A DNA stretch of 54,880 bases, counting the filler, from Basidiobolus ranarum (Eukaryota): the NCBI GenBank assembly GCA_040143965.1. It is 2 parts of 2 records of this genome, joined end to end, with 100 filler letters (N's around TTAATTAATTAA, not from the genome) between each part and the next. Parts side by side here need not be neighbours in the genome. Positions count along the whole stretch, not along the records: positions 27,544 to 54,880 come from JASJQH010000123.1; 1 more part is not named here. The stretch is one strand, 5' to 3'. Shown here one piece after another: positions 1 through 54,880 of this stretch. The notes under the pieces are model-generated. The model did no database searches. It was not told where the DNA came from and was given only the letters and a program-made list of their open reading frames with translations. A program made the position numbers and the translations under genes. Within the stretch, counting starts at the first letter, position 1, and the number at the start of each line of letters is the position of its first letter.

Positions 1-71
1 CTACCTTGTTTATTTGTCTAGGATGATTATATTAGGCGTCAACTATATTTAGCAAAGATGAATTCCAAGCA

Positions 72-103
72 TGAATGGAAGCGAGTGAATGGAAGCGAGT
101 GAA
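72..103. repeat. 14-bp tandem duplication (TGAATGGAAGCGAG x2 + TGAA)
   Basis: Exact direct repeat read from the sequence in intergenic DNA. Confidence 0.9.
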
Positions 104-657
104 AATGGTATCTTGCATTTATTACGATCATGTCCAAAGCGATTTGTCCGCTGTAGTCACGCTACTAATAGATTAATATGTAATTTAGGATTCAGATAAG
201 ATTTCAATTAGGTTTAGCAAGTGATTCCCCAGTAATAATCAAGTCAGACATGTAATTACACTTGTGACACCTCCAGGCTTCCGGAAGAATCGCCGGTCCC
301 GGTATAACTTGCTTTCTAATCGGTACCTGTACTTGATAGTATACTTGCCAACAGTATGTCTGCTGGCTTCAAACGATTTTGCGAGTGTAAGTTGCAGATT
401 ATAGACGCAAGTACTCCACCTTATGGTAACATGGTGATCATAGCCGTGTTCAAGTGCTAAGCATCAAATAGACCATACCCACGATGTATTCATGTGGTTT
501 ATTATCGATAAAATGAGACATCGGGATGATATAGTGGATTTCATTGCCATTTGCAGCTATTTACGCTTATTTAGCCATGAAAAATAACAAATCAAGTCAA
601 AAACTGGATGATTTATTTAATACATACAAGTATACACATGCATAACATATACAACAT

Positions 658-1625
658 TTAGCTGTAATTAAGCTTGAATTTCTGAATAGGAGTGGGTCTA
701 GGAAGCAAGGACATGCGCTGGAACATAGGAACCTCGACATCCGAAAACGTAGATTCTGGTATTTCGTCCAATTGTAGATCTGGCAAATCTGAATCATATT
801 AGCTTTATAGTAGAAAGATAACTAAAGAGAAAGACAACCAACCATCAAATCCACTTCCGATATCCTCAAAGGCAAATTCTGGTGATTTCGGTTCGTATTT
901 GTCAGCATTCCTGCTCATATAGAAGTCATCTGTAGAAAAGGAAGAGATGAGATTTTCAAAATTGAGGTCAAATCCAGGATCATATGGAAGTTCTAGTTGG
1001 AAATAATATGTTAGCTATACGCGCGTGATTTCTCTAACAAAAGTTCAAGAACCTTCAGTTTTGGGTGGCATGTATTCGATCTCAAAATTTGGCTCTGTGG
1101 GCGCTTGTTGGGCTTCTTCCAATATGTTATCGTCGACGAAAGGATTCGATTCCATTTTCTCAATACTTGTATTCTTCACATTACTAGCTGCCAATAATTT
1201 GTCTTTGAGTAAGCTCCTCTTGAGTGAGCCTCCTAAGGGTGCCTTTTTGTTAGTATCAAAAGGTTTTTGTCCAGTTTTTCCAGGGGCTGGGGTTTTGTTG
1301 GTGATATCCTTCAGAAAGCCACCTTTTCTCACAGTAGTTTCTAATAGGTTTTTCCCTTTCGTTTGAAGTGCGGGTCTATTTTCAGTAGCAATTCTAGTAT
1401 TTTTTTTACCAGTCAAAGCTTTTAGAAAGACTAGTTAATAGACGCGCAAACAATCAACATAATAATCATCAAGAACAGCTTACGAAAAGGAGTTTTAGCA
1501 TTGGGGAAAGGTGTCTTGTTTTTCAATGTGTTGTTAGTGGAATTTTTCAATCCACGTCCGGGTGTTCTGTGGTACATTAACACCTCATTCTCTTTATCTA
1601 TATGTGAGTTTCTTGAGCGTAGCAT
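658..1625 (-). CDS. Securin-like (Pds1/Cut2 family) separase inhibitor, 4 exons (1625-1484, 1430-1053, 992-843, ~789-658)
   Basis: GT-AG introns join into one frame. Basic N-terminus with KEN box (DKENE), RxxL (RPAL) and many TP sites; acidic C-half with EIEYMPPKTE-ELPYDP, resembling the separase-binding segment of fungal securins. Confidence 0.72.
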
Positions 1626-2334
1626 TTTGAAACAAGTGGGTTTAACCTAGGCTCTGAGTAAAATTGTGTGAATAGTGGGGAGTTTCGTGTGTAGCCTTGG
1701 AGTGTGGAATTTTCACTTGTTTACTTTATGTTCGGTGTACCCTGGCAATAAATTAGGGATTAAAAACAAGACATTTGTCAATCACCAATCATATCAGTTT
1801 TTTAGGGTGACTTGATATTTTTAAAAACAGCGATTCAGTGATAGAAACAATAATGAACAATAATCATTGTCGTTGTAAAAGGCCATCAAATTAATCAAAG
1901 CTGCCGATTAATTCGGCTTCATGGCATATCAGAAACGGTATTCGACGATTAAGACGATCCCCGGCAAGTCAAAGCCGGGATCAAGGATAACAGTCTTGAA
2001 GTAATATGAACGAATATATCAAGATGTTTATGAATTGCAACTCGACACGATTACTATATATAATACATGCCACGGTAAAGAAATCTCGACCTATCCAATT
2101 CTAACGAAATGGCTAGTGACGTTGTTTTTCTGCGATAGCATCCTGAGATAGAATCATAATCATGCTTTTGTTTCTGCGCATGTTATTGGAAGCACTCAAT
2201 GGCGTATTTCAATGGGCTCAGCATATAAAGAGATTGATATTTTCAGTTACACTAGGTATTCAGCCCTTGGACTTATTGTGCATTCAACTAATCTTACTTG
2301 TTTCTCATATTCCTACGATATTTGTTTGTTGACA

Positions 2335-2742
2335 ATGAACACTTCAAAGAAAGTTTCTGACTCATCCTCCGAAAACGAGCTAAAGTCCCCCTCTCTTTCT
2401 TCTAAAAGATCCGTTGAGGCTATGCTAAACAATTCTATACTCATAGAGGAAGTCACAATTGAATATAAAGTATCAGAACCCGTTAGAAATAATTACGATA
2501 TTACGTGGGAAGAGTGGTACACTGATGTTTCTGACGAAGAATCGGACGAAGAATGGTTAGAGTCATTTTTGTTGGAACCTAGAATCACCGAGATAGATAT
2601 ATTTGATGATATCTGTAACCAACTGGAGGAAGTCTCCAACGCCATCATTGAGGAGTGTGAAGAGCTTGAAGCATTCTATCGACAGTCTAAAAAACGTTCC
2701 TATGTGACCTTTCGTGAGCGCTTCTCTCATGATTCATGGTGA
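2335..2742 (+). CDS. Hypothetical small acidic protein (~135 aa; ORF could also start at 2212)
   Basis: Open frame MNTSKKVSDSSSENELK...; Ser-rich N-terminus and acidic core (WEEWYTDVSDEESDEEW); no recognisable domain. Confidence 0.5.
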   Translation: MNTSKKVSDSSSENELKSPSLSSKRSVEAMLNNSILIEEVTIEYKVSEPVRNNYDITWEEWYTDVSDEESDEEWLESFLLEPRITEIDIFDDICNQLEEVSNAIIEECEELEAFYRQSKKRSYVTFRERFSHDSW

Positions 2743-3326
2743 ACATTTATTTACTTCCTTGCGCATCCTTGCATTTGTTTCAATCTAAAGGTGTACACCT
2801 CCTTAACACCTAAAGAATATTAAGTCTGTAAATAAAGAGTCGATGAATTACCCACTTGCTATTCCATTCAGTGATATGATAAATTAAACCGGCTCAACTG
2901 CCAAGTCGTGAACGATGGCTACTGTGAACTCTGTAAAGCTAGAAATTCCGTTTCTAAATTTATTGAATATATCCAAGTGAACGTTATAGCATATGTTATA
3001 GCATACACAGCTCATTCAGTTTGATACAAACAGTCCTAATCATTTTTAATAGCAGATTTTCACTCTCGAATTATAGAACTCGCATTCCGATATTAATGAT
3101 GAGCATGTTGATATTTGTTTTTACCGAATTTGGGTTTGATTTTTATAGGATCTAGGATCCTCAATGATCGAGCTATAGCCTTAAATTTCAAGAAAACAAA
3201 ACAAAGGGAAAATACTAGATAGTCCATTGTAAGTAGCTATAGTCAGATAAAAGGTGTGAACTGAAGGAAATTCCAAATTCACAATATTCGAACAATTTTC
3301 ATACAGTTTTGTTACATGATTTCAAT

Positions 3327-6300
3327 ATGCAGACACAGTATTTAGGAAAATTCAAACCATTCGGTACAACACTTTCCAATGTGCCCACCAAGAAAACCGC
3401 CTTTCCTCTTGATCCAACCGACTTGTATTTTCCTACCTTTTCTTCTCTCCCTTTCCCCCCTTCTCCTTCAAATACATATCAATTATACGAGGCGAAAGGT
3501 GGTGGAGAGGAGGAAATATACATAACTCGAACCAGTGTTATTTGGAGTCAAGGCTCGCTATTGAGAAAGAAATTCACTTTTCCTGAGGAGTTACTTCCAA
3601 TCCGTCAAGCTTTTTGGGCATGTTTTGAAGAAAAGAAAATGAGTGATATACTCGAGGCAGATAAAATCGAACAATCGGCTGCCCAGAAGCAGAAGCATAC
3701 CCTTAATGAGCAAAAGCCCGATACAAACATTGATAGGAATAAACAGTCTCAGTATCCTTCGAATTTCAGAAGAGTACTATTCGTACTACTTCGTGATACT
3801 GCTCGAGTTTATTTTGAAAATGGAGAAGCCCATATTATTCACTTACCATTTCCGGTGGCGCAAGTATGGCCATTATCAAACGGTCTACTATTTCAACGAA
3901 GCCTTGACGATAAATCTCACTTGGCACGACCAGAACTTAACCACTTTCCTATATTCTTCACATTGTTAGAACCATTTGAGGAGATGAAGTACCTTACAAC
4001 CCGCTCCGACAAAACCTTACCGCCTCCTTTAATTCAAGATCAGCCGTTCACAGATATGAATCATGTGGTGGTATTTGCAAATGACAAGCCAGATAATAGA
4101 CCCATCATAGTCACGTTCAGCAAATTAACGAAGCAGCATTATATCTGGACTTATAATAGATTTAGTGAAAGTATTGACGAGAAGGTACCTTATTTGCCCA
4201 ACAAAAAAAATCGTAGAGAATCAACCTTAGAATTGGAAAGAGTATGGTCTGGAGAGCCAGAGCAAACTTCAGCCCTTTCCTATAGTTACACAGCACAGAT
4301 GAAGTCGCCTATATCTCTCCAGTTACTCTGGTCAGAGCCATCGTTTAGGTAAGGTTATTCTTCATAGCATGTCTCTGAAAGCTGCGCTGACAACCGTTTA
4401 TCATGTTTAGTCAAGCAGATAATGTTTTTATCTGCCATGATCTAAAAGGAAACGAAGTATTATGCTTTTTGCTTAAAGCTTCGGGATCTTTGCTTGGCTT
4501 TGACATTGATTTTAGTCAGAAGAATTTAGGTAAATCGAAGCAAGTTTTGAGAACTGAAGGGATTGCAGCGATACCTGTTAAATCTATCCGCAAGGAGTTA
4601 GTTGACATTCTCGTACTGAAAGCCAACCATACCTTGCAGTTACAGGTGGCTGGCCAGATTGAGCTTGAATGCACTTTTTCTTCAGATGTTTTAAATTCGG
4701 CCACACCTGAAATGCCTTGTACACCTTCTCGCGGACATTTGGCGGCACCAATGTTCTCCTCTACACCGTGTTCTGATTCGGATATCGACATGGATGTGTC
4801 GATGGACATCAGTCACGATATGTCTTTCAATGAAGAGCCATCTCTATTCGATGCTCAACAGAGCCTTTATGTCAAGAGTATTCAAGATGAAGTTTCAAAT
4901 CGCGTCAACCTCGTACTCTCTGATTCAAGCATGGTTCGAGTTGCCTTGGATTTTGTTCCTAATTCAATGTTGGTACGCCGTTGTCTAGAAGCGCTTAGTT
5001 GTGCTCTTCCTACTGCTACATACAGCAATTTCTTGGCACATTATTTGAAATTGCAATATGGAAATATAGCTGCTGAGGATTTTAGTTCATGTGATGAGTG
5101 GGATATGTTTATTGTTAATTTACTTTATTTTTGTCAAGCACAACCAGCTTCAGGTATGTCAGTCTTCGAAGGTGTTGTCAAACAAGATTCGGATCTTCAT
5201 GTTGATGACAATCCTGTATATGATGACAAAGATGACTGGGAGTTTCTTCTTGACTCTGAATATCACTCAAAGTTCCAACAAAATTTCGGAATGTATCTGA
5301 GCAATTCCCACCTCCCCAATATTCTTAAACAACAATATGCTAGCCTCTATGAAAAGTCTCGAAAAGTTTACACCAAATACCCAATGGTTTCTCAGTTTCC
5401 GAGTTCACTTGCGCAAGTACTTTTCGCCCTTCACTTGATCTACGAAGATGTCAAATTGAGCGCTATCACTCGGCCACTTACTAAGACCCTCTGTCCCTTG
5501 CTTATCCAACTTGCAATGATAATTCGCTGGGATAATTACATTGATTACTACAGACGAGACAACGATGTGGAGCATTATCTTCAGAATGGTAACAATGAAT
5601 ACATATAACTAAGTACACAATTCTTCTATGCTAACTGATTGATTTGGCCTTGTTATCTAGATCTCTGCCTTCAAACACCCCAGGAGTACGAGCCAATCGC
5701 CACTAGTCCACCTAACATTCACCAGTGGGTAATGGACATCCTCAGTTTGAAAGAAATTTCCGATTTTCCATTACCTCATCAAATTCCCGGTCTATTCGAC
5801 CAGAGTGATCTAGATTTTGTACTAAATAGCAATTGCTGCTCACAAACCCGAAAAATCTGTAAACTCTACCGCACATTAGTAACTTGCAAAGCGAATCCCG
5901 AGTCCTTGATCAAGGTAATGATTGAAGAGAATTTCCAGCACAGGAACTTGGATCAGCTCCCATTTGGTATTTCGCTTCCACTTCGGGAGGCTATTCATTA
6001 TTGTCGGAAGAAACCCTCGACTAATTGGCCTATTGATGCTTATAAGCTAATAGGTATTGGTTGACATCTGTTTTTGTAAAGTTGTTCTGTAGAGCTTAAC
6101 GGTTGATCCTTTCTTCTTATTAGGGCGAGAAGATATGGCTGAGCAACTTCGGAGTAACCTGTCGCCTCCGGAATCTTCTGGAAAGCAGCTGGTAAGTTGG
6201 CACCTCAACTCAACAGTCTTTTGCTTACTCTGTTAACCATGACGAATTGATCTTTTAGATAAGCCAACCTTCTGATATCCATAGCATTTGTCAGTCTGTG

Positions 6301-9150
6301 TTACCGGTGCAAGGTTTAAATGGAAATGAAACTGGCGCCGAAATTACTTTGAACGAAATCCCAATGCTCAGGTTCTGTGATGATTTAAGACTCAAAGAAG
6401 TTCAGAGACTACTACAATCCACCAAACCAGTAAAGCTAGTCATTTCAGATCTAGCGGAAACAAGCGAGCATGAAGTGTCTGCTCTTCAACAAGGCCATAT
6501 TGGAGTTCTCTCGCGTCGAACCTACGCATTACCAGTCGGTCGCGGTATTCTGACTTTTGGTACATTTAAACCCAATTTAGCAGAGAAGTACCCTATACCT
6601 GGTATCACTGTTGCCGCTAAAATTCCTCCATTGAACTCAGTGGTAGCTTTGGATACCACACTCTTCCCTCCTGAGTATGAAGAATGGCCTTCTTTCCATG
6701 ACGGTGTAGCAGCAGGATTAAGAATATCACAGTATTGTAGTGAAATCGACGGTTCTTGGATTGTTTATAATAGACCCGATGAGCCGGACAGCAAGCATGC
6801 AGGCCTTCTCTATGCACTGGGTCTAACTGGTCATCTCCGGAGAATGGTTCCATGGCATTCATTCAGTTACTTAACCCACAAGCATGATATGACATCCATT
6901 GGTCTACTCCTTGGTTTATCCTCAGCATATTGTGGCACAATGGACACCACAGTAACCAAACTCCTGGCAATCCATATACCCCCTCTATTGCCACCCGATT
7001 CTTCTGATATTCACCTTTCTCCACTTACACAGGCGGCGAGTCTGTTAGGAATGGGATTGGTTTATTTGGGCACTACACACCGACGAATGGTTGAAGTGAT
7101 GCTTAAAGAAATTGGAAAGAAAACTACTCCATCTACAGAAGCTCATGATCTTCCTGAAAGTATAGCTCTATCGGCTGGAGTTGCACTTGGTTTGATCACC
7201 CTGGGACGAGGCAATGATACTGTAGGGCTTACTGACCTACACATTGTAGAGGAGTTGTGCCGGCTAATGAATGGTGGAAGGCATTTGAATAAGAATGGAA
7301 AGCCGTTAGGCTTTGGTAAATGCTCCGAGTGGAAGGGAAATGAATCCGCTTATATCAATACCGATGTTACCGCGCCTGGTGCCACTCTTGCTTTAGGCTT
7401 GATGTATCTTCGCACCCATAATCAGAGCGTTGCTGACAAGCTTAAAGTCCCAGACAACTGGTCACAGCTTGAAAACATTCGACCTGACTTTGCATCCTTG
7501 CGTATCATCAGTCGTAATTTGATTTTATGGAACTTTATAGAACCTACAGAAGAGTGGATTCAACAGCAAATTCCTAGTTCAATCAGAGTATCATTCAAGA
7601 ATGCTCCCGGCAGCCCTGCTATAAGCTTGCCTCATAGAGAATCCATAAAACGCTTTTATTATTATATTGTTGCTGGGGCCTGCTTCAGCATTGGCTTGAA
7701 ATTCGCAGGGTCCGCGAATGAAACGGCTTTCCGATGCCTATTGGCTAAGTTAGACTACTTCATGTCTTTATCAACAGGTGGTCCATCAGCAGCATTTGAA
7801 GAGAATATTACCAGAAGCACTATTAAATCTTGTCTAGATGCAGTTTGTACATCGGTTGCTTTGGTCATGGCTGGCACAGGGAACCTGGAAGTAATGCGTA
7901 GGCTGCGTGTGCTCCATGGAAGAGTCACGCCAGATGTCACTTATGGAAATCATATGGCATCACACATGGCTCTTGGTCTCCTTTTCCTTGGAGGTGGTAA
8001 TTTCACTTTAGGGAGATCAAACAAAGCTATCGCGGCCCTTGTAATCTCACTCTTCCCTCGCTATCCTAAAGATCCTAGCGATAACCGATCACACCTTCAA
8101 GCACTCAGACACCTTTGGGTTTTGGCAATTGAGCCGCGTTGTTTAGTTACTCGAGATATTGACACTCGAGAGGCCTGTCACATACCAATCTTGGTAAAAC
8201 TTCTCCAAGAAAATGGGGAAACATCGGAACATGAAATGACTACGCCATGTCTGCTACCTGATCTCAAAATTGTACAGTCCATCACCATCAATAGTCCTAG
8301 ATATTGGCCAATCGTACTAGATATTGCTGGAAACGAATTCCACGCAAAGTCACTTTCAAACAATCCAACCATCTTTGTCAAAAGAAAGATTGGACATCTG
8401 TCGTATAACGAGGATCCAAAAGGCTATAGAAGCATTTTAACTCAAGCATTTTCCAAGAATCTGATCTTGAGTAACCTGAAAGGTGCTCCAGCAGTTATTG
8501 AAGATATGAACTTTTTAAAGTCTTTTTCCGCAGACCCACAGCTGCAGGCCTTTGCTCAATATTTCTGTGATATCCAAAACGATAGTACAACTCCTCATGG
8601 TACTAGTCTAACTAACACTGGGCCTGGAGGATTATCGGAATTCTGTCGATCTGTTCTTTACGAGTGTGTAACGAAAGACAAGCCAGAAATTCTTCACATA
8701 TACCTTGCTTTATACCACAGCTTGCAATCTCTACGCAGCCGAGTAGAATCGCATTCATTATGGAATACTAAGATCATCCTTCACTACTACAATTCTCCGT
8801 CTTACCAAAATCTTTGTGAACCTCTTATCCAGCAAGAGTTTAGAGCATATATGGAGAATCAGCTCAGTGATGCCTTCTCCGTAGTCGACGAAAACTCTAC
8901 TTTATCTCAAATAATCAAGCAATATTACAACTGCTTCGAGTTTCCAGTCAATCCACAAGTAGCTCTTGGATATTTCAGAGGATATCTGATATACAACGAT
9001 ATTCCGAATCCGCAAGTGTTAAAGCAAATCTCCGAGTTAGTTAAAAACCAGAACCAAGAAGATCCAAAACAAACGTTACTATTCCTCTCATTAGTACTTC
9101 CACGATTGCCACTTAACGCAGTCAACAGTATTGTTTCATTGATATGTTGA
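3327..9150 (+). CDS. APC1: Anaphase-promoting complex subunit 1, 5 exons (3327-4348, 4411-5588, 5661-6053, 6124-6191, 6259-9150)
   Basis: Large spliced ORF with Apc1 hallmarks: LPFGISLPLREAI, WPSFHDGVAAGLRI, HAGLLYALGLTGHL, PC-repeat helices, YGNHMASHMALGLLFLGGG, HLQALRHLWVLA. Canonical splice sites. Confidence 0.96.
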
Positions 9151-9956
9151 AATGATGGACCAAGCTCTACCAATAACCAAAGCACCTTCTCTTGATGTAT
9201 TCTTGTTCAAAATTGTACGAATATTTTCATTTTTTCTTTAACATAGTTTTTAGGCACTTCTGCATTCATGTTCAGTAATGACTTTTTCGGTTACAAATAG
9301 GTTTTTTGTTGACAACACAAGCTAATCCTGCAGTGTGGTTTGATGCCATTAGATGCTATTGAGTTTACTTTATTTATAGACCATGTTCTCAATCTTCATC
9401 CATGTAGATAGTACGAGGTGGCGGTGGCGGTGACGGTTGAATGTGATAAATAAAAAATCAAAGCCTAACTGTAACAAAGTACATTTGTTCTTATGATATG
9501 TAGCGCTAAATCAAAGCCAAATCAATCCCAAATCAGTGCATGTATTTCGATAATCAATCCTATATTGGTTACAAATATTTGATCCGATCATGATTATAAT
9601 GCAGATATATCATGTGATCTCTCGAGAAATTCTGAAACCCATTGTTGGTTGAGAATCACAACCCTAAATGGAAGATACTGCTTGAAGGAGCGGGGAATGG
9701 ACTAGGCCGATGCACTATGGTGAGAGCATTAATTCACGTGTTGTTCGAAGTGAGATCATGAATTACTTTTATGAACATACATTCCTGAGTAGGACATAAC
9801 TAAAATTTTTCGATATAGCTTTAGTAGGAGATCGAAATCCGGAACGCCACTGTCTGTCCTGTTCTACTCACGCTTTACCTTAAACAAGCCTTTCTAACCG
9901 AAGCACGAGAGGAACAAAGCTTTAACACAAACATCTCCCATCGTCAAAATACAACC

Positions 9957-10984
9957 ATGAAGTTTCTCGAGTTTCCCAGCTTGGATGTTATAAACAAATA
10001 TCTGATTTTCGATACTCCTGATAGTAAGATATATGGAAGAGTAGAAGCATTTTCTTGTATGTATTCAACCCATCATCGACCCTTATTTGTAGAAATATAG
10101 CTGACTCTTTATTTAGGCAAAAGTACAGGTGCCGATAAGAAGTTATTTAAACAACTAGAAACTCGTCACCAAGAAGAACTTACCGCGTACAGTTTATCCC
10201 CAGAGCAAAATCCAAATTTGATTGTGTCCCCATTTGGTCCATTTGATCAGTCCTCATCCAGGAAAACTTTATTTTATTTGATTTCCACTTTGAACGCATC
10301 TTTTCCCGACTATGAATTTAGGTTGGTCGATACTTTTATTTTTTCACTGCATTTCTTATTAACGGCCGTTCTCTTTTTTTAGTGATTTAAAGCCGGAGCA
10401 ATTTAGCAAACAACCTTCTTTACCTATGGTTATGAACTCTATCAACACTACACTGTTTAGCCTTGGACGAGCGGATTTGATTCAAACGCATCGCTTTTGG
10501 GACGTCCTTGACGAGTGTATTACGCTTAGCGATTGCGATGTGTACTCTTATGTACCTGACAATGACTCGGATCCTTTTGCCGATGAAAGCTCTATGTAAG
10601 GATCTCATTATGCTTCCCGTTTATCGGCATACTTTAACTGATCGTATAACATACATTTAGATGGTCGTTCAATTATTTCTTCTTTAACCGTAAGCTGAAA
10701 AGAATACTTTTCTTTACCTGCAGCAGCTTAAGGTATTTATGAATCCAATATATATTTTAAATATTGATATTAATTGTCTTAATGTTGGTTGTAGTTACCA
10801 AGCTCCAGTGCGCGAAGATGATGACATTTCCGAGTCTGGAAGCGATGTTGATAGTCAAAAGTTCGTAATCTCTAAAAACTTCAGGATAATTCAATATGGC
10901 ACATTAACTTACCCAATACTCCATTACTTTTTGTGTAGGGGTTACGCGTATGAAGACTATATTATGCAAGACATGGACGAGTAA
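9957..10984 (+). CDS. MAF1: Maf1, repressor of RNA polymerase III (6 exons; largely missed by the ORF track)
   Basis: Spliced translation MKFLEFPSL...[79 protein letters not shown] (Maf1 A/B/C boxes), followed by an acidic tail. Confidence 0.96.
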
Positions 10985-11765
10985 CAGATATCCCAAAGAG
11001 TTTCTGTTTCCAGCGTTTCTTTATTATTTGGCTTAACTCATATGATCTATCCCAATGGAAGCTCGATTTGTCGTTCAAGTGGATGAGTGGAACCCAGGGA
11101 TAGATTGCTGGCAAATATGAAAGCCACACTTTTCGCACAATTTTATTTTTGGACTTTGGTTTCCAGTACATTTCGTGTTTTTACTTTAGTTTCATAAAAA
11201 ATCCATTTTTTGTTTGTACTCATACTTCACCTATGGATTGAATTCTGGATTAAAACGTAACATAGATCCATGAATCATTTCTCACCTCTCTCTCACTGTT
11301 AATGATGTATATTCAGAGCCATAATAAACATGAAGAATTGAACAAAAAGACCTCTGCTTTTTAGAATTTACTTTGATAGCTCTAACGAACCTGATGAACT
11401 ATACAAAAGATCTATAAATAATTAAAGAGGATGCGAAAGCACATGGGTCAACTTAAAGCGGAAACTAATTACCAGTATAGTCACATTTACTAAAGAAATA
11501 AAGTGACAATACCAAGATCTATTAGAGTATTGGGATTTTCCGAATTTCTGATTTTCTGATTTTCTGATTATCCGCTGCGGTTAGAAAACCATCAATAAAA
11601 GGGGTGACAAATAAAAGAATAGGATAAGGTGTTCCAGTGATATTTACAAAGGTCATAACAGGTACATATTTCAACCGTTCAATTGCTACGGTACATTGGC
11701 AAAGGAAACGGAGAATATTTAAATAACAAGTGTCAAAATCTTCATGAAGATAATAAGACAATAGG

Positions 11766-12573
11766 TTACTGTTGTTGAGCCTCATATTTCATTCGCGCTT
11801 GAGCAAAAAGCATAGCTTGATTACGGAGAAGCTCCTCTTCAGACATACCACTGTTCTCTAGACGTGAGCTTTTACGATCACGATCCTATTTACTGTATGT
11901 AAGAACTTGAACGGATATCTCTAAAATAAAATAACAAATACCTTCTGTTGTTTTTTATGATCTTTAAATACTTCCTGAACCTCTGGCAAGTAATTTTCAA
12001 ACCCAAGAGTCTAAAGTTGATAGTGGAGTGAGAAATGCATGTCAAACATAATCAGTAAAATAATTTTAAAAACCTGTAAAGAAGCAATAACATGTTCTGC
12101 TGCTATGGTTTTCTTGGCCTCCTTTTCACAGATTTCATTTGCTTCAGAAGCAATCAAATGAATGAACTCTAATAAAAACAATTAAGTTATATTGAACGAT
12201 TTATGTATACAACTTGTGATTTTAGTAAAAATCACTTACCGACACAGCAATCTATTAAAAGATCGCGTGTATCTTTAGCACAAACGATATCATCTGGCAT
12301 CATCTCATTTATGAGTTTTTGAACAGTGGCTAAATGTATGTAAAGAAATTAATCATAATGTCAATATGCAAGATTGAGAAAAAAATATATTGACAAAAAC
12401 GCGCCAAATGAATAAGGAAAATGCGCGTTACTATGGAAATGAATCCGAAGCAAATAAGAGAACCATGTAAAAGGGGGCAATCTCTAGAGACGAAAGAAAT
12501 AAATATCAAAAAAATTACCTTTAGGTAAGGACAAATCGTCATCGAGGCCATTTCCCCCTTCGCGATCGCTCAT
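11766..12573 (-). CDS. NCB2: Negative cofactor 2 beta subunit (Dr1/Ncb2), histone-fold transcriptional repressor, 5 exons
   Basis: Spliced translation MSDREGGNGLDDDLSLPKATVQKLINEMMP...RDLLIDCCVEFIHLIASEANEICEKEAKKTIAAEHVI...LENSGMSEEELLRNQAMLFAQAR. Confidence 0.95.
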
Positions 12574-13206
12574 TATATTTTAGTATGTACTTTAGAGGAA
12601 GGTTCAATGAATGCTTGAGGTTGACGAGCAAATACTGTATCAATAGATTGAATTTCGTTTAAAAACAGGCAAAAAAAAAGAATTCGAGATAGACAAAATT
12701 CATTGCAAGGTTCTTAAGTTAGATGGGGGTATTAAGCATTGCATAAAGATGAACGTTAGTTGATTGGATGCTGAATTGGAATTCGGTAAAAAAAGAAACA
12801 ATCGAAAGGATTAATCGATCAGAGTGATGACTTTCACTGATGATTTACCAAGCGTGTATTTATATAAAAGGTTTAGATATTGAAACCTATTTTAGGTTGC
12901 ATCACCGTTTTGCATCGAGTATTATGGGGCTGGGCTGTACCTGATAACGGAGCCTTTTCTTTAAATCATTAGGTCCAGTACATGATACCGTTTCACTTGA
13001 TTCCGTCAATCGGGATCACCCTCAATATGGCTAATCGAGATTGTCAACCAATTATTTACTAACTTGATTGGATAGTAAAGTAGTCCACAGCTTTCATTCA
13101 ACGATTGCAACTCTCGTATCTTCTTGCTAGTATTTTAACAATTGTAGAGTACGCTTTGTAAACCCGTTCTTTCACTATACTCTTAAGCAGGTGAATTGCT
13201 TTCATA

Positions 13207-14298
13207 ATGAATCATTCAGATATACACAAACCTACTGTATGTGTTGTAGGAGCTGACCTCTTTCTTGGTTTACGGATCTGCTCGTATCTTTTATCTCTAA
13301 GTCATCGTCCTTTCGAAGTAGTTCGGGCAGTGGTGAAAGATACTAATCTTAATGAGAAGCTAGAGGGCTTCGGTTGCGAGGTGGTAAAGGCTGACTTTGA
13401 TGATCAGGAAGCTTTAACCTCTTGTTTTCGGAATTTTGACTGGGTCGTGATCCTGCCTTACCCACACCCGGAACGTGTTAGATTGGCGCTGTCATGTGTT
13501 GAAGCCTCTGATAAAGCACATGTGGAGAATATTTTATGCTGCACGTTCGTCGGAGTGGATTCACAGTTGAGTTCCTTACGCGAATTCAAAGAACTGGAGG
13601 ACCGTGTCACGCAAAGCCCTGCTCAAACTTACATATTACGGTGAGTATAGTGTTGTTTTTATGTTCGTGATTGTGATTATCTTAATTAATCATGGATTGT
13701 AATAGATTGACTTTTCTCTTGCAAACGTTCCTTTGGTGGCGTAAGAATTTCTTTGAAAAGAATGCGCTATCCATACCAATTGGGGAGGGGGAATTTGCGC
13801 CACTGGATGCCTCCAATGTATGCCAGGCTTGTGCTGAGATTATGGAGTATTGTACCATGGTCAATCGTCATCAAAGTCATACATATATTTTGACAGGTAT
13901 GTATTCACATTTGCATTTTGATGGATTGTAGTTTAGCGTCTTAATGAATATGCTTGATTCTAGGACCCAAGCTTTTGACGGGAGATGAGATCGCTAAGGT
14001 TGCTAGCGACACACTTAAAGTTCCCATCGTCTTCGATCCAGTTACGCGTGATGAATGTCGCCAATATCTTGAAAGTGTTGAAGACCTTGACTTATTCCGA
14101 ACTCCCGAGAATGTACCATACCGAATAGAAACTAACTTAGATTTGTGTGAGTTAGTGAGGCGTCGCGAAATGAACTTTGTTACTGAAGATATGATGAAGC
14201 TCACGGGAACCAGAGGAAAATCCGTGGCTAAATATTTTGAGGAAAATGCTGAATCTTTCCATCCACCGGCTCCTGCTTTTGAGAGCAGTAGGCTGTAG
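13207..14298 (+). CDS. NmrA-like / atypical SDR NAD(P)-binding Rossmann-fold protein, 3 exons (13207-13640, 13706-13896, 13963-14298)
   Basis: N-terminal VCVVGADLFLG (degenerate GxxGxxG), GCEVVKADFDDQEALTSCFRNFD, YILTGPKLLTGDEIA and C-terminal LTGTRGKSVAKYFEEN, typical of NmrA-like proteins. Confidence 0.8.
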
Positions 14299-14608
14299 TA
14301 TCAATGGCCACACCATTCGGTTTCTACCTGCGTTTAGTATGTTAGAGGAAGAAAGTTCACCCTGGAGCCGCTCTAGCCCGAAGGTTTCTCGTAAATCTGC
14401 CATATATATATACATGCTGTTTTTTCGACCTCGTTTTAGACTAGTCCTCTGCCGTGAATATATTTCCTTATTCATTTTTGCTTTTATATTATTGAATAAA
14501 ACTCCACGATTACATAATTAGGATGGTACATTTATTTCATATCGAAATCAAATAAAACCACGAGGTTTCGATTGAAAAAAGTTGTATAAAGAAGTTACCA
14601 TGGTCAGA

Positions 14609-15430
14609 TTAGTCATGTTTAAGCAGGTGTTCCTTCAGCTTCGGCATATTTGTTAGCGTGGCATCACAATGATGACATCTAAGAGGTGTTTTCAGGATAC
14701 TTTCGTACAACTTTTTGTCGTACTAAGATTCGATCAATATGAGTTAAATATCAATGTTTATGAACACTAACGCATGCATAGGTACCTTGATCTCGCCTTG
14801 GAGAGTCAACTCCTCTATTACAGTATCCACATCACGAAAGAAATCGGTTGTGAATGAATTCCAATGCGTCTTGTTCTTAAGACAGGGGGAAATAAAGTCT
14901 TGACTTATCACGTGCATATGAAGAGGCCTTTGAGAAATGGTTTTCAACTTAGTTCGTGAGAAGAGTCTATATTTGGAAGGAAAAGGGAATCTAACGTACT
15001 GTAAACTAGGTATTGCATGAAACCCTAATCGATACTTTGTAGATTCAGGAAAGTCCTTCTGTAGTTGTTCTATCAATTTCTCTCCTCTAGTTTTCAATTT
15101 CACAAGTAGTGTCAAGTCTTCTTTCTTTAATACGGATATAGACTCGATACCACTACGTGGTAATATAAGAAAATGTTTTTGGGCCTAAACATATGAGCCA
15201 AAGATAAGTCTCAAAAACGACGTGGTTGCAATCTAATTCCTATTCTTCACCTTTGGAAATTGGTCATATATTACTACCGCCTCTTCATCGAACGAATATA
15301 CTATCGAGGAAGGATATTTCTCCGGTTGTTCTATATAAGGTTTTAATACGGTCTTCCAATTTAATCCTCTACCTTTGGTTGTAGGAATGTCCTTTTTTGA
15401 AGTTTTATCGTTACGACTTGTATTATTCAT
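14609..15430 (-). CDS. HNT3: Aprataxin (HIT-family DNA 5'-adenylate hydrolase with C-terminal zinc finger), 4 exons
   Basis: IYDQFPK|AQKHFLILPR, GFHAIPSL, LHMHVISQDF (HIT motif), LKNKTHWNSFTTDFF, LRCHHC...MPKLKEHL. An alternative ATG lies at 15454. Confidence 0.93.
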
Positions 15431-16003
15431 AAGGACTTGAACTAAACAAATCATTTCTTTTAGAAAATACTATATGATATCGAAACGTCAAACTAAAAAA
15501 ATGTATATATACAAGCGTTTTTTTTCTGGTGTGAAGAATCTTCAGTAGTTTGCGAAATTTCTGAACACCATAAAGCGTTAATACTAGCGCTTACAGAAAG
15601 TACATACTATTTAACTACCTACTTTTCTTCTGAGAAACCAGAAGTATCGTTGAGTTAACCACGATGTTTACGAATAGGAAAAGTTATCTTTAGTTTGAAA
15701 TGTTTACCTTGTGTTCTTGTGTCTCGACTTCTCTTTCGTGTTTTTTATGTTGATTCATAATTTCTAAATAGCAAATGCCATCTGTGAATTTAGTAGCAAT
15801 GGTAGAGGTCCAATTTATATCAATTAATCTCTACTGACGCAATCAATTAGTGAGCTTGAAGTTGTCTATTTTATTGGGTGGATAACCACTTAATATAATA
15901 AATAAATAAATAATAGTGACACATGTTGATATGCATATATAGATAAATGATATCTGGTAAACAATGAATTCTAGGTTTTGATTTGGATTTCAATCAATCT
16001 AGT

Positions 16004-16789
<786 letters not shown>

Positions 16790-17408
16790 CTAAAGTGTAC
16801 TTTGGTGAGATTGTCTTGTATAGATTAATCCTATACGCGATGTTTATATGGTAGACCGGTGTGGGGTTTTTTCCGAAGACAGCAAAGGTTTATGCCCTTA
16901 GTTGTGGATACCAGTACGGAAGGTACGAATAAAATCGATTCTGTATGCGCTCCGCTGCGTTGTCCACAAAGTCAGGTAGTGGTAATAGAGACATTTCTCC
17001 ACTTTTCTTGATACTCCATGTCAGTTGTAGGTGAACGGAAAATCTCGATGTTCAATCATGCAATATCCAACTGTTTCGGTTGGCAGCTGTACCATCAACT
17101 TAGGATTTGTTTATCTTCCTACCTGAGGATCACCAATTTAAGGAAGGTCGGCTTTATTCCGGTTACTGCACAAATGATCACATTTCTTCAATTGCTGCAC
17201 AGGTTAACTTGATTTGGTTTTCCAACAATGATCTGTACCATAGGTTATTTACCAGCGCTAAATAGAAACCTGCAGGTATATCTGCTTATTTATTATGGAG
17301 AATAGGAAAATATACATTATATCTTCAGTGCTGAGGTTGTATATACATCAAGTACGTGATAGTCAATCTAACAATATTATATTATATTCTTGGGTAGGTA
17401 TCGTCTAG

Positions 17409-18156
17409 TCAAACCTCAGGGAATGTGGGTTTTCTATCTAAATCTGCTGGATAAAGGAGAATGCTTCGAAGAGATGCTTTCTGGCAAGTCGATCCAGAGA
17501 TGGTTGGGTCATTTATCGATGTTTCGTCTTTGTAATCAAATTGTGTTATTGGACTGGATTTAGTTGGACTCTCTATACTGGTATCTGAATCGTCAGTAGA
17601 CGAAAGCTGCTTAGAGCTTGGTCTACCACGCCTCTTTCTCGTAGCATCAATGCAAGAAGAAGACTTTCCATTACGAATACAACGAAGACAAGGTCTACTG
17701 GTATCACATGCTACATGGGAAGATTTACAATTGATACAAGCTTTTTGCACATAAACCTTTTTGATATTGTCTGGCTTTGAGACAGGCTTTGGTGTGTAAG
17801 GAATATCGATGATAGGGCTTGATATAGGGTTCCAACGTGGAGTCACGTATTTTTTACTTCTACGAGCAACTCTAGTGGCAGGCCTTTTTACAGGCTCAGG
17901 GTACAAATAGAAGGTTTCTGGGAGTGGTTTTGACAACTGTAAGCAAACAACACGAGTAAGTACAATGTTTGAATCCTGATCAGAAATTAACGAATGGTAT
18001 TACAACATAACTGGCTAAATACGGTATTTCTTGAAATTGGGCGGGAGGTCTTGGATGCAAAGATTGAGTTCGAACTAAAGGCCTAACTTCCCTCGAGCTA
18101 TTTGAGGCATACATACGAGGTGCAATGGAAGAATAAGTTCTACTTGCTGAGTCCAT
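17409..18156 (-). CDS. Small Zn(II)2Cys6 binuclear-cluster transcription factor; 5' exon structure uncertain
   Basis: YVQKACINCKSSHVACDTSRPCLRCIRNGKSSSCIDATRKRRGRP in exon 17938-17409 after a CAG acceptor. Candidate ATG at 18156 followed by a GTATGT donor; upstream exon phases not resolved. Confidence 0.82.
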
Positions 18157-18971
18157 GTTTTATGTTGACAAAGAAAACGTGTAAGGTTCGATGCGGATTG
18201 AAGACTTAAATATGGTTTCAGTCCACTAATCCAATCCACTAATCCACTGGATCATTGGATTGAAAAAACTCATGGCGTTCTATAGAATATCCAATATAAG
18301 CAACGAGGTTTTAAAGATAGTTCCACCAATGTTTAATTGCAGCGATGAGATTGAGTGATAGCAATGAATATTTGTAATGACTACTATTTGTGACCGCAAA
18401 AACCATAAGCCAATAGATCATTTCCAAGTGACTACTAAATTCGATCTAGATCGAAAATGGAAATACCACTTCACCTACAAGTTGAGTCTGTCAAATCCAC
18501 ATGTTTCCATGACAATATCAATATCAGCTGCGCAAATGAAAATTCTACTCCAGTTAGTATCCGGAATTCCATAAAGTAGTATCTCATCATCATTGGAGTG
18601 TGCTATTTCGTTTCCACTAATAGTACAGACGCAAGTAAGCACCAATATTTAGTAAATAGCCCAAGCAACTCGGTTCAGAGATAGGTCGACTTTTCAACTT
18701 TATTGCCAATAATTCATGGAACACATTTTTACGAATTCAGCCAGGTATAGGTTATGGGCATGATCGAGTAATACGGCTTCCACCGAGTTCATTTTTATGA
18801 AGCCGCATATGGAGTCGGAGGATGCATATTTCCGAAACAAAAAGATCAGAGTCATCTGGACTCTTTCACGGGTTTTCACGGTCCTTGTACCGTCCCATCA
18901 TTATATATTTTATTTATCATAATGTGATTAGCTTCCGAATGAGAATACTGCAGGTGTTGAGTGGTTTTACT

Positions 18972-19060
18972 GTGTTAATCATCCTCCTTTCATTCTTGAG
19001 TTTGCTGAGTGTTAATCATCCTCCGTTCTTTCTCAGGTTTACAGAGTGTTAATCATCTCC
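18972..19060. repeat. 37-bp minisatellite, ~2.4 copies (core GTGTTAATCATCCTCC)
   Basis: Cores start at 18972, 19009 and 19046; the intervening 21-mers are homologous to each other. Lies just 3' of the RasGEF stop codon. Confidence 0.9.
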
Positions 19061-19079
19061 AACCCAGTTGTTTTACTCT

Positions 19080-20144
19080 CTAGGAACTGAGACGTGGATT
19101 ACCTAGCATGAACACGTATAGATTTTCATCATTAACATCGTCATGCAACATGACTGCTAAACGATCAAAATCTTTCTGATGACCATGTTCACGCAAGCAG
19201 AGATCGATGAAGGCTTGAATCTCAGGAATGGGAGATATACTATACGTATGCTGAAACGTCTCAATTTCTTGGATCATGTCTGACGCATCAAATTCCTCTT
19301 TCTCTTCATGATCCTGTAATATAAGTTCTTTTTAACGAGTAGGAGGGAGGGAGAAGTTAATAGAGATCACATTAATAGTATCGGGTGAACCACTCTTGTA
19401 CCTAAGTAGGGAACTATCACAGAAGTGTGCTCTTGGGCTAGTCTTTTAACTCTATCGCGATATTCTCTAAAATCATTGTTGGCATCCATGAAACGGTAAA
19501 GGTGTTCTAGTGTAGCTTTCGCCTTTGGGTTAACAAACTACGGAATATTATCGTATATACTTAGTTGGGGAAATGGTAATTGTGGGTGCAAAATATCCTT
19601 GTACCTGCCATGTCTGTTTAAGACTTTGAACTTGTTTCAGTGATAGACAACTAAGAATGGCCATTGTGGTATTGAAATTGAACAAAAGGTGGCATCGCTA
19701 GTGTGGGCAAGGTAAGTCACAAGCAAAGGTTTGGTGGGAAATCTTGCAGTATATTTACGTTGGCTATGTTGATGATATGTTCTATAAGGGCAATCCTTCT
19801 AATGGTGTCTTTCTCTAGAAGGATGACTCTAGCAAACCAATTGGTAATCTGACAAGATAAATGAGTTTTACTGAGTGGTTCCATTTTCGTCTCTTTATAC
19901 ATGGTGTCTGCTTTACCTGGTGGTGAACACGGAGACTTGTTTTTATGTTTGAGGCCATCCATTCTTCTTTTTGGCACCATGCCTTGTAAATACATTCTAT
20001 AGGTGCAATCCGATTGTAAAGAAACGAATCTAAAATGGTCAGTTGATAGGCCATTTCCATCCCGTCTATCTCCAAGAACTTAATCTTGTTGATGACTTTG
20101 GCAGACACTGGAGTGTTCTTTTTCCTGGAATTGGGTCGAGTCAT
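19080..20144 (-). CDS. Stand-alone Cdc25/RasGEF-domain protein, 5 exons; 5' end uncertain
   Basis: EIDGMEMAYQLTILDSFLYNRIAPIEC, ITNWFARVIL...RRIALIEHIINIA, LFNFNTTMAILSCL, LKQTW, DFREYR, VPYL: RasGEF catalytic-domain motifs joined by GT-AG introns. Confidence 0.8.
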
Positions 20145-21116
20145 TTGATGCTTATCAAGGTTTACTTACTGGTGTCTATGTTCGGGGCTGGAGCAAGAAA
20201 TGGAAGTGTTTAACAATGGGAAAATTGTGACTAAATATACTCTCCGTGACTGCTCCCCTAAAATAGGAGTGGTGACTAGTAAATACGGAATTGTTAATAT
20301 CTATGCATGACCTACAAGTAGTAGATCAATGAAGCAGTAACTGTAATTTTTGGTGATCATTCTAGTAGCTCCTGAATTTTAGTGGTACTATTGCAACCAT
20401 CTATCGCAACCTTGGATCATGAAGCCTGTCAGATAAAATATGTAGCAATAAGTCCATTGTTGTGCCGCGAATAGGAGTTTTCAAAGCGGCAGGAAGTGGT
20501 AGAACGCAGGGAGCTTTTGATTAACAAGCATTTGACGAGTTATAAGAGCTCATAGAAGGGTTGTGGTCTATTGGGTGAGTTTTAGTCATTTGAGCTCTAT
20601 TTTGATGCTGTTAATCTTTAAGAAACCACTCAAAGATCGTACTTTTTAATCTCTAATAGGCTCCACAGACTTGGCTCTCCACCATTCCTGCTCATGTCTT
20701 TTCCCTTCTGCTATGCCTTTATCTCTAGGTTTAATATGTACGTAGGTGAGTGACGGGGTTATGGGTGATTGTCAGATGCTTTGGGTTAGTTATCTTATCC
20801 TGTTGTGTTGTGTAGATGACGTGTTTCAGTAGGAACTGGGTTTGTGGTCTCGGAGATATGCATCGAGATTGGTATGTCCTTAAATCATGCTTAATTAAAG
20901 TCAAGTCAGAAAAGTGCAACTTGATCCATTTTTATTAAGGAGGGTTGGTAATAAAGCAAGTTACTGCCAAGGGAGACAAGGTGTCAATGCGTAGCAATGC
21001 CTTGGGATGTGATCATATATAAAAGTTTAGGTGGTGCTGAGCTAGTTCACTGATGATCCCCTGTGTTTAAGGTGTTTCCACTCTTTTTAGGTACAATACT
21101 AACCCTAACCCTACTC

Positions 21117-23701
21117 TCAGGCTTTAGCTTTGAATCTAAAATTCTCCAATTTTTGTGAACTGCTGACCAGGATCGGACTATTTCCACACAACTGAGCGAT
21201 CTCTTTAGTTTTCCTAATTGGAGTACGGGGCGTCGTGTCATAAGCTGTGATAGAAGGGGGATCCGTGTTGAGAATTGCACACTTCTCTACATTTGTATCT
21301 GTACAAGAAAAACCGTTATCAACAAAGTTTCAAAGCAACTTTCCAAGCAGCATCTTACCATCAAACCCTAGGGTTGACTTGGACCTTGTCAATACCTCCT
21401 TAGGCTCTGAATCCAAGGTCATCGAGGCGTGACGTTTAACCGGTGAAGGCTATGATGAGATGTTAGCAAGGTAGTGTATTAATGGATAAAATTGTCACTT
21501 ACTGAATCGCATTCAGTTCTCGCAAATTTTGCTCGCAGACTTTTGGCAACTTGCTGTAAACGGTGTTGTGATCTATCAAAATCAGACTCTTCTGTTTCTA
21601 CTTCCAGATCGGTGATACAACGCTTAACGCTCAATATTTCTTTGAGTGGGGGTGGTGCTGTAGTTGGAGCAATCGATTTCTCACAAGACCATGTTCTAGT
21701 TCGAACGGGAGTGGGTGAATCATTCGCTGCAAAGTAATATTCTGTGTTGCTATTGCTATTTCTATTCGGTGTGAAATTATCAAAGATCTTCTCTGAATCT
21801 TCAATATTTCCCAACATATTGGAGTATTGATTGTTTTCAATTTCATTAGGTATAGATTCACTTTCCAGTTCAGATTCTGTTACTCCACCGGTTGTACTGT
21901 TATCCAAGATTTCGTTCATTTGTTCATCTAAGCGTAATAACCCGGAATCAATTGAAGTCTCGAGATGTTTACTGGTGTTCACAGGTTTAAAGAAAGCACT
22001 ACGTTCGGGTGTATTAATGGTTATTATTTTTGACTTTCGTGTGGGAGTGGATTTAGAGAATATCTTAGCCGAGGAGATGTTTGTACGACGAGGCTCTGAA
22101 TTCGATTTATCTAGGATACAATGAATATTTGTACTCCCTTTCATAGACTTCAATACCATGGACTCAAAACATCCAGATTTTCTTGGCTTAGGAGTAAAGA
22201 AATTCAACTGATTGGTGATCTAAATCGTCCAACAATGGTAAATAAACCGCGTAAGATGAATGATAATTCGTGGGTCTACCTTGTTCTTTTGAGTTACCGT
22301 TGTCTCGAATTCAACATAAGGTTCAAGTGAAATGGGGTCAATGATCCCCGTGGCGATATCTTTAGCGATATTTGATGACAACCGCCTGGGAAAAGTTAAA
22401 AAAGATTGCCTCGAATATTCTAAGATAAATCCAACACATACTTTCCAATAAAATCCACAATGATTAGATCTAAGCCTTCTTCGATGGGATTTAAAGGCAC
22501 TAACCCCATGGCCTCGGGACAGTAGACTTGCTGGTGCAAGAAGGTTAGCTCGGCCCGTTGAAACTTTTGCTCGTAATCAACAGGGATCTTTAAAGAGCCC
22601 TCTAGTCGCAAAATTCGAATGACCTATTGGCAATGGTAAAAGTATGTTTACAAAAGAGTCCATCAGAAGTTCGATGGGAAAAGTTGTTACCCGCTCGAAA
22701 ACATGATACTTTTGAAAGTATTTATGTGCAGTCTTCAACCCCATTCCAGGGATAGATTTCAAGTAATCACAACCAGACAGAATACACATCTGACGAAATT
22801 GTGAATGAGACCAACCTGAAAATACTGAATTCATTTTTTGAAGATTTTCAACTCTAATTTCTATGGCATTTCCTTGATGGTCCAATTTAAGTATCACCTG
22901 CACATTTACATCGAACAATTCTGTTAGAAAAGGACTATGCACTAGCTTCTCCACTAAACTTACACATTTACATCCATATACAAGAAGATCGGAATCCTCG
23001 GTAATCACTCCTGAAACTCGCCCTATTTTATCCAGGTAAGCTAGTTGCGCGTCGGCCTCATATGGCGCCACTATAAACTCCACCTCCTCTTCTTGTAGAG
23101 ACTATCAAATACGGTGCTCTTAGTTGGCATCCAGTTACATGGTTATCAATCATAATCACAAACCTTAATTAATTGGTAAGCCATTTGGGGAGTGATGTCA
23201 ACACATTTCTGAAAATAATCCATTGCCTCAGTCTTTTTGCCACTGTTATATAGAGCAATAGCTTTCGACCGGTTGGCGCTTCGTGAACTAACAGGACCAA
23301 AATCCGATTAATATGATTAATACGAAATATCAAACCAAGTACTAATAGTTTCTCAAGTCACCTCGAGCGGTCAAATTCTGTGGTTAATTTGGAAGGGAGT
23401 AGCCCGCCATCAAAAACTAATAAAGGCTTGATACCAAAACTTCGTAGTAATTTTATTTTATTCATACAATAAGTGACGTATCTACATAGATATAGAAAAG
23501 AACATTAGTGAAATGTCAATCTTTGAACTGACCAACTTACTTCTTAGTAGGCTCATTCAAGCACAACTCTTTAGCACATGAGAAAGCGCCCTTATGCAAC
23601 CAAACGTACGCGTCTACCGCAAGAGTTTGTCCAGCATATGTGGATAGATGAGTTTTCTGTTGGATAGGTTTGAGCAAAGGTAAAAGTCCGGATATTCCCA
23701 T
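21117..23701 (-). CDS. EXO1: Exonuclease 1 (XPG/Rad2 family), multi-exon
   Basis: [85 protein letters not shown]; long disordered tail ending [10 protein letters not shown]. Confidence 0.96.
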
Positions 23702-23925
23702 TATACACTTGAAAGAGTTGTCTGGCAAGAAAACAAGCAGACGATGTGACTTTTCGATATGAAATTTCGACCTTTGGTTAGCTCAAATTCAATTGGGTGT
23801 GATTCTACAATTGGTACTGAAAATAAACAATGTGCATTTTTATAAGCAGTACTATTGGGCGTCACATGATGCTAGTCAAAATTTGACGCATAAATATAAT
23901 TGCATAGAATTTACATTTATGAAAA

Positions 23926-25050
23926 ATGTATCAAACGAATAGAGGATATGCACTTTGCAGTCTAAAGCGAATTCAAAAGGTTTTTTCTTGTCAGAATCGA
24001 CTCAATCCAATAAACCGTTCTTTCAGTCAAAATTCATGGTTATACAAACAGAAGTTAACTGTCGAAGAGGAGCTTGTCATTCCTGAACGCCATCGCAAGT
24101 CCAAAGTACCAAAAACAGTGGAGGAGGTTGCAAAAGAATATAGTAAATTTTATGAAAATTATTATGGAAGTACCCGTTGGCCTCAACTTTTCAACAGTTT
24201 GAAAGCTCCCTCACGTTACAGTTGCTTAATGAATAAATACTCCTCTATCGACGAGAAACTCTCGATACCAGACAGCTTTAAAGAATTAAACCTTGAAAAG
24301 TTTCCTTTCAAGAGCTTAGATTGCTTTCAAATTTCGAATGATTTAGGCGGCTATTCATTCCCACGCCCAGAAAAGAACGATTCTACTGGTTTGTTAACTC
24401 ATTATCTACTAGACGCTGGATCAGTACTAGCTACCGAAGCATTAGATGTTCAACCTGGTGAGCATATCCTTGATATGTGCGCTTCACCAGGTGGAAAATC
24501 TCTATGTATACTACAACGTATGGGAGGAATAATTGGTGGACACCTTACCTGCAATGAGCCTTCAGCTACACGACGAAAAACTCTGGGTAGAGTTATGGCA
24601 GAGTATATTCCAAAGAATTTTGGTGTCGAAATTACGATAACGGGAGAAGAGGGGTGGAAGTTTCTATATTTTGGATTGGACCGTTATGACAAGGTTTTGG
24701 TGGATGCGCCCTGCTCTTCGGATAGACATATCTTACATGATGCCAGTGAACTAAAACTTTGGACTCCGTCTAGGACCAAGAATCTTGCCAAAAGACAGTT
24801 TGCTTTACTTCAATCAGCATTGAAAGTGGTAAAGCCAGGTGGAATAATAGTTTATAGTACATGTACATTAAGTGAGCTGGAGAATGATGAGATCATTGAA
24901 CGGACTTTGAAAAAGTCGAAGGTTCCTTTTGAGGTAATCCACGAAGATTGGTCATTTGGTGAGAAAACGAAGCATGGCTGGATTTGTTTGCCAGATACTG
25001 CCAATGGATTTGGACCTTTGTACTTTGCAAAGTTAAAGAAACTAGAGTAG
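23926..25050 (+). CDS. RNA cytosine-5 methyltransferase, NOL1/NOP2/Sun family, NSUN3/NSUN4-like, likely mitochondrial
   Basis: YLLDAGS, LDMCASPGGKS, DKVLVDAPCSSDRH, YSTCTLS..ENDEII, C-terminal FGPLYFAKLKK; Arg/Ser-rich N-terminus without acidic residues, resembling a mitochondrial presequence. Confidence 0.88.
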   Translation: MYQTNRGYALCSLKRIQKVFSCQNRLNPINRSFSQNSWLYKQKLTVEEELVIPERHRKSKVPKTVEEVAKEYSKFYENYYGSTRWPQLFNSLKAPSRYSCLMNKYSSIDEKLSIPDSFKELNLEKFPFKSLDCFQISNDLGGYSFPRPEKNDSTGLLTHYLLDAGSVLATEALDVQPGEHILDMCASPGGKSLCILQRMGGIIGGHLTCNEPSATRRKTLGRVMAEYIPKNFGVEITITGEEGWKFLYFGLDRYDKVLVDAPCSSDRHILHDASELKLWTPSRTKNLAKRQFALLQSALKVVKPGGIIVYSTCTLSELENDEIIERTLKKSKVPFEVIHEDWSFGEKTKHGWICLPDTANGFGPLYFAKLKKLE

Positions 25051-25272
25051 GAAATAAAACCTCTCTATTGTACCTAAGGAGTCTTTTGGGGAATCTTACT
25101 TGCCCCATCCCCTTTATTTATCCATTGATACTTGTCCCCTCTGCCGACCTTATGACAAATACGAGGCCCTTACACATGTGTTTAGAGTTAATAATAAATA
25201 TACAAATACAGCCTAGAAGTTGATGAGTTTATTTCACACAAATCCTTACAACCTATGGGTATTGTTTGAGAG

Positions 25273-27443
25273 CTAATTTCTAATTCCCTTCAACCATTTA
25301 TCAGCACTTTCATAGTCGTTGAACCTAGCGATCTCCAAAGCATCCTCTGCGCGTAATGTTTTGACAGCAGCGTAGACCTAGAAAGCAAAATATTCAGAAA
25401 AGAAGACATTTGGTAGGGCACATTCAGTTATACCTGATCCCAAAATTTGAATAAATTTTCCAGCTCCAGCTTCAAATCTACACATGAACTAAATGTCTCC
25501 TTCAATGATGACAAAGTGCTTGAGACACTTTCGCCATTCGATTGAACTCTTCTCTCCAAGAATGCTTTTGTGACTATACTCAAGGCAGTATTTGTATCAT
25601 TCAAAAAGGGCAAACTGCACGGTGACGTGAAAACAAGGGATAATCAGTAAATGGTTAGATCTGATTGGGTTGAGTCGGTACACACTCTTACCTGAAAGTA
25701 ATGTCTAAGTAATCATCACGATCCTTGGTGCATCCGTTGGTCAAAAATAGATTCAAAGTGCTCATCTCAACCTGGTTTCTTAGACTTTTAGATAGATTCT
25801 TGATAAACCCATTGATGACTAAAACATCTCGATTTAGACTCCCAACCCATGGCTGGGCTTTGGCTTGGATTCTTAGCAAGCCAGCCACTCTACATATCAG
25901 TAAAATATTCCTTTTCTCTGCTTCCGTACCAACATTAGGATACCCAAAATATGTCTTGCTATAGGCTTCGCCGTGTAAAATATCCATGCGAATTAACTCC
26001 AACGCAAGATAGAGCTCTTCGGAGTGCTGGCCTCCTCCCTGCCTCAAACCATCTAAATATGCGCGGCCGTAATTACTGAGCCCACGATTTGGTTCGATAA
26101 AGCTATTTTTCCTTATGTTAGCTCATCAATCTTCTTCCAAAAGAACCGTTACCTGACATACATACCCACGCCTCTCTAGTATCTTCAGCAAAATATTCAG
26201 AACGATCTGATCTTTAGTCTCTAGAACCTGATGGCAAACCAAAGAATTATTAAAACTACAGACGAACCAGTGCCAAAAATATATGTACTCACTGAGTTAG
26301 AATTATGGGCTTTACTCCAAGCAGATAAAGAAGATAGAGCAAAGGCAAAGTCTAAGTTGACCTATAGCGGTTTATCAGTACGCATGTTCCAAGTCAGTAT
26401 TAGGCAAAGGCTTACATTTTCTTTCTTCTGCTCTTGCTGAATAATATTCGAAGGGATCAGCCATTCATTGACCTTAACGGTATCTTGGTGGTTCATGAGA
26501 TGTTCGGTATTTGGTTCGAACCATAAAATAGAGACCTATGAATTGTGTACAAACATGTAAGTAATTGCACACTAAGCAATGTTATCTGTCCATCTTACCA
26601 CTTTCCGAGAATGATAGAACTGATGTAGGGGCTCAACTAAGAGCCCAAGGCTCTGCACTCTTAACTTGAGTAGCTTTTTAAGAAACTTATGATACTCAAC
26701 GGTCTCTCCGTTACATAATGGAGGAAGTTCAATTAACACCCCTGACTGTAGATTGTTTATGACCTTTGATGCGAATATTAGTAATGTTGGAAGCAGAAAT
26801 ATCATCAGCAACGAACAAAATACCTGAGGGTTGATGAGACACTGGGTGAGATAATAATAAACTTCGTCGGGTAGACGGTAACCCATAAACTCGTGAATAT
26901 CGGTAGGTGCGTTTTCGATGTTCAGAGGCTCCACGTGACCCTTTTCATTGAGAATGGGGTGGTACTTTATTGCGCAGCGAATCCGGCAGTAATGGTCCAC
27001 ATATTTACTTTTGATGACCTACAACAGCCTTTAGTGTCTAGTGTAATACAAGCTCTTTAATGGCAATATTCTATTATATATATGCCCATACCTCGATATG
27101 ATCGGCAAACCCTTGGACGGCGTTGAAGCCTGTCTTGTATTGCTTGATCATGTCAATAACACCTTTGAATGTGAAAGACATCATATCACTTTGAAGGGGT
27201 GGGAAAGTGCTACTGTACTCGAAGCCAGCGAGAATACAGATGTCTAGAAACTGTTCATCGTTGACTTGCAAATCTTGAAGGATTGTCTTTTTGCTAACCC
27301 AGGTATAGTTTCCTTTCTATTGAACAAAAAAGGCTTAGATGACGGGCTACTGATATTTCTAATGGAGTAACTTGCCTCTAAGTCCATGCCGACAATTACT
27401 TTGTCTACATCATACATAAGCAATTCGGAACTTCCATAAATAG
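25273..27443 (-). CDS. MKT1: Mkt1 (XPG/PIN-like RNA-regulatory protein); 5'-truncated at the sequence break
   Basis: AIYGSSELLMYDVDKVI, FLDICILAG, APTDIHEFMGYRLPDEVYYYL, PPLCNGETVEY, W.G.LNRDVL, LPFLNDTNTALSIVTKAFLE, LENLFKFWDQ; multiple introns; stop at 25273-25275. Confidence 0.87.
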
Positions 27444-27543
27444 NNNNNNNNNNNNNNNNNNNNNNNNNNNNNNNNNNNNNNNNNNNNTTAATTAATTAAN
27501 NNNNNNNNNNNNNNNNNNNNNNNNNNNNNNNNNNNNNNNNNNN
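27444..27543. other. Artificial contig-joining spacer: 44 N + TTAATTAATTAA (stops in all six frames) + 44 N
   Basis: Exactly 100 nt, symmetric, with a palindromic all-frame-stop linker; ORFs on both sides are cut off. Confidence 0.95.
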
Positions 27544-27544
27544 T

Positions 27545-28330
27545 GACCAATGCTCCAATAGCGAATGGACACACATTACATGTGGTGAAGGAACTGTATG
27601 CAGCATGAGTGATAGCAAGACGCCTACATGTGTACTAAAGGATGGTGCAGGTGATAGTAGTGAGGAAACCTCTCCTAGTAGTGATATTACAGATGATGTT
27701 GAAGGTGACGATGATACCGAGGTAGAGCAATCAGGTGACATGGAGTTGGAGAAGCGCGACCTTGATGAGGAGGATCATGAGAGCGACAATGAAGGCAATA
27801 CCGTTAAGGAGGATGTCAGTAATGACGATGAAGATGATGACGACGGTGGTGCTGATAAGAATGAATGTAGTGCATCAGACCATGGCAATGGTAAGGAAAA
27901 TGCTAAACATCAGCACACTGCCTTAGAGAAATGTGAGCAAGAAGGCGTTTGTGGTGACGATGGGGATGATAATGAAGGTGACCATAGGGCTAATGATAGC
28001 GAGAACGATGGAGATGACGAAGAGAGCGATGATGAAGATAATGACGAAGAAGGTAGTGACGACGATGAAACTGAAAGTCAAGAGGAGTACGGCATGTCAA
28101 GTGGCTCAGACAATGCAGAGAGTGCTAGTGGCTAACATAATGAAGTGATAAAGCGTGACGAAAATAGTGGTGATGATGAAGGTGATAATGGTGATAAAGA
28201 TGTTAATGAGAAAGATAATGAAGATGATGGTGAGGGTGACAATGAAAATGAGGGTGACACTGATGATGAGAAGGAAAATGGTAATGTCCAAGAGTACAAC
28301 CTAATCAATAACCATGCTGATCATGGATAG
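27545..28330 (+). CDS. Asp/Glu-rich low-complexity ORF, open to the contig edge; in-frame TAA at 28133-28135 followed by a similar acidic continuation
   Basis: Frame is open from 27545 to 28135; the same frame continues D/E/N/G-rich to 28330. Confidence 0.5.
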
Positions 28331-28714
28331 TATTTACAACAGCAGAACGACAAGAATGAAGAAAATCTCTTGTTTTATTTTTAGCCAATATCATAGTGTT
28401 AGTGACTTTGGTAAACTTTTAGTGAAGTTTACAAGTCAAACCTATCGTGATTTGCAATCTGTTTTTTATTAACATGCATTGGAAACATTTCTAAATGTTA
28501 CCAAATAACTAGACTGATAATATTTATGTGTATATCCACAGCTATCTCATAGCTTTTAGACTGCTATATTGAGCCTTATTATCTGTTGATTTACAGCTCA
28601 CCCAATCAATCAGTCTCCCATAGTGTCTGTTTAGTATAGGTTGAAAATCTTGGTAAACTCTTTTCACATATTTCATTACAATTGCCACTGACATATCCAG
28701 AGATTTTAGTTTAA

Positions 28715-30097
28715 TTCATCAAATTCTTATGTACCTTAACTGAGATAAAGATCCCTAATTTGATTGATTTGAAGCGCAGCGGAATTCGGCCAGATGCACA
28801 AATCTTAGAAATAATCCAAATCCTGAAACAACCTCAAGTTATTGATATGGATGATTCCTATGATTTTTGTCAGTATCTTCAAGGCTCTACTACTGATCAC
28901 CTTCGAGTTTTTCGTGGCCCACTCATCAAATATAATGAAGAAATACAAGGCTGGGATTCGATATCTTTCCTTCAGCGATGTCCCAAATTGGAAAAAGTTC
29001 GGTTTAATCCGACTCAACCAAATACTTTCAAATGGGCAGTGAAGAGGCGTGATTTACTTACAGCATCTGATCTAGAATTAGGCCGTAGCTCAACTTCCAA
29101 ATTGGTTCCTCTTCAAGATGTCCACATGCAGTGTCAGTATTGTACTTCTCTTTCCATTGTACAGGATATCGTCTATGCTTTCAGGAATACAATTAAGAGT
29201 ATCACTGTGGAGGAACATTTACACCCTAGATTCCATTTTAACCCTGAACCTCTCCGTTGGGATTGGTTGCTACCCAACCTTGTAAAGATCCATATTGATG
29301 AAACAGATTTCACGTTATTTGATTTTGGATCACTCAATCTGTGCCCGTCTCTGGAAGATCTCCACCTAACTGGCGGGTATGGAGACATCGATTGTGACGT
29401 TATACCAGAATTTGGACCCATACTTAAGCTGCCAAATCTTCGGAATATCCAACTAGAATATGAAATATCTTTTCAATTCGATCTCGCTTCTCTCCAATAC
29501 TCGCCATTACTGGAAACACTCATAATTTCCAATGATGTCCCACTTAGTGAGGATGACGAATCTCCTATGATACGACCAACAGATTCACCTTGTTGGGAGT
29601 GGACCTGGGACTGGTATTTACCACATTTAAAGAGAATGGACCTAACTGGGGAATCAGCTTTTCTCTTTCAATTCCGTTTTATATCTTCGTGCCCTTCATT
29701 ACAATATCTCAGGCTTGATACTGATGAGTATGAGCGATCAATGTCATTAGATCAGATAGCTCGAACTGGGGTACTTTTACCATCTGCATACAAGAATCAA
29801 GTCAATGAAGTCAAGCATAGGTTCGAGTTTGCTCTTCAAGGAAGGTGGGAAATGTCCAAATATACATTGCATGTTCTCTTACTACAATACATGCCTCATG
29901 TTACAGATATCGACTTTTCTTGCGCTAATAGAATAGATCCTCTGGGTGTCATAGATGTAACCCAAAAACTATCACATGTTCGAAATGTAACGTTTAACTT
30001 GGCTTGCCATGATCCTGATATTGAAGATACTTTGAAATACTTGAGCGAACATGGCAGAGGTACATTTGGTTCCGTGAATTACACAATGCTACAGTAA
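28715..30097 (+). CDS. F-box/LRR family copy 1: lacks the N-terminal F-box half, 3' ORF intact (first ATG at 28847)
   Basis: Homology to the paralogs starts near TLTEIKIP; no stop codon for ~460 codons; upstream DNA has no recognisable F-box segment. Confidence 0.65.
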   Translation, partial: FIKFLCTLTEIKIPNLIDLKRSGIRPDAQILEIIQILKQPQVIDMDDSYDFCQYLQGSTTDHLRVFRGPLIKYNEEIQGWDSISFLQRCPKLEKVRFNPTQPNTFKWAVKRRDLLTASDLELGRSSTSKLVPLQDVHMQCQYCTSLSIVQDIVYAFRNTIKSITVEEHLHPRFHFNPEPLRWDWLLPNLVKIHIDETDFTLFDFGSLNLCPSLEDLHLTGGYGDIDCDVIPEFGPILKLPNLRNIQLEYEISFQFDLASLQYSPLLETLIISNDVPLSEDDESPMIRPTDSPCWEWTWDWYLPHLKRMDLTGESAFLFQFRFISSCPSLQYLRLDTDEYERSMSLDQIARTGVLLPSAYKNQVNEVKHRFEFALQGRWEMSKYTLHVLLLQYMPHVTDIDFSCANRIDPLGVIDVTQKLSHVRNVTFNLACHDPDIEDTLKYLSEHGRGTFGSVNYTMLQ

Positions 30098-30548
30098 TCT
30101 GCATCACATCTAAGATACACCATATGAGATCGGATAACCGTCAACTTCCTGTAGCTTCTTCGTAAAAGTTTATACTGAATTTTAATTATTTGACCGTTAT
30201 AACTTCGCAAAAAGCAGAAATAGGTTGAAGTTCCATGTTATATTTCTAACCAGTATTGTTACAAATTAACCTGAAAGTATTATTAAATCCATTTATATGA
30301 AAATGCTCTTCTATTTATTTAAATATGGACTTTTTGGTGGCATCTTAACAACGGGTTTAGTGATTATTTGTCCTAGTGACCCCAGTAACTCTAAGGTCAC
30401 TGGAATTGAATTAGCCAAAGATTTTAGGCGTCGTGACTGCTTTTAGTGTAGTGTTTAGGCATTACTGCGGCATTGTTTTCATAATAACAATTTAATTCTG
30501 CTCAGTGGTATCACGCCTCTCTTCACTCACATTACTTCAGCATCAAAC

Positions 30549-32540
30549 ATGTCGCTACCTCAATTATCGACCGAGATACTTGCACTTATCGTTTTACACT
30601 TAACAAACGATAGGCAGACACTACATTCCCTACTCACAGTCAACAAGGTTTTCTTCAAGGTCAGTGCACCTATTCTGTATAAGAATCCTTTCCGTCCCTG
30701 GTTTTGGCCTAATATTGTGATTAAAGGAACCTACGAGATTCTATATCTTTTTCTCGCTTCTTCAAACCTTCTACCTGAGCTGGAAGAAATCTTGGACTGG
30801 GGCTTAGTAGAATGGAGCCCTCCAACTGCTCCTTTCACAGTAAACTATTTAGATTACTACACTGAGATAGACTACTTTCAGTGGAGATATGCTTTCAATA
30901 GGGCTTTTTATTATCCTGGAAGATACTCTAGAGATGTCTTTGGGTTTGGTGATATCATCCATATCTTATTTTGCAAGCATAATGCGGAGAAGATCAAGAC
31001 ACTTTATATTCCAATATTGAAGGTCGCACCCTACTTTCCGATAGTTACAAGATTGTCTTCTCTGCGAAGAATCAAATTTCGTAGGGTTCATAAAGATAGC
31101 AGTAACAAAAATATTATGACAATACAAGAAGCGATCCAGTTTGTTAAGACTCATGTTGAGACCTATGGTGATGCCTTAACTGAGATTAGCATTCCTAATA
31201 TGAGAGACTGGCACTATGCAGGAGTTCAGTCGGACGTAAAAATTGAAGATGTAGTTAATATCTTAAAACGGCCACAAGTAATTGAAGTGAGTGACTCTTA
31301 TCATTTTTGCGAGCATCTTCAACCTCATAGTACAGAGCATCTTCGAGTCTTTAAAGGACCGTTCATTAGTGACCAAAGAAGAATAGATGATTGGGACTCA
31401 GCATCTTTCTTTAAGCGTTGTCCTAAATTGGAAAAAATTCGCTTCACTTCGTTTCGATCCAATAGTTTTAAATGGGCAGTAGAGAGGCGCACCTTGCTTA
31501 CAGCCTCTGGATCAGAATCAATCATTTCGGTAGATAGCAAGCTACCACCCCTTCAAGATTTAGAAATGTTGTGTAGGGGATTAGATGCTCTACCCATTGT
31601 CCAGGATATTATCTATGCTTTCAGAAATACAATTAGAAGAATCACTGTGAAAGATGATAAACCTTTTGGACAATATCCTAAGCCTCTCTGTTGGGATTGG
31701 TTGCTACCCAACCTGGTAAAACTACATATCGATGGAGCAGATTTTACATTGTTTTTCCTGGGATCACTGAACGTATGCCCGTCTTTGGAAGAACTCTGTC
31801 TAATTAGCAAGAATGACTTTCATGATCGCCGTATTATAACTAAATTTGGCCCAATACTTAAGCTACCAAAACTTCGAAAAATTCGATTAATGCATATGAT
31901 ATCTTACGAATTCAACTTTGGCTCTCTCCTATACTCACCTTTACTGGAATCACTCACACTTTTTGAAACACGCTCCTCTCTTCCGTTACGACCAACTTAT
32001 TGGACATGTACATGGACCTGGGACTGGTATATGCCACGCTTAAAGGTGGTGAATCTAACTGGAGAATCGGCCTTTCTATTTCAATTCGGCCTATTAGACT
32101 CATGCCCACCACTAGAGTGTCTCATACTGAACACTAGGAGTCACCGTAGATCGTTATCCATGGATGATATACCTCGAATAAATTTGCCTTTACCTATACG
32201 GTCTGGGCCTGTGAGGCGAGCACGACAAACAGATGGATTCAGAAATAAAGTAACATTTGGGCTCCGTGGAAAGTGGAAACTCTCAAGGAAGATGTTATCT
32301 ACTCTCATCCAACGATACATGCTACATGTCACTCACTTTGATCTAACTGACATTGAAGGATTAACCGCTCTGGATATCATAATTGCAACCCAAAATTTGC
32401 CTCATGTTGTAGATGTTAGGTCGACAGCATGTTTGACCAACGATGACATTTTACAAACTGGTATGGATGTACGAAACGTTCCCTATTATGGCGTTGGTGA
32501 GATCGGCTCTGTGAAATACAGAATGGTGTGGCCTCATTGA
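30549..32540 (+). CDS. F-box-like + LRR/RNI-like protein, copy 2 (663 aa, single-exon CDS)
   Basis: LSTEILALIVLHL..DRQTLHSLLTVNKVFF.VSAPILYKNPF (F-box-like); repeated CPxLxxLxL / LPxLxxLxL; WTWDW motif. Confidence 0.88.
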   Translation: MSLPQLSTEILALIVLHLTNDRQTLHSLLTVNKVFFKVSAPILYKNPFRPWFWPNIVIKGTYEILYLFLASSNLLPELEEILDWGLVEWSPPTAPFTVNYLDYYTEIDYFQWRYAFNRAFYYPGRYSRDVFGFGDIIHILFCKHNAEKIKTLYIPILKVAPYFPIVTRLSSLRRIKFRRVHKDSSNKNIMTIQEAIQFVKTHVETYGDALTEISIPNMRDWHYAGVQSDVKIEDVVNILKRPQVIEVSDSYHFCEHLQPHSTEHLRVFKGPFISDQRRIDDWDSASFFKRCPKLEKIRFTSFRSNSFKWAVERRTLLTASGSESIISVDSKLPPLQDLEMLCRGLDALPIVQDIIYAFRNTIRRITVKDDKPFGQYPKPLCWDWLLPNLVKLHIDGADFTLFFLGSLNVCPSLEELCLISKNDFHDRRIITKFGPILKLPKLRKIRLMHMISYEFNFGSLLYSPLLESLTLFETRSSLPLRPTYWTCTWTWDWYMPRLKVVNLTGESAFLFQFGLLDSCPPLECLILNTRSHRRSLSMDDIPRINLPLPIRSGPVRRARQTDGFRNKVTFGLRGKWKLSRKMLSTLIQRYMLHVTHFDLTDIEGLTALDIIIATQNLPHVVDVRSTACLTNDDILQTGMDVRNVPYYGVGEIGSVKYRMVWPH

Positions 32541-33056
32541 ATTACAATGTAATAAGTATTCAAGTGGTAATTCAACGCTTCTGAAGAGGTATCTTATGAC
32601 ATTGTAACACCATAGAATCAAAGTAGGCAGCATATATATGTCAAATACATGGTATACAAATATGCTTTGTAAGATTGGAATAAAACTACTGAGTTAAATG
32701 GACTACAAATTCACAATAAACTTGAATGCCAACTAAATTTCAGTTATGGAAGCTTCTGAATTTTAATGATATTCACATGATTAAAAAATCTGCCTGAACT
32801 TACATTTTAAGCCATTTTAATAATAGATTTGGTGATCTGAATTACTTCGCCCTGACAGACCCAATGAGCTATCAAGCCAATCATATTTCGAAATTTCCAT
32901 CAATATTCTTGTAATGTGACTGTTTTTATTGTAGAGTTACGGTACTGCGTCATTACTTCAATACTCAGCATATCCAAGGAATAATCAAAACTCTCTTCTG
33001 ACTCAGTCATCCTCACCGTATTTCACTCTCATTCAGCATTAGGATTTACTCTAAAC

Positions 33057-35057
33057 ATGACACTGCCTCAATTATCAACTGAGATACTTACACTTATAGT
33101 TTCACACTTTACACTTGATAAGCACACTCTTCATTCCCTACTCACAGTCAACAAATTGTTCTTCAAGGTCAGTGCACCTATCCTATACAAGAATCCTTTC
33201 CGTCCCTCCCTTTGGCCTAACGAAACCGTAGTCCGAGCGCGAGAGATTCTATACCTTCTCTTCGCCTCAGCGAACCTTTTACCTGAGTTGACAGAAATCA
33301 CAACAGAAATATTGGACTGGGGTTTAACAGAGTGGGAGCCTCCAACCGCCCCATTTACAACAAACTATCTAGATTACTATACTGATATTGACTACTTTCA
33401 GTGGGAAAATGCTTATGACAGTACTTTCTTTTACATTTTACAGCATTCTAGTGATGACTTTGGGTTTGGTCATATTATCCATTTCTTATTTTGCAAATAT
33501 AATGCGGAGAAGATTAAGACTATTTACATACCAATATTGGATGTTAAACCTTACTTACCAATAGTTAAGAGATTATCTTCCCTGCGAAGAATCGAATTTC
33601 GTAGGGTTCACACTGATGAATGCGCTTGCGCCAGAGAGCAAGGTATCGTGACGTTACGTGATGCTATTGAGTTTGTCAAAACTCATGTTGAAACCTATAG
33701 CGATACCTTGGCTGAGTTAAAATTTCCGGATTTGACTGACATGAAAAGTGAAGGAGTCCCGTCGGACGTAAAAATTGAAGACATAGTCCATATCTTAAAA
33801 CGGCCTCAAGTAATTGAAGTGGATGACTCTTATCGTTTTTGCCGGTATCTTCAACCTTATAGTACGGAACATCTTCAAGTCTTTAGTGGACCGTTCATTT
33901 GCTATGATGGAAGAATACAGAATTGGGACTCGGCGTCGTTCTTTAAGCGTTGTCCAAAATTGGAAAAAATCCGCTTTAGCTCGTTTCGATCCGATAGTTT
34001 TAAATGGGCAGTAGAGAGGCGTGCCTCACTTACAGCTTCTAGGCCAGAATCAATCAGTTCGGTAGATAACGAACTGCCACCCCTTCAAGATGTAGAGATG
34101 TTGTGTATGAAGTTAGCTATTCTTCTCATTGTTCAGGATATCATCGATGCTTTCAGAAATACAATTAGAAGCATCACTGTGAAAGATGGTAAGCCCATTG
34201 AACACGATCCTGAGCCTCTCGGTTGGGATTGGCTGCTTCCCAACCTTGTAAAGATTGACATTACTGAGGCGGATTTTTCATTATTTGACTATGAATCACT
34301 TAACTTGTGTCCGTCTTTGAAAGAACTATCCTTAATTGGCAAGTATGAGTATCGTCGTAGGAGTACTGTGACTAGATTTGGCCCAATACTTAAGCTACCA
34401 AAACTTCGAAAAATTCATCTAGAGTTTGGGATATCTTACAAATTCAACTTTAACTCTCTACAATACTCACCTTTGCTGGAATCACTCACGCTTTGCGAGG
34501 TGGGCTCATCTCTTCCGATACGATCAGCAGACTCACCTTGCTGGACCTGGAATTGGAATATGCCATGCTTAAAGAAGATCGATCTAACTGGAGAGTCGGC
34601 TTTTCTATTTCAATTCGGCTTATTAGATTCATGTCCACCACTCGAGTGTCTCAAACTGAACACCGGGGAATACCATCGATCATTATCCATGGATGAGATA
34701 CCTCGAATAGATTCACCTTTACTTTCTGAATCTGTTAGTCTAGTAGGACCAAGAAATGTATTCAGTGGTAAATCAACATTTGAGCTCTGTGGAGAGTGGG
34801 AACTTTCCGAAAAGGCGCTAACAGCTCTTTTACAACGATACATGTTACATGTCACTCATATTGATCTTGGTGATACTGAAGGATTAACCGCTCTGGAAGT
34901 CATAAATGCAACTAAAAATTTGCCTCATGTTATAGATGTCAGCTCTACATTATGTTTGACGGATGATGATATCGAACAAACCGGAATGGATATGACTGAC
35001 TTTTTCCAATATGGCATTGGTACGATCGGCTCCGTGGATTACAGAATGGACTGGTAA
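33057..35057 (+). CDS. F-box-like + LRR/RNI-like protein, copy 3 (666 aa); closest to copy 2
   Basis: Same architecture; shares DYFQW, DVKIED and WDSASFFKRCPK with copy 2. Confidence 0.88.
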   Translation: MTLPQLSTEILTLIVSHFTLDKHTLHSLLTVNKLFFKVSAPILYKNPFRPSLWPNETVVRAREILYLLFASANLLPELTEITTEILDWGLTEWEPPTAPFTTNYLDYYTDIDYFQWENAYDSTFFYILQHSSDDFGFGHIIHFLFCKYNAEKIKTIYIPILDVKPYLPIVKRLSSLRRIEFRRVHTDECACAREQGIVTLRDAIEFVKTHVETYSDTLAELKFPDLTDMKSEGVPSDVKIEDIVHILKRPQVIEVDDSYRFCRYLQPYSTEHLQVFSGPFICYDGRIQNWDSASFFKRCPKLEKIRFSSFRSDSFKWAVERRASLTASRPESISSVDNELPPLQDVEMLCMKLAILLIVQDIIDAFRNTIRSITVKDGKPIEHDPEPLGWDWLLPNLVKIDITEADFSLFDYESLNLCPSLKELSLIGKYEYRRRSTVTRFGPILKLPKLRKIHLEFGISYKFNFNSLQYSPLLESLTLCEVGSSLPIRSADSPCWTWNWNMPCLKKIDLTGESAFLFQFGLLDSCPPLECLKLNTGEYHRSLSMDEIPRIDSPLLSESVSLVGPRNVFSGKSTFELCGEWELSEKALTALLQRYMLHVTHIDLGDTEGLTALEVINATKNLPHVIDVSSTLCLTDDDIEQTGMDMTDFFQYGIGTIGSVDYRMDW

Positions 35058-36086
35058 TTCTCAGCTTGATTTATGAGTTGACTGTAATGCTTTTCAAAGA
35101 CTCTAGAGTGATATGGCCTATGGTATGATTGGCTGCGTAGGTTAGAGAAAGGGATGCTGGTCGCTTTGGCTGAATGGCGGACGCTAGTAGAGATATTAAG
35201 ACAGAGTTAAGAGTGAGCTTTGGTTATGTCAAGCTTTATTTATCACAAAGAACTAAAATTTGAACTGGTCGTATTACCATCACTGATTACGAAATGTGTC
35301 GGCTTCAAAACTCATTAATTTGGAGATTCAGGCATTCATGTAAATACAGCTCAAAGAAACATACCTGGTGAATGTTTATGGAGTATCTCAATGACAGGAG
35401 TATCAAGACTATTTTGACCATAATGAATTCAGTAGTACATCAACATTTTGACTGTGGAAGAAGTGTACACTCTCCAGGAAGACTTTCACTTTAAATAAAT
35501 GCAATGTATTAACTTGATGTTACCGTAGGCGATAAATTACTGAAGAGAGGCCTGGTTGGTCCTGTGTGAATAACAAAAACAGCCTGGTCTGTTAAAATGC
35601 CTTGGCTTTATATTATAACTATCACATAGTGTGCTAAAGTAATCACCCATCAGCTAACCCTTGGGTTGTTGTCGACAAGTAATTGAACATTTTAATAATA
35701 ACTTTGGTATAAACAAGAGTGGTGAGTGCATATCACGCTTCGATGCTCCTTGTAATTTTTGACAATGACATTAACAGAAAAGGTAGTCAAGGACTAACCG
35801 TACTAATGCCAAAAAAGTGTCTTAGTGGGCTAGAACATGTCAATGTGTATTTATGCGAATTACTACTCATTGTAAGTATCAACCTAATTCTAACCTATGA
35901 TTTTTCTGTTGGTCACCTGAAACCCATTATTCGCCATCATCACTTGGGATGTATCTTGAGTATAGAACTGCAACGTTGTGTGGAGTTCCAGCATATAATC
36001 ATAATAGTCATCTTTCCCATATTAATTTACATCAGCATCATCACATACGGCTCTTCATTCTATCACAACTGAAATTTACCTTGAAA

Positions 36087-38144
36087 ATGTCACAGCTTCG
36101 ATTATCAGAAGAGTTAATCCCCCTCATCATTTTACAACTTGCACACGAAAAACATACACTTTATTCTCTACTCACAGTCAACAAGTTCTTTTTCCATACG
36201 GCTGCACCTATTCTGTACAAGAATCCTTTTCAACCATTCTTTTGGCCTAATTATTCGGAACCCATAAAACGAAAGATTCTGTACCTCCTCTTAGCTTCCT
36301 CGAATCTTCTACCTGAACTGCTTAAACACACAACTGGAATATTGGACTTGGCCTTAACAGATTGGGATCCTCCAACTGGCCCGTTTACAGTAAATTATCT
36401 AGATTACTACACCGAGATTAATTACTCTGAGTGGGAGAATATTTCCGAGGCACCTTTTTCTTATTCTGTAGGTAACTCTAGTCTTGAGACTGGATTTGGC
36501 CAAATCACCCACCTCTTATTTTGCAATTACAATGCAGTGAAGATTAGAAATATTTATTTACCAATCTTTAACGTTAAACCTTACTTTCCGATAGTTGTAA
36601 GTTTGTCTTCTGTGCGAAGAATCAACTTTCATAGGTTTTATGAAGATGGGTATTGCACCAACGACCAAAATATCGTGACGATACAGGATGCTATTGAGTT
36701 TGTTAAAATTCTTGTTGAGACCTTTGACAACACCTTAACTGAGATAAAGATCCCAGATTTAACTGACTTGAAGCGTTATGGAATTCGATCGGATGTACAA
36801 ATTTCGGATATAATCAGAATCCTGATACGACCTCGAGTAATTGATGTGCATGACTCCTACGATTTTTGTCAGTATCTTCAAGGTCCTACTACTGAGCACC
36901 TTCGCGTCTTTGGTGGGCCACTCATGCAACATAGTCAAAGAATACAAAACTGGGACTCGGCATCTTTATTTCAGCGTTGTCCTAAATTAGAAAAAATCCG
37001 CTTTATGTCATCGCAACCAAATAGTTTCAAATGGGCAGTGGAGAGACGTGATTTACTTCATGATTTCGACTCCGCTTTAAGTAGTACGTCAAATATCAAA
37101 CTACCACCTCTTCAAGAAGTTGACATGTTATGTCAGCATTGCCCTACTCTTCCCATTGTTCAGGATATCGTCTATGCATTCAGGAATACAATCAAGAGCA
37201 TCACTGTGTCAGATAAAATACTCCCTAATCTCCACCCTGACTCTCTCAGCTGGGATTGGTTACTGCCTAATCTTGTGAAAATCAAAATTAGTGAAGCAGA
37301 CTTATCTTTGTTTGACTTTGGATCACTCAATTTGTGTCCATCTTTGCAAGAGCTTTACCTATCCAGCAAGTATGACTTTCGCGAGCATGGAACTCCAATT
37401 GAATTTGGTCCGGTACTTAAGCTATCAAGTCTCCGAAAAATCAAATTGGAGTCCGGAATAACGTCTAAATTCGATTTTGACTCTCTCAAATACTCACCAT
37501 TACTGGAATCACTTATACTTCGCGAATCAAACTCATTTCTTCCCATGAGATCAGCGGATTCACCTTGCTGGACATGGACATGGGATTGGAATTTGCCGAA
37601 TTTAAAAGAATTGTTCCTGGCAGGAGAATCAGCTGTCCTTTTCCAATTTCGTTTGTTGGAGTCATGTCCGCCACTGGAGTTTCTTAAACTGGTGATATAT
37701 GATTACCATCGATCGTTGTTTTTAGATGAAATACCTACAAAAGATTCACCCTTACCTACAGAATTCGTGAAACAAGCAAGATCAAGAAAGAAAATTAAAC
37801 AAAATTCAATATTTATACTTCAAGGAAAGTGGGAACTCTCTGGGAAGACTATACCTACTCTCTTGCAACGATACATGTCTCATATCACGGATATCCAACT
37901 GACTGACATTCAAGGTTTAACGGCTATAGATGTCATAAATGCAACTAAAGAGCTGACTCGTATTAAAGTTGTACGTTGTACCATATGCTTGACAGATACT
38001 GACATAGAGCAAAGTGGAATGCATGTGATAGACCGTTGCTTATACGATAAAGGGTGGAGAAGTATTGGCAGGATCGACTCTGTAAACTATATCATGGGTT
38101 ATAAAGCAAATATCAATACGATAAGACCCTATTTACGCACATAA
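36087..38144 (+). CDS. F-box-like + LRR/RNI-like protein, copy 4 (685 aa)
   Basis: Start chosen by alignment with the paralogs (MSQLRLSEELIP); intact frame. Confidence 0.88.
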   Translation: MSQLRLSEELIPLIILQLAHEKHTLYSLLTVNKFFFHTAAPILYKNPFQPFFWPNYSEPIKRKILYLLLASSNLLPELLKHTTGILDLALTDWDPPTGPFTVNYLDYYTEINYSEWENISEAPFSYSVGNSSLETGFGQITHLLFCNYNAVKIRNIYLPIFNVKPYFPIVVSLSSVRRINFHRFYEDGYCTNDQNIVTIQDAIEFVKILVETFDNTLTEIKIPDLTDLKRYGIRSDVQISDIIRILIRPRVIDVHDSYDFCQYLQGPTTEHLRVFGGPLMQHSQRIQNWDSASLFQRCPKLEKIRFMSSQPNSFKWAVERRDLLHDFDSALSSTSNIKLPPLQEVDMLCQHCPTLPIVQDIVYAFRNTIKSITVSDKILPNLHPDSLSWDWLLPNLVKIKISEADLSLFDFGSLNLCPSLQELYLSSKYDFREHGTPIEFGPVLKLSSLRKIKLESGITSKFDFDSLKYSPLLESLILRESNSFLPMRSADSPCWTWTWDWNLPNLKELFLAGESAVLFQFRLLESCPPLEFLKLVIYDYHRSLFLDEIPTKDSPLPTEFVKQARSRKKIKQNSIFILQGKWELSGKTIPTLLQRYMSHITDIQLTDIQGLTAIDVINATKELTRIKVVRCTICLTDTDIEQSGMHVIDRCLYDKGWRSIGRIDSVNYIMGYKANINTIRPYLRT

Positions 38145-38231
38145 ACCTTGACCCAAAGTTTCCACCTAAGATGGTAAAGATCTAAGTCGAAGGAGTAGGC
38201 TCTTCATTGTTTTAGTTCAGTTCACTCTAAT

Positions 38232-38846
38232 TGTGCCCGTCTTTTGAAGAACTTTGGCAAATCCCAAAAATTCAATTTTGACTCGCTCAAATACTCTTAT
38301 TTACTGGAATCCCTCATACTTTACGAAATTGGCTCACCTCTTCCAACTAATTTACCTTGCTGGACCTAGAATTGCATCCAAAGTGATTGAATCTTACTAG
38401 AGAATCAGCTGACATTGTTCAATTCTGTTTACTGGATTCCTCTCGACTATTGCAATATCTCGAACAGATTACGTAAATTACCGCATAGACTATAAACAAA
38501 AACGATCTCCGTAATGCTTTTAATTATGATTGCTTTCGCCAGAAATTACTAGCATTAGATATAAATGCAGAGAATACACTACCAGAAAGATATATGTACG
38601 ACTATATACGTATTACAGAGTTGTTTAACTAACTTTAAAGTATGAGTTTGTTAATAATAATTAAAAAATATCCATTCGGAACATATGCCATATCGAAGAA
38701 ACCTTCTAATGCCACCAAATTTGCCTCATATTGTAGAAAGTACTACGTCATATTTGACAAAAGCTGAGTTGGAACAAACTGAAATGGTTATGAAAGAAGC
38801 TATTGGAGGTACTATCGGCTCGGTGAGTTACAGAATGGATTGGTGA
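38232..38846 (+). pseudogene. Degenerate 3' remnant of an F-box/LRR paralog
   Basis: Blocks matching CPSLEEL, KFNFDSLKYS, PCWTW, GESA..FQF and the copy-3-like end GTIGSVSYRMDW*, interrupted by deletions, stops and frameshifts. Confidence 0.8.
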
Positions 38847-39719
38847 TTTGTAACAGTTAACCAAATAGAAGCAAGAATTAACACATTGCTGTTCAATGTA
38901 GAGTGTGTGATGCTATATATGGATTTAGGTATGGTGACAAAAGAACTAAGAAACATATATATCATATATGACTTCTTAAATGATGGTTCATTGGAATATT
39001 AGAGTTAAGATCCTAAATATTCAAATATCAAATTTAGCACATTTCGTAAGTATAAAAGTTGCTAGAGGAGTATTAAAATTAATTCCATGTTTGTCTCATT
39101 ATGACGAAACCTAATTCCATTGAGGTGGTAATGTTGACAGAAAAATATCAACCAGTAATGGCAGTAATGTATATATAAATGACTATGAATATTTTGTTAC
39201 ACCTTAACTGAAATAAGGGATCAAGGCCACTTTATCTAAGTGCTTATTCTTCCAATATGTCAATCATCAAACTACGCTAATAAAGATCCACCCAATATCA
39301 GATATCTCTTGGATTAACCGAAACAGTGACATCTTTGGAGTGGACTGTCCTCGAAATACTATAACTTATCATCTCATATGTTTCTATAAAATATCAGTTT
39401 CTTTCAATATTAACTAATAAATTTGTAACATTTGATGCTCGTAGGTGCTCATAAAATGTCCATTAGACTTATAAGAAGGATCGAAAAGTACCAGTTAGAT
39501 CAGCAAATTTATGCTCATAAAACACCAGAATTCCATGGTAATTGGCGGTTATACTTAGGCCTGAAACCATTCCTTTAGGCGTAGTTGGGATGCCGTGATC
39601 TCCATTGTGTCTGAAAATAAACACGGCTTATCAAAGGATTATTTTTAATCCTTTTTGTTTCCTTGCTAACATATTAGACTGTTGCTCATTCTTGCACAAA
39701 TCTAGGTTTTACTTTAGCG

Positions 39720-41771
39720 ATGTCCTCATTTCAAATACCAGAAGATCTGATTACGCAGATTATTTCACATCTCGCATACGAAAAGCACACACTCCATTCC
39801 CTACTCACAGTTGATAAGTTGTGCTTCAACGTAGCCGCATCAGTTCTGTATAGGAATCCATTCCGCCCTTGCTATTGGTCTCGACCTTTAAGTATTAAAC
39901 AGCGGGATGTTCTATACCTTCTCTTAGCTTCTGCGAACCTTCTACAAAAACTGGAAAAATATTCAAATAAAACATTGACCTGGGCCTCAAGCGAATGGCA
40001 ACCTCCACTCGGTCCTTTTACAGTGAACTATCTTCAGTACTACACCGAGATTGATTTCTCTCACTGGGGTGTTATCTCGGAGGAAAAATTTTCGTACGTA
40101 GTAGGTAATTCTAAACCCGAACCTGAGTTTTGCCGCTTTATTCATCTCTTATTTTGCAAATATAATGCAAGGAATATCAAGAGTGTTTCTTTACCAATTT
40201 TGGATATGAAGCCGTACTTGCCGTTAGCTGCAAGATTATCTTCGCTGCAAAGAGTAGAATTTATAGTATATCATGATGGAATCTCGAGGACTGATAACCA
40301 AAATATCTTGACAATACAAGATGCCATCAGGTTTATTAAGATTCATGTTGATGTCTTTGACGACACTTTAACCGAGATAAAGGTCCCAGATCTTACTAAC
40401 TTGAGGCGTCGTGTAATTGGATCGAATGAACAAATCTCGGATATGATCAGAATCTTGAAACGACCTCAAGTAATTGATGTAGCTGACTCCTATGATTTTT
40501 CCCAATTTATCCAAGGCTCTATTGCTGACCATCTCCGAGTCTTCAGTGGCCCACACATGAGCTATGATGAGGGAATACAAGACTGGGACTCACTTTCTTT
40601 ACTTCAGCGTTGTCCTAAATTGGAAAAAATCCACTTTAGTTCGACTGAGCCAAACAGTTTTCGATGGGCAGTGGAGAGGCGAGATTCGCTTATAGACCCT
40701 GATTCCTCCTCAAGCAACCAGTCAGTCATCAAACTGCCACCTCTTCAAGATGTTGACATTATGTATGAGAATTGTGCAGCTCTTCCCAATGTTCAGGATA
40801 TCATCTACGCTTTCAGAAATACCATAAAGAGTATCGCTGTAAATGAAGATCGGCCCACCGGAGTCGGGCCTGAACCTCTCTGTTGGGACTGGTTGCTACC
40901 TAACCTTGTAAAGCTCCGTATCGAACAAGTGGATTTTTCATTATTTGACTTTGGATCCCTCAATTTTTGCCCGTCTTTGGAAAAGATCTGCCTAGTTAGC
41001 AAGTGTGAGCATTCTCATCGTGGTAGAGATATTAGTCGTAGTAGCGGCAATGTGACCGAATTCGGCCCAGCACTTAGGTTACCAAATCTTCGGAAAATTC
41101 GATTAGAACACGAAGTATCTTACCAATTCAATTTTGACTCTCTCAAATACTCACCGTTACTGGAATCACTCACAATTACAGAATCGGGCTTATGTCTTCC
41201 GATAAGACTGGAAAACTCAGCTTGCTGGGCATGGACATGGGACTGGAATTTGCCACATTTGAAACGGTTGGATCTGGAAGGTGAATCGGCGTTCCTCTTT
41301 CAATTCCGTTTATTGGAATCATGTCCACCACTGGAATATCTCTCACTGAGCATGAGGAAATACCATCGCGTATTATCGTTGGATGAGATCCCAAATACAA
41401 ATTCATCTTTTCGTTCTAAATATGTGATCCCCGAAGTGTCAGACAATGAGCTCATTCAAGGTCCAACATTTAAGCTCAATGGATGGTGGGAACTCACTGG
41501 GGAAACACTATATGTTCTCTCACGACGATACATGTCTCATGTCACGTACATTGATCTTATTGGTACTGAAGGACTTACCCTTCTAGATGTCATCTATGCT
41601 ACCCATACGCTTCCCCGTGCTCGATTTGTACATTCTACGTTATACTTGACAAATGATGATTTAGAAAATAACCCAATGCTCTCGAGGAGCTATACAAGAT
41701 ATGGCAAGGGATGGGAGTTCAGATGCTCAGTTGATTCTGTGGATTACCTTATAGTATGTATTCCAAAATAG
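39720..41771 (+). CDS. F-box-like + LRR/RNI-like protein, copy 5 (683 aa)
   Basis: Intact ORF with the family motifs; pairs with copy 6, including flanking DNA. Confidence 0.88.
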   Translation: MSSFQIPEDLITQIISHLAYEKHTLHSLLTVDKLCFNVAASVLYRNPFRPCYWSRPLSIKQRDVLYLLLASANLLQKLEKYSNKTLTWASSEWQPPLGPFTVNYLQYYTEIDFSHWGVISEEKFSYVVGNSKPEPEFCRFIHLLFCKYNARNIKSVSLPILDMKPYLPLAARLSSLQRVEFIVYHDGISRTDNQNILTIQDAIRFIKIHVDVFDDTLTEIKVPDLTNLRRRVIGSNEQISDMIRILKRPQVIDVADSYDFSQFIQGSIADHLRVFSGPHMSYDEGIQDWDSLSLLQRCPKLEKIHFSSTEPNSFRWAVERRDSLIDPDSSSSNQSVIKLPPLQDVDIMYENCAALPNVQDIIYAFRNTIKSIAVNEDRPTGVGPEPLCWDWLLPNLVKLRIEQVDFSLFDFGSLNFCPSLEKICLVSKCEHSHRGRDISRSSGNVTEFGPALRLPNLRKIRLEHEVSYQFNFDSLKYSPLLESLTITESGLCLPIRLENSACWAWTWDWNLPHLKRLDLEGESAFLFQFRLLESCPPLEYLSLSMRKYHRVLSLDEIPNTNSSFRSKYVIPEVSDNELIQGPTFKLNGWWELTGETLYVLSRRYMSHVTYIDLIGTEGLTLLDVIYATHTLPRARFVHSTLYLTNDDLENNPMLSRSYTRYGKGWEFRCSVDSVDYLIVCIPK

Positions 41772-42289
41772 GCCTCAGAACTAAGGACATATATACGTAT
41801 CTAATAAATACTCATAATCAAGGGGGAAAATTGCAGTCATTTCGAATGTTGCCGACATCCATTAGTGTATATTTACTGAGTGCTTTGCTGACAAGTGATC
41901 ACGTTAGACCTATATTGGATTTGACATAGTTCGGAAAATTAGATTGTAATCTCTAGCAGACGATAGAGTGCACTTTGATGACGTAAAGGAACAGAAAATT
42001 ATGTAAATGTAATGTATGCTTCTAATCATTAACTACTTTGCAAGAGTTGTCGATACATATCTTATATTAAGTAATTTCTCTACAAAAGACATGATATTGA
42101 CTGTTCTCTTGGTTTATTGGGTTCTACTTTTTGACTGAGAACCATCAATTGCTATTGCTCTTTCAGTATTCCAAATCTTAGAAATCTAAATACATCGTTA
42201 ACAATCTTCGAAAGTCTTGGTTTGGCATATCTGGAATTTAATCCGATTGAAGCAAAGGCTGCTATTCTTTAAGGGCGGAGTATTGTATT

Positions 42290-43190
42290 GAGGGATATTG
42301 CCGGGCATTGTCCTCGGATGGAATACTGCTAGCAGATACTAATTTACTTTCTGCATCTGTGAACCGACAGAGTTACCTCCATTTGTACACATTACAATCA
42401 GTTAATCAGTTTTGAGCTCAACTTTTTTTTACAATAGAATTACATATTATTGGCAAAATTTCTATTTCGACAATAGAAGTACATATCGTCAATATTTCTA
42501 AATACATGTTAGATAATTCCCAAACTTTTAACATTATGGCTTTTATCATTATCATTGCATGTTTCCTCTGAATATTCTTTACTTGCACCAATCACATCAC
42601 TTAGAATCAGTGAATGAGCAACACAAGTCTAGCAACGTATTCAAATTGTAATGAAGGCAACTTTCCAATACTAAAAACATTTATATATGTCATAGATGTT
42701 AAGAAAATGATGTAGTCAGTAATTTATTCATTGAATATGATTCATGAAGCAGTTTGTTCAACTAAATATCTGGTAATCTACATCATGTTCATGAAAAAAA
42801 TTACTCTGTACAGAAATGCAAATTATAGGAAGTCTATTCCGTCTCTCCAGTAGTAACAAACATATGTATCAAAGCTGGTTTGTTCAAGGGAATATCTTCC
42901 ACAGCCTGACAAATTGTATGCAATGTGGTAGATAGATCGTTTTGGGATCAAAAACATTGAAATTGTGATCAATATTTAGTGGAACACTAACTAGGAAATT
43001 TATTGGATTTGTGTGCATTGTTGGAATGGCTTAATTTCAACATTGGAGAGTATCTTCGAACATTGTCTTTGGATGATATACTCAGAACATATTTGCTTTC
43101 TAAATGAAGTTAGTCACGAATGCCACGAACTCTACTTGAAAGGGTTTGAGCTCCCTGCAGAGGCATTATGTAACTCGAGCCGTATATGTT
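42290..43190 (+). pseudogene. Scattered degenerate F-box/LRR fragments (~42290-42367 and ~43000-43190)
   Basis: GGATATTGCCGGGCATTGTCCTCGGATGGAATACTG...TCTGTGAACCGA matches the copy-7 GYCRELSLEEIL...SVNR segment. TTATTGGATTTGTGT...TTGTCTTTGGATGATATACTCAGAACA matches LLDSCPPLE...RSLSLDEI. Confidence 0.6.
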
Positions 43191-43751
43191 GACTTGATCC
43201 AACATCTCAGTTTATATATCTAACTAAGTGCTGATTCTTCCAGTATATCTTTGTGTTAATCCGGTAATAAAGTTGAGCTGAAAATCAGAATTAGCATTTC
43301 CAAAGCAGTACAACGTTTCTACATCCTTAACATTCCCTATTCCACCCTAAAGACGTCACTATCTCGAATATCTGAAGTTCGCTTAACATCTCACGTGTTT
43401 CATCTACAAAATATCAGCTGCTTTCAATATCGACTAATGATAAATCAGCAACAATAGTGCACTTTCCGCTCGCATACTCTGATAAAATGTCCATTAGACC
43501 TATAAGAAGGATCGAAGACTACTAGTTAGATCAGCAAGTTTATCCTCAAAAAATACCAGAATTCCACGGTAATTGGCGGTTATACTTAGCATCCTAACTA
43601 TGCCTAAAGGAATGGTTTCAGGCCTGTGACCTCGATTGTGTCTGATAAAAAGTACTGCCTATCAAAGGATTAAGAATAATACTTTTCTACTTCCTTACTG
43701 ACATACTTGACTGTAGCTCCTTCTTGCACAAATCGGGGTTATACTTTAACA

Positions 43752-45824
43752 ATGTCCTCAATTCCAATACCAAAAGAACTAATTCCTCAAATCATTGCAC
43801 AACTCGCTTACGAAAAGCAAACACTCCATTCTCTACTTACAGTTAATAAGTTGTGCTTCAACGCAGCCGCATCAGTTCTGTATAGGAATCCATTCCGCCC
43901 TTGCTATTGGTCTCAACCTTTGAGTATTAAAAAGCGGGATGTTCTATACCTTCTCTTAGCTTCTGCGAAACTTCTACGAAAACTGACAAAATATTCAAAA
44001 AAAATATTGGTCTGGGCCTCAAGTGAATGGGAACCTCCACTTGGCCCTTTTACAGTAAACTATCTTCAGTACTACACTGAGATTGACTACTCTCAATGGG
44101 ACGTTATCACCACGGCAGCTTTTTCATACGTAGTAAGTAACTCTAGACCTGGACCTGAGTTTGGCCACTTTATCCATCTCTTATTTTGCAAATATAATGC
44201 AAGGAATATCAAGAGCGTTTCCTTGCCAATTTTGGATATGAAGCCGTACTTGCCATTAGCTGTGAGATTGTCTTCGCTGCGAAGAATAGAATTTTGTAGG
44301 GTATATCACGATGAAATCTTGTGTACCAATAACCAGAATATCGTGACAATACAAGATGCCATCAGGTTTATTAAGATTCATGTTAAGGTTTTTGACGACA
44401 CTTTAACTGAGATAAAGATCCCAGATCTTACTGACTTGAAGTTTGATGGAATTCGGTCGAATGTACGAATCTCGGATATCATCAGAATCTTGAAACGACC
44501 GCAAGTAATTGACGTAGCTGATTCTTATGATTTTTGCCAGTTTATCCAAGGCCCTATCGATAACCGTCTCCGGGTCCTCAATGGCCCATTCATGAGATAC
44601 AGTGAAGGAGTACAAGACTGGGACTCGGCTTCTTTACTTCAGCGCTGTCCTAAATTGGAAAAAATCCGCTTCAGTTCGACTGAGCCAAACAGTTTTCGAT
44701 GGGCAGTGGAGAGGCGAGATTCGCTAATAAACTCTGATTCTTCCTCAAGCAACCAGCCAGCCATCAAACTGGCACCTCTTCAAGATGTTCACATTATGTA
44801 TCAGAATTGCGCGGCTCTTCCCATTGTCCAGGATATCATCTATGCTTTCAGAGATACAATCAAGAATATCGATATGACGGATCATCAGCCAAGTGGACTC
44901 GGGCCTGAGCCTCTTTGTTGGGACTGGTTGCTACCGAACCTTGTAAAGATCCTTATCAATCAAGCGGATTTTGCATTGTTTGACTTTGGATCCCTTAACT
45001 TCTGCCCGTCTTTGGAAGAACTCTGCTTAATTAGCAGGTATGAGCATTTTGGTAGGAGCAGTAACAGTAGTAGTAGCAGCGGCACTGTGACCGATTTCGG
45101 CCCGGTACTTAGGCTACCAAATCTTCGGAAAATTCGATTGGAGCATGGAGTATCTTACCAATTCAATTTTGATTCTCTCAAATACTCACCGTTACTGGAG
45201 TCGCTCATACTTAAAGAATCGGGCTCATGTCTTCCGATACGACCGGAAAACTCACCTTGCTGGGCATGGACATGGGACTGGAATTTGCCACATTTGAAGC
45301 AGTTAGATCTGGCTGGAGAATCAGCGATCCTCTTTCAATTCCGTTTTTTGGAATCATGCCCACCACTGGAACATCTCACACTGAGCACGGAGCGATATCA
45401 TCGTTCATTATCCTTGGATGAGATACCAAAAACAAATTTCTCTTTTCGTTCTAAATATGTGATCCCAGGAGTGTCAAACAATGGATTCAGTTGCAGTCCA
45501 AAATATGTGCTCAATGGAAGGTGGGAACTCTCTGGGAAAACATTATTTGTTCTCTCACAACGATATATGTCTCATGTCGTAGAAATTCATCTTAATGGTA
45601 ATGAAGGATTTGCCGCTCTAGATGTCATCTATGCTACCCATATGCTGCCCCGTGCTCGATTTGTATATTCTACGTTATACTTGACAGATGATGATGTAAA
45701 AACCAATGCAATGTTCTTGAAGGACTGTAAAGTACGTGCTAAAGGATGGAAGTTCTTAGGCTCTGCTGACTCTGTAAATTACGTTATAAAATGTATTCCA
45801 GCCCAAAATAGGCCTTGGAGCTAA
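43752..45824 (+). CDS. F-box-like + LRR/RNI-like protein, copy 6 (690 aa)
   Basis: Intact ORF from MSSIPIPKELIP; paralog of copy 5. Confidence 0.88.
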   Translation: MSSIPIPKELIPQIIAQLAYEKQTLHSLLTVNKLCFNAAASVLYRNPFRPCYWSQPLSIKKRDVLYLLLASAKLLRKLTKYSKKILVWASSEWEPPLGPFTVNYLQYYTEIDYSQWDVITTAAFSYVVSNSRPGPEFGHFIHLLFCKYNARNIKSVSLPILDMKPYLPLAVRLSSLRRIEFCRVYHDEILCTNNQNIVTIQDAIRFIKIHVKVFDDTLTEIKIPDLTDLKFDGIRSNVRISDIIRILKRPQVIDVADSYDFCQFIQGPIDNRLRVLNGPFMRYSEGVQDWDSASLLQRCPKLEKIRFSSTEPNSFRWAVERRDSLINSDSSSSNQPAIKLAPLQDVHIMYQNCAALPIVQDIIYAFRDTIKNIDMTDHQPSGLGPEPLCWDWLLPNLVKILINQADFALFDFGSLNFCPSLEELCLISRYEHFGRSSNSSSSSGTVTDFGPVLRLPNLRKIRLEHGVSYQFNFDSLKYSPLLESLILKESGSCLPIRPENSPCWAWTWDWNLPHLKQLDLAGESAILFQFRFLESCPPLEHLTLSTERYHRSLSLDEIPKTNFSFRSKYVIPGVSNNGFSCSPKYVLNGRWELSGKTLFVLSQRYMSHVVEIHLNGNEGFAALDVIYATHMLPRARFVYSTLYLTDDDVKTNAMFLKDCKVRAKGWKFLGSADSVNYVIKCIPAQNRPWS

Positions 45825-46670
45825 GAGTATTTGTACGTATATAATGAATACTTATAATCATACTGACTTCTGCTTACTGCTCAATATCAAAGTAAATATT
45901 CGATACTTTTGCTGAATACTTTACAAACCAACAATCAAATTATTGGATGTCATATAGCTCTGAATGCTAAAGTACACTCTATATATTTAGAGTGTACTTT
46001 GATAAATAAAGGAACCGTGACTACAAGAAACAGTAAATTCTTGTTAATGCAATATATGCTTAGTAATAAGGAATCTGTAGTTGCTGATACATATCTAAGC
46101 TGATATATATCTTATATATCCCTAGTAGGATTGCCTTTCAATTTGTTTTATTGAATTCATGTCCACTGCTTAACTGAGAATCAAGTGATTGCCGTTACCC
46201 ATTAGCATATTGTAAAATCTATTAAATCTCTAAATACATTGGAAATCCTAAAATATAAATCTCTCAATACATTGATAAAATCTTAACCCGATTGCAGCCA
46301 AGGAATATTAACTTGTTATTTAGACTCATTCTCATAGCCAACCCAGCCTTAGTAATACCAATGTACAATTCATGCTCATATAGTCTCAAAAAGCCCCAAG
46401 ATCAAAGTATAAATATATATAGCGAATTAGATATTCTAGAAAGGTACTGTTGTGACCCTATAAATATAATTTCAAACTAACGATAGTCTTGAACTTGTTT
46501 GACCAAATCCGATTGTTAAACCACTATTACTAAAATTCCACTTTGAAAGTAGTACTGTACGACATTGGATACGCTACCAGCTAATTCAAAGAGTAAATAA
46601 AAAGAGTTACTTTACAATGTTCAGAGTTTGCTTTACTTTCATAACTTGCGCAGTAGGATTCACTTTAAGC

Positions 46671-48734
46671 ATGCCACAACCCTACCTATCGTCAGAGATA
46701 ATTACGCTTATCATAAAATATCTTGCATATGAAACACATACTCTCTACTCCTTGCTGACGGTTAATAAGTTATGTTTTGATTTAGCTACACCTTTTCTGT
46801 ATAGGAACCCTTTCCGTCCATGCTTCTGCTGCGATCGTTCAAGCTCTAGGATGGGCGGCGTTATGTATCTTCTCTTGGCTTCATCGAACCTTTTGCTAGA
46901 GTCGGTGAAGTCTCCCAGAAAAGAGCACCTGCCCTTAACAAAATGGGAGCCTCCGACTGCCCCGTTTACAGTAAACTATCTTGATTACTACACAGAGATT
47001 AATTACTCTGACTGGGAAAGTATTTCCTGTCACCCGTATTTTGACATGCACGCCAGAAGTTACACTAGCCATGGGCTTGGGTTGATCCACTTCCTCAACC
47101 TCTTACTTTTGAAGTATCAGACAGAGAAAATCGAGAGTATTTGTTTGCCAATTTTGGATATGAAACCGTACTTGCCGTTAGCTGCCAGATTATCTTCCCT
47201 GCGAAGAATAGAATTTTGTAGGTATAGTGCTGATATATTTAGTTGCGCCAACGACCAAAATATCGTGACTATAAAGGATGCAATTGAGTTTGTCAAGATT
47301 CATGTGGAGACGTTCGGCGATATCTTAACTGAGATAAAGGTTCCAGATTTTTCTAGCTTGGATTATAATGGAATTCCATCAGATATACAAATCTTAGATA
47401 TAATCAATATCCTAAAACAACCTCAAGTGATTGAATTGGGTGACTCTTATAATGTTTGCCAGTATCTACAAGGTCCTTCTACTGATTATCTCCGAGTTTT
47501 TAGTGGACCGTTCAGTTGCGAAAATGGTGAACTACGAGACTGGGATTGGAACCCTGCATCTTTATTTCAGCGTTGTCCCAAATTGGAAAATGTCAGTTTT
47601 AAATCACTACAGTCAAATAGTTTCAAATGGGCGGTGGAGAGGCGTTATTTATGTATCAACTCCGGCACCGTATCAGATAGTAAACTGCCACCTCTTCAAT
47701 ATGTTAATGTAAAATGCCAGCATTGTGCTGCTCTTCCCATGGTACAGGATATACTTTATGCCTTCAGGAATACTGTCAAGAGTATTGTTGCGATAGAAAC
47801 CGAATTCTCCGGGCTCAATCCTGAGCCTCTGTGCTGGGATTGGTTGTTACCTAACCTTGTTCAGATCCATATCAGTGGAGCAGACTTATCTTTGTTTGAG
47901 ATTGAAGCACTTAACCTGTGCTCATCTTTGGAAGATCTTAACCTAACTGATAAATACGTCTATCGTAGTAGTAGTACTGTAACTGAATGTAGCCCGGTAC
48001 TTAAACTTCCCAAACTTCGAAAAATTCAATTAATGTGCACAACATGTTACAAATTCAACTTTGACTCTCTCAAATACTCACCATTACTGGAATCACTCAT
48101 ACTTTTTGAAATGAATTCCGCTCTTCCGATACGGCCATCTTGCTTGTCATGGACCTGGGATTGGCGTTTGCCGCACTTAAAAGTGTTGGATTTAACCGGA
48201 GAACCAGCTATCCTCTTTCAATTTCGTTTGTTAGACTCATGCCCACCACTGCAACGGCTCAGACTAGAAACTGGTGGATACTGCAGGGAATTGTCCTTGG
48301 AAGAAATACTGTCAACAGATACTTATTTACGTTCTGAATCTGTGAACCGAGTTGCATCTAGATGCGTATTCAGTCGAGACCCAGAGTTTTTTCTCTGCGG
48401 TAAGTGGAAACTCTCGGAGAAGACGTTATCTGCTTTATTGCTACGATACATGCCACATGTCAAGACAATGAAATTTGCTGATATTGAAGGATTGACCGTT
48501 TCAGATGTTATAAGAATCACTCAACAGTTGAGTCATGCCAAATTCGTATCATTTTATATACTCTTGAATGATGCTGACATTAAACAACTTGGAATGGAGT
48601 TGATCTCTTGGAATAATCGTGACTGCAGGCTCTGTATTGGCTCCATAGAGTATACCATGGGTTATAAACCAAAGGAAGGAACATATGCCTTTAAATATCG
48701 AAACCGCTTCGCCAGAGTAATGCCTCAGAGATAA
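46671..48734 (+). CDS. F-box-like + LRR/RNI-like protein, copy 7 (687 aa)
   Basis: Intact ORF from MPQPYLSSEII; pairs with copy 9 and pseudogene copy 8. Confidence 0.88.
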   Translation: MPQPYLSSEIITLIIKYLAYETHTLYSLLTVNKLCFDLATPFLYRNPFRPCFCCDRSSSRMGGVMYLLLASSNLLLESVKSPRKEHLPLTKWEPPTAPFTVNYLDYYTEINYSDWESISCHPYFDMHARSYTSHGLGLIHFLNLLLLKYQTEKIESICLPILDMKPYLPLAARLSSLRRIEFCRYSADIFSCANDQNIVTIKDAIEFVKIHVETFGDILTEIKVPDFSSLDYNGIPSDIQILDIINILKQPQVIELGDSYNVCQYLQGPSTDYLRVFSGPFSCENGELRDWDWNPASLFQRCPKLENVSFKSLQSNSFKWAVERRYLCINSGTVSDSKLPPLQYVNVKCQHCAALPMVQDILYAFRNTVKSIVAIETEFSGLNPEPLCWDWLLPNLVQIHISGADLSLFEIEALNLCSSLEDLNLTDKYVYRSSSTVTECSPVLKLPKLRKIQLMCTTCYKFNFDSLKYSPLLESLILFEMNSALPIRPSCLSWTWDWRLPHLKVLDLTGEPAILFQFRLLDSCPPLQRLRLETGGYCRELSLEEILSTDTYLRSESVNRVASRCVFSRDPEFFLCGKWKLSEKTLSALLLRYMPHVKTMKFADIEGLTVSDVIRITQQLSHAKFVSFYILLNDADIKQLGMELISWNNRDCRLCIGSIEYTMGYKPKEGTYAFKYRNRFARVMPQR

Positions 48735-48949
48735 ATTCGTTTAAAGGAAACATATCAATACCGTTAAGCAATTATTATGGAATGATTTTATAAACTGAGA
48801 TCAATTTCTCTGGATGGGCAGATAGAATTGTTTTCTTACGTAAGGGACCAGACAATTGAACTATGAGTACATTTGTAGCTGATTGAAAAATCTGCTTACC
48901 ATTTGGCATTCACTAACCATTTAGTCTAGTAGTGATTCTTGGTAATGGC

Positions 48950-49445
48950 CAAGGTGTGTTTCAACGCAGCTATATCTATCCTGTACAAGAATCCTTTCCG
49001 TTCGTGCCTTTGGGTGAGCACTTCGAAGGCCAGAAAACGAGAGGTTTTGTACCTTCTTTTAGCTTCATCAAACCTTCTACCTGAACTAGCAAGAATCATC
49101 ACATGGTATAGTACATTATTATAGAGAGTGTGATCTAACAGTCTGTATGCTCAGTTGGTTCGGTCATTATGTATATATAAATAGGTTATGTATGATAATT
49201 AGAAAACTAGGAAACAGGTGTATGATATCTTAGATAATGGACTTGAGTTTCAGGATCTAATGTGCTGTAAAACTTCATTGGCTTGTCAAATGACTGTTAC
49301 CATTTTTGCGACACCTTAACTGAAGTAAGGATTCCAAATCTGAAGCATAATGAAGCTTTGTACTCAATAGAAGGTCGGAACTCTCTGGGAAAATATTATT
49401 TCTTCTCTCACAACGATACATGTCTCATGTCGCCGAAATTCATCC
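48950..49445 (+). pseudogene. Collapsed F-box/LRR copy (N-terminal, middle and C-terminal fragments in the original order)
   Basis: KVCFNAAISILYKNPF..VLYLLLASSNLLPEL (48950-49100), DTLTEVRIP (~49309-49340) and a near-identical copy-6 segment GGAACTCTCTGGGAAAA...GAAATTCATC (~49365-49445). Confidence 0.8.
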
Positions 49446-49632
49446 GAATGCGATTGTTAAGCCACCATTACTTAAGTTCCACTTTGAAAATAGTACTGTA
49501 CCACATTGGATACGCTACCAGCCTATTCAAAGAGTAAATAAAAAGAGTTATAGAATTACAATTTTACTTCATTACTTAAGCATTAGAGTTTACTTGACTT
49601 TCATAACGTGTGCAGTAGGTTTCACTTTACGC

Positions 49633-50960
49633 ATGTCACAACCTTACTTATCATCCGAGATTATTACCCTCATCATAACGCATCTTGCATACGAAAAACA
49701 TACACTCTACTCCTTACTCACAGTTAATAAGTTGTGTTTCAATTTAACTGTACCTGTTTTGTATAGGAATCCTTTCCATCCATGCTTTTGCTGTGATCCT
49801 TCAGACTTTAAAATGGGGGAGATTATGTATCTTCTTTTGGCTTCATCGAACCTTTTGCCAGGACCGGTGAAGTCTCCCAGAAAAGAGCACTCGTTTTTTC
49901 CGAAATGGGAGCCTCCAACTGCCCCGTTTACAGTAAATTATCTTGACTACTACAGAGATTAATTACTATGACTGGGAATATATTTATAGGGCACCCGTAT
50001 TTTTGCATGCACTCTAAAAGTGATCCTGGCCATGGGCTCGAATTGATACACTTTCTTAACCTCTTACTTTTGAAGTATCAGGCGGAGAAAATTGGGAGTA
50101 TTTGTTTGCCAATTTTAGATATGAAGCCGTACTTGCCGTTAGCTACCAGATTATCTTCCCTGCCAAGAATAGAATTTTGTAAGTACACTACTGATTTATC
50201 TACTTGCACCAGCGACTCTGCATCTTTATTTCAGCGTTATCCCAAATTGGAAAATGCCAGTTTTAAATCACTACAGTCAAATAGTTTCAAATGGGCGGTG
50301 GAGAGGCGTGATTTATATATCAACTCCGGCACCGTATCAGATAGTAAACCGCCGCCTCTTCAATATGTTGATATATCTTGTCAACATTGCGCGGCTCTTC
50401 CTATTGTACAGGACATCAATAGAATATGTTACAGATTCAACTTTGGCTCTCTTGAATACTCTCCATTGCTAGAGACTATCGACCTTTTAGAAACAGGCAC
50501 CTCCCTTCCGATACGGCCACTTCACGCACCTTGTTGGACATGGACTTGGGACTGGAAGCTACCGCGTTTAAAAAAATTGTCACTGGTTGGAGAATCAGCT
50601 GTACTATTTCAATTCCACTTATTGGATTCATGTCCACTACAGGATTATCTTGGTCTCAACAATGGAAGATATCGTCGTACACTGGCCTTGAATGAGATAC
50701 TCAGAACAGATTTATCTACTGAATACGTGAGCCAAATAGTACCAAGAAATGAAATTAATCATAAGTGTAAATAGTTCTACTTTAGAGGTTTTAAACTCTC
50801 TTGAAAGACGTTATCTATGTCTCAAGCTACGGAAATCTATCTTGTTGAAGTAGCAGGATTAACCCGTACAGACATCAGAAATGCAACACAAAATTTTCCT
50901 CATATTCAATGCGTACGCTCCTCGTTCACTCTGAGAAATGCTCATATTAAACAACATAGT
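49633..50960 (+). pseudogene. F-box/LRR copy 8: frameshifted, with two large internal deletions and a degenerate 3' end
   Basis: TACTACAGAG versus TACTACACAGAG (2-bp loss, ~49955), then a further frame change; deletions at ~50215 and ~50418; stop at 50772-50774 followed by C-terminal remnants. Confidence 0.85.
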
Positions 50961-51511
50961 CAACAAGGTATTTTTGAACGTCTTTTTTGTACAAGACTAT
51001 TTTTCCTTCAGGCAGTTAGCATGACATTTTCGGAGATTCTACACCATGAAACTTCTTCAACCTTGTACCGAAATTGACAAATTCCACCACAGAAGTATTG
51101 GACTGGGACAAACTAGATTCAGGCCTTACAACTGCTCCATTTACAGTGAGGCATCTTTATTCCTCTGAGTGAGCGGCAACGTAAGAAAATATTGTTGAAA
51201 ACCTATATATTCAGTGATTTTGCACGCTAAAATACCTATATGATAGCTCCCACAAAGGTGAGCCTATATTCAAGCTTGCATACTTTTCCAAGCATTTTTC
51301 TGGATTATGCACGTTTATTCAACTGAACTGAAGAGATTTTGACAATTTCACAAAATAGTGTCTAACTTTATCACTTGAATATTTTACATACGATAAAAAG
51401 AATGTCATTTACTCAATTGAATAAAGTGAGGTTAGAAAACAAATCTATTTGGATGTTACAAATAATTTACCATTACACCAAGGACAAATATATGACCAGG
51501 TGAGTGGCAAA

Positions 51512-52186
51512 GAATCTATAATAGCTGATACATATCTAAGCTGATATATATCTTATATACCCCTAGTAGGATTGACTTTCAATTCGTTTTATTGGATTCA
51601 TGTCCACTGCTTAACTGAGAATTAAGTGATTGCTGTTACCCATTAGCATATTGTAAAATCTATTAAATCTCTAAATACATTGGAAATCCTTGGTTTAACC
51701 AATCTGGAATTTAACCCGATTGCCGCCAAGCAATATTAACTAGATTTATGTTCATGCCCAAATCTATCTCACCCTACCCTTAGTAATACCAATGCACAAT
51801 TCATGCTCATATAGTCTCCAAAGCCCCAAGGTTTCTTACTTGTCTAATAAAGAACGAGAAGTACTAAGTACAAAATATATATCGTGCATTGTATAATTCT
51901 AATAACGTATTACTGAGTGACCCTATAAATATGAATTCAAGGATATAACTAGTAATTTCAAACTAACGTTAGCCTTGAACTCGTTTGACCGAATCCGATT
52001 GTTAAGCCTCTGTTACTTGAGTTCCACTTTGAAAGTAGTACTGTACGACATTGGATACACTGCCAGATTATTCAAAGAGTAAATAAAATGACTTACAGAA
52101 TTGAAATTTTACTTTGTTAAGCATCAGAGTTTACTTTCATAACTTCCGCAATAGGATTCACTTTAACAATAGAATTCACTTTAAGC
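51512..52186 (+). repeat. Duplicated upstream region shared with copy 7 (~46070-46670) and partly with copy 8 (~49445-49632)
   Basis: Near-identical blocks, e.g. GCTGATACATATCTAAGCTGATATATATCTTATATA and TTCCACTTTGAAAGTAGTACTGTACGACATTGGATAC. Confidence 0.85.
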
Positions 52187-54250
52187 ATGCCACAACCCTA
52201 CCTATCATCAGAGATAATTACGCTCATCATAAACCATCTAGCATACGAAAAACAAACACTCTACTCCTTGCTCACGGTTAATAAGTTGTGTTTCAAGTTA
52301 ACTGTATCTGTTTTGTATAGGAACCCATTCCGTCCATGCTTTTGGTGTGATGGTTCAGGTTTTAAGAAGGGCGAGGTCATATATCTTCTCTTAGCTTCAT
52401 CGAACCTTTTGCTAGAACCGGTGAAGTCTCCCAGAAAAGAGCACTCGCATTATCTGAAGTGGGAGCCTTCGACTGCCCCGTTTACAGTAAATTATCTTAA
52501 TTACTACACAGAGCTTAATTACTCTGACTGGGAGAGTATTGCCTGCCACCCATATTTTTCTATGCACACTAGAAGTTACTCTAACCTTGAGCTTGGATTG
52601 ATCCATTTCCTTAACCTCATGTTTTTGAAGCACCAGACAGAGAAAATCGAGAGTATTTATTTGCCAATTTTGGATATGAAGCCGTACTTGCCGTTAGCTG
52701 CAAGATTATCTTCCCTGCGAAGAATTGAATTTTGTAGGAATTATGATGATATAGCTACTTACTCCAACGACCAAAATATCGTGACAATAAAGGATGCAAT
52801 TGAGTTTGTCAAGATTCATGTGGAGACGTTCGGTGATACCTTAACTGAGATAAAGATTCCAGATTTTTCTAGCTTGGATTATAATGGAATTCCATCAGAT
52901 ATACAAATCTGGGATCTTATCAAAACCCTAAAACAACCTCAAGTGATTGAATTGGGTGACTCTTATAATGTTTGCCAGTATCTACAAGTCCCTTATACTG
53001 ATCATCTCCGAGTTTTTGATGGACCGTTCAGTTGCGAGAATGGAGAACTACGAGACTGGGATTGGGACTCTGCATCTTTATTTCAACATTGTCCCAAATT
53101 GGAAAATGTTCGTTTTAAACCGTCGCAGTCAAATAGTTTCAAATGGGCAGTGGAGAGGCGTGATTTATACATCAACTCCGGCACCATATCGGATAGTAAA
53201 CTGCCGCCTCTTCAATATGTTAATATATCTTGTCAACATTGCGCGGCTCTTCCTATTGTACAGGACATCATTTATGCTTTCAGGAATACTATCAAGAGCG
53301 TTAGTGCAAGAGATTTCGGATTCTCCGGCCCCAGTCCTGAGCCTCTGTGCTGGGATTGGTTGCTACCTAACCTTGTTAGAATTGAACTTGGTGCAGATCT
53401 TTCATTGTTTGACCTTGAATCACTCAACCTGTGCCCGTCTTTGGAGGAAATCGACTTAAGCAGCTGTGGTGAGGATTGTAATAGTCGCCATGAATATGGC
53501 TCAGTGCTCAGGCTACCAAATCTTCGTAGTATCAAATTGTTCGACAGGATATCTCTTCAATTCAATCTTGACTCTCTCAAATACTCACCGTTGTTAGGAA
53601 GTATCCTGCTTTCTGAAAACGACTCGTCTCTTTCGTTGCCAGCATCCGACTCACCTTGCTGGACATGGACCTGGGACTGGAAGTTACCGCACTTGTATAA
53701 CCTAATACTGAGAGGAAAATTAGCTTTCCATTTTCAATTTCGTTTATTAGACTCATGCCCACCACTGCGGCTACTCGAACTAGATACCAGGAGATACTGC
53801 AGGGAATTGTCCTTGGAAGAAATACTGCCAACAGATACCTATTTACTTTCTGATTCTGTGAACCAAGTATTATCTGAATGCGTATTTAGTGATAACCGAA
53901 GGTTTATTCTACGTGGAAAGTGGAAACTCTCGGAGAAGACGTTGTCTAGTTTATTATTACGATATATGCCCCATATCAAGACAATAAGATTTACTGATAT
54001 TGAAGGATTGACTGCTACTGATGTTATAAGGGTCACTCAAAAACTGAGCCATGCTCAATCCGTATCTTGTAATTTATTCTTGGATTATACTGACATCATA
54101 CGACTTGGAACGAAGTTGACCTCCTGGACTAATCATAACTGTCGTATTTCTATTGGTTCCGTAGAGTATTGTATGGGTTATATACCAAATGAAAAAATGA
54201 ATGTCTCTAAAGAACAGGACTTCTTCATTAGATTAATGGCTCAAAGATAA
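52187..54250 (+). CDS. F-box-like + LRR/RNI-like protein, copy 9 (687 aa)
   Basis: Intact ORF; N-terminal half very similar to copy 7. Confidence 0.88.
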   Translation: MPQPYLSSEIITLIINHLAYEKQTLYSLLTVNKLCFKLTVSVLYRNPFRPCFWCDGSGFKKGEVIYLLLASSNLLLEPVKSPRKEHSHYLKWEPSTAPFTVNYLNYYTELNYSDWESIACHPYFSMHTRSYSNLELGLIHFLNLMFLKHQTEKIESIYLPILDMKPYLPLAARLSSLRRIEFCRNYDDIATYSNDQNIVTIKDAIEFVKIHVETFGDTLTEIKIPDFSSLDYNGIPSDIQIWDLIKTLKQPQVIELGDSYNVCQYLQVPYTDHLRVFDGPFSCENGELRDWDWDSASLFQHCPKLENVRFKPSQSNSFKWAVERRDLYINSGTISDSKLPPLQYVNISCQHCAALPIVQDIIYAFRNTIKSVSARDFGFSGPSPEPLCWDWLLPNLVRIELGADLSLFDLESLNLCPSLEEIDLSSCGEDCNSRHEYGSVLRLPNLRSIKLFDRISLQFNLDSLKYSPLLGSILLSENDSSLSLPASDSPCWTWTWDWKLPHLYNLILRGKLAFHFQFRLLDSCPPLRLLELDTRRYCRELSLEEILPTDTYLLSDSVNQVLSECVFSDNRRFILRGKWKLSEKTLSSLLLRYMPHIKTIRFTDIEGLTATDVIRVTQKLSHAQSVSCNLFLDYTDIIRLGTKLTSWTNHNCRISIGSVEYCMGYIPNEKMNVSKEQDFFIRLMAQR

Positions 54251-54314
54251 ACTCGTTTAATAGTAACTGAAGACACTAAAATACTACACTAAAATTGTAA
54301 CATTCTACCAATCA

Positions 54315-54856
54315 TATCTTTCTACATTACCAGCGGATAATCATCTAACTAAACTGGCAAATGCCTCAAAAGAATTGTTGGGACAGGCCTTGACTGAATC
54401 CCACTGATCCATTTACAGTGAATTATCTAAAATATTACACTGAAATGAATTATTCAGAGTGAGAAGATACTAACAGTGAAAAATACTTGTATGTGGCAAA
54501 GCATTTTAACTTTACAGTTGGCGAAATCATCAATTTCTTATTTTGTGAATATAATGCTCAAGAGTGTGTGTTTGCCAATCCTAAATATGAAGCCTTACTT
54601 GCCATTAGCTCCAAGAATTCCTTATTTACAACGGCTCGAGTATGGTAGGGTAGATAAAGATCAGGCCCTTGCAACCTATGATCAAGATTTCTTAACAATA
54701 CCAGATGGGATTGAGTTTGTCAAAATTCACGTGGAGACCTTCGGCGGCCCCTTAACCGGGATCAAGATTCCAGATCTTAGTGACATGATATGTGATGGAA
54801 ATCAGCTAGACATACAAATCAGGGATATAGTTCAACTCGTGAAACGACCTACTTAA
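54315..54856 (+). pseudogene. Degenerate N-terminal/middle remnant of an F-box/LRR paralog
   Basis: PFTVNYLKYYTEMNYSE*E (TGG>TGA), frameshifts, then LPILNMKPYLPLA...EFVKIHVETFG..LKRP-like sequence ending in a stop; no F-box start. Confidence 0.8.
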
Positions 54857-54880
54857 TAGGCTATGTTGAGAATGCTAGTA

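Follow-up and report, generated by a model that had tools for sequence, protein, structure and literature searches.

The window is a stretch of 54,880 nucleotides, filler included, joined from two parts of two records of the Basidiobolus ranarum genome (NCBI GenBank assembly GCA_040143965.1); positions 27,544 to 54,880 come from JASJQH010000123.1. In this B. ranarum segment we found a tandem array of related genes that runs from 28.7 kb to the end of the window. It comprises seven full-length intronless paralogs (663–690 aa), one copy that is truncated at its 5' end and four decayed fragments. The members share the + orientation and occupy 28.7–54.9 kb; the rest of the window contains no further copies. 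The full-length proteins are predicted to combine an F-box-like N-terminal segment with a long series of LRRs; the truncated copy c1 lacks the F-box-like part as well as LRR1-3. Table 1 lists the copies, the fragments and the features of c2.

Table 1. Positions of the array members and of selected features of copy c2, counted along the window.
Feature	Position	Strand	Remarks
Copy c1	28733..30097	+	5'-truncated; homology begins at c2 residue ~209
c1 ORF from first ATG	28847-30097	+	416 aa
Copy c2	30549..32540	+	663 aa; sequence used for the AlphaFold2 model; reference for the coordinates of the sequence-only reading
c2 F-box-like N-terminal three-helix segment	30561..30692	+	residues 5-48; helices 8-20, 22-30, 33-43
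c2 LRR7-LRR17	31551..32429	+	residues 335-627; block with approximately neutral strand-face positions
c2 Trp-rich motif directly before LRR9	31674..31712	+	residues 376-388; nearly invariant; omega 0.16
c2 LRR9 strand L389-G396	31713..31736	+	set 1 of the sequence-only reading
c2 LRR10 strand L413-S420	31785..31808	+	set 2 of the sequence-only reading
c2 LRR11 strand L442-H449	31872..31895	+	set 3 of the sequence-only reading
c2 Trp-rich motif directly before LRR13	31998..32039	+	residues 484-497; conserved; omega 0.26-0.30
Copy c3	33057..35057	+	666 aa; sister of c2 (dN 0.20, dS 0.52)
Copy c4	36087..38144	+	685 aa from the Met aligned with the other copies; first ATG of the ORF at 35949
Decayed LRR-region relic	38165..38843	+	four short tblastn pieces in different frames
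Copy c5	39720..41771	+	683 aa
Copy c6	43752..45824	+	690 aa; sister of c5 (dN 0.14, dS 0.27)
Copy c7	46671..48734	+	687 aa from the aligned Met; first ATG of the ORF at 46617
Lone fragment similar to the N-terminal (F-box-like) part	48936..49106	+	
Pseudogene related to c7/c8	49633..50972	+	frame broken near 49960; internal deletions, one spanning LRR8-11
Copy c8	52187..54250	+	687 aa; sister of c7; central LRR block much older than the flanks
Start of a further copy	54400..54850	+	two frames, heading to the window end

The structure of c2 was predicted with AlphaFold2 (pLDDT 70, pTM 0.69). The model contains three N-terminal helices and ~17 short strands, 23–45 residues apart, from residue 150 to 660, and the registers of 17 LRRs were assigned from its DSSP strands. 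These registers, the conservation of the anchor residues and an alternation of the codon rates along the strand are consistent with the tandem LxxLxLxx strand motifs of an LRR solenoid; the model and the fold matches both place such an interaction-type C-terminal domain after the N-terminal segment. In the Foldseek comparison the top 10 rows were all F-box-LRR receptors complexed with ASK1, with COI1, D3 and TIR1 as top matches (E 5e-6 to 1.5e-5, TM 0.25–0.32) and TM scores that were low overall (0.25–0.35). VIA-align ranked FBXL2 first (335 residues aligned, Z 15.8) and FBXL17 next, and its Z scores of 14–16 were tied over many unrelated LRR proteins, including ones without an F-box. The family profile had a single significant match in the PDB, the LRR domain of KDM2B/FBXL10 (E 7.9e-4), and the c2 sequence matched PDB chains at chance level only (E 0.34 and 0.44). 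No Pfam LRR model scored above its gathering cut-off of 27 in the 8 window copies (best 20.6 bits) or in 19 proteins in all (best 26.4); the sub-threshold matches were to LRR_4, LRR_8 and LRR_At5g56370 at 11.6–26.4 bits. Several repeats open with a Cys-Pro-x-Leu motif ahead of the strand, a feature also known from LRRs in F-box proteins.

A sequence-only reading of this locus had described hypervariability at exposed strand positions between 31550 and 32130 (c2 residues 335–528, corresponding to LRR7–LRR14) and had listed three sets of hexamers that differ between copies on a nearly fixed scaffold. All of the listed hexamers are present in our alignment of the copies. For set 1 all 8 strings were recovered, set 2 comprises 7 different strings for the 8 copies since one string occurs in both c2 and c6, and for set 3 the reading had given 7 of the 8, omitting IRLEHG of c6. 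The fixity of the scaffold could equally be confirmed: in a 15-sequence alignment W382, D383, W384, L386, P387, L389, V390, C410, L413, S463, P464, L465, L466, W489 and W491 are invariant or nearly so. For the strand-face positions x5 and x7 of LRR7–17 (22 columns, 17 sequences) we observed a mean entropy of 2.50 bits, compared to 1.26 bits for the other 244 columns from residue 330 on (Mann-Whitney p 2.4e-9) and 1.41 bits for the non-hydrophobic columns among those 244 (p 3.3e-8). The anchors L1, L4 and L6 showed 0.50–0.71 bits. The enrichment at the strand face stands for x5 and x7 of LRR7–17, but hypervariability extends beyond it: among the 35 columns with the highest variability (top 5%), only 11 are strand x positions, and 24 belong to loops, to the N-terminal linker or to the C-terminal tail. 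Nor are the hexamers variable throughout: their first letter (x3: K/Q/R, E/D/K or I) is rather conserved in LRR9–11. The same strand-face pattern is repeated in 9 further family members named Basidiobolus ranarum. From the DSSP strands, the alternating codon rates and what is generally known of LRR solenoids, x5 and x7 would be located on the concave face.

Codon rates were estimated for the 8 copies within the window with our own approximate implementations. For the individual segments we obtained an omega of 0.44–0.67, for the anchors 0.20 and for the F-box-like N-terminus, which has a pLDDT below 50 in the model, 0.40. These values and those of the Trp-rich motifs are below 1, and the genes are therefore maintained. 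For x5 and x7 of LRR7–17 omega was 1.44 (1.16–1.80) under GY94 (p 0.0014) and 1.60 (1.28–1.98) under MG94 (p 4e-5), assuming the regional synonymous rate, compared to 0.50 for the remainder of the LRR7–17 region (LRT 69); across all models this class ranged from 1.1 to 1.6. Along the strand the values alternate (0.18, 0.44, 0.90, 0.22, 1.36, 0.22, 1.54, 0.44, 1.28), and a shift of the register by one residue lowers the class omega to 0.22–0.34. When 22 non-anchor codons were drawn at random 5000 times, the highest omega was 1.04 and 1.44 was never reached. The three sister pairs differ at 12, 14 and 20 of the 22 x5/x7 residues versus 91, 58 and 80 of 254 residues elsewhere. For the positions singled out by the sequence-only reading (x3, x5, x7 and x8 of LRR9–11) omega was 1.00 (0.74–1.34) under GY94 and 1.08 (0.80–1.44) under MG94.

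The assumption made about the synonymous rate was decisive for the site-class fits, in which the M0 branch lengths were kept. With a constant synonymous rate, and only then, the comparisons were significant (LRT 10.2 for M2a against M1a, 32.1 for M8 against M7 and 15.9 for M8 against M8a). With a rate that varies among sites any beta>alpha class gains a 2*delta lnL of 0.75, compared to 15.8, and the M8-vs-M7 signal is gone. Given its own free synonymous rate, the x5+x7 class of LRR7–17 has a beta/alpha of 1.08 (LRT 0.11, p 0.74), and on a FUBAR-like grid over the 8 sequences none of the 678 codons reached P(beta>alpha) ≥ 0.8. Results of this kind would be expected under neutral drift of an unconstrained surface in a redundant or decaying family ('genomic drift') whose function is exercised via the Trp-rich motifs and the scaffold. 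The four decayed copies or fragments and the truncated copy in the array also agree with drift, as does the finding that conservation is strongest in the Trp-rich motifs (omega 0.16–0.30). Against it, seven ORFs of ~2 kb are intact and the purifying selection on anchors and segments is evident. The strand-face class furthermore evolves faster than segments predicted to be disordered (pLDDT below 50; omega 0.78), whereas exposed strand residues are normally somewhat constrained, and its point estimates in LRR7–17 are at or above 1 under every model. The equivalent positions of LRR1–6 lack the variability pattern and are constrained (0.60–0.62; LRT 19.0 for the difference to LRR7–17). We regard drift as rather unlikely.

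We also consider it unlikely that the concave face is under positive selection in an arms race with viral, bacterial or parasite proteins, comparable to that of plant NLRs. The estimates of 1.44 and 1.60 and the M8-vs-M8a comparison point in this direction, but the subset LRR7–17 was picked after the entropies had been seen. For the class that had been set beforehand, x5 and x7 of all 17 LRRs, omega was 1.20 (1.02–1.44, p 0.045) under MG94 and not above 1 under GY94 (x5 1.08, x7 1.16). The ratio of class dN to regional dS reached 1.54 and 1.45 in two of the three sister pairs, but was 0.81 in the third and 0.68 in a deep pair, and dS between deep pairs is near saturation (0.76–1.30). NEB under M8 supported none of the 678 sites at ≥ 0.95 and 8 at ≥ 0.8; four of these 8 are strand-face sites, and none of the 8 lies in LRR9–11. 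A dN/dS above 1, which the comparison with plant NLRs and lamprey VLRs would imply, is thus not established, since all signals vanish once the synonymous rate is free to vary; with 8 sequences the power is low, and hence selection is not refuted either. The approximately neutral rate of the strand face fits copies that have different binding partners, although it does not amount to proof of adaptive selection. Our best reading is that the concave faces of this family are diversified or unconstrained.

The copies are also mosaics. A GARD-like scan split the alignment at columns 360 and 560, which lowered the AICc from 23287 to 23134, and for c7 and c8 we observed a dS of 1.02 in the LRR block versus 0.30–0.39 in the flanks (Fisher p 1.5e-7). 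We rejected accelerated protein evolution in this block because dS is raised as much as dN, with an omega of 0.34 in both the block and the N-terminal flank. Shuffling of repeats within a gene was likewise rejected as a source of the diversity, as there is no notable DNA similarity among the LRRs of one gene. The only intragenic direct repeat in c2 is 23 nt long with 74% identity, TRF reported no array inside any copy, and no flanking cassette repeats of the VLR kind were found.

For the N-terminus, comparisons of features, structure and names point to an F-box-like segment, whereas the Pfam and profile searches do not. In language-model features residues 1–75 were similar to F-box-like clusters (score 0.94, with that family set shared by 12 of 30 matches), and in the Atlas structure comparison the similar proteins were named F-box domain-containing (TM 0.62–0.80). 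Among the B. ranarum relatives listed, 9 of 11 carry the UniRef name 'F-box domain-containing protein'. The Pfam F-box and F-box-like models (PF00646 and PF12937), which recognize an N-terminal motif of ~40–50 residues, matched none of 4 full-length copies, and Pfam F-box matched none of 7 N-termini even at E up to 10. For 15 relatives we obtained a single sub-threshold F-box-like match (E 0.028), in a Mortierellomycota homolog and at the homologous residues 6–51. A profile of the N-termini retrieved no F-box chain from the PDB, the only match being to an arsenate reductase at chance level (E 1.7). A role outside the ubiquitin system, as LRR scaffolds or receptors whose helical N-terminus is unrelated to the F-box, would agree with these Pfam and PDB results, the low confidence of the modelled N-terminus and the tied VIA-align scores, but is quite improbable given the Atlas look-alikes, the exact position of the weak match in the homolog, the ASK1-bound receptors found by Foldseek, the profile matches to FBXL10/11 and the agreeing UniRef names. 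The array proteins are probably SCF (Skp1-Cullin-F-box) substrate receptors, which would bind Skp1, act in a ubiquitin ligase and recognize ligands with the variable face.

Taken as a whole, the locus is probably a lineage-specific birth-and-death array of F-box-like/LRR SCF receptors with a variable concave face, the members of which most likely have different targets. According to this model the conserved N-terminus and LRR1–6 would dock onto the ligase core, and the parallel beta-sheet of LRR7–17 would form the binding face. Purifying selection acts on the inward residues L1, L4 and L6, on both Trp-rich motifs and on the solenoid's helical back, and preserves the fold. The outward strand residues x5 and x7, and to a lesser degree x3 and x9, change at about the synonymous rate, so that the concave surface differs from paralog to paralog and, most likely, the target does too. 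New copies would arise by tandem duplication, some of them would degenerate, and the mosaics would stem from segmental exchange or gene conversion among the copies.

The family profile retrieved 834 cluster representatives at E ≤ 1e-3, 79 of them at ≤ 1e-30. All 16 distant clusters that were looked up and named came from Mortierellomycota. The F-box/LRR proteins from this group, annotated as 'hypothetical', share ~23–25% identity over long alignments, some of them from residue 5 to ~650, and many are longer (750–1300 aa). All members of the subfamily at 47–56% identity that were encountered carry the name Basidiobolus ranarum; 20 or more family members bear this name, on at least 6 contigs. 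Our literature search turned up no account of a family of this kind in either Basidiobolus or Mortierellomycota. With the FBXL receptors (FBXL2, FBXL17, KDM2A/B = FBXL11/10, COI1, TIR1 and D3/MAX2) the array proteins share an architecture in which a three-helix segment at the N-terminus precedes a long LRR solenoid. Unlike these they have no Pfam F-box, F-box-like or LRR match above threshold, show 8–16% identity to the solved structures and carry two invariant Trp-rich motifs ahead of LRR9 and LRR13. Moreover, the array genes are tandem, fast-diverging paralogs, whereas the FBXL receptors are single conserved orthologs.

The spatial likeness to the LRRs of plant NLRs and lamprey VLRs claimed earlier holds: variation is enriched at alternating outward-facing strand x positions and the hydrophobic scaffold is fixed. 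The clustering of the genes and the sequence exchange between paralogs are further similarities. In contrast to these systems, Pfam with E values up to 1 detected neither NB-ARC nor NACHT in any of 4 copies, TIR was also absent, no somatic cassette system was found and the codon tests did not establish a dN/dS > 1. Fungal NLR-like proteins have hypervariable WD40, ANK or TPR repeats with high internal conservation. The array shares with them a fungal host, many paralogs of repeat proteins and variable surface positions, but its diversity lies between paralogs and the high DNA identity among the repeats within a gene is missing.

For Caenorhabditis and plants, PMC8120010 describes expanded F-box adaptor families whose substrate-binding domain has evolved adaptively (Thomas 2006, cited in PMC8120010), and a role in recognising foreign proteins has been proposed for them. 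Most variable domains of these families are FTH or FBA, and positive selection is reported. With the families as described there the array has in common the tandem duplication, the large lineage-specific family, the conserved F-box part and the fast-evolving recognition part. It differs in its early-diverging fungal host, in having its variable residues at defined LRR strand positions and in that the codon tests with a variable synonymous rate gave no support for an omega > 1.

A far-reaching possibility, which we hold to be improbable, is that the array belongs to a surveillance repertoire of the fungus, in which SCF receptors with diversified and block-reshuffled LRR faces would capture viral, gut-bacterial or intruder proteins for ubiquitination. 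If true, this repertoire would correspond, in a fungus, to the F-box expansions of nematodes and plants, for which PMC8120010 describes expanded, fast-evolving ubiquitin-ligase adaptor families, and it would display NLR-like LRR variation without the NLR chassis. The locus also serves as a caution, as hypervariability that looks like that of NLRs and passes tests of the M7/M8 type turned out to be evolving at a neutral rate once variation in the synonymous rate and recombination were allowed for. With 8 ORFs (seven full-length and one 5'-truncated) and the decayed copies in 26 kb, the array forms a compact natural series. The scaffold and the candidate binding surface are cleanly split residue by residue, which makes it a convenient system for studying whether targets differ among fungal F-box-LRR paralogs.

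The F-box-like/LRR genes form a tandem array on a single strand, spanning the window from 28.7 kb onward, and tblastn with two copies as queries found no match elsewhere in the window. The copies c2-c8 are seven full-length ORFs of 663-690 aa, and c1 may represent a truncated pseudogene or else a decoy that lacks the adaptor part; the 1.2 kb upstream of c1 lack family homology. Decayed family fragments, identified with tblastn, sit between the intact copies. All array genes are intronless, in contrast to the intron-split gene of anaphase-promoting complex subunit 1 (APC1) and the other neighbours. The DNA is eukaryotic, and the left half of the window carries intron-split housekeeping genes, including a C2H2 factor, a Zn2Cys6 factor, an XPG-family nuclease, DcpS and an NSUN-type methyltransferase for which the best-matching named relative belongs to Basidiobolus meristosporus (75% identity). 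GC content is 35-44% throughout. Two N runs just left of the array, within the filler between the two records, were read as a scaffold join, and the linkage of array and housekeeping genes thus depends on scaffolding.

Positions of the family members and of neighbouring features along the window
Feature	Position	Strand	Remarks
APC1 gene	3243-9150		split by introns into at least three ORFs
N runs	27444-27487, 27500-27543		44 bases each
ORF of 176 aa	27605-28135		extremely Asp/Glu/Ser/Gly-rich; unassigned to a family
Short tandem repeats	28034-28270		imperfect, periods 15-24; at and just past the 3' end of the 176-aa ORF
c1	28733-30097	+	first ~210 residues (F-box-like part, LRR1-3) absent; open frame 416-460 aa
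c2	30549-32540	+	copy modelled with AlphaFold2
Region cited by the sequence-only reading, in c2	31550-32130		residues 335-528
Trp-rich motif of c2	31674-31712		before LRR9; omega 0.16
Trp-rich motif of c2	31998-32039		before LRR13; omega 0.26-0.30
c3, c4		+	
Small relic	38165-38843	+	
c5	39720-41771	+	
c6	43752-45824	+	
c7	46671-48734	+	
Small relic	48936-49106	+	
Broken pseudogene	49633-50972	+	lost parts include exactly LRR8-11
c8	52187-54250	+	
Start of a further copy	54400-54850	+	frame-shifted, at window edge

In Pfam all LRR matches were sub-threshold and no F-box was matched in the copies or their N-termini; across 15 relatives the sole F-box match was a weak F-box-like one, which fell on the corresponding residues in a protein from Mortierellomycota. 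The AlphaFold2 model of c2 (pLDDT 70, pTM 0.69) consists of three low-confidence N-terminal helices and then a regular strand/helix solenoid. The first ten Foldseek matches were the plant F-box-LRR receptors COI1, D3 and TIR1, in most cases as ASK1 complexes, and one 'LRR-F-Box plant ubiquitin ligase' entry (E 5e-6 to 9e-5, TM 0.25-0.32). FBXL2 came top in VIA-align, with 335 residues aligned at Z 15.8 and rmsd 6.8, but in a tie with many LRR proteins, and with E 7.9e-4 the family profile matched the LRR domain of KDM2B/FBXL10. In the ESM Atlas, residues 1-75 resemble F-box-like clusters, with a score of 0.94 and structural TM values reaching 0.80, and relatives carry the UniRef name F-box domain-containing. 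We named the family F-box-like/LRR because of these fold, profile, Atlas and UniRef matches; the LRR fold is established and the predicted N-terminal F-box is probable.

The close relatives (47-56% identity) all stand under B. ranarum names and lie in additional small clusters, where locus tags are consecutive. The family profile matched 834 cluster representatives, and the named distant clusters that we looked up (16 of 16) were Mortierellomycota proteins of 500-1250 aa, 'hypothetical' or F-box. Apparently this is a large, undescribed superfamily common to Mortierellomycota and Basidiobolus.

The sequence-only reading had placed hypervariability on the exposed strand-face residues of the LRRs, and all the hexamers that it listed, which fall in LRR9, LRR10 and LRR11, are present in the alignment of the copies. 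We set 17 LRR registers (L1 x2 x3 L4 x5 L6 x7 x8, with L the inward anchors and x5/x7 facing outward) from the DSSP strands of the c2 model and the hydrophobic anchors. Across 17 sequences (the eight window copies and nine named B. ranarum members) mean entropy was 0.51-0.71 bits at the anchors, 1.99 at x5 and 2.02 at x7 over all 17 LRRs, and 1.22 for the whole protein. At x5 and x7 of LRR7-17 it reached 2.50 bits, compared to 1.26 for the other 244 columns of that region (Mann-Whitney p 2.4e-9). The contrast recurred within the window copies (n=8; 2.07 vs 1.02) and within the other members (n=9; 2.02 vs 0.99), which may be paralogs from one genome or from two that are very close, and hence are not an independent species replicate. 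The pattern is confirmed for LRR7-17, and LRR1-6 showed it neither in entropy nor in omega; furthermore, only 11 of the 35 most variable columns are strand x positions, the other 24 belonging to loops, to the C-terminal tail or to the linker that follows the N-terminus.

Segment trees of the copies conflict, and a GARD-like scan of the seven full-length copies put two breakpoints close to columns 360 and 560 of the alignment, which lowered AICc from 23287 to 23134. The conflict is clearest for the sister pair c7/c8, in which the central LRR block (columns 401-560) showed dS 1.02 and dN 0.35, compared to dS 0.30 and 0.39 and dN 0.10 and 0.19 in the flanks (synonymous differences: Fisher p 1.5e-7). 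Faster protein evolution does not account for the block, as dS is raised too and omega is 0.34 both there and in the N-terminal flank. This points to mosaic genes, with flanks homogenised by gene conversion or an LRR block exchanged with an unsampled paralog. The pairs c2/c3 and c5/c6 showed no block-vs-flank contrast in dS. We ran the codon analyses of selection on three segments with a separate tree for each.

Under fixed branch lengths and a fixed regional synonymous rate, class-wise omega (GY94, MG94) was 0.20 and 0.22 for the anchors, 0.50 and 0.50 for the rest of the region, and 1.12 and 1.20 [1.02-1.44] for x5 and x7 of all 17 LRRs; segments with pLDDT below 50 gave 0.78 (GY94). For x5 and x7 of LRR7-17, a sub-class picked post hoc after the entropies were seen, the values were 1.44 [1.16-1.80] and 1.60 [1.28-1.98], and the hexamer positions in LRR9-11 gave 1.00 and 1.08 (the latter not significant). 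Omega alternated along the strand (inward 0.18-0.22, outward 0.90-1.54), the peak was lost on a shift by one residue, and none of 5000 random sets of 22 codons reached 1.44. By Nei-Gojobori counts the three sister pairs had dN(class)/dS(region) values of 0.81, 1.54 and 1.45; one deep pair had 0.68.

Site-class fits with fixed branch lengths favoured M2a over M1a (LRT 10.2, p 0.006), M8 over M7 (32.1, p 1e-7) and M8 over M8a (15.9, p 3e-5). No site reached NEB 0.95; four of the eight sites at 0.8 or above are strand-face, in LRR12, LRR13 and LRR15. These results and the class-wise signal are lost once the synonymous rate varies: a FUBAR-like grid found purifying selection at 292 of 678 sites and P(beta>alpha) of at least 0.8 at none, and adding beta>alpha mass to the mixture gained 2*delta lnL 0.75, compared to 15.8 with alpha fixed at 1. 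With their own alpha, x5 and x7 of LRR7-17 gave alpha 1.3 and beta 1.4 (LRT 0.11). A strand face with dN/dS above 1 is therefore seen under a constant synonymous rate and not under a varying one; with eight sequences positive selection is neither demonstrated nor ruled out. The outward residues change at about the neutral rate, about three times that of the rest of the region and seven times that of the anchors.

As the main rival reading, the surface would have no specific partner and would simply drift, with which this near-neutral rate is consistent. In the stronger version an arms race would act on the variable face, favoured by the constant-rate fits and weakened by their loss under a varying rate. 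Under the weaker alternative the N-terminal part would be something other than an F-box; the Pfam result speaks for this, the Atlas and UniRef matches against it.

The array genes are maintained, as indicated by intact 2-kb ORFs, constrained scaffolds, an N-terminus with omega 0.40 and the two Trp-rich motifs. These motifs are near-invariant and recur at equivalent positions in every copy; nothing else in the family is as conserved, and they could form a shared functional site. Pairwise omega is 0.30-0.52 and M0 omega by segment 0.49, 0.44 and 0.67, highest in the C-terminal segment. In the young pair c5/c6 the C-terminal quarter (columns 561-700) has dN 0.236, dS 0.227 and omega 1.04.

Fungal NLR-type repeat proteins have identity between the repeats of a gene, from which shuffling could create diversity; the array copies, unlike these, have no such intragenic identity. 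Literature searches that paired Basidiobolus or Mortierella with F-box, and broader ones for positive or diversifying selection in F-box families, found no account of the B. ranarum family; the only passage with both terms of the former was a figure legend and reference. Nematodes and plants have expanded F-box adaptor genes with a conserved F-box and fast substrate-binding domains, according to an excerpt of PMC8120010 (citing Thomas 2006). These expansions are the closest described phenomenon to the array.

Change at one defined surface, in contrast to the constrained scaffold, is either tolerated or driven. The array is most simply read as coding for a family of SCF substrate receptors: the paralogs would each carry a different LRR7-17 binding face, the family would grow and decay through tandem duplication, and exchange between copies would produce mosaic genes.
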